DNA of 53,546 bases from an uncultured Collinsella sp. (GTDB lineage Bacteria; Actinomycetota; Coriobacteriia; Coriobacteriales; Coriobacteriaceae). The DNA lies in the NCBI GenBank assembly GCA_958438955.1, contig CAUBTS010000001.1, positions 1 to 53,546 of the forward strand. Direction: 5' to 3'. The notes beneath the pieces were generated by a model, which was not told the origin of the DNA, ran no database searches, and was given only the letters and a program-made list of their open reading frames with translations. The number at the start of each line of letters is the position of its first letter. Positions within the stretch are counted from its first letter, which is position 1. The position numbers and the translations under genes are program-made. Positions 1 to 53,546 of this stretch are shown one piece after another.

Positions 1-641
1 TCGACGATCGTCTCGCCCTCCACGAACAGGCGGAAGTGGCCGGGCTCGTCGGAGGTGATGTGCAGCGGTCCCATGGGGACGAGCGTAGTCTCCTTGCCCT
101 TGGTGTCGGCCAGGAATTCGTAGTTTTCCATGTCGCTCGCGGGGGCGGGGCGGAAACGGTAATCCATCGAATCCTTGCGCAACGGGTACAGCCCGCTGGG
201 CCAATCGTCGGGAAGCACCAGGCGACGGCGGTCGGGCAGACCCTCGGGAATCAGGCCAAACATATCGCGCAGCTCGCGCTCGCCCCACACGCAGGCGGGG
301 ACGAACGGCGTCACGGACGGGAACGTCATCTTGGCGGGGTCGACCTCGGCACGCACGGTAACCCAGCCGGGGTCCTCCCCCTCCATGGAGATGACGTAGT
401 ACACGGCGTAACGGCCGCACAGGCTGCGCTCGTCGTTGCCGACAATCACAGGAATCCAGCCGTAGCGCTCGTAATACAGGTAGTGGACGGCCTCGGGCAG
501 ACGGTCCAGCTTGACGGTGATCGTCAGCTGGTCCTCGCACTGCCATTCGACCTTCTCGATGCAGCCCGGAACGGCGCGGCGCAGGGCCTCGACATGGCTC
601 TCGCAGCGACGGGCATACACCTTGTTCTCAGTTTCAATCAT
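1..641 (-). CDS. hyfG: Group 4 [NiFe]-hydrogenase large subunit (HyfG/HycE-like), N-terminal part; runs off the window edge
   Basis: Not in the ORF track. Manual translation from ATG 641 gives MIETENKVY...GNDERSLCGRYAVYYVISME...WGERELRDMFGLIPEGLPDRRRLVLPDDWPSGLYPLRKDSMDYR...GPLHITSDEPGHFRLFVEGE, which matches HycE/HyfG motifs. Follows hyfF. Confidence 0.92.
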   Translation of the reverse strand, partial: MIETENKVYARRCESHVEALRRAVPGCIEKVEWQCEDQLTITVKLDRLPEAVHYLYYERYGWIPVIVGNDERSLCGRYAVYYVISMEGEDPGWVTVRAEVDPAKMTFPSVTPFVPACVWGERELRDMFGLIPEGLPDRRRLVLPDDWPSGLYPLRKDSMDYRFRPAPASDMENYEFLADTKGKETTLVPMGPLHITSDEPGHFRLFVEGETIV

Positions 642-644
642 TCG

Positions 645-2204
645 TTACTCCACCTCGCTCTGAGCGGTCTCGGTACCGAACACAGCGCGGTACATCGGCG
701 TCGCGTGAAGTTCCTCGGTGCTCTGCTCGAGCACGATGCCGGTCGCGGTCTCCACACCGTGCACGAGAGGCAGCGGGGTGGCAATGCCAAACCACAAGAT
801 CATAACAGCCAGGATGATTTCGGGGATAAGCATGAGCGCCGGGGCCTCATGCTTGCCCATGCCCTGGGGCGCATGGCCGAATACCGACTTGAGTGCGATG
901 CGGGTGAGCGCGGAGATGGCCACGGTAAGACCGAGGGCGACCACGACGACCAGCCACATGGGACCGGCGGTAACACCGGCGACAAAAGTCAGGAACTCGG
1001 AGATAAACATGCCAAAGGGCGGGAAGGCACCAAGACCGAGCAGCGCCAGGACGGCGAGCGCGGCGGTTGCGGGAGCAACCTCGACGACGCCCTGGATCTT
1101 GGCCAGGCTACGCGTGCCAAAGGCGTGCTGGATGTTGCCGGACACGCAGAAGGCGAGCGTCTTGGTAAAGCCGTGGAACACGCAGTGCAGCAGGGCCGCG
1201 GCGATACCCAGCGGGCCACCGATACCCAGGCACAGGGCGATAACGCCCACGTTCTCCACAGACGAGTACGCAAAGCGGCGCTTGAGGTCATCCTGGCGAA
1301 ACATCGAAAGTGCCGCCACCAAAATGGACAGCGTACCGACGATCAGCAGCAAAAGCTGCGGATACTCGGCGCCCACGGCCTGGATGGTAAAGCCGTAGAA
1401 GCGCATGATCACAAGCATGGCGCACTTAAGCAGCACGCCCGAGAGCAGGGCCGAGACAGGGCTCGGGGCCTGGGAGTGGGCATCGGGCAGCCAAGTGTGC
1501 ATGGGGAACAAGCCGGCCTTGGTGCCAAAGCCGATCACGATAAACGCAAAGGCGAGGCGCATGAGCGTCGGGTCGAACTGGTCGGCATACGGCAGCACGC
1601 ACGACAGGAATGCGGCCTCGTGGGCGTTGGGAATCACGTCGGCGGCGTTGGCGTAGATCAGCAGCGTACCGAACAGGCCAAAGGCCACGCCGGCGGTGCA
1701 GACCATCGCATACTTCCAAGAAGCCTCGAGGGCCGTCTTGTTCTTGTAGATACCCACGAGGAACACGGTGGAAAGCGTGGTTGCCTCCACGGCGGCCCAC
1801 GTGAGGATCATGTTGTTGGACAGGCACGCGAGCAGCATGGTGAACACAAACAGGCTAAACAGCGCAAAATACTGCTTGGCGCGCTCGGCGGGCATGGAGC
1901 CCTCCTCGATATCGGCCTTTACATAGGGCAGCGAGAACAGCCCCGTAAGAAAACCGATAAAGCCGATGAGCAGCACAAAGATGGCGCCCAGCGAATCGAG
2001 GTGGAACCACAGGCCAAGAGCGCTCGCGGTGTCGCCGCTCATAAGGACGTCACCGGCCGTCACAATCGACAGCACCAGGACGGCTGCGACGGAGACCAGG
2101 TTGAGACCGGCAAACACGTTATAGGACGTGTTCTTGGGCAAAAACGCCATGACCAGCGAGAACACCAAAGGAGTCGCGAGCAGGGCGAGAATCAACGTTT
2201 CCAT
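645..2204 (-). CDS. hyfF: Hydrogenase-4 membrane subunit F (antiporter-like)
   Basis: Polytopic; EATTLSTVFLV, GFGTKAGLFPMHTWLPDAHSQAPSPVSALLSG, AYSSVENVG; position in cluster. Confidence 0.9.
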   Translation of the reverse strand: METLILALLATPLVFSLVMAFLPKNTSYNVFAGLNLVSVAAVLVLSIVTAGDVLMSGDTASALGLWFHLDSLGAIFVLLIGFIGFLTGLFSLPYVKADIEEGSMPAERAKQYFALFSLFVFTMLLACLSNNMILTWAAVEATTLSTVFLVGIYKNKTALEASWKYAMVCTAGVAFGLFGTLLIYANAADVIPNAHEAAFLSCVLPYADQFDPTLMRLAFAFIVIGFGTKAGLFPMHTWLPDAHSQAPSPVSALLSGVLLKCAMLVIMRFYGFTIQAVGAEYPQLLLLIVGTLSILVAALSMFRQDDLKRRFAYSSVENVGVIALCLGIGGPLGIAAALLHCVFHGFTKTLAFCVSGNIQHAFGTRSLAKIQGVVEVAPATAALAVLALLGLGAFPPFGMFISEFLTFVAGVTAGPMWLVVVVALGLTVAISALTRIALKSVFGHAPQGMGKHEAPALMLIPEIILAVMILWFGIATPLPLVHGVETATGIVLEQSTEELHATPMYRAVFGTETAQSEVE

Positions 2205-2207
2205 GGA

Positions 2208-2861
2208 CTACCCCCTCAGCTCGGACAGGTCGCGCGCATCGAGCGAGTGGGAGTCGTCCCAAATGCGACGCACGACGATGGACATGATGATGACGGCAAA
2301 GATGGCGTCGGTGGCGATACCGATCTCGATGATCTCGGGGGCGGTGGGGGCCAAAAGCGCGAGCGTCACGTGGCTGCCGTTTTCCATAAGGCAGTATCCA
2401 AAGATCTGCTTCATGATGTTGCGCTGCGAGATGATGCAGGTGAGGCCCACGAAGAAGTGAGCGAAGCTAATAGCGAGCGCAGGCGTTGCGACCTCGGCCG
2501 TGGGCAGGCTGATCTGCGTCACGACGGCAAAGCAGATCGCGACCTCCACGGCGATGATGCAGATGGCCCACGCGGGCTTAAGGCCGGCCTTGAGCGATGC
2601 GTCGCTCGGCTCGCCCATCTTCTTGTATGCGCGGTTAAGGATATAAGGGACCAGGACGACCTTGGTGATAAAGGCAGATCCAGCCCACATAAGCAGCTCC
2701 TGCGCACCGGTAGTGGCACCGAGCGTGGCGAGCAGTCCCACGAGCACCAGCGACTGTACCGCATACCAGCTGATGGCGTGCTTGATGTTCTTTGAGACGA
2801 CCACCATGGTGGACGTGACGATCAGAAGGCCGCCAAGGATGTTGACGATCGAATAACCCAT
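2208..2861 (-). CDS. hyfE: Hydrogenase-4 membrane subunit E
   Basis: 217 aa hydrophobic; QRNIMKQIFGYCLMENGSH motif. Confidence 0.9.
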   Translation of the reverse strand: MGYSIVNILGGLLIVTSTMVVVSKNIKHAISWYAVQSLVLVGLLATLGATTGAQELLMWAGSAFITKVVLVPYILNRAYKKMGEPSDASLKAGLKPAWAICIIAVEVAICFAVVTQISLPTAEVATPALAISFAHFFVGLTCIISQRNIMKQIFGYCLMENGSHVTLALLAPTAPEIIEIGIATDAIFAVIIMSIVVRRIWDDSHSLDARDLSELRG

Positions 2862-2874
2862 GTCGTTCTACCTC

Positions 2875-4332
2875 CTAACCGATCCAGCTGGCCGAAAGCG
2901 GGCCGCTGACGATGACCATGATGATGAGCACGATGAACACGAACGCCATCGCGCGGGGAAGCGGGGCTCCCGCAGCGACCTCTTCGCTCGGCTCGCCGGG
3001 CAGGCAATAGCCCATCCACTTGAGGAACCAGGCAAAGGTGGCGACGGTCTCGGCGACCATGATGCACACGAGCACCAGGATCGCGACGTTGCCGGCACCC
3101 ACGGAGAAGCCGCCGGCGATGATCTGGAACTTCGAGAAGAACGTGTTCATGGGCGGCACGCCGGCAATGGCGAGTGCCGCGACACCAAAGCCCACGCCCG
3201 AGATCGGGTACTTCTTTACGATGCCGCGAAGCTTGGGCAGCATACGCGTGCCGAGCGTAAAGGAGAACGAACCGGCGATCAGGAAGAACAGCGTCTTGGC
3301 GAAAGCGTGGTTAAAGATGTGGCACACGGCGCCATCAAAGGCCAGCTGGCTGCCAAAGACCGAAAGGCCCAGACCAAAGAACACATAGGAGAGCTGGGCG
3401 ATCGTGGAGAAGGCCAGCAGGCGCTTCATGTCCTTTTGCGGCAGGTACATAAGGAAACCAAAGAGCATGGTGACCATGGCGTCAATAATGGCGACCCAGC
3501 CCACGATCTCGGGAATCTCGCCGGCAGAGACGAGTGCGCGCGCGAACACGCACACGCCGACCTTGACCATCGAGGCGCCATGCAGGTAGGCCGAAACAGG
3601 CGTCGGCGCCTCCATGGCCGAAGGCAGCCACATGTACATGGGGACCTGTGCGGACTTGGCCCAGGCCGCAAACAGCACGAGCAAGAGGACGATAGCCTTG
3701 AGCTTGGCGTCGAGGCCTGCAATCGCGGTAATGGCGAAGGTGCCGGTGTGGGCAAACACGATGGCGGCGCCCAGATACAGGCCGAGCGCACCGATATGCG
3801 TGATGATTAGGGCCTTCATGCCGGCCTTCTTGGCCGTAGGCGTCATGTAGTAGCTAATGAGGCCCCAAGAGCACGCACCCGTGATCTCAAAGAACACGAG
3901 CTGGCCCAAAAGGGTCGAGCTGTACACGAGGCCGGCCATGGCGCCGATGAAGGTCGCGAGGTACGCGTAGAAGCGACGACGCGGCGCATCGGGATGCTCA
4001 CGGTTATTCTTGCTCATATAGGGGATCGAATAGATCACGACAAGCAGGCCGATACCCACAAAGGCGGGCGCGAGCAGCGTGCTCATGCGATCGAAGGTGA
4101 ATCCCATGACGAGGGTCTGCCCAAACGAGATCAGGGGGGCCTGCGTGTCGGGCATGCCGGCGCCAGCGAAATTCGCGGCGAGGGCGATGGTGCAGGCCGT
4201 CGAGACGGCGGCACCCAAAACGCTGAACCACTTGGCGTACGGACGGGGGAACAGGGCGACGAGCACCGAGGCCACCATCGGGGCCGCGATAGCGACCAAG
4301 CCGAGAAGGGACAGACTGACTGCAAATGACAT
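2875..4332 (-). CDS. hyfD: Hydrogenase-4 membrane subunit D (NuoL-like)
   Basis: FFEITGACSWGLI, AWAKSAQVP.YMWLPSAMEAPTPVSAYLHGASMVKVG, NHAFAKTLFFL. Confidence 0.9.
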   Translation of the reverse strand: MSFAVSLSLLGLVAIAAPMVASVLVALFPRPYAKWFSVLGAAVSTACTIALAANFAGAGMPDTQAPLISFGQTLVMGFTFDRMSTLLAPAFVGIGLLVVIYSIPYMSKNNREHPDAPRRRFYAYLATFIGAMAGLVYSSTLLGQLVFFEITGACSWGLISYYMTPTAKKAGMKALIITHIGALGLYLGAAIVFAHTGTFAITAIAGLDAKLKAIVLLLVLFAAWAKSAQVPMYMWLPSAMEAPTPVSAYLHGASMVKVGVCVFARALVSAGEIPEIVGWVAIIDAMVTMLFGFLMYLPQKDMKRLLAFSTIAQLSYVFFGLGLSVFGSQLAFDGAVCHIFNHAFAKTLFFLIAGSFSFTLGTRMLPKLRGIVKKYPISGVGFGVAALAIAGVPPMNTFFSKFQIIAGGFSVGAGNVAILVLVCIMVAETVATFAWFLKWMGYCLPGEPSEEVAAGAPLPRAMAFVFIVLIIMVIVSGPLSASWIG

Positions 4333-4347
4333 TGTTTCTCCCTTCTC

Positions 4348-5274
4348 CTACACGCCGACGACCACGAAGACAAACGCCAGAACGGCGATGCCCACAACGG
4401 CCCAGGTCTGATTGCCAAGCACCTTAAAGCGCGAACGCGAGCAGGAGTTCTCGATCACGCCGCATACGACAAAGTCGATCAGGCACTTCACCAGGAAGAT
4501 GACTGCGCCCAGAACAGCGGCGGCGCCCACGGTCGCGGGCTCGCCCCAGGGGACGAAGATCGCGCAGAACCAAGCGACGACCAGGACCTGCTTCATGGAC
4601 ATGGCGAGCTTGGCCATGGCGAGCGACGGGCCGGAAAGCTCGGCGAGCGGACCTTCCTGGAGCTCTTGCTCGGCCTCGGCCTGGTCAAACGGCAGCTTGC
4701 CGAGTTCCATGTAGCAGGCGATCGCAAAGGCGATGCCGGCGAGGATCACGGCGACCGGCGCATCGATGGCGCCCGTCATGATGTGCTGACCCATGGTGGC
4801 GATGTCAGTGGAACCGCACACCAGGGCGGCGGCAAACAGCGCCAGCAGCATGGACGGCTCGATGAGCACGCTCATGAGCAGCTCACGGACGCCGCCGATA
4901 CCGGCGTAGGCGTTGGACGAATCCACACCGCAGAGGGCGAAGAAGAAGCGGGCGAGCGCCAGGCTGTACATGATGGTGATGGCGTCACCAAAGACCGGGA
5001 TGGGGCTTTGTGCCGTAAAGAGCGGCAGGCCCATCGCGAGCATAAAGGCGACGGCGAAAAACAGCGGCGGCATGATGCGCAGCGCAAAGCTCGCATCCTC
5101 GCTCTGGGACTCGGGGCGCGCAAAGAGCTTGGCCAGGTCGCGGTAGTCCTGCATGATGCTGGGACCGCGACGGTTGTGCATCTTGGCGCGGATCACGCGG
5201 CCGAGACCGGAGAAGAACGGCGCGACGGCCATGACGACCACGCCCTGCAGAACGGCAAGTACGATGTTGTTCAT
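4348..5274 (-). CDS. hyfC: Hydrogenase-4 subunit C (NuoH/HycD-like)
   Basis: RRGPSIMQDYRDLAKL, GKLPFDQAEAEQELQEGPLAELSG. Confidence 0.9.
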   Translation of the reverse strand: MNNIVLAVLQGVVVMAVAPFFSGLGRVIRAKMHNRRGPSIMQDYRDLAKLFARPESQSEDASFALRIMPPLFFAVAFMLAMGLPLFTAQSPIPVFGDAITIMYSLALARFFFALCGVDSSNAYAGIGGVRELLMSVLIEPSMLLALFAAALVCGSTDIATMGQHIMTGAIDAPVAVILAGIAFAIACYMELGKLPFDQAEAEQELQEGPLAELSGPSLAMAKLAMSMKQVLVVAWFCAIFVPWGEPATVGAAAVLGAVIFLVKCLIDFVVCGVIENSCSRSRFKVLGNQTWAVVGIAVLAFVFVVVGV

Positions 5275-5286
5275 GCTCTCCCCTCC

Positions 5287-7305
5287 TTAACCCATTTGCA
5301 CGGCGAGCACGAGGAACACCACGAGTGCCGCGACGATGTAGCAGATATAGATGCTGTAGTTGCCGCCCTCGAGCTTAGTCGCGAGGTCGGCGAGCTTCTC
5401 GACACCCTTATGCGGGGCATCGACGAGAACCTTGTCGGGTACGGGCTCCACAGCCTCGGCCACACCGGTGAGCTTCTGGAAGAAGTGCGCGATGGACCAG
5501 CAGACGGCCGTGCAGCGGTCGCGCAGCGTGTAGAGCGGCTGCATAAACCAGGACACCTCGGAGGCAAAGGTCGTGGCCACGACGGGCATATGCTCGTTGG
5601 GAGCATAGCCGCATGCCCACGGCTGGGACTTCTGCACCTTGCCGACGGTCTTGAGCTTGCGATAACCGCAGGCAAGGCCGACAAGCACCACGAGCGCAAT
5701 GGCGATCGCGGGCGTGGAGGTGGCGGCGCCGGAGTACTGGTTCATGAGCTCCATGCCCTCGGCGGCAAACACTCCACCGTACGGATGCAGCACGGACGCG
5801 GCGACATCGACCAGCACGGGCGCGATCACGGGAGCGCCGATGCCCAGCACGACGCAGATGGCCGCGAGCAGGCCCTGCGCAAACACCATGGGGGCGGGAA
5901 CCTCCTTGGCATTGGCCGCGGCCTCGGAGCGGGGCGCGGAGGCAAAGGAGACGCCATAGGCCTTGACGAAGCACGTGACGGCCAGCGCGCCGGTAATGGC
6001 AAGCGCGACGGCAGCGAACACGGCCACGATCATGACGGCCTTGTCGCCCTGCATGGCAGCGTTAAACAGCGACTGGTAGGTAAACCACTCGGACACAAAG
6101 CCGTTGAAGGGCGGGATGGCCGAGATGGCAAGCGCGCCAACGAGGAAGCAGATGGCCGTTGCCGGCATACGACGGAACAGACCGCCCATCTTCTCCATAT
6201 TGCGCGTACCCGTGGAGTACAGCAGCGCACCGGCGCCCAAGAACAGCTCGCCCTTAAACATCGCGTGGTTAAACGTGTGATAGAGGGCGGCCATCAGAGC
6301 CAGGACGGCGATGCCGACAGAGTTGAGCGCCATGGCGGCCATGGAGGCGCCGACGCCGAGCAGAATGATGCCGATGTTCTCGACGGAGTGATAGGCCAGC
6401 AAGCGCTTGATATCATGCTCCTGCAGGGCGAAGGCCACGCCGAGGACCGACGAGATCGCACCGAAGACCATGACCATAAGACCCCACCAGACCTGAACGC
6501 CAGAGGCGGAGAGCAGGTCGAGGCCCACCTTGAGGATGCCGAAGATACCGATCTTGATCATGCCGCCGGACATGAGGGCCGACACGTTGGACGGCGCCTC
6601 GGGATGTGCCTTGGGCAGCCAGCCGTGCAGCGGGATGATACCGGCCTTGGCGCCAAAGCCAAAGAAGGCGAGCACGAAGCACACGGATGCGACCGCGGGG
6701 CTAAACTGCGTGGCGCGGAAATCCGCAAAGGCAAACGAGCCGCCGGCGAAGTTGGTCATGGTGAGGAAGCTCGCCATGATGAGCACAAAGCCCACGTGCG
6801 CGATCACAAAGTAGAGCCAACCGCCATGGATGGAGTTCTCGTTCTCCTCGATCACGACCAGGAAGTACGAGGTCAGCGACATGAGCTCAAAGGCGACCAG
6901 GAACCAAAACACGTTGTCGGCGGTAATGACGAGCATCATGGACGCCACGAAGGTGTTAAAGAAGAAGCCGGCGCGGCCCTTTTTGCCCGGGTACTCATCA
7001 AAGTAGTTGAGACCGTAGATCGAGCCGGCAAACGCGAGCACCGAGATGAGCGCCACGAACAGGCCGGACAGCTGGTTGAGCAGCAGCTGGAAATGGGCAA
7101 ACGGGAAGAACACGATGGTGTCGACCGACGTGACATCGCCCAGCACGGCCTGGATACCGGCCACAAACGAAAGCACCGCGGCGACGGCGCCGATAAGGCA
7201 GCCGGCGGTCTTGGCGGCGTTATCGGCCTTGATCAGCAGAACCGAGGCGAGCGCACCGATGCACGAGACGGCAAGCGATGCGGCAAACAGCGTCATGCTA
7301 TCCAT
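5287..7305 (-). CDS. hyfB: Hydrogenase-4 subunit B (HycC/HyfB-like)
   Basis: 672 aa; KAGIIPLHGWLPKAHPEAPSNVSALMSG, LLAYHSVENIGII, WACGY. Confidence 0.9.
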   Translation of the reverse strand: MDSMTLFAASLAVSCIGALASVLLIKADNAAKTAGCLIGAVAAVLSFVAGIQAVLGDVTSVDTIVFFPFAHFQLLLNQLSGLFVALISVLAFAGSIYGLNYFDEYPGKKGRAGFFFNTFVASMMLVITADNVFWFLVAFELMSLTSYFLVVIEENENSIHGGWLYFVIAHVGFVLIMASFLTMTNFAGGSFAFADFRATQFSPAVASVCFVLAFFGFGAKAGIIPLHGWLPKAHPEAPSNVSALMSGGMIKIGIFGILKVGLDLLSASGVQVWWGLMVMVFGAISSVLGVAFALQEHDIKRLLAYHSVENIGIILLGVGASMAAMALNSVGIAVLALMAALYHTFNHAMFKGELFLGAGALLYSTGTRNMEKMGGLFRRMPATAICFLVGALAISAIPPFNGFVSEWFTYQSLFNAAMQGDKAVMIVAVFAAVALAITGALAVTCFVKAYGVSFASAPRSEAAANAKEVPAPMVFAQGLLAAICVVLGIGAPVIAPVLVDVAASVLHPYGGVFAAEGMELMNQYSGAATSTPAIAIALVVLVGLACGYRKLKTVGKVQKSQPWACGYAPNEHMPVVATTFASEVSWFMQPLYTLRDRCTAVCWSIAHFFQKLTGVAEAVEPVPDKVLVDAPHKGVEKLADLATKLEGGNYSIYICYIVAALVVFLVLAVQMG

Positions 7306-7915
7306 TGTTTACGCTCCCTTCTGCTTTCTCGGACAGGCCCTGGGCCACAGCGGTAACGTCGACGACCGGACCGTTTTCGATCGAGCGCAGGCGCTTGGCC
7401 TCGTCGAGCTCGCGATCGGCCGCGCCGCCCATGACGGTCAGCGCCTTGGTGGGGCACGCCGCCACACAATGCGGGCCGTCCGGATCGAAGGCGCACAGAT
7501 CGCACTTGACAGCGCAGGTGTACTGGCCGGGAGCCCACGTAAGAAGGCTGCTCAGGGACTTAGGATACGAAGGCGTCGGATCGCACATGCCTGCGACACC
7601 GGCGATAGACGTGCCATCGGGATGGATGGCTCCGAAGGGGCACGCGATGGCGCACAGCCTGCACCCGATGCACTCCTGCTCCTTGACGTGGATGCGATCG
7701 CCATCGTGCTCGATGGCATTCACCGGGCAAACCTCGGCGCAGGGGGCACCCTCGCAATGGTGGCAGGCAAGGGCGGCCGAAATACCGCCGGTCTTCACGA
7801 GCGCCAGGCGCGGCGTATCCTGAAGACCCTGCATCCGGTGGGCGTCGGCACAGGCGGACTGGCATGTTCCGCAGCCGATGCACCTCTCCGGGTTGATGTC
7901 GATGAAGCGGTTCAT
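7298..7915 (-). CDS. hyfA: 4Fe-4S electron-transfer subunit (HyfA/HycB-like)
   Basis: Four Cys clusters (CIGCGTC, CHHCEGAPC..VCP, CIGCRLCAIACP, KCDLC..CP); ATG 7915 follows GAAAGGAAG. Confidence 0.85.
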   Translation of the reverse strand: MNRFIDINPERCIGCGTCQSACADAHRMQGLQDTPRLALVKTGGISAALACHHCEGAPCAEVCPVNAIEHDGDRIHVKEQECIGCRLCAIACPFGAIHPDGTSIAGVAGMCDPTPSYPKSLSSLLTWAPGQYTCAVKCDLCAFDPDGPHCVAACPTKALTVMGGAADRELDEAKRLRSIENGPVVDVTAVAQGLSEKAEGSVNNG

Positions 7916-7993
7916 CCCCACTTCCTTTCAAAATAACGGGCCGGACCCCCGAACGTACGGGACGCCCGGCCCAAAAAGCCAACGAGAACGGGA

Positions 7994-10216
7994 CTACACG
8001 ATTTGATTCACGTGCGTCTCGTCGTCGAACTTGGCGGTGCCGGGCTCAACGTCCTGGGGAGCGGCGGCATCGACCAGAGCTTGCTTAAGCTCGGTGTACT
8101 GACGCTCGACCTCGCCCTCGGCCCAGACCTGGTCGGCGATAGCGTCGACCTGGCAGGCGGAGAACTTGTCCTCGGGCGTATGCGAGACCGGGTCAACCTT
8201 GTGAATGGTCAGCTCGTTGCACTTGCCGATCCACCACTGGTAGGTCATATAGACCGTGCCCTTGTTGATGCGATCGCTCACGTCGGCGCGGCTGTATACC
8301 TGGCCGCGGCGGCTGTGAATCGAGACGATGTCGCCGTTCTTGATGCCGCGCGCCTCGGCGTCCGCGGGATTCATGCGGACAAAGCCGGGCTCGTCGGCAA
8401 GCAGCGCCAGCGTCTTGCAGTTGCCGGTCATCGAGCGGCAGCTGTAGTGGCCGACCTCGCGGACGGTGCACAGGATGAGCGGGTACTCATCGTCGGGAAG
8501 CTCGGAGGGCGCCTCCCAGTCGTGCGCCATCAGGTTGGCGCGGCCGTCCTTGGTGGTGAACTTGCCACCAGCGAACATGTCGGGCGTACCGTGGTCGTTC
8601 ACATCGGTGCTCTTGACGGGCCACTGGGCGTAGCCGCCCTCGGGAGCCATCTTCTCGTAGGTCGCGCCCACAAAGTTGGGGCACAGGCTAATGCACTCGT
8701 TCCAGATCTGCTCGGTGTTGTCGTAGTGCATGGGGTAACCCATACGCGTGGACAGGTCCGCGAAGATCTCCCAGTCGTGACGGCACTCGCCCTTGGGCGG
8801 AACGGCCGCGTCAAAGTGCTGGAAGCTACGGTCGGATGCGGTAAAGACACCCTCGTGCTCGCCCCAAGAGGTAGCGGGCAGGATGACGTCGGCGAGCATG
8901 GTCGTCTGCGTCATAAAGATGTCCTGGCAAATGAACAGATCCAGCTCGGAGAGCGTCTTGCGCATACCGGCCGAATCGGGCTCGGTCTGCACCGGGTCCT
9001 CGCCGTAGTTGTAGAAGCAGTGCACCTTGCCCTCGTCGACCAGGTGGCCCAGGTCGGTGAGCTTATAGCCCTCCTCGAGCGGGAGCTTTTCCTCGGGCAC
9101 GCCCCAAGCCTTGGCAAACTTGGCACGCACTGCCGGGTCGGTGACCTTTTGGTAGCCAGGGTACAGGTTGGGCAGCATGCCCATATCGCAGGAGCCCTGG
9201 ACGTTATTCTGACCGCGCACGGGCGCGAGGCCAGAATTGGGTTTGCCGATCTGGCCGGCAACGCAGGCGATGGAGGCGATGGTGTGCACCGTCTTCAGGT
9301 TCTGCTTCTGCTGGCATACGCCCATACCCCAGCCAATGATGGCAGAGGGCTTCGCCGTGGCGTACATCTCGGCAGCTTGGTGGATCAACGCGGGCTCGAC
9401 ACCCGTGATGTCCTGTACGGATTCGGGAGTGTAGTTCTTGATGGTCTCCCACCATTCGTCAAAGCCGTTCGTGTGCTCGGCGACGAATTCCTTGTCGTAG
9501 AGGCCATCGTTGACCAAGCAGTTGGCAAAGGCGTTGAGGAACGCAACGTTGCAACCGTTCTTGATCGGAAGGTAGAGATCGGCGATACGCGCGGTTTCGA
9601 TATGGCGCGGGTCGGCGACGATGATCTTGCAACCCTTTTCTTTGGCTCGCACGATACGCCTTGCGACGATGGGGTGCGAATCGGCAGGGTTATAGCCGAA
9701 GAGGAAAATGCAGCCCGCATCCTCCATACCGGGGATGGAGCATGACATGCAACCTGAACCAACCGTGTCCATCAGACCGAGGACAGTAGGGCCGTGTCAA
9801 GTACGGGCGCAGTTGTCCACGCTGTGGGTGCCGATGCACGCACGCGTAAACTTCTGCATGACGTAGTTCGCCTCATTGCCGCCGCCTCGCGAAGAGCCGG
9901 TGGTCATGACAGCGTTAGGACCATATTCGTCAATTATGGCCTGCATCTTAGATGCGGTGAAATCCAGTGCCTCGTCCCAGCTTACGCGCTCAAGATCCGC
10001 GCCCTTGGTGCGGCGGATCATCGGGTGCAGTACGCGGGGAGTCAAGATCTTGGTGTCGTTGATGAAGTCGTAGCCGCTCATGCCCTTAAGGCACAGCTCG
10101 CTCTGGTTGGTGATGCCGTTGAGCGGTTCGGTACCCACGACCTGGCCGTTTTGGACCAAGAGGTTAAACTGGCAACCGGCGCCGCAGTACGGGCAAATCA
10201 CTTTATGCTTCTCCAT
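7994..10216 (-). CDS. fdhF: Selenocysteine-containing formate dehydrogenase H, catalytic subunit (about 740 aa, Sec at codon 140)
   Basis: Track ORFs 9797-10267 and 7994-9772 are one frame joined by TGA at 9797-9799 in VDNCART-U-HGPTV; N-terminal CPYCGAGC...LCLKG; RGQNNVQGSCDMG; ATG 10216 follows AGGAAGGAGG. Confidence 0.95.
9766..9799 (-). promoter_or_regulatory. Bacterial SECIS element of fdhF
   Basis: UGA + 11 nt, then UGUCCUC-GGUCU-GA(U)GGACA hairpin with GGUC in the apical loop, resembling the E. coli fdhF SECIS. Confidence 0.8.
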
Positions 10217-10290
10217 GACACCCTCCTTCCTTTCTCTGCTACCGAATACTCGGTACTTATTTGACAATCATTGGGCCTGTCGCCCGACGC

Positions 10291-10809
10291 TTACGCCTCG
10301 TTTTCGATGGTGGCGCGGGCACGCTCGGCAGTCAGTTCTGCCAGACGCTCCTCGTCTACCAGGGTGAGGCCCTTGGTCGGACACGCCTCGGCACACGCCG
10401 GACCGCCGGGACGGTCCACGCACAGGTCGCACTTGAGCACGAAGCTCTTAGTCTGCGAACCCACGCGAACGTCACCCATCAAGACGGGGACCTGCGTGGT
10501 CGCCACGCTCACGGCGCCAAAGGGGCATGCCATTACGCAGCTCTTGCAGCCGATGCAGTTGTCCTCGTTGACGCCGATGCGATGGTTCTTTGGATCAAAG
10601 AACAAGGCGCCCGTGGGGCAGGCCTTGGCGCACGGAGCGTCCTCGCAGTGGTGACATGCCACCGGCGCGGAAATCTCGTAGGTGCGCGTTACGCGCAAGC
10701 GAGGTGCGGCGATGTTGCCGGGAATATCGTGCGCCTCGATGCACGCCGCCATACAGGTTTGGCACCCAATGCAGCGTGAAGAATCAGCCACGACTCGTTT
10801 ATTGCCCAT
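10291..10809 (-). CDS. 4Fe-4S dicluster electron-transfer protein (HydN/HycB-like)
   Basis: CIGCQTC, CHHCEDAPCAKACP, CIGCKSCVMACP, KCDLC..CP; ATG 10809 after GGAGGGAG. Confidence 0.88.
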   Translation of the reverse strand: MGNKRVVADSSRCIGCQTCMAACIEAHDIPGNIAAPRLRVTRTYEISAPVACHHCEDAPCAKACPTGALFFDPKNHRIGVNEDNCIGCKSCVMACPFGAVSVATTQVPVLMGDVRVGSQTKSFVLKCDLCVDRPGGPACAEACPTKGLTLVDEERLAELTAERARATIENEA

Positions 10810-11238
10810 GTTGTTCACTCCCTCCTGAATCCCATGCCGGAGAGACCCTGTCGACGTTGCCCCGGACCGCCCGTGGTCCGGCATCGGCGTATCGAGTGCA
10901 TGCGGCGAAACAGGCACTTCGATAGAGTTCCTCCAACGATATACAGGCTTAATATACGCAGTTGCAGGTGGCAAACTTGAGCATAGGCCCTGCAATACGG
11001 GTGTATTGCAGGGGTTTTGGCAGGTTGGAATTATTCTCTAGAAGCTATAAAGGTGAGTGTATTACATGCGTACATCCAAGGGAGATTTCACGCTCGTTTA
11101 TAAAGGACGTAATACGTTTGTGATAAATTTCGCGTTCATTAACTTGAGTGCAATAAAGTAGTGGTTATAAGATTAGCTACTAATATTCGATGCTGTATTT
11201 GACCATTCATATTGCACGCTCATTAAGGGGGGCCAGTG

Positions 11239-11562
11239 ATGTCATCGACTCAAAAAAGAGCCATCCTGCAGGTGCGCATTCGCGAGGAAGACAAGCAGCA
11301 TGCCGAGCATCTCTACGACGCCATGGGCACATCGCTCGCCGAAGCCGTCCGCCTATTTGTCGCGCAAAGCATTTTGATGCGCAAGCTTCCCTTTCAGCCA
11401 GTCGCCGTGCGCTCAAAGGACGGCACCGCCGCCTATGGATCGCTCAAAGCATATGGTGACCCCAATCGCCGCTCCGAGGAGCGCAATGCCTGGATTGAAT
11501 ACCTTGCTACAGAAAGCGACGATTCTATTTTGGGCCCCGAGGAAGTAGATATCCATGAGTAG
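11239..11562 (+). CDS. RelB/DinJ-family antitoxin-like protein
   Basis: LQVRIREEDKQHAEHLYDAMGTSLAEAVRLFVAQSILMRKLPF fits the RelB/DinJ ribbon-helix-helix pattern; overlaps the next gene. Confidence 0.8.
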   Translation: MSSTQKRAILQVRIREEDKQHAEHLYDAMGTSLAEAVRLFVAQSILMRKLPFQPVAVRSKDGTAAYGSLKAYGDPNRRSEERNAWIEYLATESDDSILGPEEVDIHE

Positions 11563-12031
11563 CACCATCATCGACGAGACCGTCATCCTGCGCTACCTGC
11601 TTGACGACGACGAGGTTCTGTCACCGCGCGCCGCCAAGGTCATCGCCACGCGCACCGCTCGCGTCTACCCCGAAATCATCACGCGCGTCGTGGTCACGCT
11701 GCGCGACGTCTATAAGGTTCCCCGCGTTGAGATTACTGCGGCCATGAAAAGGCTGCTCGATGCCGTCATGGTCGACGAGCCCACCGTTGTCGCCCTTGCC
11801 GTCAAACTCTTTGGCAAGACCCATATGGACTTTACCGACTGCCTCCTCGCAGCCCGAACCGCCATCTACAACGATGATGTCGTGAGCTTTGGCAAGCCCA
11901 TCATCCAAGGCATGATCGATTACCGCCGCAAGCGCCAAACCGCGGCCGACGCTCGCGACCGCGCCGCCGAAGCCCGCAGCCGAAGCACCGACTCCACCAT
12001 CGACAAGCTCCGCCACCGCCCCCGCAGCTAA
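11555..12031 (+). CDS. PIN-domain (VapC-like) protein with an apparently degenerate active site
   Basis: IIDETVILRYLLDD...DFTDCLLAA...VVSFGK. Confidence 0.75.
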   Translation: MSSTIIDETVILRYLLDDDEVLSPRAAKVIATRTARVYPEIITRVVVTLRDVYKVPRVEITAAMKRLLDAVMVDEPTVVALAVKLFGKTHMDFTDCLLAARTAIYNDDVVSFGKPIIQGMIDYRRKRQTAADARDRAAEARSRSTDSTIDKLRHRPRS

Positions 12032-12046
12032 CCCCATCCCCATCTG

Positions 12047-12113
12047 AGTTGCGGTGAAATACGGACTGTTTCATGCCTTTAAAGGCCTCAACAGTCCGTA
12101 TTTCACCGCAACT
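12047..12113. repeat. 67-bp palindromic element, copy 1
   Basis: Perfect 24-bp inverted repeat AGTTGCGGTGAAATACGGACTGTT / AACAGTCCGTATTTCACCGCAACT with a 19-nt spacer. Confidence 0.95.
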
Positions 12114-12141
12114 TATTGAAGGTGGACCGCGAACGATTTCG

Positions 12142-13164
12142 CTATCGGGAGTCGGCGTAGGGTTTTATTGTCGGAATGCCGTAACCGCGCATCATGGCAC
12201 CGAACGATTCTACGTCGTAGGTGTCCGAGAGTTTGAAATGAATGACGTTGTGGCCCATGGCGCGAAGGTTCGCGTCGCGCATGAGGGCCGCTCGATACGT
12301 TTTTGCCGCCGCCCGCTCTGGATCATTTTGAGCCTCGTCTTCAAACTTGCCTAGCCCATGCAGCTCTGCCAGCGTCCATGAGCCGTCTGGCATCTGCCAG
12401 CCATAATCTGCTAGATAATAGCCAGCGTTTCCCGGTCGCGTTATCTCAACTTGAAGCTCGGGCGCGGCAACCCCAGCGAGAATCATCGCTGCTCTCGCCT
12501 CAGACTCGCCGCCATTGTCTGACCTGCCGTCCATACACTCAAAAACGTCAAAAGCACGCGCGTTGCCATGCAGCCCTCGACAATTTGCCTGCGCATATGC
12601 TCGCAGCTCTTCGCGTTCGACATCGTACTCACGGGCCAAGCCATCGACATAACCCAGCGCATAGCGAAAGGCGCTCGATCGCGCGATATCAACAACCGTT
12701 CGACACGGATCCGTCAGTGTAAACAGACCAAGCCGCCACACTTCGCCCGGGCGCCAGCGCTTGTATTCAACGAACTCATACGTATCACGCCTTGTAGACC
12801 GTGGCAGCAGCACTTGCACTTTATCCAGAAGCGTATACGCCGAGCCGATGCCGTAGAGCAGCGCTGCTGTCGCTCCGCAAAACACAGCATCCGGTTCAAC
12901 GACCGCAATAGCGGATGCCAGCTGAAAGATACGATCTTCAACCCCAAGATTATTCCAATAGACCGGATCCGCATATACATGGTTGTAAAGACGAAGCATG
13001 AGCTCTTCCTGCATAAGCTCGCGCGCACGGCGTTCATCCCAAGGATCAATTGTTATAAGCAGCTGTCCATCTTGATGAATTCCAACGGCCGAGAATAACA
13101 TCCTTGCATAGGACTGCGGAAAATGTTTGCCTTTATCGAGCATGGCCAACCCCATAACCATCAC
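12142..13164 (-). CDS. Actinobacterial AbiEi-like / DUF559-like (PD-(D/E)XK-type) putative DNA-binding nuclease
   Basis: VFCGATAALLYGI, LTDPCRTVVDIAR, SDNGGESEAR, PELQVEI, LADYGW, AELHGLGKF; family call by motif recognition only; start uncertain. Confidence 0.6.
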   Translation of the reverse strand: MMVMGLAMLDKGKHFPQSYARMLFSAVGIHQDGQLLITIDPWDERRARELMQEELMLRLYNHVYADPVYWNNLGVEDRIFQLASAIAVVEPDAVFCGATAALLYGIGSAYTLLDKVQVLLPRSTRRDTYEFVEYKRWRPGEVWRLGLFTLTDPCRTVVDIARSSAFRYALGYVDGLAREYDVEREELRAYAQANCRGLHGNARAFDVFECMDGRSDNGGESEARAAMILAGVAAPELQVEITRPGNAGYYLADYGWQMPDGSWTLAELHGLGKFEDEAQNDPERAAAKTYRAALMRDANLRAMGHNVIHFKLSDTYDVESFGAMMRGYGIPTIKPYADSR

Positions 13165-13328
13165 GGCGGAGAGAATACCATTACGCTATCGCATGCTTCC
13201 GTCCGCAGGCCTTGCCAAAAGCTGACCAAAAGCTTGACGTCGCAGGTCAGAGCTTCAAAAAATATTTCCACTCTCGGTAGACGGTCGCTACGATCCTCCC
13301 AACGGCATCAAAATCCAACCTTACAAAT

Positions 13329-13395
13329 AGTTGCGGTGAAATACGGACTACATGGGCCATAAAAGCCAAAAGACAGTCCGTATTTCACCGCAACT
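13329..13395. repeat. 67-bp palindromic element, copy 2
   Basis: 21-bp inverted repeat AGTTGCGGTGAAATACGGACT / AGTCCGTATTTCACCGCAACT. Confidence 0.95.
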
Positions 13396-13427
13396 TAGAA
13401 GGGGATCTGGGGTCCCGGCATGTATAT

Positions 13428-13464
13428 GAAAATGGCTCTGGTCCCAAAAGGAACCAGAGCCATT
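13428..13464 (-). terminator. Intrinsic terminator after the tRNA pair
   Basis: AATGGCTCTGGTTCC-TTTT-GGGACCAGAGCCATT followed by T residues on the minus strand. Confidence 0.7.
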
Positions 13465-13475
13465 CAGCTATCTTA

Positions 13476-13549
13476 TGGAGCGGGCGACGGGAATCGAACC
13501 CGCGTCATCAGCTTGGAAGGCTGGGGTTCTACCATTGAACTACGCCCGC
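13476..13549 (-). tRNA. tRNA-Gly (TCC)
   Basis: GCGGGCGTAGTTCAATGGTAGAACCCCAGCCTTCCAAGCTG...GGTTCGATTCCCGTCGCCCGCTCCA. Confidence 0.97.
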
Positions 13550-13555
13550 AAGATA

Positions 13556-13632
13556 TGGTCGGGACGACAGGATTTGAACCTGCGACATCCTGCTCCCAAA
13601 GCAGGCGCGCTACCAAACTGCGCCACGTCCCG
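13556..13632 (-). tRNA. tRNA-Pro (TGG)
   Basis: CGGGACGTGGCGCAGTTTGGTAGCGCGCCTGCTTTGGGAGCAGG...GGTTCAAATCCTGTCGTCCCGACCA. Confidence 0.97.
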
Positions 13633-13723
13633 AAGGTGTTGAGCAGCTAAGGTCTAAACCTTGCGTGTCCCAAAGCGAAGGAAATTATAGGGGAGACTCC
13701 CCGCCTGTGCAAGCATTGATGCC

Positions 13724-15082
13724 TTAGCTCCTCGAATGTGCGACAAAACGACTATGGAGCAGACCGATCACAAAGGCAACCACGGCAACCGGCGCCCACG
13801 CGGCACCGATGTCTGCCAGGGGTAGCGCATCAAACGGCAGCCACGCGCCCGCAACGAACGCATCGCGGACCGAGGTGATCACGCTCTGCACGGCGACCAC
13901 GCCGCCGACCCAGACCCACACCTGCGGATGAGCGTCGCAAAAGCCGTGCACCAGGCCCATCAGTACCAGCACGATGGCGACGGGATACAGGGCGTTGAGC
14001 ATGGGCACCGAGAACATAAGGATCACGTCGAGGCCCACGTTGGAGAGCACGCACGAAAACGCTGCGAACACAAAGGCGAGAACCGCAAAGGGACGGCGCA
14101 TGGCCTCCTCGGAGGCCTCCACTCCCCCTTCAACCACGTACGTCTCGCAGAAGTAACGCGAGCAGCAGCTAATAAGACCGATGCACACGTTCATGCAGGC
14201 AAGGAAAAAGATCGCAAAGACCACGACCGTGCCGGCAAGGCCAAAGTGCATGGAGGCCGAACGGGCGAGGATGGCGGCGCCGTTGGTAGCGTCGGGCATC
14301 ACGGTGCCGAGCTGCGTGCCGGCAAGCGCCAGGCCGCAGTAGATGATGGCCATGAGTACGCCGGCAATCACACCGGAGCGCGAAATCTCAAAGGCCACGC
14401 GCTTGTCATCGGTAACACCCAACTCGTGGATGGTCTCGGCGATGATGATGCCGAAGGCGAGCGACGCGAGCAGGTCCATGGTCTGATAGCCAGTCAGAAA
14501 GCCCTGCACGGCGGCGCCTGCATCGTAAGGAGCCAGAGGCGCGGCAGCCGGTCCCAGCGGCGAGATCACGGCAGCACCCACGACCAGCACAATGAGCGCA
14601 ATGAGCGCGGGGCCCGTAATGCGGCCGAGCACGCGTGTGATGACACCCGGGCGCAGCGTGAGCGCAAACGCGACGACAAAGAAGCCAACGGCAAACACCA
14701 GGCGAGCCGTACCGAGCGAGACGCCCTCGGGCAGCAGCGGCACCAGCATCTCGAAGGCCGTGGAGCTCGTGCGCGGAATAGCCAGGCACGGGCCGATGGC
14801 CAGATACACCGCCGCGACAAAGAACTCACCGAACTTGGGGTGCACGCGGCCGGCAAGCTCACGCGCCGTTCCGGCGAGCGCCACGGCGATAAAGCCCATA
14901 ACAGGCAGGCCGATGGCAGCAATCAAAAAGCCAATCATGGCAAGTGGCGTGGCGGTACCGGCCTGAAGTGCCAGCAACGGCGGAATGATGAGGTTACCGG
15001 CGCCAAAGAGCATCGAGAACAGCGCAATGCCGACGGTAACGACATGGTCGGAGCGCAGGCCGCGCGGGGCGGATGAGGCCAT
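13724..15082 (-). CDS. brnQ: Branched-chain amino acid transport system II carrier
   Basis: LFSMLFGAGNLIIPP, IGPCLAIPRT, GYQTMDLLASLAFG. Confidence 0.9.
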   Translation of the reverse strand: MASSAPRGLRSDHVVTVGIALFSMLFGAGNLIIPPLLALQAGTATPLAMIGFLIAAIGLPVMGFIAVALAGTARELAGRVHPKFGEFFVAAVYLAIGPCLAIPRTSSTAFEMLVPLLPEGVSLGTARLVFAVGFFVVAFALTLRPGVITRVLGRITGPALIALIVLVVGAAVISPLGPAAAPLAPYDAGAAVQGFLTGYQTMDLLASLAFGIIIAETIHELGVTDDKRVAFEISRSGVIAGVLMAIIYCGLALAGTQLGTVMPDATNGAAILARSASMHFGLAGTVVVFAIFFLACMNVCIGLISCCSRYFCETYVVEGGVEASEEAMRRPFAVLAFVFAAFSCVLSNVGLDVILMFSVPMLNALYPVAIVLVLMGLVHGFCDAHPQVWVWVGGVVAVQSVITSVRDAFVAGAWLPFDALPLADIGAAWAPVAVVAFVIGLLHSRFVAHSRS

Positions 15083-15102
15083 GGGCACACCTTTCGGGTC
15101 GA

Positions 15103-15136
15103 AACAAAAACGGGACGGGCAAAAACACCCGTCCCG
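15103..15136 (-). terminator. Intrinsic terminator of the selenium operon
   Basis: CGGGACGGG...CCCGTCCCG followed by TTTTTGTTT on the minus strand. Confidence 0.75.
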
Positions 15137-15150
15137 CAAGTATATACGCT

Positions 15151-16290
15151 CTAGCAGGCTAAATCGCGCAAAGCGTCAATCGCGGTGTCGACTTCCTCGG
15201 CCGTATTGAAATAGCCAAACGAGAATCGGACGACACCCTGGCGCTCGGTTCCCAGCGCGCGGTGCATGAGCGGAGCGCAATGGGCGCCGGGGCGCGTCGC
15301 AATCCCCCACCCTTGCATGAGCGCGTCCGAGATCTCGGCCGAATCGATATCGCCCACGTTGAGTGAGACGATCGCCGAGCGCACGGGCTGATCAAACGCA
15401 CCGTAGAGCGCAATGCCGGGGATTTCGCGCACACCGGCAAGGAAGCGATCAGCGAGCGCACGCTCGTGGGCAGCAATCGCCTCGACCCCACCCTGGGCGT
15501 CGATAAAGTCGAGGCCGGCAGAAAGTCCCGCGATGCCGTGACCGTTGAGCGTGCCCGCCTCAAGGCGCGTGGGCCACTCAAGCGGCTGCAGTGCATCGAA
15601 GCTGTGCACACCCGTGCCGCCCATGGCCCACGGAGCCACGTCAATGCCCTCCGCCACGGCCAGCCCGCCGGTCCCTTGCGGACCCATGAGCCCCTTGTGG
15701 CCGGTAAAGCACACGACGTCGAGCCCCATGGCCTGCATATCGATATGCGCCGTGCCGGCAGACTGAGAGGCATCGACGATCAACAGCGCGCCGGCCGCAT
15801 GCGCGATGGCCACCACGCGCGCAATGTCGACCGCGTTACCGGTCACATTGGAGGCGTGCGTCACCACCACGGCGCGCGTACCGGACGTGACCAGCCGCTC
15901 GAGCTCGTCGTAGTCGAGCACGCCGCTCGCATCGCAACCCGCATGCTCAACCGTCACACCCTGCTCCGTCGCCAAGCGATTGAGCGGACGCAGCACGGAA
16001 TTGTGCTCAAGCACCGTCGTGACCACGCGGTCGCCGGGGCGCACCACCCCGTTGATGGCGGTGTTGAGCGCCGCCGTGGAGTTGGGCGTAAAACACACAT
16101 GGTCCGCCCTCGGGCAACCAAAAAGGCGCGCAAGCTTGGCGCGGCAAGCGTGAATCGTACGAGCGGCATCGAGGGCACCCGACGTGGCACCGCGCCCGGC
16201 ATTGCCGAGCGAGCACATCGCCTGCGTCACCGCATCGATGACCGTCTGCGGCTTGTGCATGGTCGTCGCCGCGTTATCCAGGTAGATCAT
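15151..16290 (-). CDS. Class V PLP enzyme, cysteine desulfurase / selenocysteine lyase-like
   Basis: MIYLDNAATT, EHNSV, FTGHKGLMGPQG, RPGAHCAP. Confidence 0.9.
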   Translation of the reverse strand: MIYLDNAATTMHKPQTVIDAVTQAMCSLGNAGRGATSGALDAARTIHACRAKLARLFGCPRADHVCFTPNSTAALNTAINGVVRPGDRVVTTVLEHNSVLRPLNRLATEQGVTVEHAGCDASGVLDYDELERLVTSGTRAVVVTHASNVTGNAVDIARVVAIAHAAGALLIVDASQSAGTAHIDMQAMGLDVVCFTGHKGLMGPQGTGGLAVAEGIDVAPWAMGGTGVHSFDALQPLEWPTRLEAGTLNGHGIAGLSAGLDFIDAQGGVEAIAAHERALADRFLAGVREIPGIALYGAFDQPVRSAIVSLNVGDIDSAEISDALMQGWGIATRPGAHCAPLMHRALGTERQGVVRFSFGYFNTAEEVDTAIDALRDLAC

Positions 16291-16538
16291 CGCACGACCT
16301 CCCACATATCGATCACGGTAAAGCCCTCGGTGGGAACGCCTGCCGCGGCAAGCTCGCCGCGTAGCAGTTCCTCATCTGCAGGCAGGGCTTTCCACGCCAG
16401 ACCGCAGCCAGCGGCGACCTCCCCGGGCACGGGAATCGTTCGCCCGGGAAGGCCGCGCTCGATGCACAGGGACTCGCAGCCCATGGCGGCCGCCGTGGTG
16501 GGAAACGTGATGACAAGCGCCGGGCGCTTCTCCCTCAT
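16287..16538 (-). CDS. DUF3343-family small protein (putative Se/S carrier)
   Basis: VITFPTTAAAM...IPVPGEVAAGCGLAW; ATGA overlap with the next gene. Confidence 0.8.
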   Translation of the reverse strand: MREKRPALVITFPTTAAAMGCESLCIERGLPGRTIPVPGEVAAGCGLAWKALPADEELLRGELAAAGVPTEGFTVIDMWEVVR

Positions 16539-16557
16539 GGCAACTCCAACCAATACG

Positions 16558-17184
16558 CTACGGGCGCACGACGCGCACGGCCTGCTCCATCTTCTCCACG
16601 ATCACGTACATGTTGGTGACCTCGCCCACCGCAAGCTGGTCTTTAATGCCATAGTGGTCCAGGCAGGTGCCGCAGGTAAGGATCTCGACGCCCTGCTCGG
16701 CCAGACCCTTCAGGTCGTCGAGCACCGGTGAGCCCTCGACGGTGAGCTTGGCGCCGCCGTTATAGAACAGCATGGTCGAGGGCAGCTCCTCCTGCTGTGT
16801 CACGGCAAAGATGAAGGCCTTCATGAGCTTGTGGCCCAGCTCGTCGTCGCCGCGGCCCATGCAGTCGGTGTAGACGGAGATGACGAGCTTGCCCTTGCCG
16901 GCGCTGGCATCACAGAAGGCAGCGCCATCCTGCTCGGGATCGGCCACGGCAACGGCGCCAGAGGTCGCCACGGTCACGTGCCACTCGGCGTCAGAAACCT
17001 TCTCGACCGAGGCCGTGCAGCCCTTCTCCTGCGCCATCTTGGAGATGTTCTTGACGGCGGTCTCGTTATCGACCGAGGTCACGACGGTGCCCTCGCCATC
17101 GAGCTGCTTCAGAGCTTTGAGCGTCTTGACGACGGGCAGCGGGCAGGCATCGCCCATGGCATTGACTTCAATCTTGGTAGACAT
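16558..17184 (-). CDS. yedF: Selenium-metabolism protein YedF type (TusA/SirA domain + DsrE-like domain)
   Basis: GDACPLPVVKT, VDNETAVKN, FYNGG, ILTCGTCLDHY. Confidence 0.85.
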   Translation of the reverse strand: MSTKIEVNAMGDACPLPVVKTLKALKQLDGEGTVVTSVDNETAVKNISKMAQEKGCTASVEKVSDAEWHVTVATSGAVAVADPEQDGAAFCDASAGKGKLVISVYTDCMGRGDDELGHKLMKAFIFAVTQQEELPSTMLFYNGGAKLTVEGSPVLDDLKGLAEQGVEILTCGTCLDHYGIKDQLAVGEVTNMYVIVEKMEQAVRVVRP

Positions 17185-17241
17185 ATTTTTTCCTTTCGAA
17201 TAAATCGTTTTAGAACTGTACATAGCTCAATAAACGTGTCG

Positions 17242-18291
17242 TTAACGGACAACGTGGACGGCAGGACCGTCCGGCACCGGCTCGCACACGCGGCCGATTG
17301 TGGCGGCAACACGCCCCTCGGCATGCAGACGGCACGCAAGCTCATCCACATCGGCAGCAGGCGCCGCGATAAGCAGGCCACCAGACGTCTGTGGATCGTA
17401 CAGCGCGTCGAGCATACCTGGCTCCAGGTCCTCGTCGGCAGCCACGCGCGGGCCAAAGAAGTCCTGGTTGCGATAGGAGCCCGCGGGGATAATGCCCAGA
17501 CGCGCCATGTCGAGCACCTGATCAAAGAGTGGCACCGCTCCCGAGGCAAGCTCAACCTGCACGCCCGAGCCCTCGGCCATCTCGCACGCATGCCCGATCA
17601 GACCAAAGCCCGTAATGTCGGTGCAGCCGTGAAGCTCAAGTCCCTCGGCCAGACGAATCGGCGCCTCGTTGAGGGTGCACATCGAGTCAAACATGACTGC
17701 GGCCTCGTCTTGCTCGATGAGCTCGCCCTTAATGGCCGTGGTGATGATGCCCGAGCCGATCGCCTTGGTCAGCAGCAGAACATCGCCCACGCGTGCGCCG
17801 CTGTTGGCGAGCATGCGGTCGAGCGCGACAAAACCACTCACGGACAGGCCGTACTTGGGCTCGTCATCGTTGATGGTATGGCCGCCCGCGATGGAGCAAC
17901 CCGCCTCGACGCACTTGTCGGCGCCGCCCGCCAGAATCTGGCCGGCGACCTCGATGCCCAGGCAGCTCGGGATGCACAGCAAGTTCATGGCATGGCTCGG
18001 CCGCCCGCCCATGGCGTAGATGTCCGACAGCGAGTTGGCCGCGGCGATCTGGCCAAACAGGAACGGGTCGTCGACCATCGGCGGGAAGAAGTCGATGGAC
18101 TGCACGAGACCAAGGTTCTCCCCTACGCGGAAGACGCTCGCATCGTCGGAGGTATCGAACCCCACGAGCAAGTTGTCGTTATGCACATTGGGTAAATCGC
18201 CCAGGACCTGGGCGAGGGCTCCGGGGGCCAACTTAGCGGCTCAACCGCTCGCGGCCGTCATGGACGTGAGCCTCATGGTGTCCTTAGCCAT
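17242..18291 (-). CDS. selD: Selenide, water dikinase with selenocysteine at codon 17
   Basis: MAKDTMRLTSMTAASG-TGA(18241-18243)-AAKLAPG is in frame with track ORF 17242-18231; DDASV, DFFPPMVDDP, GGHT, TDITGFGL, DPQTSGGLL; hairpin UCGCCCAG-GUC-CUGGGCGA at 18197-18215. Confidence 0.93.
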
Positions 18292-19501
18292 ACGAACCCC
18301 CTTCCAACAAATTAACGACTTTAAGTATACGCCCCAGGCACGCTTCCCAAGAGACCGCCGACGGCTCGAACGTCGAAGGCGGAGCCGCAAGCGCCTGCGC
18401 GATAGCATCTGCCAGTGCGCGCTCAAACAACGGAAGGTCGGCCGCCACGGGCGTGTCGACATCCGTCATACGCGGCGACGCCACCCACGTCACGGGAGCA
18501 CCGGGAAGCATCGCCTCCATCCAGGGACGAACGCCGGGCAAATCGGTCGCCACAACTTTGCAGCCGCACGCGAGGGCCTCGATCGTCACGAGCGGCAAAC
18601 CTTCGTAAAACGAAGGCAGCACAAAGACGTCGGAACTGCGGTAGGCACGCACGAGTTCATCGCTATCCAAGCGCCCCGCCAGCGTCACCGGCACATCCGA
18701 GGCCGCGGTCAAGCGCTCGATACGCGCGTACTCGGCATCGTCCCCGCGGCCGCCCACAAGTACCAAGCCAGATGAGCGGACGCCATCGTCAATCGGCAAT
18801 GACACAGCTCGAACCAGCGACTCGACGCCCTTTTTAAAGCAAATCTTGCCCACGTACACAAGCGATCCCGGCTGCCTCGCCACGCTTGCGTCGCGGCAGA
18901 AGACGCGATGGTCGTAGCCCGTCCCAATCACGTGGATGCGATCGGCATCGACGCCGCACACCAGGCCAATCTGCTCAGCCTGCTCAGCGTGGAGCGCAAA
19001 GACGGCATCGAGCCGACGAACCGCACTTACGATGCGATCGCGCTCGAGCGCATGCGAACGCAGCTGGCGCAGGTCGGTCGAATGGCACACGGCAACAACC
19101 GGCACGCCCCGGACGCACTCGCGCGCCAATGCGGTCACAAGATACAGGTGATGGCAGAGCACCAGATCGGGCCGAAACTCAGCCACCGCCCGATCGATTG
19201 CAGCAGCAAATGCCCGCTCAAATGCCTTGAGCATCGAAGGCGTCAGGTCACGATAGCGCGTGGAGGGATAGGGCATGACATCGGACATACCGCAGATGGG
19301 AAACGGCAGCTCGGGCGACTCGAACGGTACGGCAAACACGGCAGCACGCCGGTCCAGCTCGCCTTGGGTATCACCCGGTGCCGCGCCGCAAAGCACGGCG
19401 GCGCGATGCCCCGTCTCGATCTGTTCGCGTACGAGCGCGGCAAGGTAGGTGCCGCTGCCGGTGCTATCTGGTTTTTGCGCCGAGATATTGAGGATGCGCA
19501 T
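18284..19501 (-). CDS. Glycosyltransferase family 4 (GT-B) protein
   Basis: MRILNISAQKPDSTGSG, YVGKICFKKG, FVLPSFYEGLPLVTIEALACG (EX7E motif); stop overlaps the selD start. Confidence 0.88.
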   Translation of the reverse strand: MRILNISAQKPDSTGSGTYLAALVREQIETGHRAAVLCGAAPGDTQGELDRRAAVFAVPFESPELPFPICGMSDVMPYPSTRYRDLTPSMLKAFERAFAAAIDRAVAEFRPDLVLCHHLYLVTALARECVRGVPVVAVCHSTDLRQLRSHALERDRIVSAVRRLDAVFALHAEQAEQIGLVCGVDADRIHVIGTGYDHRVFCRDASVARQPGSLVYVGKICFKKGVESLVRAVSLPIDDGVRSSGLVLVGGRGDDAEYARIERLTAASDVPVTLAGRLDSDELVRAYRSSDVFVLPSFYEGLPLVTIEALACGCKVVATDLPGVRPWMEAMLPGAPVTWVASPRMTDVDTPVAADLPLFERALADAIAQALAAPPSTFEPSAVSWEACLGRILKVVNLLEGGSYG

Positions 19502-19515
19502 GTCGCGGTACACCC

Positions 19516-20280
19516 CTAGGCCAAGGCGGCGGCGCGGACAGCCGCGCCGATCGCTCCGGCAAAGCGAGCTTGGGGCGAGGTGGTCACCGGCGACCCCAGT
19601 AGCTCGCCCAACCGCTCCACCACGAAGGCGTTCTCGCACAGGCCACCGGTCAGGTAGTACGGGGCGCCCGCGGCCTGCCCGGCCATGGTCGCCACGCGCG
19701 ATACGACACTCTCAATCACACCACGGGCGATGTTCTCGCGCGGCTCACCACGGCCGATCAGGCTGATGACCTCGCTTTCGGCAAACACCGTGCACATGCT
19801 GCTGATCTTGGTGGGTTCGCCGGTGCGGGCGAGGTCCGTCATCTGCTGTTGGGAAATGCCTAGGCGGTCGGCCATGATCTCCAAAAAGCGCCCCGTGCCG
19901 GCGGCGCACTTGTCGTTCATGGCAAACTTGGCCACGCGGCCACTTTTAAGCTGAATGACCTTGGTGTCCTGGCCGCCTACGTCAATCACCGTGCCGTGAT
20001 CGCCAAACAGGCGCACGGCACCGGTGCCGTGGCAGGTAATCTCGGTCACAACCTTGTGCGCATAGGGCACGGCGACACGGCCGTAGCCAGTCGCGATCAC
20101 GCGCACGTCGTCGGCAGCCACGTCGTAGCCAGCCGCTGCCAGTGCCTCGCGCAGCCGCTCGGAAGCATCGACCGAGGAGAACCCGGTTGGCTGCACGCAC
20201 GTCCACGCCACCGAACCCTCCCCGTCGACCACAGCAGCCTTAGCCGCCGTAGACCCGATATCGATCCCGATCCCTATCAT
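19516..20280 (-). CDS. ATP-dependent [4Fe-4S] activase/reductase (HgdC/YjiL/DCCP-R type)
   Basis: GIDIGSTAAK, ATGYGR, EITCH, IDVGGQDTK, MNDKCAAGTGRFLE, SSMCTVFAESE. Confidence 0.92.
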   Translation of the reverse strand: MIGIGIDIGSTAAKAAVVDGEGSVAWTCVQPTGFSSVDASERLREALAAAGYDVAADDVRVIATGYGRVAVPYAHKVVTEITCHGTGAVRLFGDHGTVIDVGGQDTKVIQLKSGRVAKFAMNDKCAAGTGRFLEIMADRLGISQQQMTDLARTGEPTKISSMCTVFAESEVISLIGRGEPRENIARGVIESVVSRVATMAGQAAGAPYYLTGGLCENAFVVERLGELLGSPVTTSPQARFAGAIGAAVRAAALA

Positions 20281-20333
20281 GGCTCTCTCCCAATCTAAAC
20301 ATCAAAGACAGTGGCACGTTCAGGCACCTTAGC

Positions 20334-20440
20334 TCTAGGTTTCTCAGGTGCCGGAGATTGCCCCGAAAGAGGAGCGCAGCGTACTTTGGGTACGCAAGCG
20401 ACGGTTTGAGGAGCAAGATCCGGTGCCTGAGGAAGCTAGA
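20334..20440. repeat. About 105-bp structured intergenic repeat, copy A
   Basis: Long imperfect hairpin with core GAGCGCAGCGTACTTTGGGTACGCAAGCGACGGTTTGA; homologous to 21637-21738. Confidence 0.85.
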
Positions 20441-21599
20441 GGGTTTCGATGAAGGCGGCGATGCGGGTCTCGATCTGGCCCATGTCGCCGTTGCTGTAGT
20501 CGGTCTCGATCTTCATGTACGGAATACCCGCGCCCTCGACAGCCTCCTGCATGCGCGCACTCTCCACGTTAAAGGTGTGGCAGGCCTGTAGCACGCTCTC
20601 TACCACGCCATCGACATGATACTTCTCGCACATGGCCAGCGTATTTTCCATACGACCGTCGTTGGGCGTCATGACCGAGCAGTTGATATCCAGGTAGCGA
20701 TCGGCGATGGCGCGCAGAATGTCGGGCGCGTCCGGGTCGATCATCATGGCCGCCGTGCGCTCACCCGAGCAGTCGTCCATGCACACGACCACGCCGCCGT
20801 TGGACTCGATGGTGCGACCGATCTTGTTGATCACGCCGCCCACCGGGCAACCGGTGATCAGAATGCGCTTGGCATCCGCCGCAACCGGGCGCCCGCCCGC
20901 GTCGTAGGCCTCGCGCAGCTTGACGACCTTTTGCTCCAGTTGCTGCGTATAGGCCTCGATATCAAAGCTGAACGTGCCGGCAAACATGGTGCTCATCAGG
21001 TCGATGCCGCTCATGGCCGCCGGCTGGTTGGCCTGCAACGCAAACATCTCGAGCTGGGCCGCACGCAAGCGGTTGCGACGGCGCACGGCGGCGCGCAGGT
21101 CGTCGTCGGTAATCGTGATGCCGTAAAAGCTCTCGAGCTCCTCCTTGAGCAGGCGGCACTCCTCGTACCAGCCTTCACGCTCGTAGGCGCGATCGCGGCC
21201 CTGCGGAAGATGCAGAATGTGCGTGCGCTTGAGCTCGTTGAGCAGCTCGTACATCTTCTTCTTGCCGTCGCAGGTGGTCTCACCGATGATCATGTCGCTA
21301 AAGTACGTAAACGGGCACTTTTGCGAATAGGCAAAACCGTAGGTCGACTTGATGAGCGGACACAGATTTGCCGGCAGCACCTTCTCGGCCTCGGGAATCA
21401 CCTCATCGGACGTACCGCACAGAGCCACACTTGCAGCGCCCGCGGCATCGATAATCTCGAGCGGCGTATAACTGCACAAAAAGCCGACCAGGCGATTACC
21501 CGCCTGCTTATAATCCTTGACGCGAATAAACGCCGCCTTGCGCTGCTCGTTGAACTCCTCAAACGTGGACGGCAACGGCTGCTCAATATATTCCGACAT
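20436..21599 (-). CDS. Double-cubane-cluster reductase / 2-hydroxyacyl-CoA dehydratase family (YjiM-like)
   Basis: [62 protein letters not shown] 21599 after AAGGAG. Confidence 0.88.
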
Positions 21600-21636
21600 A
21601 TAACTCCTTAACAAACCTTTTAACCAACCAAGGAAA

Positions 21637-21738
21637 CGGCTTTCCCAGGTGCCCGAGGTTGCCGTGAAAAAGGAGCGCCGCGTACTTTGGTACGCAAGCG
21701 ACGGTTTGAACGGCAAGATCGGGTGCCTGGGGAAGCCG
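21637..21738. repeat. About 105-bp structured intergenic repeat, copy B
   Basis: CGGCTTTCCCAGG...GAGCGCCGCGTACTTTGGTACGCAAGCGAC...CCTGGGGAAGCCG, with compensatory changes relative to copy A. Confidence 0.85.
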
Positions 21739-21753
21739 CCGGGACGAATAGTC

Positions 21754-23037
21754 CTAAATGGTTTCCAAGAAAGCCTCAATCCTGGTTTGCAGCTGGCCTG
21801 CGTCCTCGCCGGCGTAGTCGGTGGTGATATGCATAAACGGAATGCCCGCCTCCTCGGCGGCCTTCTCCACGGCAAACGACTCCATCTCGTAGAGCGTGCA
21901 GAACTGCAGGGCCACGTCGACGATGCCGTCGGCATGCAGGTCCTTGGCCATCTGGACAATGTCCTTCATACGCTGGTCGTTGGGCGTAAAGACAGCACAG
22001 TTGATCTTAAAGTAGCGCTCGGCGATGGCATCAAGCATCTCGTCGACCGTCTCGCCGGACTCGTCGACCAGGTCCTTGTAGTAGCGCGAGCCCGTGCAGG
22101 ACTCCTCGCCCACCACGACGCCGCCGGCCTTCTCGATGAGGTTGAAAAGCTTCCAGTTGGGCACAGCCATGGGCGTACCGGTGTACAGGATGCGCTTGGT
22201 CCCCTTGGGTGCCACGCCCTCGCCGGCCTCGACACGTTGCTCGCACTCAGCCGCCATATCATTAATGGCGCCGGTCAGACGCGGCGTGTCGTCCATAAAG
22301 GCGGCCTGAACGGTCAGCAGGCTGTCCAGACCGCTGATGGGCGCTGGGTCGGCAGTGCGCGTGGCAGCGAGGCGCTGCAGGGCGCGACGCTTCTCATTGA
22401 CGGCGTGGATGGCGGCCTTCAGACGCTCAGGCGTAATCGTGACGCCGCACTCTTCCTCGATCTTGGCGGCGAGCTTCTTGACTTCGGCCTTCCAGGTCAC
22501 GAGCGTCGACTCGTCGTGCACGTTGGGAATATCCATGACGTACATGTTCTTTTGCGTGGCAAAGAACTCGTAGGCTTTCTTCTTACCGTCGCAGGTGTTC
22601 TCGCCTACCACCAGGTCACTCGACTCAATGTAGGGGCAGACCTCGCCCAGCTTAAAGCCGGCAAAGCTCTTGATAAGCGGGCAGGTGTTGCGCGGCAGGT
22701 GCTCCTCGACCTTATCGGTTGCCCAATCGGCACCCGAGCACAGGCCAACGGGAATGCCGTCACAGGCAAGCACGATCTCCTCGGACACGTACACGCAGAA
22801 CGAGCCGACGATCTTGGTGGCCTCGCCGGCCTCCTTCTTGTCGAGCATCTCCTTAATGCGGCCGCTATGAATGTTGGTGGCCACAAAGTCCAGGTAGGAC
22901 GTGGACTTGGGACGGTTGTTCTGCGACAGGAACATGTCCCCGTACATCTGGCCCACGGCGCCCAGCAGCATATCGTGGTCGGCAAGATTCATGCCGAGGC
23001 TCTCCCACATCGGATGGAAATCGAATTCTTCAGCCAT
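21754..23037 (-). CDS. Double-cubane-cluster reductase (DCCP-like), second paralog
   Basis: [56 protein letters not shown]. Confidence 0.88.
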
Positions 23038-23154
23038 GACGGTTCCCCTCTCGAACCAAAAACGGATTACAGCGGTATCGATGCACGACGGACGGCGATT
23101 GCCCGGCCGTGCTCAAACCCGGAATTTTAGGGAACCTGCTTTGCGGTCGATTAT

Positions 23155-23265
23155 TTAGTTGTGCGTCGTCTCTCCCGGAGCCGTGAACATACCTGCTCAT
23201 ATGCGACTCCGAACCATATAGAGGGCGCGCGCGGCAACGCGACGCGAATATGTCTTCTGCGGCAT
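23155..23265 (-). CDS. Putative leader peptide with an in-frame UGA (22 aa, or 36 aa if Sec is inserted)
   Basis: AAAGGAGGG SD, then MPQKTYSRRVAARALYMVRSRI-TGA(23197-23199)-AGMFTAPGETTHN-TAA. Confidence 0.5.
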
Positions 23266-23478
23266 CGGCGCGCCCTCCTTTTCTCGTCGAAGATAACTAT
23301 ATCAACGGTCGTCGTCCAAACGAACACCGCCGACACGCGTACGACAGCGACAGACACCGTCGTTTAATAATTAATTATCTTGTTTGATAAGGTTTTGTCA
23401 TCAATCATTCGGCGAACGGTAGGCCTAAAAGCGATACGGCGGCCGAAGACTGTATCCCCGACCGCATCGCACACCAAA

Positions 23479-24549
23479 CTACCGACAAACCAGGTGAATC
23501 CTGCTCGCATCGAAATGCATGCGCAAGGTCTCCCCCGCTTGCGGCAGCTCCTCCACAGGCACACTCACCTTGTTGACCTTCCACTGCAGGCGCGTCGGCG
23601 CATCGGCACGCGGCACATCCAGTAGCACCAAGCGCTCAAAACGCGAATCGCTCACGCGGGCCACGTGCAGATCGTAGCTGTTGCGACCACGCTCGGCACG
23701 ATTGTCCACATGGAAGTAGCTCGCGCGAATGCCTAGGTGCGCCACGTTATCGGGCACCTCGCGACCAACATTGAAGGTCATGCCCCAGTCCAGGGCTTCA
23801 ACTTCCCGAGGCCCCGTTTTGCGCGCGCGGCTCGTGTTCTTGCAGCCCGTCAGGCGCAGCGCGGCCAGGGTTTGCGGCCGGCGAACCACGTCCTCCACAG
23901 AGCCAATCTCCTCAACATGCCCGTTATGCATCACGCAGATGCGCTCGCACAGACGGCATGCCTCATCAATATCGTGGCTCACGTAGAGTACGGTACGATT
24001 GCAGACGTCGAACAGGTCGAGCATGTTTTGCTCAAGCGCGCTCTTCAGATACGCGTCGAGCGCACTCATGGGCTCATCGAACATAAAGATGCCCGGGTGC
24101 GCCGCTACCATGCGGGCGAGCGCCACGCGCTGCTGCTGTCCGCCTGAGAGGCGTGCGGGATAGCGATCGGCAAAGTCGGCCAGGCCAAAAATGCCCAGGT
24201 AGCGCTCAGCAAGCTTTTTGCGTGCCGCGGCGTCGCCCGCATCTTCAACGCCGGCGCACACATTATCGGCAACCGTCATATTGGGGAACAGCTGATAGTT
24301 TTGGAACAGCAAGGCGCACTTGCGCTCCTGGGGCGACAGGTTAATACCCGCGGCCGAATCAAAGAAAGTCACGCCGTTGACGACGATCTTGCCCTCGTCG
24401 GGCGTCTCAACGCCGGCGATGCAGCGCAAGGTACAGCTCTTGCCGCATCCGGAGGCACCGAGCAGCGCCACGCACTCCTCGCCGGCCTCAAGCTGAATGT
24501 CGAGCGTAAAGCCGGGATAGCGCTTTTTGATATCCAGAACGAGCGACAT
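23479..24549 (-). CDS. modC: Molybdate ABC transporter ATPase
   Basis: GASGCGKS, LSGGQQQRVALAR, DEPMSALD; downstream of modAB. Confidence 0.88.
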   Translation of the reverse strand: MSLVLDIKKRYPGFTLDIQLEAGEECVALLGASGCGKSCTLRCIAGVETPDEGKIVVNGVTFFDSAAGINLSPQERKCALLFQNYQLFPNMTVADNVCAGVEDAGDAAARKKLAERYLGIFGLADFADRYPARLSGGQQQRVALARMVAAHPGIFMFDEPMSALDAYLKSALEQNMLDLFDVCNRTVLYVSHDIDEACRLCERICVMHNGHVEEIGSVEDVVRRPQTLAALRLTGCKNTSRARKTGPREVEALDWGMTFNVGREVPDNVAHLGIRASYFHVDNRAERGRNSYDLHVARVSDSRFERLVLLDVPRADAPTRLQWKVNKVSVPVEELPQAGETLRMHFDASRIHLVCR

Positions 24550-24552
24550 GGC

Positions 24553-26034
24553 TTATCGACCTCCCTTCGCAACCGCGTCGTCGCGCATAAGCTCGGCCAA
24601 CGCCTCGCGGTCGATGCGCAGGGCATCGCCACCAACGGGGTCGAGCGAATCGCCCTGGCCGGCGAGCTCCTTGGTCTGCTTGCGCTCCGCACGCGAAAGG
24701 CCCCGCTCACGGTACTTTTGCGAGTGCGCCGTATACATGTTGATGAACAGGATGACCAGGAAGCTAAAGACGATTACGACGACGACCCAAAAGAGCGCCA
24801 CCGACGTATTGCCGCCCATCCATTCAAAGTAGATGGAGATGGGAATGGTCTGCGTAATGCCGGCATAGTTGCCCGCAAAGAACAGCGTGCAGCCAAACTC
24901 GCCCATAGCGCGGGCAAAGGCGAGCACCGTGCCGGCGGCGATAGACGGCCAGCCGAGGGGCATCATGAGTTTGGCAAAGATGCGACGCTCAGACCAGCCC
25001 AGCGTGCGCGCGGCGTCGAGCATCTGCGTGTCGAGGCTCTCGAAGGCGCCGAGTGCCGTACGATAGACGAGCGGGAACGACACCACCACGGCAGAGATCA
25101 CCGCCGCCGGCCACGTAAAGACAATCGAGATGCCGTGTGCGATCAGCCACTGCCCCACCCCGGTCGAGCGACCGAACAGCATAAGCAGCAAAAAGCCGCA
25201 GACCGTGGGCGGCAGCACCATGGGAATGGTAAAGACTGAATCGAGCAGGCCCTTCACGCGGCTCGTGGTGCCCATGGTCTTCCACGCGGCAAACAAGCCC
25301 AGCGCAAACGCGATCACCAGGGCAAGACTGCTTGTTTTGATAGACACCCAAAACGGACGGTAGTCGATGCCGCCAAAAAACGTCTGGGCGCGTTCTGCCA
25401 GCGAAGGCGGCTCCGTCGTCGAGACGCTCGCATACGGCACCAGGGCGGCGTTATCGCTCCACAGAGCGCCGTCACCCAGGTTAAGCTCAGTGTTTGCGGC
25501 GTCCGCGGCGTTCACGACGGTGTAGTATTCGCCGTCGCCGCCCTTTACCTTAAACTGATAGCGGTAATCGCCCTGTACCAGCGTATTGTCCGAGGTGAAC
25601 ACCCAATCGAGCTTGGAATCCTCCAGCAGCGCGCCTCCCATGGAGTGGGACTTATCGAGCCCCGCGAGCATCTTCTTGAGCGCCTTTTGATCGGAGAAGC
25701 TCGCAATGTTAAGGCCCGCCTCCTTGGCGGCGTGTGCATCGACCCATACCACGATGTTCGTAGGCGTGGTCACCGTTACGAGCGTCGTCTTTTTGTAGAT
25801 GGGAAAACGATAGCCCTCGGGCTGGTCGGCAAACGAGCGGGCCGTTCCTTTTGCGTTGCGCTCAAAAGCGTTGAGGCCAAAATCAACGCCATCGAGAAGT
25901 GCGGAGTCCTCGGTCGCCTGACGCCCATCGGCGGTGGCAAAAAGTGCCTCGGCTCGAGCAACCCCGGGCAGCACCGTCAGCGCGCAGACAACAGCCGCCA
26001 ACGCGGCGAGCAGGCGAATCGTTTTCCTTGACAC
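24553..26034 (-). CDS. modB: Molybdate ABC permease with a long N-terminal extracytoplasmic extension
   Basis: C-terminal half has PMVLPPTVCG, LDAARTLG, FARAMGEFG; N-terminal signal peptide plus soluble domain; GTG 26034 after GAGGAG. Confidence 0.85.
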   Translation of the reverse strand: MSRKTIRLLAALAAVVCALTVLPGVARAEALFATADGRQATEDSALLDGVDFGLNAFERNAKGTARSFADQPEGYRFPIYKKTTLVTVTTPTNIVVWVDAHAAKEAGLNIASFSDQKALKKMLAGLDKSHSMGGALLEDSKLDWVFTSDNTLVQGDYRYQFKVKGGDGEYYTVVNAADAANTELNLGDGALWSDNAALVPYASVSTTEPPSLAERAQTFFGGIDYRPFWVSIKTSSLALVIAFALGLFAAWKTMGTTSRVKGLLDSVFTIPMVLPPTVCGFLLLMLFGRSTGVGQWLIAHGISIVFTWPAAVISAVVVSFPLVYRTALGAFESLDTQMLDAARTLGWSERRIFAKLMMPLGWPSIAAGTVLAFARAMGEFGCTLFFAGNYAGITQTIPISIYFEWMGGNTSVALFWVVVVIVFSFLVILFINMYTAHSQKYRERGLSRAERKQTKELAGQGDSLDPVGGDALRIDREALAELMRDDAVAKGGR

Positions 26035-26151
26035 GGGCGACTCCTCAAACACAGGGCAACGGCGCGCGGACACGCCGCTTCAATCTAAAAAGGGCGGACG
26101 ATCGCAAGAACGCCCGCCCTCAAGCATATCGTTATGTAGCTCAGCTATGCA

Positions 26152-27027
26152 CTACTCGGAAAGCTCGAAGCCGTACTTAGCCCAAATCTTCTGCGCCTTC
26201 TTGTTGGAAAGGCAGAAGTCGATGAACGCCTTTGCGTCGTCGGCATGCTCGGAGCTCTCGGCCACGGCACCCGGGTACACGATGGGCTTGTGCGAATCCT
26301 CGGGGCACACGAAGGCCTCCTCGATGCCGTCATAGCGGTAGATGTCAGAGCTATAGACAAAGCCGGCCACGCAGTCACCCGTGGACACGTAGGCGGCAGC
26401 GGTACCGACCTTGTCGGCCAGCGCGACCTTGTCGGCGATCTCGGGCGCGTACTCGCCGTCATCGCCCTCGGTGCCGGTGTAGAGGCCCACGGAGGCCAGG
26501 GCCTGGTTGGCGTACTTGCCGGCGGGGACGGTCTTGGCGTCGCCAATGGCGATCTTGCCGTCCAGGTTCGCGACGTCGGCAATGGCCTCGACCTTGGTGT
26601 CGGAGCCCTCGGCGCGAATGATCACGAGGTCGTTGACGAACATGTCCTCACGCGTGTCGGCGTCGACGAGTTCGGCGGCCTCAGCGTCGTCCATGGTGCC
26701 CTTGGAGGCCGTGATGAGCACGTCGACGGCGGCACCGGCGCGCATTTGCTCGACAAGGTCGCCAGACGCCTTAAACTGCGTGTCGGCAAACGTGGTGCCG
26801 GTCTGGTCGGTGTAGAGCTCCTGAACCTCGGGCAGGGCCTTCTCGAGCGAGTTGGCGGCAAAGACCTGCAGCTCGACAGCTTTCTTCTTAGAGGAAGACT
26901 TGGCGGAGCCGGCATCGGAACCAGCGGGCTCGGACGTCTTGTTGCCCGAGCAGCCGGCAAGGCCAAGGCCGGCGACAGCGGCAGCAGAGAGCGAGACAAA
27001 ACCGCGGCGTGAAACCATATCGAACAT
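26152..27027 (-). CDS. modA: Molybdate-binding lipoprotein
   Basis: SRRGF twin-Arg-like signal, LAGC lipobox, VFAANSL, ASGDL, VPAGKYA, GFVYSSD. Confidence 0.9.
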   Translation of the reverse strand: MFDMVSRRGFVSLSAAAVAGLGLAGCSGNKTSEPAGSDAGSAKSSSKKKAVELQVFAANSLEKALPEVQELYTDQTGTTFADTQFKASGDLVEQMRAGAAVDVLITASKGTMDDAEAAELVDADTREDMFVNDLVIIRAEGSDTKVEAIADVANLDGKIAIGDAKTVPAGKYANQALASVGLYTGTEGDDGEYAPEIADKVALADKVGTAAAYVSTGDCVAGFVYSSDIYRYDGIEEAFVCPEDSHKPIVYPGAVAESSEHADDAKAFIDFCLSNKKAQKIWAKYGFELSE

Positions 27028-27180
27028 ATTCAACCCTTTCGGACCTTGTGCCCGGGCACCCCACCGCGGGCTTTAATCTGCAATCAGATTATACTTTGTT
27101 GCGAATAATGATTGTGAGAAATTATTCTCCCCAGAGAATATAGTTTCAAGTTACCGTGCAACTTGGCGTCGCTTCGGCGG

Positions 27181-27216
27181 AAAACAAAAGCGGAGCGACC
27201 GATAAGGTCGCCCCGC
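27181..27216 (-). terminator. Intrinsic terminator after moeA-mog
   Basis: GCGGGGCGACC-TTATC-GGTCGCTCCGC-TTTTGTTTT. Confidence 0.8.
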
Positions 27217-27230
27217 CGCAGGTAAACCGC

Positions 27231-27710
27231 TTAGTTGGTATGTCCGCCGCCCGCCGTCATTTGGGCCGCATGCTCCAGCTGATCGCTCACGGCCTCCCAG
27301 CTTTCGCGAGCCGCTTTCGTAGATCCCGGAAAGTTGATGACAAGCGTATACCCACGCTGCATGCACACGGCGCGCGAGAGCATAGCGCGACGCGTCTTGG
27401 TCATGGAGTACGCACGGATTGCCTCTGCAATACCCGGCACATCGCGGTCGCAGACGGCACGCGTCGCCTCGGGTGTCACGTCGCGCATCGAAAGCCCCGT
27501 GCCGCCACAGGTGAGCACGACATTGGCGTGGCACGCATCGGCGGCTTCCACAATGGCATCACCGATTTCGCTAACGTCGTCGCGCACGACCACATGCGAG
27601 GCGACCGTCCAGCCCTGCGCCACGATAAGTTCCTCGAGTGCGGCTCCAGCCTCGTCCTGGGCAAGGTCGCGCGTATCCGAGCACGTCACAATCGAAATCT
27701 TCAACTCCAT
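27231..27710 (-). CDS. Molybdopterin adenylyltransferase (MogA/MoaB family)
   Basis: VTCSD, LTCGGTGLSMRDVTPEA, INFPGS. Confidence 0.9.
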   Translation of the reverse strand: MELKISIVTCSDTRDLAQDEAGAALEELIVAQGWTVASHVVVRDDVSEIGDAIVEAADACHANVVLTCGGTGLSMRDVTPEATRAVCDRDVPGIAEAIRAYSMTKTRRAMLSRAVCMQRGYTLVINFPGSTKAARESWEAVSDQLEHAAQMTAGGGHTN

Positions 27711-27720
27711 GGCATTCCTC

Positions 27721-28983
27721 CTATAGCACCGTGCCCTCAGGCAGGTCGACGCGCACGACGTCCACGACATCTCCCGCCTTGAGCTCGCACGGCCCTTCGT
27801 CAATACGCAGCAGGCAGTTGGCCCGCTGCATCGTGCCGAGCAGCGCCGAATTCTGCGTCTTGGCCTCGGTCACCAACAGCTCACCGGTCTCGGGGTCGCG
27901 CAAAACCGTGGCGCGATCGAAGAAGCGTCGGTCCTGGCGCTTCTTCACGCCGTGCGTCAATATCGCCTGCTGCACGGGACGCGTACCCTCGGCAAAGCCG
28001 CGCATCTTGCGAATCGCCGGGCGGGCGAGCATCTCAAAGCCCACATACGCCGCCGCGGGATTGCCCGAAAGCCCCAAATACGGCTTACCCCCGAGCAAGC
28101 CAAACGTGATGGCCTTGCCCGGACGCATCGAGATGCGGTCAAACAGCACCTCGCCCTCGCGCCGAACGAGCGCCGTCACGTAGTCGTAATCGCCCGCCGA
28201 GGCGCCACCGCTCGTAATGACAAAGTCGCACTCCTGCACGGCACGATGCACCAGCTCGGCAATCGCCTGCTCATCGTCGGGCGCGATGCTGTAGAACACG
28301 GGCTCGGCGCCGGCATCGAGTGCTTCGGCCATCAACGCCGACGAGTTGGAGTCGCGAATCTGCCCGCGCGCCGGAACCTTACTCGGTGCGACCAGCTCCG
28401 TGCCCAGCGAGATAATGCCCACGCGCGGGGCGGCATGGACTTTCACGCTCGCGTAACCGGCGCTTGCCAGCAGGCCAGCACCGGCCGGGGCCACAACCTC
28501 TCCGGCGCGCATCACGACGTCGCCGGCATGGGCCTCCTCGGCGGCAGAGCGAACGTTCTCCCCCACCTTGGCAGGCATCGAGAAGCTCACGTGCGAGCCC
28601 TCGTTGCCGTCACCGTCGAGCACATCGACGATCTCGTATTTCACCACGGCATCGGCACCTTCGGGTACCGGCGCACCAGTCATGATGCGGACTGTCTCGC
28701 CCGGGCCAAGAGCGCCCTCAAACACATGGCCCGCGGCCTCGTGTCCGATAACGTCGAGCGTCACCGGCGCCACACCAGACGCCTGCGCCAAGTCCGCCGA
28801 GCGCACGGCATATCCGTCCATAGCGCTGTTGGCAAACGGCGAGATGTCGATATCGGCCACCGCATCCTCGGCCAAGGGAAGGCCGGCGGCCTGCCACACG
28901 GGAATCTCGACGAGATCGGTCGGAGCAACATGCGACAAAACAATCGACTGCGCGTCCTCCAGCGGAATGAGCTTCTCTGCCAT
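27721..28983 (-). CDS. moeA: Molybdopterin molybdotransferase
   Basis: SAMDGYAVR, RIMTGAPVP, ITSGGASAGDYD, MRPGK, LSGNP. Confidence 0.93.
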   Translation of the reverse strand: MAEKLIPLEDAQSIVLSHVAPTDLVEIPVWQAAGLPLAEDAVADIDISPFANSAMDGYAVRSADLAQASGVAPVTLDVIGHEAAGHVFEGALGPGETVRIMTGAPVPEGADAVVKYEIVDVLDGDGNEGSHVSFSMPAKVGENVRSAAEEAHAGDVVMRAGEVVAPAGAGLLASAGYASVKVHAAPRVGIISLGTELVAPSKVPARGQIRDSNSSALMAEALDAGAEPVFYSIAPDDEQAIAELVHRAVQECDFVITSGGASAGDYDYVTALVRREGEVLFDRISMRPGKAITFGLLGGKPYLGLSGNPAAAYVGFEMLARPAIRKMRGFAEGTRPVQQAILTHGVKKRQDRRFFDRATVLRDPETGELLVTEAKTQNSALLGTMQRANCLLRIDEGPCELKAGDVVDVVRVDLPEGTVL

Positions 28984-29193
28984 ATGTACCTCTTAATGCC
29001 ACGGCGCACAACAGAAGCGCCGATTCTTTATGCTTGTCTCAGTATAATCCCCCGACGCGTGACCGTGACTTGGCCTGTACCCGCAAATACACCTGTCGGC
29101 TGCAGGCTGCGAAACAGAATGGAAACCAACCCACCGGCTCGTCGCGTTTACCGCGTTTTATAATGCTTGCGTTGCAACCTAAAAGAGGAACGT

Positions 29194-30615
29194 ATGGCTC
29201 ATAACGACAAACCCGAAAGCGCACACGAAGCGCAAGATTATTCCCAGCCGCTCGACGACGGCGGCTTTTTCTCCCTGAACGACGTCATCATGGCCGGCAG
29301 GCATCAGATCACCCGCTCCGAGCATCTCTTAGCTGCCGACACGCGCCGCAACGTCCGCAACCTACTCGCGAGCGCCAAGTTGCTCGCACTCGTCGTCATC
29401 GTCTCGCTCGCCATGGGCGTTGCCGCTTGGGCGTTTTTGGCCTCGCTGAATATCGCGACCGATTATCGCGAGCACCATGCGTGGATCTACGCGCTGCTTC
29501 CCGTTGTGGGCATGGCCACCGCGTGGGTCTACAAGAACCACGGCCTTGCCGCCAAACGAGGTAACAACCTGGTCATCGACTCCGCTCTGGGCACACGTCT
29601 CATCCATATGCGCATGGCCGTCCTCACCTTCGTCTGCTCCACGCTCACGCACCTCACGGGCGGATCGGCCGGTCGCGAGGGAGCTGCGGTGCAGATTGGC
29701 GGCACCATCGCCAGCAACATCTCGAGCCTCGCCCACCTCAAAAAGCATGACCACCACGACCTCATGCTCGCCGGTATCTCGTCGGCCTTTGGCGCCGTAT
29801 TCGGTTCGCCCCTTGCCGGCGCGTTCTTTGGCATGGAAATGTGCTTTATCGGCAAGATCGACTACACCGCGGGCATCTACTGTCTGGTTGCCTCGTTTAC
29901 CGGCTACTTTACGTCGCTTGCCTTGGGAACCGAGTACGAGGCGAATGTTATCGCCAGCGTTCCCGCCATGACACCACGGACGGTTGTCATCGTTGTTATC
30001 AGCGCCATCATCTTCGGTCTGACGGCACGTCTCTTTGCCTGGTCGGTTCGAACCGTCAAGAGCCTGTACGGTCGCTTTATCACCAATTACCTTGTTCGCG
30101 CACTCATCGGCGCACTCGTGGTTTTGGCCGCCTATGCCCTCCTCGACGCCTGGGACTACGCCGGCCTTTCCACGTGGCTTTCCGGCGCCGGATTTGCAGG
30201 CAACACCACCCTGGCGGACGCAGCCATCAAGTTGGTCGTCACAGCGCTCACCCTGGGCGCCGGCTTCCAAGGCGGCGAGGTCACGCCTCTGTTTGGCATC
30301 GGTGCGGCGCTCGGCGGCTGGATCGGCTGCCTCGTCGGAATCGACCCCAGCTTTCTGGCGGCTCTCGGCATGCTCGGCGTGTTCTGCGCCGGCCTTAACG
30401 TGCCCATCACCACCTGTATGATGGCCATCGACCTGTTCCACGGCACGGCCGCCGGCTTCTTCGTGATCGTGGCGTTTATCAGCTATCTCGCCGGCGGCCA
30501 CCGCGGCGTGTACCCCGCCCAGCGCATCATCTCACCCAAGCGCCGTTCTCTTATTGTGGATGAGGGCGGTACGGTAGCGGAGGCTATCGAGCGCCACAAC
30601 GACCTGATAGAGTAG
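29194..30615 (+). CDS. CLC-family channel, probable fluoride/H+ antiporter (CLC-F)
   Basis: GNNLV, GSAGREG and GEVTP motifs; ATG 29194 after AGAGGA. Confidence 0.8.
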   Translation: MAHNDKPESAHEAQDYSQPLDDGGFFSLNDVIMAGRHQITRSEHLLAADTRRNVRNLLASAKLLALVVIVSLAMGVAAWAFLASLNIATDYREHHAWIYALLPVVGMATAWVYKNHGLAAKRGNNLVIDSALGTRLIHMRMAVLTFVCSTLTHLTGGSAGREGAAVQIGGTIASNISSLAHLKKHDHHDLMLAGISSAFGAVFGSPLAGAFFGMEMCFIGKIDYTAGIYCLVASFTGYFTSLALGTEYEANVIASVPAMTPRTVVIVVISAIIFGLTARLFAWSVRTVKSLYGRFITNYLVRALIGALVVLAAYALLDAWDYAGLSTWLSGAGFAGNTTLADAAIKLVVTALTLGAGFQGGEVTPLFGIGAALGGWIGCLVGIDPSFLAALGMLGVFCAGLNVPITTCMMAIDLFHGTAAGFFVIVAFISYLAGGHRGVYPAQRIISPKRRSLIVDEGGTVAEAIERHNDLIE

Positions 30616-30701
30616 ATCTAATAATCACCGTGCAGCCACAATCGGGGGCAATTCGACCTGAGCGCGACCGCACCGTCATGTCACACGCCGGGAGTCGCCC
30701 C

Positions 30702-31664
30702 ATGCACGCAACTGATTTTGGTCGCACGCTCATCATCGCCAACCCTGCCGCCCAGTCGGGTGCGGCGCGCGAGGTCGCTGAGCGCCTGCAGCGCTTTTTG
30801 GACATGACCGCGCGCTCATCCCAGTTTGACCTGGTGCTGACTGAGCGCATGGGACATGCCAAGGAGCTTGCCGCGCAGGCTCAGGGCTATCGCACCGTTA
30901 TCGCCCTTGGCGGCGACGGCGTGATCCACGAGGTTGCCAATGGACTCATGAAGCAGGATGAGGCGGTCCGTCCCGCCCTTGCCCTCCTACCCGTAGGCTC
31001 CGGCAACGATTTTGCCCAGACCCTCGGTATCGACGATTTCTCCGGCAAAGATTTTGGCGCGCTGCTCACCTGCGAGCTGCAGCGCCAGGATATCGGACGC
31101 ATTCGCTCATGGAACCCCGCAAACGGCAGCGGCGAGGCTACCGTTGAGTACTACGACCAAACGCTTTCGGTCGGCATCGATGCCGCCATCGGCCTGGGCA
31201 CCACCGAGCTGCGCAAAAAGACGGGCCTCGCTGGCGCTCCGCTCTACACCCTCTCGGGTCTGGAACAGTTTGGTCTGCGCTACCGCAACTACCCCATGAC
31301 AGTCAGCTTTGACGGGGCGCCCGCCGAGCGCGTGAGGGCGATCATCATGGCGATTCAGCTGGGCCCCACGTATGGCTCGGGCTATCGCATCTGCCCCGAT
31401 GCCGACCCCTGCGACGGCATGCTCGACGTCTGCTACGCATGCGGCCCCGTCCCTCGCGCGGTTGCCCTGCCCATGTTCCTTTCGGCCAAGAACGGCCACC
31501 ATACCAAGTTGCCACCGGTTCGCATGCGCCGCTGCCGCCATGCCGAGCTCACCTTTGAGGAGCCCGACTACCCCATCCAAGCCGACGGCGAGCCCATCGT
31601 CGCCTCGCGCATCGAGGTCGACGTCCTCGGCGGCGCCCTCCACGTCTGGCACCCAACCCGCTAA
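30702..31664 (+). CDS. Diacylglycerol/lipid kinase family (YegS/BmrU-like)
   Basis: IANPAA, GGDGVIHEV, PVGSGNDFA, QADGE. Confidence 0.88.
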   Translation: MHATDFGRTLIIANPAAQSGAAREVAERLQRFLDMTARSSQFDLVLTERMGHAKELAAQAQGYRTVIALGGDGVIHEVANGLMKQDEAVRPALALLPVGSGNDFAQTLGIDDFSGKDFGALLTCELQRQDIGRIRSWNPANGSGEATVEYYDQTLSVGIDAAIGLGTTELRKKTGLAGAPLYTLSGLEQFGLRYRNYPMTVSFDGAPAERVRAIIMAIQLGPTYGSGYRICPDADPCDGMLDVCYACGPVPRAVALPMFLSAKNGHHTKLPPVRMRRCRHAELTFEEPDYPIQADGEPIVASRIEVDVLGGALHVWHPTR

Positions 31665-31673
31665 CCCAACCTA

Positions 31674-31740
31674 AGTTGCGGTGAAATAGGGACTGTTTAT
31701 GCAGCAAGTGCCGCAAAACAGTCCCTATTTCACCGCAACT
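31674..31740. repeat. 67-bp palindromic element, copy 3 (solo)
   Basis: AGTTGCGGTGAAATAGGGACTGTTT / AAACAGTCCCTATTTCACCGCAACT. Confidence 0.95.
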
Positions 31741-31750
31741 TATGAGGAGA

Positions 31751-32131
31751 TCATTCGTCGCTGCCCGGTTTGCGACGGTTGGCCTTTTTAATGGCGTTGA
31801 AGTGCTTGTCATTGAGCCTGCGCTGGCGAGAGCGCTGAGGCACCTTGGTCTTTACGCGTCGGCGCGGTGGACGCCCGCGACGCTCAAGCTCAGCGCGCAG
31901 CTTACGTAGGCAGCTACTACGGTTTTGGAACTGACTGCGGCTCTCGCGCGCCGTCACGGTAATTCCCGTGGGCCCATGCTTCATGCGCACCGCCGAGTCC
32001 GTCGTGTTCACGCCCTGCCCACCCGGGCCCGTCGCGCGAAACACCTGCACCTCGCAATCGCGCGCCAACTCCTCGACCGACATCTCGGCATAGCGCGCAT
32101 ACTCCCGCCATCCCATCTTGTTCTCATCCAT
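31751..32131 (-). CDS. arfB: Alternative ribosome rescue peptidyl-tRNA hydrolase (ArfB/YaeJ-like)
   Basis: [22 protein letters not shown], basic C-terminal tail. Confidence 0.8.
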
Positions 32132-32156
32132 ATCAACACCTCCCCTCATACAAAAA

Positions 32157-32187
32157 ATGTGACAAAGGGACAGTCCCTTTGTCACAT
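32157..32187. repeat. 31-bp perfect palindrome (REP-like)
   Basis: ATGTGACAAAGGGAC-A-GTCCCTTTGTCACAT. Confidence 0.8.
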
Positions 32188-32214
32188 CGCATACCAATCG
32201 CTTGTGTTGCGCGC

Positions 32215-32793
32215 TTAGGCGAAGGTGATCTCGCCGGTCTCGCAGTCCATATCGGCGATACGGGCCAGGCTCTCAACGCGGAAGCCGCGCTCGCGGAGCT
32301 TATCGCCACCGCCCTGGAAGCCCTTCTCCACCGCAATGCCAATACCGGATACCTCGGCACCCGCAGCCTCGCAGATCTTGATAAGACCCTCGAGCGCGCA
32401 GCCGTTGGCCAGGAAATCGTCGATAATCAGGACCTTGTCGCCCTCGGACAGGAAACGTTTGCCAACGATGACCGGGTACTCCTTTTGCTTGGTAAAGGAG
32501 TAGATGGTCGTGGCATACTGCTCGCCGTCGAGGTTGATGGACTGCGCCTTCTTGGCAAAGACCACCGGCACACCGCCAAAATGCTGAGCCGCGATGCAAG
32601 CCATGCCAATTCCCGAAGCCTCAATCGTCAGGATCTTGTTGATCTCGACGCCCTCGAACAGACGGGCCCACTCGGCACCCATGTGGTCAAACAGCTCAAC
32701 GTCGCACTGGTGGTTGAGGAAGGCATCAACCTTAAGGACGTTACCGGCCTTTACGATGCCGTCATGGCGAATACGATCCTCAAGCTCCTGCAT
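32215..32793 (-). CDS. xpt: Xanthine phosphoribosyltransferase
   Basis: [34 protein letters not shown]. Confidence 0.93.
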
Positions 32794-32950
32794 GGCGCAA
32801 CCCCTTCTCGCGGCAACGATACCGCGCGATTAATAAACGTTGCTCGATAGTCTACCACGGACCGACCCCCGCCCGCCCCACAAGCCGCATCGCACCACAA
32901 ACCAGTCTTTTTGGGACAACGCAAATCGTGGCAGACGGCCTCCCAACACG

Positions 32951-34255
32951 CTAATGGCGGGCGCGTATCTTCACCAAACGCACCATGGCGAGCGCAAAGC
33001 CCACGGCGGCCACAGCCATGAGTACGTAGAACACCGAGCGAAAGCCGAACAGGAACACATCCGGACGTCCTGCAACAAAACTGGTCACGGCCTCGCCCAT
33101 CGCAACGCTCATCTGCCCATACAGGATATGCGACGCCGCCGTAATGCCCACTGCCATACCCGCATAGCGTGCCAGGCTACCCAGACTGCCAGCAAAGCCG
33201 AGCGCTTCGCGCGGAGCCGAGCCCATGTACAGCGAGTTATTGGGGCTCTGGAAAATCGACGTACCGCACGACATAAACGCGACGCAGCACACGATCACAG
33301 GGATGGAAGAGCGCTCGTCAAGCGTGCTTACCGCAAAGAGACCGCACACGTACACGCCCAGGCCGACCGCCGTGGGACCCTCGCAGCCAACACGGTCCGA
33401 AACCGTTCCCGAAAGCGGGCCGATAAAGGCATTCACCATCGGCAACGCCAAAAAGAGCAATCCGGAAATGTCGGAACCAAAGCCGTGGGCGTCCTGAAAA
33501 TAGAACGGCAGGATAAACTCAGATGCGCCAATACCAACGAACACGATGAGCATGCAGGCGAGGTTAATGGTGAAGGCCGAATTTGCAAAGCAGCGACGAG
33601 CGGCATCGGCAAGGGACATGGGGCGCTCACCGGCCTCCGGCTTAACATGCGGCAGCGTGTAGAGCCCCACGATAAACGAGATAACGCCAATAGGCAGGTT
33701 GATGAGGAAGATACTCTCCCAGGGAAAGCTTGCCACCAGCATGCCACCGAGCACGGGGCCACACATCATGCCGAGGGCCACGAAGGTCGCAAGAATACCC
33801 ATGGCACGACCGCGCTCGCGAGCCGGAAACGACTCGGTGATGATACCCATGTTGTTGGCCATGGCCGCCGCGCAACCGACGCCCTGAACGATGCGTGCCA
33901 GAATAAGAACTTCGAGCGAGGCCGAAAGGCCGCAAAGCAGCGAACCGGCCGTAAAGACGATTACGCCCAGCTGGAATACGCCGACCTTGCCGCGCACGTC
34001 GCCCAGGCGGCCAAACGGCAGCATAGCCACGCACGTCGCAAGCAGATACACCGAGCTCACCAGCTGAATGCGATCGAGGCCCACGCCCAGCTCCTTTTGC
34101 ATCACGGGCAGCGCCACGGTCACGACGGTCGAATCCAGACACGACATAAACGTCATGATGAGCACGGTAAACAGAATCGCCCATTTGTTCTTGCCATGGG
34201 TGTCGCCCTCAAGGGCAATGCGCTCACGGCGCAGCTGCTCTGCGGTTTTCTCCAT
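32951..34255 (-). CDS. MFS transporter (DHA2-like)
   Basis: LDSTVVTVALP, GRLGDVRGK, ERGRAMG, FLINLPIG. Confidence 0.85.
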   Translation of the reverse strand: MEKTAEQLRRERIALEGDTHGKNKWAILFTVLIMTFMSCLDSTVVTVALPVMQKELGVGLDRIQLVSSVYLLATCVAMLPFGRLGDVRGKVGVFQLGVIVFTAGSLLCGLSASLEVLILARIVQGVGCAAAMANNMGIITESFPARERGRAMGILATFVALGMMCGPVLGGMLVASFPWESIFLINLPIGVISFIVGLYTLPHVKPEAGERPMSLADAARRCFANSAFTINLACMLIVFVGIGASEFILPFYFQDAHGFGSDISGLLFLALPMVNAFIGPLSGTVSDRVGCEGPTAVGLGVYVCGLFAVSTLDERSSIPVIVCCVAFMSCGTSIFQSPNNSLYMGSAPREALGFAGSLGSLARYAGMAVGITAASHILYGQMSVAMGEAVTSFVAGRPDVFLFGFRSVFYVLMAVAAVGFALAMVRLVKIRARH

Positions 34256-34395
34256 ATCCATCCTTTCGAGTGGCGCAACGCAAAAACGGGGCCCCAATCA
34301 CCTGCAAACAGTCGCGATTGGGGCCCCGCCTACGGAATCGGAACGAAAGGTCACCGAAGCTTTCGCCAGCATCGGCGCCTTGTGCGAACGCTAGC

Positions 34396-35679
34396 CTAGC
34401 ACTGCTCGAGCGCCTGCTCAAGGTCGGCAATCAGATCGGCCGTGTCCTCGAGGCCGCACGACAGGCGTACCATGTCGGCGGAAATGCCACAGGCGATGAG
34501 CTCCTCATCGTTCATCTGGCGATGCGTAGCGTTAGCGGGATGCAGGCAGCAAGTGCGGGCGTCGGCCACATGCGTGGCGATCTGGGCGAGCTTGAGGCTC
34601 TTCATAAAAGTCTCGGCCGCCGCACGACCACCGTTAAAGCCAAAGCTCACGACACCGCAGGTGCCGTTGGGCATGTACTTCTGAGCCAGGTCATAGTACT
34701 TGTCGCCCTCCAGGCCCGGATAGCTCACGAAGCGCACCTTGGGATGGCTCTGCAGGAACTTGGCAACGGCCAGGCCGTTCTCGCAATGACGCGGCATGCG
34801 CACATGCAGGCTCTCGAGCGAGCTATTCAGGAAGAACGCCGCCTGCGGGTTCTGCATGGGGCCAAGATCGCGCATGAGCTGCGCGGTGGCCTTGGTGATG
34901 AAGGCGCCCTCGCGACCGAACTTCTCGGCATACGTCACGCCGTGGTAGCTCTCGTCGGGCGTAGTGAGACCCGGGAACTTGTCCGCATGAGCCATCCAGT
35001 CAAACTGGCCGTGGTCGACGATCACGCCGCCCAGGTAGGCAGCATGTCCATCCATGTACTTGGTGGTGGAGTGCGTAACGATGTCGGCGCCCCACTCAAA
35101 GGGACGGCACATCACGGGCGTCGGGAAGGTGTTGTCGACCATCAGCGGCACGCCGTGGTCATGCGCGGCCTTGGCAAAGCGCTCAATATCGAGCACGGCA
35201 AGGGCAGGGTTGGCAATCGTCTCGCCAAAGACGAGCTTGGTATTGGGCTCAAAGGCTGCCTCGAGCTCCTCGTCGGTGCAGTCGGGGGCAACGAACGTGC
35301 AGGTCAGACCCATGCGCTCCATGGTATGGGCGAGCAGGTTGTAGGTACCGCCGTAGATAGCAGAGCTCGCGACCACGTGATCGCCGGCACCGGCCACGTT
35401 AAAGATCGCGAGGAAATTCGCCGCCATGCCCGAGCTCGTGAGCATCGCGGCAGTGCCGCCCTCCATCTCGCAGATCTTGGCGGCAACCAGGTCGCACGTG
35501 GGGTTCTGCAGACGGCTATAGAAGTAGCCCGACTCCTCCAGGTCGAATAGCTTGCCCATGTGCTCGGACGTGTCGTACTTCCACGTGGTTGACTGGTAGA
35601 TGGGCACCTGACGCGGCTCTGCATCACCCGGGCGATAACCGCCCTGAACACACGTCGTACCGATGGTCTGCTCGCTCAT
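34396..35679 (-). CDS. metY: O-acetylhomoserine aminocarboxypropyltransferase
   Basis: PIYQSTT, YSRLQNPT, SSGMAA, HSTTKYMDGH, HPANATHRQ. Confidence 0.88.
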   Translation of the reverse strand: MSEQTIGTTCVQGGYRPGDAEPRQVPIYQSTTWKYDTSEHMGKLFDLEESGYFYSRLQNPTCDLVAAKICEMEGGTAAMLTSSGMAANFLAIFNVAGAGDHVVASSAIYGGTYNLLAHTMERMGLTCTFVAPDCTDEELEAAFEPNTKLVFGETIANPALAVLDIERFAKAAHDHGVPLMVDNTFPTPVMCRPFEWGADIVTHSTTKYMDGHAAYLGGVIVDHGQFDWMAHADKFPGLTTPDESYHGVTYAEKFGREGAFITKATAQLMRDLGPMQNPQAAFFLNSSLESLHVRMPRHCENGLAVAKFLQSHPKVRFVSYPGLEGDKYYDLAQKYMPNGTCGVVSFGFNGGRAAAETFMKSLKLAQIATHVADARTCCLHPANATHRQMNDEELIACGISADMVRLSCGLEDTADLIADLEQALEQC

Positions 35680-35910
35680 ATCTAGCTCCCTTGCCTGGGT
35701 TTTAGTTTTATTCGGTTCACGATACCGCTACCCTGCACCCCTCTCAACCCATCCCCAAGGTAGGTTATGGGACAAATTGATCAGGGGTATTTATCTCAAG
35801 CCTTAGGCATTTGCTCTATAGATAAAAATGAGGCATACATGAAGCTCTCGATGACTACATGCATCGGCACGGGTACCATAAGCGGGTACACCGTGACCAA
35901 GGAGACAACG

Positions 35911-36357
35911 ATGAAGCAAATCGATACGGCCCAGCTTGACATCACCGCCTGTCAGGCTCAAGCTGCCGAGTACCACGCCCGTGGCTTTAACTGCGCCCAG
36001 GCCGTCGCCTGCACGCTCGCGCCCGCCGTCGGGCTCGACCCCCAGGTCGCCTTTACCCTCACCGAGGGCTTTGGCGCCGGCATGGGCGGCATGACCGAAA
36101 CTTGCGGCGCCATCTCGGGCGCCGTGGCCATCATGGGCTTTGTAATGAGTGACGGCATGGAAAACCCTAAGACCAAGGGCCAGACCTACAAGCTGTCGCG
36201 CGAAATCGCCAAGCGTTTTGGCGAGAAGAACACGACGACCGTCTGCGGCACGCTCAAGGGCATCGGATCGGATAAAGGCCCGCTCCGCAGCTGTCCCGGC
36301 TGCATCGACGATGCCGTCGAGATCGCCTGCGATGTGCTAAAGCAGCTCGCCGAGTAA
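35911..36357 (+). CDS. C_GCAxxG_C_C family redox protein
   Basis: FNCAQAV, FGAGMG, TCGAISG, VCGTL, CPGCI; ATG 35911 after AAGGAG. Confidence 0.85.
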   Translation: MKQIDTAQLDITACQAQAAEYHARGFNCAQAVACTLAPAVGLDPQVAFTLTEGFGAGMGGMTETCGAISGAVAIMGFVMSDGMENPKTKGQTYKLSREIAKRFGEKNTTTVCGTLKGIGSDKGPLRSCPGCIDDAVEIACDVLKQLAE

Positions 36358-36424
36358 ACGGCAGCAACATAAAACGACGGCCGGCGCGCTTGGGATCCCT
36401 CCAAAAGCACGCCGGCCGTCGCCG

Positions 36425-37063
36425 TTAGAACTCGTCAAATTCGGAAGCGCCGACCTCAATCTCCTCGCGCCCCGCCATAAGCTCGCGCATCTTAGCGCAA
36501 AACGGCTCCTGCTCCCCCGCCTTAAACACCAAATGAAGTGTCACGGCATCCGCGTAATCGGTATCAGAAACCTTGGCACCCGAATCCTGCGCCAAACGAA
36601 GCACCTGCTCATACTGCGGATAGGCCACATGCACGCCAACCGGCACGACGCTTGTCATCTCAACGATCTGCCCGGCCTCCCGAGCCGCGGCCACCGCCGC
36701 CTGCGTCGCCGCGGTATAGGCGCGTACCAAGCCACCGGGCCCTAACAGCGTTCCGCCAAAATAGCGCGTCACCACGCAGCAAACATTTTTGAGCCCCGCA
36801 CCGCGCAGCACCTCGAGCGTCGGCATGCCGCTCGTGCGGCTCGGCTCGCCGTCATCGCTCTGGCGCTCGCGCCCATCGACCAAAATCCAAGCGGGGACAT
36901 TGTGCCGAGCGTCGTAATGACGCTTGCGAACCATCTCGATAAAGGCATTCGCCTCATCCTCGGACTCAATATGGACCAGCTGGGCAATAAACCGGCTCTT
37001 GCGGTCCACAAACTCACCCGAAGCCTCAATATTCGATTGCAGAGTAAAATAGCTGTCCAACAA
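36425..37063 (-). CDS. yigZ: YigZ/IMPACT family protein
   Basis: KSRFIA, ARHN, DDGEP, VTRYFGGTLLGPGGLVRAY. Confidence 0.88.
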   Translation of the reverse strand: MLDSYFTLQSNIEASGEFVDRKSRFIAQLVHIESEDEANAFIEMVRKRHYDARHNVPAWILVDGRERQSDDGEPSRTSGMPTLEVLRGAGLKNVCCVVTRYFGGTLLGPGGLVRAYTAATQAAVAAAREAGQIVEMTSVVPVGVHVAYPQYEQVLRLAQDSGAKVSDTDYADAVTLHLVFKAGEQEPFCAKMRELMAGREEIEVGASEFDEF

Positions 37064-37333
37064 AGCCTCTCAACAACAAGCAAAGCAACAAACAGCCTCA
37101 ATAATACGGCAAAGCCCGTACCGATAACCCAAGTAAATAGAACAACGACGCCAATGACCAGGCAAAAACAGCGAGATGCCAAGAACGGAACCGCCGATGA
37201 TTCCGCCAACGAAAGCGAGAACCCGTCAGCGCGAGCAAGGTGCCTTGAAAGACGAGGGCATTGACCTTATGGTCATGCCCGAAGGCTTGAAAGGCAGATT
37301 GCCGCGCTGACGGGTTCGCAGCGTCAACAAAGT

Positions 37334-37697
37334 TGCTGAGTGGGCCTATAAGCCGGGTTCTGTCGTGAACGGTCATTTATCTTGTCTGCACGTTACCGTG
37401 CAGCTCCACGCACGCTACCCGAACGCGGACCGGGCCGGTCCATAGCGTTCCTATTCGCGCTTGCTCCGGATGGGGCTTGCCAAGCCGCCGTGTTGCCACG
37501 ACGCTGGTGGTCTCTTACACCACCGTTTCAGCTTTTCCCTTTACGCCTTGCGGCGCAGGTGGGAGTCTTCTTTTCTGCGGCGCTTTCCGTCGGATCACTC
37601 CGCCCGGCCGTTAGCCGGCATCCCGCCCTCTGGAGCCCGGACTTTCCTCACGCGTACTGCAAGCAGCACATCGCGCGACCGTCTGGCCCACTCAGCA
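37334..37697 (-). ncRNA. rnpB: RNase P RNA (class A)
   Basis: GAGGAAAGTCCGGGCTCC near the 5' end, ACAGAACCCGGCTTA near the 3' end, terminal P1 helix GCTGAGTGGGCC/GGCCCACTCAGC. Confidence 0.95.
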
Positions 37698-37961
37698 GTG
37701 CAAGAGTGTAGCACACCGTTGCCGCAGGCAATGGCACAACACAAGCGTTCGACACGATAAACCAAGAACCACGATATACAGTACAATAGGGTCGTCGATG
37801 GGCAACGTCGTCAGTCGAGACGCGACCGCGCTCCGCACCCCTCCGTCTACTCGGTGCGTTCCCGCCTCCTCCCCGAGGCGGGATGTCGGCATTTTTTATG
37901 CATCGACAACTAAATAACGTGTGGACAGCCCGGCAGCATTGCGCATCTCGGCGCCAAATGC

Positions 37962-37995
37962 AAAAAGGGACCCGTCCATTGCGGACGGATCCCTT
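37962..37995 (-). terminator. rpsA terminator
   Basis: AAGGGATCCGTCC-GCAAT-GGACGGGTCCCTTTTT. Confidence 0.8.
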
Positions 37996-38019
37996 AAAAC
38001 AAGTGATCGTCAAACCGAT

Positions 38020-39186
38020 TTACTCGGCGTCGGTCTCCTCGTCTTTCTTCTCGGAAGGCAGCGGGGTAACCTCGATCTCGACGCCCAGAGTCTCAGCAGC
38101 AGACTTCATGGACAGGGAGATACGACGACGGTCGAGGTCGATCTCCATGACTTTGACCTGAACCTTGTCGCCCACGTGGGTGACCTGAGAAGGCTGATCG
38201 ACGTGCTTGTTGGCCATCTCGGAGATGTGCACCAGACCCTCGATGCCCTCGCCCAGGTCGACGAAAGCGCCGAACGGGACAAGCTTGGTCACAGTGCCCT
38301 CGACGATAGCGCCGACGGGGTACTTCTTGACCAGTGTGCGCCACGGATCCTCGGTGGTCTGCTTGAGACCAAGGGAGATGCGCTCGCGGTTGAGATCGAC
38401 GTCGAGAACCTCGACCTCGACCTCCTGGCCGACCTTGACAACCTCGGAAGGATGGTTGACGTGGTTCCAAGAGAGCTCGGAGATGTGGATGAGGCCGTCG
38501 ATACCGCCGAGGTCGACGAAGGCGCCGAAGTCGACGATGGAGGAAACGGTGCCCTGGAGACGCATGCCAGACTTGAGCTTGGACAGGATCTCGGAGCGCT
38601 CGGCCTTACGGGACTCCTCGAGCACGACGCGACGGGAGAGGACGACGTTGTTGCGGTTACGGTCCATCTCGATGACGCGAGCCTCGATGCGGGTGCCCAT
38701 GTAGGAGGTGAGGTCCTTGACACGACGGAGGTCGACGAGGGAAGCGGGCAGGAAGCCACGCAGGCCGATGTCGAGGATCAGGCCGCCCTTGACAACCTCG
38801 ATAACCTCGCCCTCGACGTTCTCGCCGGAGTTGAACTTCTCCTCGATGCGGTTCCAAGCACGCTCGTACTCGGCACGCTTCTTGGACAGGACCAGACGAC
38901 CGTCCTTGTCCTCCTTCTGGAGAACCAGAGCCTCGATGGGATCACCGAGTGCAACGATGTCTGCAGGGTTAGCGTCCTTGCGGATGGACAGCTCGCGGAC
39001 CGGGATAACGCCCTCGGACTTGAATCCGATGTCAACGAGCACCTCGTCATGCTCGATCTTAACGACAGTGCCGTTAACGAGATCGCCCTCATCAAAGTCG
39101 GTAATCGTACCGTCGATGAGGTTGTTCATCTCCTCCTCGTTGACATCGTCAAGAGAGAAAATGGACGAGTTCTGAATCTCACTCAA
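38020..39186 (-). CDS. rpsA: 30S ribosomal protein S1 (four S1 domains)
   Basis: DIGFKSEG, RGFLPASLVD, FGAFVDLGGIDGLIHISELSW. Confidence 0.95.
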   Translation of the reverse strand: MSEIQNSSIFSLDDVNEEEMNNLIDGTITDFDEGDLVNGTVVKIEHDEVLVDIGFKSEGVIPVRELSIRKDANPADIVALGDPIEALVLQKEDKDGRLVLSKKRAEYERAWNRIEEKFNSGENVEGEVIEVVKGGLILDIGLRGFLPASLVDLRRVKDLTSYMGTRIEARVIEMDRNRNNVVLSRRVVLEESRKAERSEILSKLKSGMRLQGTVSSIVDFGAFVDLGGIDGLIHISELSWNHVNHPSEVVKVGQEVEVEVLDVDLNRERISLGLKQTTEDPWRTLVKKYPVGAIVEGTVTKLVPFGAFVDLGEGIEGLVHISEMANKHVDQPSQVTHVGDKVQVKVMEIDLDRRRISLSMKSAAETLGVEIEVTPLPSEKKDEETDAE

Positions 39187-39500
39187 AGGTGGACCCCTTT
39201 CGAACTACGGGGCCCCGATTGCTAGGACCTACAGAAGGGTGCGACAAGCACACAACGTTTAGGAACACTCGGGAGCCGACAGATACTAATGTGACGCTTA
39301 TGCAATCACGTTCGTATAGGTTACGGGGAAATCATTTCGATTTCAAGCGTGAACTGCGATTTTTTACTCGTATGGAGACTTTTTCGCAATCTTGTGGACG
39401 ACCGTCTCCATAAGTTGACGATAGGCAGTTAGGCATACGGCTTTGGGGTAAAGTATCCGGAGCAACGATTCTGGAACGATTTATCGAGAAAGGTGCCCGC

Positions 39501-40259
39501 GTGCTCAAAGCAGTCGTTTTCGATATGGACGAGACGCTTCTTAGCATCAACCTCAACGCGTTCATCCTTCGATATTTTAAGGATGTCTCTTCGATGCTCG
39601 CGGATATCGGTCGCCGCAGCCGCGGTGGCACGATGGCGCGCCTCGGCACCATCCTGGTCGACCTCAACGCCAATCGCCGAAGCGGCACGGATAACCGCAC
39701 CAATCTTGAGTTTTACCGCACCGAGGTTGAGCGCAGGTGCGGCATCTGCCTCTCCGATCCCCTCATCTACGAAGCGTTTACCTACTACGAACGCGAAGTG
39801 CTTCCGTACAAGAATGACGATGTCATCAACGCCCGCGCCATGCCAGGCGCACACGCCGCGCTTCAGGCCGTACAGGACGCAGGGCTGCGTTGCGCGCTCT
39901 TTACCAACCCCAGCTTTCCGCAAGGGGCCATCGAGTGTCGCATGGGTTGGGGCGACTTGGCCGACGCCCCCTTTGAGCTCGTCACGCATATGGGAAACGC
40001 CACCCGCTGCAAGCCCGATGCCGCCTACTATCTCGAGCAGCTTCAGGTGATGGGGCTCGAACCACACGAAGTCCTTATGGTGGGCAACGACCCCAAGCGC
40101 GACTTCCCCAGCCCCGCCTGCGGCATTCAGACTGCCTATGTTGGACAGGGAAAACCCGGCCGAGCCACCTGGCACGGAACCATGGAAGACTTCGCCCGCG
40201 ACTTTAACGCCGTAGTCGAAGCCTTCTACGAGCACCAAGTAGCCGACGAACTGTCCTAA
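39501..40259 (+). CDS. HAD-family hydrolase
   Basis: VVFDMDETLL, TNP, KPD, MVGND. Confidence 0.85.
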   Translation: MLKAVVFDMDETLLSINLNAFILRYFKDVSSMLADIGRRSRGGTMARLGTILVDLNANRRSGTDNRTNLEFYRTEVERRCGICLSDPLIYEAFTYYEREVLPYKNDDVINARAMPGAHAALQAVQDAGLRCALFTNPSFPQGAIECRMGWGDLADAPFELVTHMGNATRCKPDAAYYLEQLQVMGLEPHEVLMVGNDPKRDFPSPACGIQTAYVGQGKPGRATWHGTMEDFARDFNAVVEAFYEHQVADELS

Positions 40260-41575
40260 CAGACCTGGGTTTTGCCGATCATGATGTTGAGGATCTCGAC
40301 ATCGGTATCTTTCATACCTACACGGCCCACGTAGCCCATGCTGGCGATTGTCTGCTCGACGGTATCCTGGATCAGGCCCTCACCGGCGCGGAAGCCGCGA
40401 CCCTGCATGGCCATATCGTGACCCAGAATCGCCGCATCAACGGCAGCGGAAATCTTGGCGGCACAGCTTGCCTTGGCGCCATCGCACACGATGCCGCCCA
40501 CGTTACCGAGTGTGTTCGAAACCGTCGCGCCAATCTGCTCGCGCGTGCCACCGCACAGCCAGGTAATCGCAGCGCCGGCGCCACACGCGGCGCAAATAGC
40601 ACCGCAAAACGCCGAGAGCGCACCAATATAGCTCTTGATATGCACAGCGATAAGATCGGACAGCATCACGGCGCGCACCAGGCGATCTTGGTCGCAGCGA
40701 AGGTATTCGGCATATTCCATAACGGGCAGTGCGCAGGTAATACCCTGATTGCCCGAACCGCACACAATGGCGACCGGCAGCGCACAGCCGTTCATGCGGG
40801 CGTCGGACCCGGCGGCTGCACGGGCACGGGCACGACAGGCGACGTCATCGGCACGAGCGCCCAGCAGCGTGCGGCCAACCTCGGCACCCCAAGCGTGCGC
40901 CAGGCCCTCGGCGCTGATCGCGCCGTTCAGCTCAATCTGACGCTCAACGGCAGCGCGGGCACCATCGATGTCGCCGTCCTCGATAAAGTCGATGATGGAC
41001 TCAATCGACATGGGCGTGTCAGCGCTATCTGCCGCACGCTCGGCCACAACGCGCTCGGCGCAGGCGGCACACTCCCCCGCCGACTTGCCGCATACCGGAA
41101 TACCGTCGAGCGTATGGCACGTGACATTGGTGTGGTGGTCGGTAATCTCGACGACTGCGGTATGGCCCCCGGCTGTGGCAGTCACCTTGATGTAGAGGTT
41201 GGGCACACCCTCGACAAGCGACACATCGCAGTAACCGGCATCGGCGAGGAGCTCGGCCACGCGAGCACGGTCCTCATCGTTAACGCTCTCGAGCACCTCG
41301 AGCGCGCTCTTGGCGTCGCCGCCCACGGCACCCAGCACGGCTGCCGCTTCAATACCGTGCATACCGCCCGAGTTGGGCACGGTCACGCTCTTAACGTTCT
41401 TGATGATGTTGCCCGAGCAGGCGACATCCATATGATCGGGTTCGCAACCGAGCGTCTGGCTCGCCAGCGCCGCTGCATAGGCAACGGCAATAGGCTCGGT
41501 GCAGCCGAGCGCACAGACAAGCTCGCGGTTCAAAACATCGCAAAACGCGGTATCACGAAGGGAATCGTCAGACAT
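40256..41575 (-). CDS. L-cysteine desulfidase-like Fe-S enzyme (YhaM/CyuA, serine dehydratase alpha family)
   Basis: ALGCTEPIAVA, SDARMNG, GSGNQG, LSAFCG, CDGAKASCA. Confidence 0.82.
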   Translation of the reverse strand: MSDDSLRDTAFCDVLNRELVCALGCTEPIAVAYAAALASQTLGCEPDHMDVACSGNIIKNVKSVTVPNSGGMHGIEAAAVLGAVGGDAKSALEVLESVNDEDRARVAELLADAGYCDVSLVEGVPNLYIKVTATAGGHTAVVEITDHHTNVTCHTLDGIPVCGKSAGECAACAERVVAERAADSADTPMSIESIIDFIEDGDIDGARAAVERQIELNGAISAEGLAHAWGAEVGRTLLGARADDVACRARARAAAGSDARMNGCALPVAIVCGSGNQGITCALPVMEYAEYLRCDQDRLVRAVMLSDLIAVHIKSYIGALSAFCGAICAACGAGAAITWLCGGTREQIGATVSNTLGNVGGIVCDGAKASCAAKISAAVDAAILGHDMAMQGRGFRAGEGLIQDTVEQTIASMGYVGRVGMKDTDVEILNIMIGKTQVC

Positions 41576-41846
41576 AGGTATCTCCTACTTGTATAACGGG
41601 CTGGACTCTCAAGAACAGTTAGCTCTTTTATTTGATAACAATGCATCAAAAACCGCAACCATGGTTCCGACGGACGGCGTTCAAGCGCAATCTGACGGCA
41701 TTCATTCATGCGAAGCCGGTCTTGTCGCATGCTAAAGCGTTTGACCAAAAAACGCCCGAGCGTTTACGCAAAAGTCGCGCTATCATGCAGTCGAACGCGG
41801 TAAAACCTTTAGCAATCTCGCCGCACAGACCAGAGAGGAACCATCC

Positions 41847-42314
41847 ATGAAGATCGGTATCGGCAACGACCACGCCGCCGTCGAGCTCAAGAACATCATC
41901 TCCGAGCACCTGAAGGAGCGCGGCTGCGAGGTCGTGAACTTTGGCACCGACACCTCCGAGAGCTTTGACTACCCCATCGCCGGCTACAAGGTGGGTAAGG
42001 CCGTTGCCAACGGCGACGTCGACCTGGGCATCCTGATCTGCGGCACCGGCGTCGGCATCAGCCTGGCCGCCAACAAGGTCGAAGGTGTTCGCGCCGTCGT
42101 ATGCTCCGAGCCCTTCAGCGCCAAGCTCTCGCGCATGCACAACAACACCAACGTGCTTGCCTTTGGCGCCCGCGTCGTGGGATCCGAACTCGCCAAGATG
42201 ATTGTCGACGAGTGGCTCGACGCCGAGTTTGAGGGCGGTCGTCACGAGCGTCGCGTTAACCTCCTCAACGAGATCGACCAGACCCGAGGACTCAAGGTCG
42301 TCGACGAGGCTTAA
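41847..42314 (+). CDS. rpiB: Ribose-5-phosphate isomerase B
   Basis: NDHAA, CGTGVG, ANKV, FEGGRH. Confidence 0.93.
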   Translation: MKIGIGNDHAAVELKNIISEHLKERGCEVVNFGTDTSESFDYPIAGYKVGKAVANGDVDLGILICGTGVGISLAANKVEGVRAVVCSEPFSAKLSRMHNNTNVLAFGARVVGSELAKMIVDEWLDAEFEGGRHERRVNLLNEIDQTRGLKVVDEA

Positions 42315-42340
42315 ACTACTCAGTACCACAAGCTAACAGC

Positions 42341-42427
42341 AGGGGCCCGCTCGGAACACATGTCCGAGCGGGCCCCTTCATAGATTTTGGAATAAAAAGG
42401 GCGCCGCGGGTGGAATTCCGCGGCGCC
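42341..42427. terminator. Two GC-rich hairpins between the convergent rpiB and ndk genes
   Basis: AGGGGCCCGCTCGGA/TCCGAGCGGGCCCCT and GGCGCCGCGG/CCGCGGCGCC, the second preceded by an A tract. Confidence 0.7.
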
Positions 42428-42466
42428 AAAGCCACACGCTAACAGCTTTAAGGAGTCAAAGCTGGT

Positions 42467-42871
42467 TTAGCCAAAGAAGCGCTTGATCTCGATCTCGGCG
42501 TTCTCCAGGCAGTCGGAGCCGTGGATCACGTTGGCGTTAACATCGACAGCGAAGTCGCCGCGAATGGTGCCGGGGGCAGCGTCAAGCGGGTTGGTGGCGC
42601 CCATGAGGGTGCGCATCTTGGAGACAGCGGAGAGACCGGAAACGACCATCTTGACGACCGGACCGCTCGTCATAAAGTCGCAGAGACCGCCAAAGAAGGG
42701 CTTGTCGGCCAGATGGGCGTAGTGCTCCTCGACGGTAGCGCGCTCGAGCGTGGTCATCTCCATGCGCTCGATGACAAGGCCGCTGCGCTCAATGCGAGCA
42801 ACGATCTCGCCGATCTTACGGTCGCGCACGGCGTCGGGCTTAATCATGATGAAGGTCTTCTCGATAGCCAT
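42467..42871 (-). CDS. ndk: Nucleoside diphosphate kinase
   Basis: IKPDAV, GATNP, PGTIRGDF, NVIHGSD. Confidence 0.95.
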   Translation of the reverse strand: MAIEKTFIMIKPDAVRDRKIGEIVARIERSGLVIERMEMTTLERATVEEHYAHLADKPFFGGLCDFMTSGPVVKMVVSGLSAVSKMRTLMGATNPLDAAPGTIRGDFAVDVNANVIHGSDCLENAEIEIKRFFG

Positions 42872-43255
42872 AAGGTAGCCTTTCAAGTAGGTTCGCGCGT
42901 GCCCAAGTCCCATTCCGGCACCCGCCTGGACTGCATCGTAACAGAGTTTTAGCTGCAGTTAAACAAAAAGCTGTTTATTGAAACGCTGCAATTTATTAAA
43001 GCGCTCCATATGTGTCACTTCTGTTTCGAAGCCCGATTAGAGTACCATCCGACCGCCCATCAACCGCATCGAACAGAGCAGACGGTCGGTTGCCACCCGC
43101 GAACGTATCCCCTTCACAACCTGCCCAAAGGTCCTACAGAAGTTCTCGACACGCCCCTCCCCCATAGCAACAAAATACGGGCGCCCGCAACAGAAGGCGC
43201 CCGTAAAAGCAAAACGATTTATCGATAAAAGGGCAATACGGCTTCAGCCAAACCC

Positions 43256-44686
43256 CTACTTTGCCCCGTGTCCCATCTCGACTACCTTGGTCAGCGATCC
43301 AAACGCGCCCTCGTCGGCCACGAGCTGTGACTCGGCACGCTGCAGCTGCGCGGCAACTGCGGCAGGAGCGGTGCCGCCCTCGGTCGTGCGCGCGGCGACA
43401 ATCGACGGGATGTCGAGCGCCTCGGTAATGTCGCGCTCAAAGAGCGGGCTTGCCTCCTGGAACACCTCAAACGGCAGGTCCTCAAGATTACAGCCGCGCT
43501 TCTCGCACATCAGGACCAGATGCCCCACCACGGCATGTGCCTCGCGGAACGGCAGGCCACGCTTGGTCAGGTAATCGGCAACATCGGTGGCGGCAAGGTG
43601 TCCCACGCCGCACTCGCGCGCCATGGCATCCTCGTTGACGGTCCAAGTCGAAATCATACCAGCCATAACCGACAGGCACTGCATGAGCGTATGAGCGGTA
43701 TCGAGCGCGCCCTCCTTGTCCTCCTGCAAGTCCTTGTTATAAGCAAGCGGCAGGCCCTTCATGGTTACCAGCAGCTGCACCAGGTTGCCGTACACGCGAC
43801 CGCTCTTGCCGCGGATAAGCTCGGCAAAGTCGGGGTTCTTCTTCTGCGGCATGATGGACGAGCCGGTGGAGTACGAGTCGGAAAGCGTGATAAAGCCAAA
43901 TTCGGAGCTCGACCACAGCACGATCTCCTCGGAAAGACGCGACAGGTGCATCGCCATGACGGATCCGGCGTAATGCAGATCGAGCAGGAAATCACGGTCG
44001 GAAACCGCATCGAGCGAGTTGGGAATCACGCCCGCAAAACCAAGTTCGGCAGCCGTCATCTGGCGATCGAGCGGATAGCTCGTACCGGCAAGCGCGGCAG
44101 CACCCAGCGGGCAGTTGTCGGCGGCATCAAAGGCGGCCTTCAGGCGCGTAAAGTCGCGCGCGAACATCCAGGAATACGCCAGCAGATGATGCGACAGCAG
44201 CACGGGCTGAGCGTGCTGCATGTGCGTGTAGCCCGGCAAAATCACCTTGTCGTACTTCTTAGCCGCATCCACCAGCACATGGCGCAGCTCTAGATTGGCC
44301 TCCATGAGCTCCTTGGCCAGCGCCTTGACGCCCAGTCGCGTATCGGTCGCCACCTGGTCGTTGCGCGAACGCCCAGTATGCAAGCGCTTGCCAGCCTCGC
44401 CGATGCGACGCGTCAGCTCGCTCTCGATGGACATATGAATGTCCTCATCGTTGATGTCGAAGGTAAAGTTGCCGGCATCGATATCCTGTTCGATTCCGGT
44501 CAGGCCCTCGGCAATCGCGCGCTCGTCCTCGGCACTGATGATGCCCTGGGCCGCCAGCATTTTGGCATGCGCCTTAGAGCCGGCGATATCCTGCTTATAG
44601 AGATGTTTGTCGACCGGCAGCGACGCGCCAAACTCCTGCGTGACCTCGGCCACACCTGCCTCAAAACGACCGCCCCAAAGAGCCAT
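43256..44686 (-). CDS. argH: Argininosuccinate lyase
   Basis: LWGGRF, LHTGRSRNDQV, GSSIMPQKKNPD. Confidence 0.95.
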   Translation of the reverse strand: MALWGGRFEAGVAEVTQEFGASLPVDKHLYKQDIAGSKAHAKMLAAQGIISAEDERAIAEGLTGIEQDIDAGNFTFDINDEDIHMSIESELTRRIGEAGKRLHTGRSRNDQVATDTRLGVKALAKELMEANLELRHVLVDAAKKYDKVILPGYTHMQHAQPVLLSHHLLAYSWMFARDFTRLKAAFDAADNCPLGAAALAGTSYPLDRQMTAAELGFAGVIPNSLDAVSDRDFLLDLHYAGSVMAMHLSRLSEEIVLWSSSEFGFITLSDSYSTGSSIMPQKKNPDFAELIRGKSGRVYGNLVQLLVTMKGLPLAYNKDLQEDKEGALDTAHTLMQCLSVMAGMISTWTVNEDAMARECGVGHLAATDVADYLTKRGLPFREAHAVVGHLVLMCEKRGCNLEDLPFEVFQEASPLFERDITEALDIPSIVAARTTEGGTAPAAVAAQLQRAESQLVADEGAFGSLTKVVEMGHGAK

Positions 44687-44804
44687 GGAACCGTCCCCTT
44701 TCTCCAAATACCAAAACAAGCGCCCAAAGCAATGCGCCATATCGCTAAAGCGATTTTTCAACCGCTAGTTTTGCACATTCCCCACCGTGTGCGGAGCCAT
44801 GTAG

Positions 44805-44975
44805 CTAATTTGCAAAGAAGTGACGCGCCATACACTTGGCGCCCAACGTCTCCCTCCGGATGTTGCCCTGCGAACCATCGATCCAGGCCTTCAGGCTCAT
44901 AGGGACGTCCTCGACCTTTACAGCATCGAACTCGGGCGCGAGGGCAAGCAAAGCATGCGCGATAGCATTGAACAT
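44805..44975 (-). CDS. Putative 56-aa small protein between argG and argH
   Basis: GAGGAG SD, then MFNAIAHALLALAPEFDAVKVEDVPMSLKAWIDGSQGNIRRETLGAKCMARHFFAN; no track ORF is this short. Confidence 0.5.
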   Translation of the reverse strand: MFNAIAHALLALAPEFDAVKVEDVPMSLKAWIDGSQGNIRRETLGAKCMARHFFAN

Positions 44976-45208
44976 AATGGATACTCCTCATATATATAGG
45001 CGCAGAGCCGCCAAATTGATAGAAGGAGCCCCGCCGGACAACCCCGGCGGGGCTCGGACTCAGCCACAGTCGCGGCATCATATATGCGGGCGGAACGTAG
45101 GGGCCACCGATGTTAAGAAGTGTCAGCAAGCATAACGAAAGGTAGGGACCCCGTGCGCCCGTTATGTATCACGCGGATGGGCCGCGCGGATACCAAGGGA
45201 AGGAAGCG

Positions 45209-46435
45209 CTAGGCCTGGGCGGCAGCAGAGCTGGGGCCCTGGACCTTTGCCCACGTCTTGAGCGACAGCGTATCGATCTCGATAAAACCGGCGCTGGCCT
45301 TCTCGTCAAACGTGGTGTCGCGGTCGTAGGTAGCCAGACCGTAGTCGTAGAGGCTGAAGGGGCTCTTGCGGCCGACGACATGGCAGTTGCCCTTAAAGAA
45401 CTTCAGACGGACAGTGCCGGTCACGAACTTTTGCGTGTCGGCCATAAAGGCATCGAGCGCGTTTTTGAGCGGGCTGTACCACTGGCCGTTGTACACGGCG
45501 GTGGCCCAATCCTGCTCGAGCTTGATCTTGGTCTTGAGCAGGTCGCCCTCGACGCAGATGTCCTCGAGCGCCTTGTGGGCGGTGATGAGCGTCAGGGCGC
45601 CGGGAACCTCGTAGCACTCGCGGCTCTTAAGGCCCACCAGGCGATCCTCGACCAGATCGAGACGGCCAAAGCCATTGTCGCCGGAGATCTTGTTGAGGGC
45701 GATGACGATCTCAGAGAGCTTCATCTTCTTGCCGTCGACGGCGACGGGCTTGCCGGCCTCAAACTCAATCTCGGTGTAGGTCGGGGTGTCCGGGGTGTCC
45801 TCGGGATTCTTGGTCATAACCCAAGCGTCGTCGAGCGGCTCATTCCAGGGATCCTCCAGGTGACCGCACTCAATGGCACGACCCCACAGGTTGTCGTCGA
45901 TGGAGTAGGGGTTGTCGTTGGCACCCTCGGGAACCGGCACGTTGTGGGCGTGGGCATAGGCGACCTCGTCGGGGCGACACTTCAGGTCCCACTCGCGAAC
46001 CGGGGCGATAACCTTGAGCTCGGGGTCGAGGGCCTTGACGGCGGCCTCAAAACGGACCTGGTCGTTACCCTTGCCGGTGCAGCCGTGGGCGACGTAGGTC
46101 GCGCCAAACTCGTGGGCGACCTCAACAAGCTTCTTGGCAAGCAGCGGGCGAGACAGGGCGGAGAGCAGCGGATACTTGTTCTCGTACATGGAGTTTGCTG
46201 CAATGGCTTTGGTCAGGAACTCATCGGAGAACTCGTCGCGCAGGTCGAGCACTTGGCAATCGAGAACGCCCAGGTCGAGCGCCTTCTGCTTCTTGGCATC
46301 CAGTCCGGTCTCTTCCTGGCCCACGTTGCCGCAGACACAAACGACATCGAGATTCTTCTCGTCCTGGAGCCATTTGACACATACGGATGTATCAAGACCA
46401 CCGGAATATGCGAGAACGACTTTTTCCTTGCTCAT
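45209..46435 (-). CDS. argG: Argininosuccinate synthase
   Basis: LAYSGGLDTS, HGCTGKGNDQVRF, SIDDNLWG. Confidence 0.95.
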   Translation of the reverse strand: MSKEKVVLAYSGGLDTSVCVKWLQDEKNLDVVCVCGNVGQEETGLDAKKQKALDLGVLDCQVLDLRDEFSDEFLTKAIAANSMYENKYPLLSALSRPLLAKKLVEVAHEFGATYVAHGCTGKGNDQVRFEAAVKALDPELKVIAPVREWDLKCRPDEVAYAHAHNVPVPEGANDNPYSIDDNLWGRAIECGHLEDPWNEPLDDAWVMTKNPEDTPDTPTYTEIEFEAGKPVAVDGKKMKLSEIVIALNKISGDNGFGRLDLVEDRLVGLKSRECYEVPGALTLITAHKALEDICVEGDLLKTKIKLEQDWATAVYNGQWYSPLKNALDAFMADTQKFVTGTVRLKFFKGNCHVVGRKSPFSLYDYGLATYDRDTTFDEKASAGFIEIDTLSLKTWAKVQGPSSAAAQA

Positions 46436-46640
46436 GGCTGTTTCCTTTCGCCCTTGGTAGCTAGTTAGAACATCGGTCAGTTGCAAGTCACCTTGAGGTC
46501 AAAAACCGTGCAATATCAGGTTAAATAGCAAAAATCAGCACATACATGCCCTAGAAACATGCAGCAATGTCGTGCTAAAACCCAACGACCTCAAAATGAC
46601 TCTGTTGAGGCAATTCGCCCCATGCGGACAGAGACGATTG

Positions 46641-46715
46641 TTATCGTCGTCGGGAAATTGCGCGCTGGCGTCGGATGGCATTGTCTGCAGTGGTGATGAT
46701 CGTTACGAACTGCAT
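46641..46715 (-). CDS. Putative Arg-rich leader peptide upstream of argG
   Basis: GAAAGGAGAG SD, then MQFVTIITTADNAIRRQRAISRRR-TAA; ends CGA CGA CGA TAA. Confidence 0.6.
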   Translation of the reverse strand: MQFVTIITTADNAIRRQRAISRRR

Positions 46716-46989
46716 CTGCCTCTCCTTTCACCTATCGCCGGGCGCAATTCTAATATCGTAAACGGTACCTTTTCCTCGGTAAGCGGTTGTTTTTCCGTCT
46801 CCGTTTTCGATGGTCGCTATATTACGCTAAAGTGCCCGCAGCACAAGCGACAAATTCAAATTTCTGAAAAGTTTTTTCATTACTTTGTGAAGCGTGGTGC
46901 AAATACGCTCCGTTCCTGCGAAAATACGCCCGACTACGAATTGATGGTTATAACGTCTGAAACAATCTCGAAACGAAAGGCTCGCTTTT

Positions 46990-47817
46990 ATGCAAACTTA
47001 CGAATCGGACGCCAATATCGGAAACATTAAGATTCTCGCCGTCGACATGGACAAGACGCTGCTGACCGACGAGCGCGTGCTGCCCCAGGGTCTTGATGAG
47101 CGCCTGGACAAGCTCGCCGAAGCCGACATCGTATTCTGCCCCGCCAGCGGACGTCCCGCCCCCAAGCTCGAGGAGATGTTCGAGGGCGTCAAGAACCGCC
47201 TCGCCTTTTGTCCCGACAACGGAGCGTGCGTGATCTATCGCGGCAGCTATATCTATAAGAGCAATATTGACGTGGAGCTGTATCAGCAGGTCTTGAGCCG
47301 TGCCTCGGAGGATCCTCGCGCTGTCCCCGTCCTGTGCTGCTTCGACGAGTTCTACGTGCTTGCCCGCGACCATCAGTACCACGACGAGATCAGCGTCTAC
47401 TACAACACAATCAACTACGTCGACAGCTTTGAGGGCATTGATTTCGAGTCCAACAAGATTTCGGTCTTCTTCCCCGGCTACGACGCCGAGCCCGCTTTCC
47501 GCGAGACCTATAGCCCCGAGTTCTCGGACAAGCTCTACGTCACCAACGCCGGGCGCGAGTGGATCGACTTTATGAACCTGGGCGTTGACAAGGGCGCCGG
47601 CGTCGCGCATCTGTGCGAGCACCTGGGCATCGATATTGCCGATGCTGCCGCCGTGGGCGACACCTACAACGATATCCCCATGCTGGAGCGCGTCGGGCAC
47701 AGCTTTATCGTGGACAATGCCGAGGAGCACATGAACGCGCACGCCAAGTGGCGCATTCCGAGCAACAACGACGGGGGCGTACTGACGCTCATCGACGCCA
47801 TCTTGGCGGCTCGGTAA
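46990..47817 (+). CDS. Cof-type HAD-IIB hydrolase
   Basis: DMDKTLL, ASGR, DNGA, VDKG, GDTYNDIPM. Confidence 0.88.
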   Translation: MQTYESDANIGNIKILAVDMDKTLLTDERVLPQGLDERLDKLAEADIVFCPASGRPAPKLEEMFEGVKNRLAFCPDNGACVIYRGSYIYKSNIDVELYQQVLSRASEDPRAVPVLCCFDEFYVLARDHQYHDEISVYYNTINYVDSFEGIDFESNKISVFFPGYDAEPAFRETYSPEFSDKLYVTNAGREWIDFMNLGVDKGAGVAHLCEHLGIDIADAAAVGDTYNDIPMLERVGHSFIVDNAEEHMNAHAKWRIPSNNDGGVLTLIDAILAAR

Positions 47818-47828
47818 TCCAACTCGTC

Positions 47829-47954
47829 GCCATGCCCGGGGCCGGCCGTTTGATTTTTGCTCGGTCAGGTCCTGGGCTCGCTCGAAGGCCACATTAAGTG
47901 GCCTTCGGCTCGTGCGGAATCTACAAAAATCAAACGGCCGGCCCCGGGCATGGC
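47829..47954. repeat. 126-bp nested palindromic element (MITE/REP-like)
   Basis: Perfect 31-bp terminal inverted repeat plus an internal CGAAGGCCAC-ATTAA-GTGGCCTTCG hairpin. Confidence 0.85.
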
Positions 47955-48091
47955 TACGTTGACTTGCTTGCCGCCTGGATGGCGTCTTGGCGCCTAGATA
48001 CTTTGGCTGATTTTTATTGAACGAAGGACGCTCCTTGTTGATGAGGGGCGTCCTTCTGGTTTTGTATTACTTTTGAATTGTGGTCGTGCCC

Positions 48092-50839
48092 TTACTTGGC
48101 GTCTGCCCAGGTCACTCCAGTCGAAGCTTCGGCGATTAGGGGAACGCGAAGGTCCACTACGTGCTCCATGACGTCGCGGACCATGGTGGTTAGGCGCTCG
48201 ACTTCGTCGATGGGGCACTCAAAGTCCAGTTCGTCGTGTACCTGCAGGATCATGTGGGCGGCAAAGCCCTCTTCTTCCAGGCGGCGGCTTACGCGGGCCA
48301 TCGCGATCTTGATGATGTCGGCGGCGGTTCCCTGCATGGGATGGTTCATGGCCGTGCGCTCGCCAAAGCCGCGGAGTTGCGGGTTTTTGGCCTTGAGCTC
48401 CGGAATATGACGACGGCGGCCATACATGGTCTCGGCGTAGCCCGTCTGCTTGGCGCGCGCCACCACGTTGTCGAGGAACGTACGCACGCCCGGGTAGGCC
48501 TCGTAGTAGCGGTCGATCATGTCGCGTGCCTCGGCCATCGAGATATGCAGCGACTGCGACAGGCCGTAGGCCTGCTGACCATACACGATGCCAAAGTTCA
48601 CGGCCTTGGCGCGGCTACGCAGGTCGGGTGTCACCTCGGACACCGGCACGCCAAATACGCGCGCGGCCGTCTCGGCATGGAAGTCCTCGCCCTCGTTAAA
48701 GGCGCGCACCAGGTGCTCGTCACCCGAAAGATGCGCCAGCAGACGCAGCTCGATCTGCGAGTAGTCCACCGCCAAAAAGACGCTGCCCTCGCCCGCCGAG
48801 AACGCCGTCTTGACGGTACGCCCCAGCTCCGAGCGCGTCGGAATGTTCTGCAGGTTCGGGTCGCTCGAGGACAGACGCCCCGTCGCGGTGATGGTCTGGT
48901 TGTACGTGGTGTGCACTCGACCGTCACCACGGCGCAACGGACCTAGCGTGTCCAGATAGGTCGACTTAATCTTGGACTTCTCACGCCAGTCCAAAATCAG
49001 GCGCACGATCTCGTGGTCGCGGGCGAGGTCGCTCAACACCTTGGCGTTGGTCGAATAATAGCCGCGCTTAGTCTTTTTGAGGCCCTTGGTCGGAAGCCCC
49101 ATAACGTCAAACAGCACGTGCGACAGCTGCATGGGACTGCCAATATTAAAGGTCTCGTCACCCGCCAGGTCGCGAATGCTGCGCTCGACCTCGGCAATCT
49201 GGGTCGCCAGGCCCTCGGACAGATTGCGCAGGCGGTCGGGGTCCACGAGCATGCCCGCGCGCTCCATCTTGGCAAGTACCGGAACGAGCGGCATCTCGAT
49301 GCCATCGAACACGTTGGCGGCATTCTCACGGGCCATGCACTCGCGCAACGGCGCCACGAGCGCCAGCGTCAAGGCCGCCGTGCGAGCGACGGGCGCAGGA
49401 GCGTCCTCACCGGCACCCTCTGCGCCGCGTGCCGCAGGCAGCGACATCTGCAGGTAGGTATCGGCCAGATACGCCTCATCGAACTCGGAGCGGTCGGAAT
49501 CCAGCAGGTAGGCGGCAACCACGGTATCGAAGATGCGCGTGGAATCGGCAGCGAGCGGATCCATGAGCTCGGGTTCAGAGGAATCGATAGGCGAAAGCTC
49601 GTGCAGCAGCGCTTTCATGTCCGGGCTCGCCACGCGGCCCTCCATAAACAGGCGCGCGAGCACACCGGCGATCACGCCGTGGACGAAGTTGAAGCCCTCA
49701 ACTTCAGCCGCCGCATCGCTGTCGCCCTCTTCGAGCGCGAACAGGCCCTTGGACGTCGCCAACCACAGCGTGCGCGTCAGCCCAAAGAGCGCGCCCTCTT
49801 CCTTGTCGTCGTCCACCACGGCGGCGACCCACTCACCAGCACCAATCGCACGGGAGATCTCAGCCGCAACGGCACCAAGCGCGTCAGCATCGCCGGCGGC
49901 CGCGCGAACCATCGCAGGCATCTCAAACACACTGGAGGCAGCAGCCCCGCCCTCGCCGCCGATCAGTGCCAAGAAACGGTTCTGCATGGCGGTGATACCA
50001 AGCGTACCCAGCGCCGCGGAAACCTCATCGGCAGAAAACGCCGGGAAGGACGTCGCCTCAAAATCGAGCTCAACAGGCGCATCGGTGCGAATGGTCGCAA
50101 CCTTGCGGCTCAGCAGCGCGTCGTCGATGTGTGCGCGCAGGTTTTCGCCCATTTTGCCCTTGACCTCGTCGGCGTGTGCGATGACCTCGTCCAGGCTACC
50201 GTACTGTGCGATGAGCGCGCTCGCCTTTTTGGGGCCGATGCCCGGCACGCCGGGGATGTTATCGGACGTGTCGCCCTTCAGACCATAAAAGTCGGGCACG
50301 AGCGCCGGCGTGATGCCGTGATACAGATCGTCCACGCTCTCGGGCGTCATGATCGCCACGTCGGACAGGCCCTTGCGGGTCGAGACCACGTTGACGTGCT
50401 CGGTCACGAGCTGATACATATCGCGATCACCGGTCACCAGCAGCATGTCACAGCCGGCCTGCTCGCCCAGGCGCGCCATAGTGCCCAGAATGTCATCGCC
50501 TTCCCAGCCCTCGGACTGCAAAATCGGCACGTTGAGCGCGGCGAGCAGCTCCTTAATCATGGGAAACTGTGCGTGCAGATCGGGGTCCATGGGCGGGCGC
50601 TGAGCCTTGTACTGCGGCAGCATCTCCATGCGCACGCGCGGCTTGCCCTTGTCAAACGCCACAACAACGCCGTCGGGATTAAAGGCGTCAATCATCTTGA
50701 GGAACATATTCAAAAAGCCAAAGATCGCGTTGGTGGGACGACCGTCCGGCGCGTTCATGGTCGGCGGCACGGCGTGGAAGGCGCGGTGCATGAGCGAGTT
50801 GCCGTCGATAACGGCAAAGGTGCGGCGCTTGTCAGACAT
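48092..50839 (-). CDS. polA: DNA polymerase I
   Basis: IDGNSLMHRAFHA, GDTSDNIPGVPGIG, DYSQIELR, AKAVNFGIVYG, QVHDEL. Confidence 0.95.
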   Translation of the reverse strand: MSDKRRTFAVIDGNSLMHRAFHAVPPTMNAPDGRPTNAIFGFLNMFLKMIDAFNPDGVVVAFDKGKPRVRMEMLPQYKAQRPPMDPDLHAQFPMIKELLAALNVPILQSEGWEGDDILGTMARLGEQAGCDMLLVTGDRDMYQLVTEHVNVVSTRKGLSDVAIMTPESVDDLYHGITPALVPDFYGLKGDTSDNIPGVPGIGPKKASALIAQYGSLDEVIAHADEVKGKMGENLRAHIDDALLSRKVATIRTDAPVELDFEATSFPAFSADEVSAALGTLGITAMQNRFLALIGGEGGAAASSVFEMPAMVRAAAGDADALGAVAAEISRAIGAGEWVAAVVDDDKEEGALFGLTRTLWLATSKGLFALEEGDSDAAAEVEGFNFVHGVIAGVLARLFMEGRVASPDMKALLHELSPIDSSEPELMDPLAADSTRIFDTVVAAYLLDSDRSEFDEAYLADTYLQMSLPAARGAEGAGEDAPAPVARTAALTLALVAPLRECMARENAANVFDGIEMPLVPVLAKMERAGMLVDPDRLRNLSEGLATQIAEVERSIRDLAGDETFNIGSPMQLSHVLFDVMGLPTKGLKKTKRGYYSTNAKVLSDLARDHEIVRLILDWREKSKIKSTYLDTLGPLRRGDGRVHTTYNQTITATGRLSSSDPNLQNIPTRSELGRTVKTAFSAGEGSVFLAVDYSQIELRLLAHLSGDEHLVRAFNEGEDFHAETAARVFGVPVSEVTPDLRSRAKAVNFGIVYGQQAYGLSQSLHISMAEARDMIDRYYEAYPGVRTFLDNVVARAKQTGYAETMYGRRRHIPELKAKNPQLRGFGERTAMNHPMQGTAADIIKIAMARVSRRLEEEGFAAHMILQVHDELDFECPIDEVERLTTMVRDVMEHVVDLRVPLIAEASTGVTWADAK

Positions 50840-51005
50840 ATTGAATACCTCGCTTTGGGCTGGGCACGGTTTGCTCACACCAGTTTACACGCTCCCCGCC
50901 CCGCGGCCACCGCACATCAGGCTTCCCTGCCGCCGCGGGCCCGCGCGTGATACGATGGCTCACGGTACATCAACCAGCACGATCGATCCGAAAGGAGCCT
51001 GCGTC

Positions 51006-52403
51006 ATGGAGCGTCCCTGCGCATGGAAAAAGTACACGCCACAGCAAGTCGAGGAGCTCGAGGAGCTTTGCCGCGGCTATAAGCAGTTTTTGAGCGAGAA
51101 CAAGACCGAGCGCCTGTGCGTCAAGACCGGTATCAAGATGGCCGAGGAGGCGGGCTACGTCAATCTGGAGACCGTGATCTCCGAGGGCCGCGCGCTCAAG
51201 GCCGGCGACAAGGTGTACGCCGCCAATCACGGCAAGGACCTCATGCTCGTCAACCTGGGCACCGCCCCGCTCGAGCAGGGCTTTAACATCCTGGGCGCCC
51301 ACGTGGACTCGCCGCGCCTGGACCTTAAGCAGAATCCCGCCTTCGAGGCCGGCGACATGGCCTACCTCGACACGCACTACTACGGCGGCGTCAAGAGCTA
51401 CCACTGGGTAGCCTCCCCGCTCGCACTCGTGGGCGTCATCTGCAAAAAGGACGGCACCACCGTCGACATCAACATCGGCGACAAGGCGGACGATCCAGTC
51501 TTTACCATCTCCGACCTGCTGATTCACCTCTCGAGCGAGCAGATGTCCAAGCCTGCCAAGGACGCCGTCGATGCCGAGATCCTCGACGTGATCGTGGGCG
51601 GCCGCCCCGTCAAGTTTGACGAGGACGACAAGGACGCCCCCAAGGAGCCCGTCAAGCAGATGTTCCTGGACATCCTCAAGGAGCAGTACGACGTCGAGGA
51701 GGAGGACTTCCTCTCCGCCGAGATCGAGGTCGTGCCCGCCGGCCCGGCCCGCGACATGGGCCTCGACCGCTCCATGATTCTGGGCTATGGCCACGACGAC
51801 CGTGTCTGCGCCTATCCGTCCATGCTCGCCCAGATCGACGTCGCCAACGTGGAGCGCACGAGCATCACACTCATCGTCGACAAGGAGGAGATCGGTTCCG
51901 TGGGTGCCACCGGCATGACGAGCCGCTTCTTCGAGAACACCGTCGCCGAGATCATGACGCTCGCCGGCGAGGATAGCCCGCTGGCCCTGCGCCGCGCACT
52001 CGCCCACAGCCGTATGCTCTCCTCTGACGTGTCCGCCGGCTTCGACCCGGGCTACGCCGGCAAGTTCGAAACTAAGAACGCAGCCTTTATGGGTCGTGGC
52101 CTGTGCTTTAACAAGTACACGGGCAGCCGCGGCAAGGGTGGCTCCAACGACGCCGACGCCGAGTATGTGGCCCTCGTCCGCGACATCATGGACGAGGCCG
52201 GCGTAGACTTCCAGACCTGCGAGCTCGGTCGCGTCAACGCGGGCGGCGGCGGCACCATCGCCTACATCATGGCCAAGTACGGCATGAACGTCATCGACTC
52301 CGGCGTTGCCGTCCTGTCCATGCACGCCCTGTGGGAGGTCGCCAACAAGGCCGACATCTACGAGGCCTACCGCGGCTACAAGGCCTTCCTCGAGCGCGCC
52401 TAA
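51006..52403 (+). CDS. M18-family aminopeptidase
   Basis: GAHVDSPRLDLK, HYYGG, GHDDRVC, DKEEIGS, SMHA; ATG 51006 after AAAGGAG. Confidence 0.88.
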   Translation: MERPCAWKKYTPQQVEELEELCRGYKQFLSENKTERLCVKTGIKMAEEAGYVNLETVISEGRALKAGDKVYAANHGKDLMLVNLGTAPLEQGFNILGAHVDSPRLDLKQNPAFEAGDMAYLDTHYYGGVKSYHWVASPLALVGVICKKDGTTVDINIGDKADDPVFTISDLLIHLSSEQMSKPAKDAVDAEILDVIVGGRPVKFDEDDKDAPKEPVKQMFLDILKEQYDVEEEDFLSAEIEVVPAGPARDMGLDRSMILGYGHDDRVCAYPSMLAQIDVANVERTSITLIVDKEEIGSVGATGMTSRFFENTVAEIMTLAGEDSPLALRRALAHSRMLSSDVSAGFDPGYAGKFETKNAAFMGRGLCFNKYTGSRGKGGSNDADAEYVALVRDIMDEAGVDFQTCELGRVNAGGGGTIAYIMAKYGMNVIDSGVAVLSMHALWEVANKADIYEAYRGYKAFLERA

Positions 52404-52418
52404 TCCACCCCACCCATA

Positions 52419-52485
52419 ACTTGCGGTGGAATACGGATTGATTTGGCCTTTCAATGGCACAAACAGACCGTATTCCACCGCAACT
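52419..52485. repeat. 67-bp palindromic element, copy 4 (solo, diverged)
   Basis: TTGCGGTGGAATACGG / CCGTATTCCACCGCAA, with a compensatory A-to-G / T-to-C pair. Confidence 0.9.
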
Positions 52486-52507
52486 TTTTTAGCGAGAGAA
52501 CGGTTCC

Positions 52508-53317
52508 ATGTTGCAGGTCATCATTTCGCCCGCCAAGCAAATGCGCGCGGCCCAAGATGCTTTTGAAGTCCTGGGCATTCCACCCTTTGTGCGCGAGACA
52601 GCTCGCCTCCACCGCGCACTGCTAGATATCGAGCGGAATGAAGGCAGCGGCGGCCTGCAGGCGCTATGGAACGTGAGCGACAAACTGCTGGGGCCTTGCC
52701 TCAACACCCTGCATGAGTTCAGGCCCATCCTGAAAAACGGCGATCTCGACAATCCCGCACTCGCCCGTCACCTCTCCCCCGCCGTCATGTCCTATCACGG
52801 CATTCAATACCAGAGCATGGCGCCCAAGGTGATGGATTCCGCGCAGCTCGACTGGCTACAAAACCATCTCTGGATCCTCTCGGGCCTTTACGGATGCGTG
52901 CGCCCCTTTCATGCCGTTGAACCGTATCGGCTGGAGATGGGCGCGAAGCTTGCCGTCGACAATGCCCGAGACCTCTACGCGTTTTGGGGCGACAAGCTCG
53001 CACGGGCCATCGCTCCGGCAGGCTCCAACGCTACAATCGTCAATCTCGCCAGCGCGGAATACGCCAAAGCCGTTCTGCCCTGCCTCGCGGGCGACGCCAC
53101 GGTCGTCACATGCCTCTTTGGCGAAGGCATCCGCAACGGAAAACCCATCCAACGGTCGACCGCCAGCAAAAAGGCGCGCGGCTCCATGGTGCGCTGGATG
53201 GCAGAAAACAAGCTCGAGGATGCAAGCGAGCTCACCGCGTTCGACATTGGTTATCGTCACTTTCCCGAGCTTTCAGACAAAAACACCCTGGTATTCATGA
53301 ACGTTCAGGCACAATAG
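52508..53317 (+). CDS. yaaA: Peroxide stress protein YaaA (DUF328)
   Basis: IISPAKQM, ILSGLYG, PYRLEMG, VNLASAEY, KKARGSM. Confidence 0.88.
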   Translation: MLQVIISPAKQMRAAQDAFEVLGIPPFVRETARLHRALLDIERNEGSGGLQALWNVSDKLLGPCLNTLHEFRPILKNGDLDNPALARHLSPAVMSYHGIQYQSMAPKVMDSAQLDWLQNHLWILSGLYGCVRPFHAVEPYRLEMGAKLAVDNARDLYAFWGDKLARAIAPAGSNATIVNLASAEYAKAVLPCLAGDATVVTCLFGEGIRNGKPIQRSTASKKARGSMVRWMAENKLEDASELTAFDIGYRHFPELSDKNTLVFMNVQAQ

Positions 53318-53340
53318 GCCCGCCGTTTCCAAACACCCCG

Positions 53341-53546
53341 TTACTCCGCCAAGCCATCAGCCTTAGCGATCTCGCTCGTCGAGCCATCTTGATAAGTAAC
53401 CTTGACATGCTCCACCTCGGACACCTTGACGCCCGATGGGGGCTCCAGGCGCCATTCCGTCAGCGCGATATCCATCGTCGTGGGCACATCCCCTTGATCT
53501 TTGAGCTCGACCGACAGCGTCTTAAGCGACGCATCGAAGGTCACGC
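53341..53546 (-). CDS. C-terminus of a hypothetical protein (partial)
   Basis: Open frame from the window edge to TAA at 53341-53343. Confidence 0.5.
   Translation of the reverse strand, partial: VTFDASLKTLSVELKDQGDVPTTMDIALTEWRLEPPSGVKVSEVEHVKVTYQDGSTSEIAKADGLAE

Follow-up and report, generated by a model that had tools for sequence, protein, structure and literature searches.

Paired double-cubane cluster proteins in a selenium-delivery gene block of Collinsella and their linkage to selenium genes across Coriobacteriales

Described double-cubane and selenium systems

The closest described counterpart of the proteins considered here is the double-cubane cluster protein (DCCP) of Carboxydothermus hydrogenoformans with its activase DCCP-R (6ENO, 7YYL). 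According to a review (PMC7317905), the channels of the solved DCCP are too narrow for CoA esters and the protein reduces small molecules. The double-cubane proteins have been presented as a new enzyme class, and in the published literature that we searched no physiological substrate was found assigned to them. Their association with SelD is already published (Haft 2022; Lin 2015, in a table). The Haft 2022 preprint finds SelD in 955 of 970 DCCP genomes, suggests a role for double-cubane enzymes in processing selenium compounds, and describes selenocysteine-assisted organometallic (SAO) loci, which likewise connect this DCCP family with selenium biology. Lin et al. 2015 (PMC5322559) described a selD-yedF-DUF3343-Sec-lyase-family locus and the SclA family; the terms dehydratase and activase occur in that paper only in the one table. 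The 2-hydroxyacyl-CoA dehydratases (HadBC, HgdAB) and their activators share the superfamily fold and ATP-driven electron injection with DCCPs. For the SenB/SenC selenoneine step, the criterion that led to SenB was a GT-B glycosyltransferase gene overlapping a selD-type gene, as given in the preprint of Kayrouz et al. 2022.

The locus studied here belongs to an uncultured Collinsella sp. and lies within the first 53,546 nucleotides of contig CAUBTS010000001.1 (GCA_958438955.1), a stretch referred to as the window. It resembles the C. hydrogenoformans system in one full-length protein match (DCCP-A), in the family model NF040772, in seven cysteines, and in an ASKHA activase encoded beside, but it contains two paralogs, only one of which has the N-terminal extension, inside a selenium-delivery operon. 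In contrast to the SAO loci as laid out in the Haft preprint, the DCCP partner in Collinsella is the selD/YedF/DUF3343/class V module, which comprises the same four families in the same tight arrangement as the locus of Lin et al.

Organization, expression and products of the block

Eight co-directional genes on the minus strand (15151-23037) make up the block: two for NF040772 double-cubane proteins and one each for an HgdC-type activase, a GT4 glycosyltransferase, a Sec-containing SelD, YedF, DUF3343, and a class V enzyme of the TIGR01977 family (Table 1). All eight had been proposed as a selenium block by a first-pass annotation of the DNA, and the strong terminator closing the block, which that annotation placed at 15103-15136, was recovered at 15110-15137 with a 12-bp stem. 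DCCP-A and DCCP-B are separated by 169 nt, DCCP-B and the activase gene by 155 nt, and the activase and GT4 genes by 14 nt; the GT4 gene runs 8 nt into the start of selD, selD and yedF are 18 nt apart, yedF and DUF3343 4 nt, and the DUF3343 and class V genes overlap. On one side the block is flanked by modABC with mog/moeA, on the other by a Sec-containing formate dehydrogenase/hydrogenase cluster. This eight-gene form is one variant only: GT4 is lacking from 47 of the 72 Collinsella-type loci in which both activase and selD are present.

Table 1 Features of the block, with window coordinates and supporting scores
Feature	Coordinates	Strand	Remarks
Intrinsic terminator	15103-15137	-	12-pair stem, 8 G-C pairs, then T run
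Class V PLP enzyme, cysteine desulfurase/selenocysteine-lyase-like family	15151-16305	-	TIGR01977, 417 bits (cut-off 377)
DUF3343, putative Se/S carrier	16287-16553	-	PF11823, 66 bits
yedF, TusA-like domain then DsrE-like domain	16558-17223	-	TIGR03527, 215 bits (cut-off 110)
selD, selenophosphate synthetase (Sec)	17242-18291	-	TIGR00476, 362 bits (cut-off 125)
GT4-family (GT-B fold) glycosyltransferase	18284-19501	-	Pfam GT4/GT1 domains only
ASKHA-type ATP-dependent electron-transfer activase (HgdC/DCCP-R type)	19516-20280	-	TIGR00241, 235 bits (cut-off 125); PF01869, 193 bits
DCCP-B, double-cubane cluster protein without N-terminal extension (YjiM-like length)	20436-21584	-	382 aa counted from MSEYIE; NF040772, 494 bits
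Short dispersed repeat	21637-21739	.	Intergenic, between DCCP-A and DCCP-B
DCCP-A, double-cubane cluster protein with N-terminal extension	21754-23037	-	427 aa; NF040772, 486 bits
Leader and promoter region	23038-23478	-	Between modC and DCCP-A

Stranded RNA-seq of a related strain indicates that the block is expressed from its own upstream region. Read depth is ~1–2 over modC (23617-23987), 50–97 from 23245 downwards, and 50–160 over every gene common to the relative and the window. Expression is continuous with an onset just upstream of DCCP-A, noting that this strain lacks GT4, that most reads are 90–95% alike, and that continuous coverage need not mean one transcript. The separate transcription of the DCCP genes that the first-pass annotation named as an observation against its selenium reading is thus not what the relative displays. 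The leader contains a 21-codon upstream ORF (23264-23199) that follows a strong Shine-Dalgarno sequence and terminates at TGA, and a sigma-70-like site at 23401-23374 that scores no higher than matches in shuffled sequence. At the dispersed repeat, RNA-seq depth is ~2.5 times that of the neighbouring bins; pieces of at least four other contigs map there, as do reads with loose ends of several kinds.

Judged by their sequences, both double-cubane proteins belong to the DCCP family proper, passing the curated NF040772 cut-off of 350 bits. Residues 7–427 of DCCP-A align end to end with residues 4–421 of 6ENO (E 1.4e-124), and residues 24–381 of DCCP-B with residues 63–420 (E 1.9e-78), the N-terminal extension being absent; the two are diverged paralogs with 36% identity. 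Their seven-cysteine patterns run from C81 in DCCP-A (spacings 18, 18, 29, 164, 32, 32) and from C37 in DCCP-B (18, 18, 29, 166, 29, 32), close to, though not identical with, the pattern printed in the Haft preprint (CX19CX18-19CX29CX166-170CX32-34CX32C), and these cysteines do not vary among 15 and 21 sequences, respectively.

Because of their Pfam assignment to PF06050 (HGD-D) and the presence of an activase, the two proteins could be taken for the pair of subunits making up an ordinary 2-hydroxyacyl-CoA dehydratase or a benzoyl-CoA-reductase-type enzyme, and for YjiM-like forms such as DCCP-B the lack of the extension makes a CoA ester more conceivable (PMC7317905). This assignment is nevertheless highly improbable. 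The two proteins score far below the cut-offs of the HadC (102 and 90 bits vs. 700) and BzdN (86 and 75 bits vs. 454) equivalog models, both carry the seven-cysteine double-cubane pattern, and a Pfam scan of 57 ORFs (140 aa or longer) across the window gave no match to a CoA-transferase or acyl-CoA dehydrogenase, so that CoA-handling partner genes of the HadBC and HgdAB kind were not found there. The first-pass annotation had argued against ordinary 2-hydroxyacyl-CoA dehydration from the lack of such genes nearby; both the lack and the argument hold, with no sign of acyl-CoA dehydration and a full-length match of DCCP-A to the small-molecule reductase 6ENO.

Among the selenium-delivery genes, selD contains an in-frame TGA at 18241-18243 within the motif G-U-A-A-K (translated with TGA=U). 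One in-frame TGA likewise occurs in most selD matches of the class Coriobacteriia, and the hairpin downstream of the TGA is no more stable in folding energy than shuffled sequence. The true start of yedF is probably the ATG at 17184, and the YedF motifs CPxPV and CGTC are invariant in 16 sequences. The class V enzyme differs from the SclA family in scoring 355 bits with the exception model for selenocysteine lyase SclA (NF040779), below its cut-off of 525, and an identification as SclA was rejected. The genome from which the window comes (92.7% complete) yielded no YedE.

Linkage to selenium genes within and beyond Coriobacteriales

The first-pass annotation had suggested comparing the DCCP clades with selenium genes elsewhere, and an association is found both within the order of the host and in unrelated lineages. 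A TIGR01977-like gene lies within a few kb of the DCCP gene in all ten sampled non-Collinsella loci, from eight genera of Coriobacteriales, and in the stretches fetched the same loci contain DUF3343 (8/10), yedF (7/10), and selD (5/10); as the compared genomes are related, such locus counts are not independent. Gene order is shuffled among these loci, two more (L178 and L179) add one further genus, and a quick tree places three separate DCCP clades (B, A1, and A2) embedded in the selenium module. The entire block has a counterpart with 84–88% identity in a genome from another family, suggesting that it moves as a unit. One genus (g17) has yqeB and no selA match; its DCCP-activase-yedF-DUF3343-class V cluster adjoins yqeB, ~40 kb from selD and away from the molybdate genes looked for. 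Inserts of more than 1 kb separate DCCP-A and DCCP-B in 8 of 65 loci; in locus L036 the two are parted by a nik/opp-type ABC importer, and in another Collinsella clade all four annotated loci have an MFS gene after the activase.

Within the order, the dependence runs one way: DCCP never occurs without the module, and the module often occurs without DCCP, even in Collinsella. In 10 of 11 selD-centred loci fetched from DCCP-less genomes selD lies beside a class V gene, and two Collinsella genomes lack the four DCCP-side genes between selD and modC. Among 251 Coriobacteriia genomes, selD is present in 126 of 129 with DCCP vs. 81 of 122 without. Such one-way dependence would fit a client relation equally well, in which selenium, or the ninth sulfur, reaches the double-cubane cluster from the class V enzyme, DUF3343, YedF, and possibly SelD, yielding a selenium-bridged cofactor, with the DCCPs acting on an unrelated substrate. 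The Haft preprint lists this reverse flow as a formal possibility, and it agrees with the near-constant presence of SelD in DCCP genomes and with the steadiest neighbours of DCCP being YedF, DUF3343, and above all the desulfurase-type class V enzyme, rather than selD. We consider it unlikely: the solved enzyme is active as produced in E. coli, with a bridging sulfide in its [8Fe-9S] cluster (PMC7317905), and client DCCPs should have genes of their own pathway alongside, whereas no other constant partner is present in the order.

Beyond the order, the linkage is seen again, without being general. In a metagenome sample, a selenium-module gene occurs in the available flanks of 9 of 39 DCCP lineages, which are clusters at 70% identity, many with short flanks; other contexts are heterogeneous. 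The 30 lineages with no selenium-module gene nearby also speak against the DCCPs as recipients of selenium. At 34 DCCP loci from other Coriobacteriia orders, class V and DUF3343 genes are absent; the nearest DCCP-A relatives in these orders (55–61% identity) adjoin SaoA and SaoX, and the SAO importer lies next to DCCP. In the window's own genome SaoX had no match and neither had SaoL, the latter a weak result since the search also matched no control genome.

The heterogeneity of DCCP contexts outside the order would be expected if the substrate were selenium-free, for instance a sulfur species or another small molecule, and co-location reflected shared regulation or a trace-element island. The molybdate and formate dehydrogenase/hydrogenase genes flanking the block and the nickel/peptide-type importer added in some strains are compatible with such an island; YedF, DUF3343, and class V enzymes could carry sulfur equally, and the SAO substrate-binding protein resembles sulfonate-binding proteins. 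A selenium-free substrate nevertheless appears doubtful, as the linkage is kept through shuffled gene orders in at least eight genera, three DCCP clades, and an apparent whole-block transfer. Moreover, the cluster beside yqeB stays with the selenium carriers rather than with molybdate genes, and selenium-module genes are found beside nine unrelated lineages although each is roughly single-copy per genome.

A possible accessory selenium reductase

The reading that we favour, if tentatively, is that the DCCPs and their activase form an accessory low-potential reductase supplying reduced selenium to the carriers and SelD. Family membership, gene order, the conserved linkage, and co-expression are shown by the data; the selenium-containing substrate, the direction of flow, and the hand-off between proteins are what we infer. 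The class V lyase-like enzyme, DUF3343, YedF, and SelD would constitute a housekeeping selenium-delivery module, serving selenocysteine as well as the selenium-molybdenum cofactor in this genome, into which the two double-cubane proteins and one ATP-hydrolysing activase would be plugged as an accessory redox module. Drawing an electron from ferredoxin or flavodoxin, the activase would spend ATP to push it onto the [8Fe-9S] cluster of DCCP-A, DCCP-B, or both. Once reduced, the cluster could in turn reduce selenium species that are hard for thiols, for instance elemental or poly-selenium, carrier-bound perselenide, or imported organoselenium, and the selenide-level product would pass via YedF and DUF3343 to SelD. 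In this way, as the first-pass annotation had suggested, the DCCPs may release selenide for use by SelD from selenium in oxidised or organic form. Selenite is reduced by thiols without a special enzyme, and the need for a low-potential reductase is therefore plausible only for other selenium species. Also weighing against this reading are the low share of metagenome lineages with a selenium-module gene (9 of 39), the 34 loci of other orders that have neither class V nor DUF3343 genes, and a selD that is not adjacent in every locus. The transporters recurrent in DCCP clusters (the ABC importer of L036, the MFS gene, and the SAO importer) are counted in favour of a selenium reductase.

The glycosyltransferase is an accessory component, present in 25 of 72 Collinsella loci and tracking selD, as its direct neighbour, in seven genera; where present, it would be translationally coupled to selD. 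The closest solved folds of its AlphaFold2 model (mean pLDDT 92.7) are sucrose-phosphate synthase, GlgM, MshA, and BshA, and SenB is not among its top 50 fold matches. The 8-nt overlap of GT4 with selD agrees with the gene-overlap criterion that led to SenB. An identification as SenB (TIGR04348) was rejected at 22 bits against a cut-off of 300 (E 6e-5), the match covering just part of the C-terminal domain. GT4 enzymes are retaining and the SenB product is inverted; the operon also differs from SenB loci in having no EgtB-like gene. The GT4 enzyme probably uses or modifies a small anionic acceptor linked to SelD. A far-reaching and distinctly unlikely extension would make it a second selenium-glycosyltransferase family, unrelated to SenB, that converts selenophosphate to a selenosugar in a strict anaerobe. 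The double-cubane proteins would then fill the place of low-potential selenium reductases so far missing: by cleaving Se-C or Se-Se bonds, or by reducing elemental selenium, they would hand selenide back to YedF, DUF3343, and SelD in an undescribed salvage loop. If GT4 does act on selenophosphate, it would represent a second, independent route to selenium-sugar chemistry.

Collinsella is a common human-gut genus, and the records include named C. aerofaciens strains. Genomes with both DCCPs, one, or none, with and without GT4, and with and without the inserted importer constitute natural variants, which make the selenium hypothesis directly testable by strain comparison and anaerobic enzyme assays. 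The locus thus offers a practical handle on what double-cubane reductases do.

Gene content and transcription of the block

A co-directional set of eight genes ending in a terminator, as described in the first-pass annotation, was borne out by profile and Pfam matches. The block joins two paralogous double-cubane cluster proteins (DCCP-A and DCCP-B) and their activase, an HgdC-type ATP-dependent electron-transfer partner, to a glycosyltransferase and a selenium module of SelD, YedF, DUF3343 and a class V enzyme. Beginning with the activase, the genes lie close together, and the GT4 stop and the selD start overlap by 8 nt.

Features of the block in the window, with the matches on which each assignment is based
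Feature	Coordinates	Strand	Basis or position
Eight-gene block	15151-23037	-	Profile and Pfam matches
DCCP-A	21754-23037	-	NF040772, 486 bits (cut-off 350)
DCCP-B	20436-21584	-	NF040772, 494 bits (cut-off 350)
Activase, ASKHA		-	TIGR00241; after DCCP-B
GT4 glycosyltransferase		-	GT4 family; between activase and selD
selD		-	In-frame TGA within G-U-A-A-K
YedF		-	TIGR03527
DUF3343		-	PF11823
Class V enzyme		-	Passes TIGR01977, fails SclA model; last gene of block
Strong terminator	15110-15137		After class V gene

In a pattern scan for promoters and terminators, only the final terminator exceeded the shuffled expectation. Rfam yielded no known RNA, riboswitches included, within the operon or ahead of it; its matches in the window were limited to RNase P and two tRNAs. 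The folding energy of the operon leader was no better than that of shuffled sequence; the same held downstream of the selD TGA, and we accordingly do not infer a SECIS element from folding. Public gene calls P0003, P0004 and P0008-P0010 (602-669 aa) present activase and GT4 as one fused protein. These fusions may be gene-calling artefacts, because the long GT4 reading frame of the window extends back into the activase gene.

A related strain without GT4 supplied raw stranded RNA-seq reads, which were mapped on 13600-24700, most of them being 90-95% alike. Depth was 50-160 in all bins from 23245 to 15084, the missing GT4 excepted. The 3' part of modC had a depth of about 1-2, and positions deeper in the mod genes had 12-18. 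The first-pass annotation had named separate transcription as a finding that would speak against its reading; the shared genes are continuously covered in this relative, a pattern compatible with one transcription unit under a promoter of its own, although coverage is no proof of a single transcript. The exact transcription start could not be placed because 23241-23357 is diverged in the RNA-seq strain. A short upstream reading frame (23199-23264, minus strand) has 21 codons, a strong Shine-Dalgarno sequence and a TGA stop; the roughly 45 nt following it show no differences among three close Collinsella loci and do not align in two other compared loci (L179 and L174). The spacer between the two DCCP genes carries a short repeat (21637-21739) that is also found on at least four other contigs of related strains, with several differing flanks in the reads and a depth about 2.5 times that of adjoining bins in the relative's RNA-seq.

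Distribution of the DCCP-selenium linkage

Co-occurrence of DCCPs with SelD was reported in the Haft 2022 preprint. We surveyed 251 Coriobacteriia genomes, followed within-genus variation by a profile scan with a DCCP alignment (records almost all from Collinsella), and assessed breadth by a genome search and one metagenome scan. DCCPs were found in 129 of the 251 genomes and selD in 207, with both present in 126, selD only in 81 and neither in 41; the three genomes with a DCCP and no selD are all 82-86% complete. Relatives of the window's proteins were then located by tblastn in 20-kb stretches around DCCP genes. A TIGR01977-like gene lies within a few kb of the DCCP in all 10 non-Collinsella loci of the same order (8 genera), accompanied by DUF3343 in 8, yedF in 7, selD in 5 and GT4 in 2, and strand and gene order differ from locus to locus. 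Two loci of one further genus hold the full set. The association of these DCCP clades with selenium genes that the earlier reading called for is thus recurrent within the order. In the other orders of the class, the 34 loci all have DCCP and activase without class V or DUF3343 genes.

The dependence between the two is one-sided, as the selenium module also occurs apart from the DCCPs. In selD-centred stretches from genomes without a DCCP match (n=11), the class V gene adjoins selD in 10, and yedF and DUF3343 are mostly there too. Two DCCP-less Collinsella genomes have class V-DUF3343-yedF-selD followed directly by modC; what they lack, as one block, is both DCCPs together with the activase and GT4.

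One other-order locus, annotated in detail, contains SaoA (375 bits vs 360) and SaoX (425 vs 300) and matches the arrangement of the SAO (selenocysteine-assisted organometallic) system described by Haft. An FtrB-like gene is present in this locus and in a second one, which also holds YedF. In these other orders, as seen at L122 (462-10837) and L120, the SAO cassette genes, with SaoA and SaoX scoring over their cut-offs, and an FtrB-like gene are enclosed by two DCCP genes, and Sec codons probably interrupt some of the reading frames.

The metagenome scan, for which a distant DCCP led the alignment, returned 80 loci (G+C 27-61%) representing 39 lineages at 70% identity. The available flanks, many of them short, contained a relative of class V, yedF or selD in 8 of the 39 lineages; a ninth has a DUF3343 picked up only by Pfam, which covered 56 ORFs at 10 loci. 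The other contexts were mixed and included molybdopterin oxidoreductases, corrinoid methyltransferase genes, a radical-SAM/methyltransferase fusion and sugar genes, among others. With 9 of 39 lineages linked and the remaining contexts mixed, the DCCP-selenium linkage recurs far more often than chance would bring single-copy genes together, yet the family does not share it in general.

In a quick maximum-likelihood tree (SH-aLRT support), 61 DCCPs fell into four clades. All 13 rows of clade B and all 6 rows of clade A1 lie within the selenium module. Clade A2, comprising the window's DCCP-A and two others, is sister to a 34-row SAO-linked clade, and a small clade consists of the second DCCPs of SAO loci. 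The same seven-gene block occurs in a genome of another family at 84-88% protein identity, which suggests that it was transferred as a unit.

Several loci include transporter genes. An insert longer than 1 kb separates DCCP-A and DCCP-B in 8 of 65 loci; in the Collinsella locus L036 (7803-13077) they are separated by a nik/opp-type ABC importer of five genes. A further Collinsella clade (L173-L177; e.g., L176, 5251-7696) has a single DCCP and activase, after which comes a gene for an MFS transporter, and a channel gene of the formate/nitrite-transporter family directly precedes yedF-class V-DUF3343-selD; both transporter genes were present in 4/4 annotated loci.

The double-cubane proteins and the glycosyltransferase

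The alignment of DCCP-A to the solved Carboxydothermus hydrogenoformans DCCP (6ENO) runs from end to end, whereas DCCP-B lacks the first ~60 residues. According to the review PMC7317905, this N-terminal extension narrows the substrate channel. Seven cysteines are kept in both paralogs at nearly the published spacing. Both score far under the cut-offs of the dehydratase and benzoyl-CoA-reductase equivalogs, and the claimed absence of a nearby CoA-transferase or acyl-CoA dehydrogenase held, with none among the 57 window ORFs scanned. It is very unlikely that these DCCPs are an ordinary acyl-CoA dehydratase. The DCCP-SelD association also appears in a table of Lin et al. 2015 (PMC5322559), the one place in that paper with the terms dehydratase and activase.

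Among the 72 Collinsella-type loci having both activase and selD, 25 also have GT4. Of the 251 genomes, 29 have an ortholog, all of them in three families (f1, f3 and f6) of the window's order. By coordinate comparison GT4 adjoins selD in 7 genera, two DCCP-less loci included, and in 3 genera the two genes are 30-46 kb apart; in the one selD-less genus GT4 is truncated or stop-bearing. This coupling to selD is of the kind by which Kayrouz et al. arrived at SenB. GT4 itself was rejected as a SenB because the SenB model gave 22 bits vs 300 and SenB was absent from the top 50 fold matches of a confident AlphaFold2 model (mean pLDDT 92.7); a PDB sequence search with GT4 likewise returned no SenB chain. 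The nearest solved folds are sucrose-phosphate synthase, GlgM, MshA and BshA, retaining GT4 enzymes whose acceptors are small, phosphorylated or anionic.

Host selenium genes and the direction of selenium flow

The block is preceded by modABC and mog/moeA and followed by brnQ, two tRNAs, a formate dehydrogenase with an in-frame stop and hyc/hyf-type hydrogenase subunits. The stop in the formate-dehydrogenase-type molybdopterin gene (7997-10267, minus strand) falls between ~9773 and 9799 and is probably a Sec codon, and the gene, 5 kb from the selenium operon, looks likely to be a client of it. It is flanked by genes for 4Fe-4S proteins and hyc/hyf-type membrane subunits (648-7921; 10294-10995). 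G+C falls to 0.55-0.57 at 10000-14000, vs about 0.62 in the rest of the window; this stretch holds a 340-aa reading frame without a Pfam match (12142-13164) and two tRNA genes (13479-13632). The ModB-type permease (24553-26073, minus strand; 506 aa) has its transporter domain at residues 256-448 only, and its N-terminal ~230 residues have a signal-like start and matched no Pfam family.

Maturation of selenium-dependent molybdenum hydroxylases involves yqeB. Both selA and yqeB are present in the window's genome, so its organism has at least two ordinary SelD clients; selU, YedE, SaoX and SaoL gave no match in this genome (92.7% complete), the SaoL search having given none in the control genomes either. 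In one genus (g17) DCCP-B, activase, yedF, DUF3343 and class V genes lie together, abutting yqeB, with a lone selD ~40 kb off (e.g., G228 contig 7, 71247-76261, locus L146; G040 contig 91). A selA search gave no match in this genus; the presence of yqeB led us to reject it as one in which the DCCP is SelD's sole client, and for the same reason it cannot separate the two directions of selenium flow.

The first-pass annotation proposed that the reductases may free selenide from an oxidised or organic selenium compound for SelD. Selenium-substrate and selenium-cofactor ideas were both put forward in the Haft 2022 preprint, and it is possible that the same carriers mature a selenium-bridged or sulfur-bridged DCCP cofactor. 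A DCCP substrate without selenium is possible as well. Our literature searches found no paper assigning a physiological substrate to a DCCP. While the evidence does not fix the direction of flow, the best-supported reading is that the DCCPs and activase form a low-potential reductase, driven by ATP and joined as an accessory to a selenium-trafficking module, and that this reductase probably supplies reduced selenium.

Follow-up and report, generated by a model that had tools for sequence, protein, structure and literature searches.

In an uncultured Collinsella species, the spacer between modC and the first gene of a selenium operon is a 440-nt leader, read on the minus strand, in which a short open reading frame (uORF1) set in folded RNA probably gates translation of the operon. 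An earlier, sequence-only reading of the 53,546-nt stretch of DNA analysed here (the window) had proposed this leader as a candidate selenium sensor, where stopping at an in-frame UGA or reading through it as selenocysteine (Sec) switches expression. All of its letters and coordinates were confirmed, and the claimed Shine-Dalgarno sequence (SD), ATG 23265, in-frame UGA and TAA 23155 lie in their places on the minus strand. The translated and conserved uORF, the buried ribosome-binding site (RBS) of the first gene and the selenium operon hold up, whereas the proposed hairpin, coding past the UGA and the structural switch do not. The account tentatively preferred here is that the 22-codon uORF1 gates a translational leader specific to Collinsella, with the UGA as an ordinary stop and a ribosome relay that would open the reductase RBS.

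The first operon gene (21754..23037, minus strand) encodes a double-cubane-cluster anaerobic reductase of the HGD-D family (NF040772, 486 bits against a cut-off of 350; PF06050). Two double-cubane reductase genes, an activase gene and a GT4 gene stand ahead of genes for SelD, YedF, a PF11823/DUF3343 protein and an EF2568-type cysteine desulfurase, the last of which had been described as Sec-lyase-like; the operon content claimed earlier is borne out. The selD gene of the operon itself requires Sec (TGA 18243-18241), and selB and tRNA-Sec are found in the genome. Upstream, a promoter-like site, ATGACA-16-GATAAT (23374..23401, minus strand), matches at 10 of 12 positions, with one such site found against 0.5 expected from shuffles; an inverted repeat, TTATC (23390-23386) and GATAA (23379-23375), overlaps it.

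uORF1 (23197..23265, minus strand) starts at AUG 23265, has 22 sense codons in all and stops at UGA 23199-23197. Its SD, AAAGGAGGG (23273..23281, minus strand), keeps a GGAGG core in all 31 leaders of one set, one of them as GGAGGA. Comparison was made over 141 full Collinsella leaders, 123 of them unique, and over a control subset of 30 leaders found by similarity alone and not chosen by core pattern. The frame is present in 141/141 full leaders; among the unique ones it starts with ATG in 119 and GTG in 4, so that changes retain a start codon. Sorted by codon position, parsimony changes number [14,20,109] (permutation p=9e-5) in the 123 leaders and [2,7,31] in the subset, much as they do in modC ([15,16,65]) and in the first reductase gene ([0,2,13]). 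By this comparative measure, conservation and codon-position signature together show uORF1 to be a real, translated leader ORF whose peptide is under purifying selection. T5, Y6, R9, V10 and the final six residues are almost invariant, while synonymous sites change 5-25 times. The frame has a single UGA, and 5 of its 22 codons encode Arg, with no link to operon function.

Leader DNA was matched in 30 of 36 genomes of the genus Collinsella. It matched none of 24 genomes from other genera of the order. There is no second copy in the leader's own genome, and 21 orthologues at a greater distance (59-88% protein identity) are preceded by neither an alignable leader nor a recurrent SD-led uORF. The one divergent leader of the same genus likewise contains a uORF whose end is AUGA; no relative of it was found among 40 genomes. 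As judged from these sequence matches, the leader is confined to Collinsella and its phylogenetic depth is shallow.

The consensus fold of the 123 leaders begins with hairpin H1 (11 + 3 bp; 23299..23336, minus strand) at the 5′ end, whose pairs are each kept in 111-123/123, with mostly one-sided changes (A-U to G-U). Helix H2 (23222..23276, minus strand) then joins the SD and AUG of uORF1 (23276-23259) to codons 8-15 (23243-23222) through 15 pairs, each kept in 118-123/123. In the free leader fold, the probability of being unpaired is 0.15 for the uORF1 SD and 0.03 for its AUG. The perfect pairing that had been noticed between the SD stretch GAGGGCGCGC (23277-23268) and 23230-23221 is present at 10/10 positions in the window; nine of these pairs are kept in 121-123 of the 123 unique leaders and the terminal pair in only 6/123.

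Hairpin H3 (23174..23213, minus strand), which the earlier reading had not noted, encloses the UGA of uORF1, an AUG that overlaps it and a GGAG. It has an energy of -20.1 kcal/mol (z -3.5; 0.5% of shuffled sequences do as well) and consists of a 10-bp lower stem (23213-23204 with 23183-23174), a CAUA bulge, a 6-bp upper stem (23199-23194 with 23189-23184) and a GGUA loop at 23193-23190. All 16 pairs are kept in 122-123/123, with one-sided changes (C-G to U-G) and no compensatory ones. The last two wobble sites of uORF1 before the stop are frozen though unpaired. A23200, the wobble base of the final sense codon (AUA), is left unpaired by H3 and could vary without altering the uORF1 peptide, yet it shows 0 changes against 5-25 at other uORF1 wobble sites; it is the A of the AUG overlapping the UGA.

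The RBS of the first reductase gene (23035..23055, minus strand), with its SD within GAGAGGGGAACC and AUG 23037-23035, is assigned by sequence reading and conserved pairing. An anti-RBS strand at 23118..23143 (minus strand), which includes the anti-SD GGUUCCCY (23136-23129), pairs with 23055-23035 in a long-range helix of ~20 bp, of which 18 pairs are each kept in 121-123/123; the duplex is worth -18.5 kcal/mol. The pairing of GGUUCCCU at 23136-23129 with GGGGAACC at 23048-23041 that had been put forward is found with each pair in 122-123/123, and a local GGUUC (23057-23053) is able to pair with GAACC, as had also been claimed. Inside the long-range helix, hairpin H4 (23084..23111, minus strand) has compensatory double changes at four pairs, for example 23105:23089 (U-A 55, C-G 52) and 23101:23093 (C-G 59, U-A 57). 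Structural support outside H4 consists throughout of invariant pairs or one-sided changes, and the z-score of the whole-leader fold is only -1.7. An unpaired linker at 23144..23152 (minus strand) is hypervariable, with 3 to 20 parsimony changes per site and 2.44 per site in the 30-leader subset. The anti-SD helix and the uORF both exceed what chance would give.

A second frame runs through this structure. ORF2 (23030..23200, minus strand), a candidate relay frame of 56 codons, begins at AUG 23200-23198, which overlaps the uORF1 stop as AUGA, and terminates at UGA 23032-23030, 3 nt beyond the reductase AUG (AUGGCUGA). The GGAG at 23210-23207 precedes its AUG by 6 nt, and both GGAG and AUGA overlap are invariant. 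In 123/123 leaders ORF2 runs for no fewer than 40 codons, which takes it beyond the anti-RBS strand, and in 118/123 it stays open as far as the reductase start or further. It terminates on that start in 113/123 (56 or 57 codons), is shortened at codon 40-41 in five unique leaders and has its end shifted in another five. Its codons show no periodicity ([121,84,137]), and stop-making alleles are not depleted in it (3/76 observed, 14/318 possible; Fisher p=0.56); a frame of 55 codons stays open in 11% of shuffles. Entry into ORF2 by frameshifting (frame -1) was rejected by reasoning from anticodon re-pairing, which offers no plausible tRNA slip.

In the preferred uORF1-gated relay, three ribosome-binding sites would be locked in series in the resting RNA. 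H2 would conceal the SD and AUG of uORF1, H3 the second GGAG and the AUG overlapping the uORF1 stop, and the helix of 23143-23118 with 23055-23035 the SD and AUG of the reductase gene. A ribosome translating uORF1 would melt H3 and terminate at the UGA, from where it may restart one base back into ORF2. The ORF2 ribosome would then cross the anti-RBS strand and halt at the reductase start, the sole ribosome path predicted to open the buried RBS. Restart, relay and the signal that sets them in motion are the conjectural parts of this scheme.

Equilibrium folds of the consensus and window sequences, with a ribosome masked at each P-site codon from 18 to 37, bear on which frame could do this. The anti-SD stays paired (probability unpaired 0.00-0.18) and the SD is unchanged; the frame-0 masked folds never free the reductase SD. 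The switch of SD structure between stopping and read-through fails as it had been proposed because these masked folds leave the anti-SD paired. In the models, only a frame that crosses 23143-23118 can free the anti-SD. An ermC-like refolding of the 5′ strand of H3 with the anti-RBS strand was rejected; it reaches -16.9 kcal/mol against -18.5 and never appears in the masked folds.

Control is more likely translational than exerted on transcription, because no intrinsic terminator was found and RNA-read depth does not drop sharply from leader to gene. Two sets of raw reads from a related strain show the leader transcribed on the minus strand together with the operon, at a depth of 65-113 against 63-109 at the gene 5′ end; no start, end or drop marks a transcription start or an attenuation site in these two runs. 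Gaps in the reads at 23244-23345 and 23414-23447 reflect divergence from the window, and the loose read ends continue into another leader variant. The reads span the promoter-like stretch as well, so some transcription is read-through from modC.

Control by leader peptides over a sequestered RBS is known from ermC-type attenuation, and translational coupling through an overlapping stop and start from AUGA junctions. The Collinsella leader resembles both in its short SD-led leader ORF, its stable helices over the downstream RBS, its stop overlapping a start, and an opening proposed to depend on a ribosome and not on a terminator. Unlike in ermC-type systems, no position of a leader-ORF ribosome frees the RBS by refolding, a second frame of 56 codons is needed, and the leader peptide itself is conserved. 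A pure relay leaves this peptide conservation unexplained, likewise the ~37 frozen nt that follow the UGA and an in-frame UAAAU. Conservation of the peptide, together with the invariance of H3, suggests some form of sensing at the stop codon or close by.

The UGA itself invites a reading in terms of selenium. It occupies codon 23 in 123/123 unique leaders, all from Collinsella, and is never replaced by UAA or UAG, so that within the genus the replacement named earlier as a refuting outcome does not occur. This invariance agrees with Sec recoding but has simpler causes, as the UGA is paired in H3, overlaps an AUG and belongs to a block without a single changed base. A Sec-recoding sensor, though unlikely, is the alternative that survives best. 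It holds that, once H3 has melted, a small hairpin at 23183-23167 forms and SelB delivers Sec-tRNASec to the UGA; insertion of Sec would carry the ribosome in frame 0 to a UAA ahead of the anti-RBS strand and leave the RBS shut, while failure would lead to restart at the overlapping AUG and an open RBS. The selD operon would then be switched on under selenium shortage. The machinery is at hand in selB, tRNA-Sec and the Sec-containing selD of the genome.

The hairpin in question, CGGCUC[CGGGA]GAGACG (23167..23183, minus strand), had been described as a SECIS candidate ~13 nt after the UGA. It is present and invariant, with its loop starting at +23, close to the +22 of the fdhF SECIS (that of selD starts at about +35), but its stability lies below background. 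It has five Watson-Crick pairs and one G.A mismatch, and the stretch from +12 to +50 folds at -2.8 kcal/mol; 96% of the 1312 TGA trinucleotides in the window are followed by an equal or better folding stretch, whereas in the same comparison selD reaches -16.4 (top 4%) and fdhF -8.5. SelB recognises G and U bases in the loop; the two SECIS elements of the genome have stems of 7-8 pairs capped by GGUC(U/C), unlike the CGGGA loop here. A GGUA loop occurs only on H3, 6 nt from the start of the UGA and too close to serve that codon. The candidate could form only transiently, since H3, at -20 kcal/mol, takes its 5′ half and the two are mutually exclusive. As an element, the hairpin is not more than chance. 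A SECIS core shared with the first small hairpin of selD (both GGCUCC.GGAG) was considered and rejected because selD variation supports the second hairpin and not the first: in a set of 47 unique selD sequences, one pair of the first hairpin is lost through a U/C change, while all changes in the GGUC-capped second hairpin preserve pairing. The fdhF SECIS offers no loop variants, since 35 of 37 matching genomes share its 161-nt stretch at 98-100% identity.

Downstream of the UGA, frame 0 continues for 13 codons (23155..23196, minus strand) to UAA 23157-23155, at codon 37 in 123/123. The UAAAU at 23157-23153 is an island with 0 changes between variable flanks, and its loss would run frame 0 past the anti-RBS strand, the next stop (23115-23113) falling beyond it; both the constancy of this UAA and the location of the island fit Sec recoding. 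So does the frozen block, which ends ~37 nt past the UGA, as after the UGA of the fdhF and selD SECIS elements; bacterial SECIS elements are usually ~37 nt long. Against coding in this frame, changes by codon position have no periodicity past the UGA ([9,11,9] in the 123 leaders, [5,4,3] in the 30-leader subset), and a Cys codon (UGC or UGU) takes the place of the UGA in 0/123. At gathering thresholds, Rfam matched only RNase P and two tRNAs in the whole window, and at permissive thresholds it gave no SECIS in the leader, the sole match being a chance snoRNA (E=4.2). This silence says little, as the control fdhF SECIS was recovered as SECIS_3 at only 18.9 bits, far below 63, and that of selD not at all. 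The SD-refolding form of the idea fails in the masked folds described above. A precedent exists in Treponema primitia, where selenium is reported to control fdhFSec via translation across its SECIS (PMC3892789). As there, downstream expression would depend on whether a UGA is read as Sec; the Treponema UGA lies in the coding sequence of the enzyme itself and transcription elongation is affected, unlike the dedicated leader and putative translational effect considered here. Overall, the selenocysteine reading of the leader UGA is weakly supported.

Rather less probable again is that H3 itself mimics a SECIS element. SelB-GTP-Sec-tRNASec would bind the GGUA hairpin, stabilise H3 and block both the buried sites and the relay. 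An ample supply of charged tRNASec would thus repress the operon, and the UGA would be conserved only as part of the stem. The E. coli selAB element has a 5′ bulge below its apical stem, a trait that H3 shares. The apex of H3, CA-GGUA-UG, resembles that of the selD SECIS, CA-GGUCC-UG, and the fdhF loop GGUCU, but its fourth loop base is A and not C, and the loop varies in 5/123 leaders (1 AGUA, 1 GGCA, 3 GGUG). Hairpins of at least 6 pairs with a 3-5 nt loop beginning GGU number eight on both strands of the 53.5-kb window, H3 and the selD SECIS being two, and the chance of one falling within the 440-nt spacer is ~0.03; at a looser criterion of at least 5 pairs the genome has 245, so the motif is not rare. 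H3 also lies ~150 nt from the reductase RBS and does not adjoin it, and the binding is putative. A precedent is the E. coli selAB 5′ UTR, whose SECIS-like element is bound by SelB-GTP-Sec-tRNASec (Thanbichler and Boeck 2002, as summarised in PMC13449736). The two are alike in having a SECIS-like GGU-loop hairpin in the leader of a selenium operon, over an SD and start (here of ORF2). Unlike the selAB element, H3 lies inside a translated uORF and holds its stop, stands ~150 nt from the main RBS and has GGUA in place of GGUC.

No better placed is a nascent-peptide arrest at the UGA, similar to tnaC, in which the uORF1 peptide would hold the ribosome in response to a small molecule, perhaps the reductase substrate or a compound of selenium; H3 would then stay open, and restart or the fate of the RNA would change. 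It would account for purifying selection on the uORF1 peptide itself, beyond the frame, and for the two frozen, unpaired wobble sites before the stop. In tnaC the stop is UGA and is read by RF2, as it would be here; prfB autoregulation likewise acts at an in-frame UGA. The leader shares with tnaC and prfB a UGA in a short conserved frame as decision point and an SD-like GGAG just upstream, but lacks a recognisable arrest motif or slippery site, and no similarity appeared to the known arrest motifs that could be compared. Moreover, a ribosome masked at the UGA leaves the SD unfreed, and the RNA reads give no sign of premature termination. Doubtful, and slightly more so than either of these, is the notion that the UGA/AUG overlap within H3 is a decision point that gauges the cell's capacity for Sec insertion, making the leader a ribosome-read selenium homeostat.

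It is improbable that the frozen block at 23215-23115 is in essence a ligand- or protein-binding RNA, such as a riboswitch or the operator of an RNA-binding protein, with uORF1 secondary. Nucleotide invariance over ~100 nt, wobble and unpaired bases included, and the RBS-sequestering architecture are what such an RNA would show. The Rfam search gave no match to one, however, occurrence in one genus only would be unusual for a riboswitch class, the whole-leader z-score is modest, and uORF1 is translated, as its coding signature shows. A 36-residue selenoprotein with Sec at position 23 and a function of its own can be set aside as very improbable: selenium genes do have as their neighbour an SD-led ORF interrupted by an in-frame UGA and closed by a conserved stop, but there is no amino-acid-level constraint past the UGA (Y, N or R can stand in for H35, and S for N36), no Cys homologue and no NCBIfam family match, and the SECIS candidate is weak.

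In the literature searched, no regulator that responds to selenium through the ribosome is described for bacterial selenium-utilisation genes; related cases there came down to the SelB operator of E. coli selAB (PMC13449736) and the effect on Treponema fdhFSec (PMC3892789). The leader precedes an operon that unites SelD and selenium carriers with a double-cubane reductase driven by ATP, in a genus that is cultivable and abundant in the human gut. On a sober reading, Collinsella has here a clean, strongly conserved leader peptide, translated and under purifying selection, in an RNA where three ribosome-binding sites would be serially locked. Selenium dependence, if true, would make UGA recoding an established means of sensing and would provide a handle on when Collinsella switches on this reductase.

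On the minus strand, 440 nt separate modC (24549-23479) from the first gene of the selenium operon (23037-21754), and this spacer carries a short leader ORF, uORF1. Its Shine-Dalgarno (SD) sequence AAAGGAGGG (23281-23273), the 22 sense codons from the start AUG at 23265 (MPQKTYSRRVAARALYMVRSRI), the UGA (23199-23197) and, 13 codons later, the frame-0 UAA (23157-23155) all lie on the minus strand where the sequence-only reading had placed them. The operon, on the same strand, encodes two reductases of the double-cubane-cluster type, which score 486 and 494 bits with NF040772 (cut-off 350), an acyl-CoA-dehydratase-type activase, a GT4 glycosyltransferase (18284-19504), SelD (17242-18291; 362 bits with TIGR00476 if its in-frame TGA is read through), YedF (TIGR03527), a PF11823/DUF3343 carrier and an EF2568-type cysteine desulfurase. 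The glycosyltransferase, encoded between the activase and selD, reaches just 22 bits as selenosugar synthase SenB (cut-off 300) and is missing from the orthologous operon of L033, a locus of another genus. Double-cubane reductases have already been linked to selenium genes in print (PMC10418091), and the association recurs at four loci (L032, L033, L035, L039) out of 21 more distant orthologous ones. Genes for a modABC-type molybdate/tungstate transporter (23479-27033, minus strand) lie directly upstream and are partly co-transcribed with the leader in RNA-seq.

Leader DNA was matched in 30 of 36 same-genus genomes (82-89% identity) and in none of 24 from the order's other genera; no second copy was found in its own genome. 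The exact 23-nt core pattern occurs in at least 120 records (one genome per species, 185,579 species), titled Collinsella, Coriobacteriaceae or "uncultured bacterium" among the 80 matches listed. First-gene orthologues in other genera (59-88% protein identity), and one in the same genus at 81%, have unrelated upstream regions with no recurrent uORF. The comparative evidence is thus restricted to a single genus. The set comprises 141 full leaders (123 unique); 120 of the loci behind them were picked by exact match to 23187-23165, so that in these the invariance of that stretch is by construction, and 30 leaders found by similarity alone serve as a separate check. Most species share the first reductase protein at 97-100% identity. 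In a search of 46 Collinsella genomes, the SECIS region of fdhF (161 nt around the TGA) shows 98-100% DNA identity in 35 of the 37 with a match. The comparison points to an unusually conserved genomic island, far above the genus-wide level; recent spread, recombination or strong constraint could account for it. At L028 (genome G017) and L089, the leader is fused from about window position 23084 onward to the 3' end of the activase gene, with both reductase genes deleted and leader and selD retained.

The leader ORF is found in every leader (start ATG in 119 and GTG in 4 of the unique ones), with UGA at codon 23 and UAA at codon 37 in 123 of 123. Parsimony changes in codons 2-22 on the leader tree number 14, 20 and 109 at the three codon positions (permutation p=9e-5), and 2, 7 and 31 in the similarity-only leaders; the latter pattern is similar to that of modC (15, 16 and 65) and of the reductase gene (0, 2 and 13). 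Synonymous sites, for example at Y6, R13, L15, Y16 and S20, changed 7-25 times and most first and second positions not at all. Judged by these substitutions, the leader ORF is translated; given the third-position bias and near-static first and second positions, the peptide itself, not the frame alone, is under selection.

The consensus fold of the 123 leaders contains a hairpin H1; a helix H2 pairing the uORF1 SD and AUG with codons 8-15; and H3, which encloses the UGA and consists of a 10-bp lower stem (23213-23204/23183-23174), a CAUA bulge, a 6-bp upper stem and a GGUA cap. The folding energy of H3 is -20.1 kcal/mol (z -3.5); folded as a whole, the leader stands out less (z -1.7). Eighteen long-range pairs (23143-23118 with 23055-23035) form a helix that buries the reductase SD and AUG. 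Four pairs of H4, which lies inside this helix, change in a compensatory way; in the other helices, pairs are invariant or altered on one side only. The UGA overlaps an AUG (AUGA, 23200-23198) with GGAG 6 nt upstream, both locked in H3. This AUG opens a second frame, ORF2, whose 56 codons cross the anti-RBS strand (23143-23118) and stop 3 nt past the reductase AUG (AUGGCUGA). ORF2 has at least 40 codons in 123/123 leaders and reaches the reductase start in 118/123. A23200, the A of the overlapping AUG, is an unpaired, synonymous wobble base and shows no changes. Three results speak against ORF2: it displays no codon periodicity, its stop-making alleles are not depleted (3/76 observed against 14/318 possible), and a shuffled frame is open by chance in 11%. 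Our tentative preference is a translational relay gated by uORF1: the UGA would be an ordinary stop, and ribosomes passed on via the overlapping AUG would open the reductase RBS.

Stopping versus reading through at the UGA had earlier been proposed to switch the RBS. With 27 nt hidden around each P-site from codon 18 to 37, in consensus and window sequence, the anti-SD stays paired in all folds (P unpaired 0.00-0.18) and the SD is unchanged, so, as far as equilibrium folding can tell, the proposal fails. The 5' strand of H3 could instead pair with the anti-RBS strand, but this alternative never wins (-16.9 versus -18.5 kcal/mol).

For a related strain, two RNA-seq runs (raw reads) give minus-strand depths of 65-113 over the leader, 63-109 over the gene's 5' end and 36-77 further in. 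Neither run shows a sharp depth drop or read-end pile-up, and no terminator was found; translational control is therefore the likelier kind. The predicted promoter, too, is covered by reads, so part of the transcription originates from modC. An inverted repeat, TTATC-N6-GATAA (23375-23390, minus strand), overlaps the promoter-like -10, and a GATAA...TTATC palindrome precedes the first reductase gene of L033, which has no leader; they may mark the operator of a transcription factor common to both. Separately, a 28-nt palindromic repeat (GTTACGCGGTTTGGTAAAACCGCGTAAC and variants) occurs on many contigs of genome G000 (C2, C9, C24, C29, C43, C96, C111, C118, C128, C139) and may be a dispersed or CRISPR-type repeat.

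The genome has selB and tRNA-Sec, and the window includes fdhF (7994-10216, minus strand; Sec at TGA 9799-9797, CART-U-HGP). selD is itself a selenoprotein gene: ATG 18291 and an in-frame TGA (18243-18241, SG-U-AAK) precede the 329-codon ORF that alone appears in the ORF list. All 47 unique Collinsella sequences keep the TGA, and every change in a GGUC-capped hairpin about 35 nt downstream preserves pairing. The strongest alternative to the relay, itself unlikely, is Sec recoding of the leader UGA, where the ribosome would either continue in frame 0 or restart. The SECIS-like hairpin of the sequence-only reading (23183-23167) does exist, its loop starting at +23 (+22 in fdhF), but its features speak against a SECIS. 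It has five Watson-Crick pairs and one G.A mismatch, folds at -2.8 kcal/mol (96% of the window's 1312 TGA trinucleotides have equal or better folding there), can form only once H3 has melted and bears CGGGA where the fdhF and selD SECIS carry GGUC(U/C) on 7-8 pairs. At 6 nt after the UGA, the GGU loop on H3 begins too near to act on this codon. A full-text literature search found no described Sec-sensing leader; the nearest published case is selenium control of fdhFSec via its own SECIS in Treponema primitia (PMC3892789).

Somewhat more doubtful is that H3 might be a SelB operator analogous to that of E. coli selAB (PMC13449736). H3-type hairpins number only eight on both window strands, one other being the selD SECIS, and 245 with looser stems occur in the genome. 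In the selA 5' UTR (operon selA-selB-tRNA-Sec; L249 6067-6100, minus strand, G000 contig C36), a possible 5-bp hairpin CCUUU/AAAGG with a loop starting GGU covers the selA SD and might correspond to the SECIS-like operator of E. coli selAB. Nascent-peptide arrest at the UGA, for which a selected peptide would also matter, is equally doubtful. After the UGA, bases are frozen irrespective of codon position to about +37; beyond the variable codons 35-36 the five bases UAAAU are once more invariant, and they give way to a hypervariable linker in which single sites changed up to 20 times. That the element is an RNA binding a ligand or protein is improbable. A 36-residue selenoprotein is scarcely credible: no coding signature follows the UGA (9, 11 and 9 changes by codon position in the 123 leaders; 5, 4 and 3 in the 30), and the changes at codons 35-36 alter the amino acid (H to Y, N or R; N to S).

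For the relay, the conserved peptide together with the frozen H3 implies a signal.
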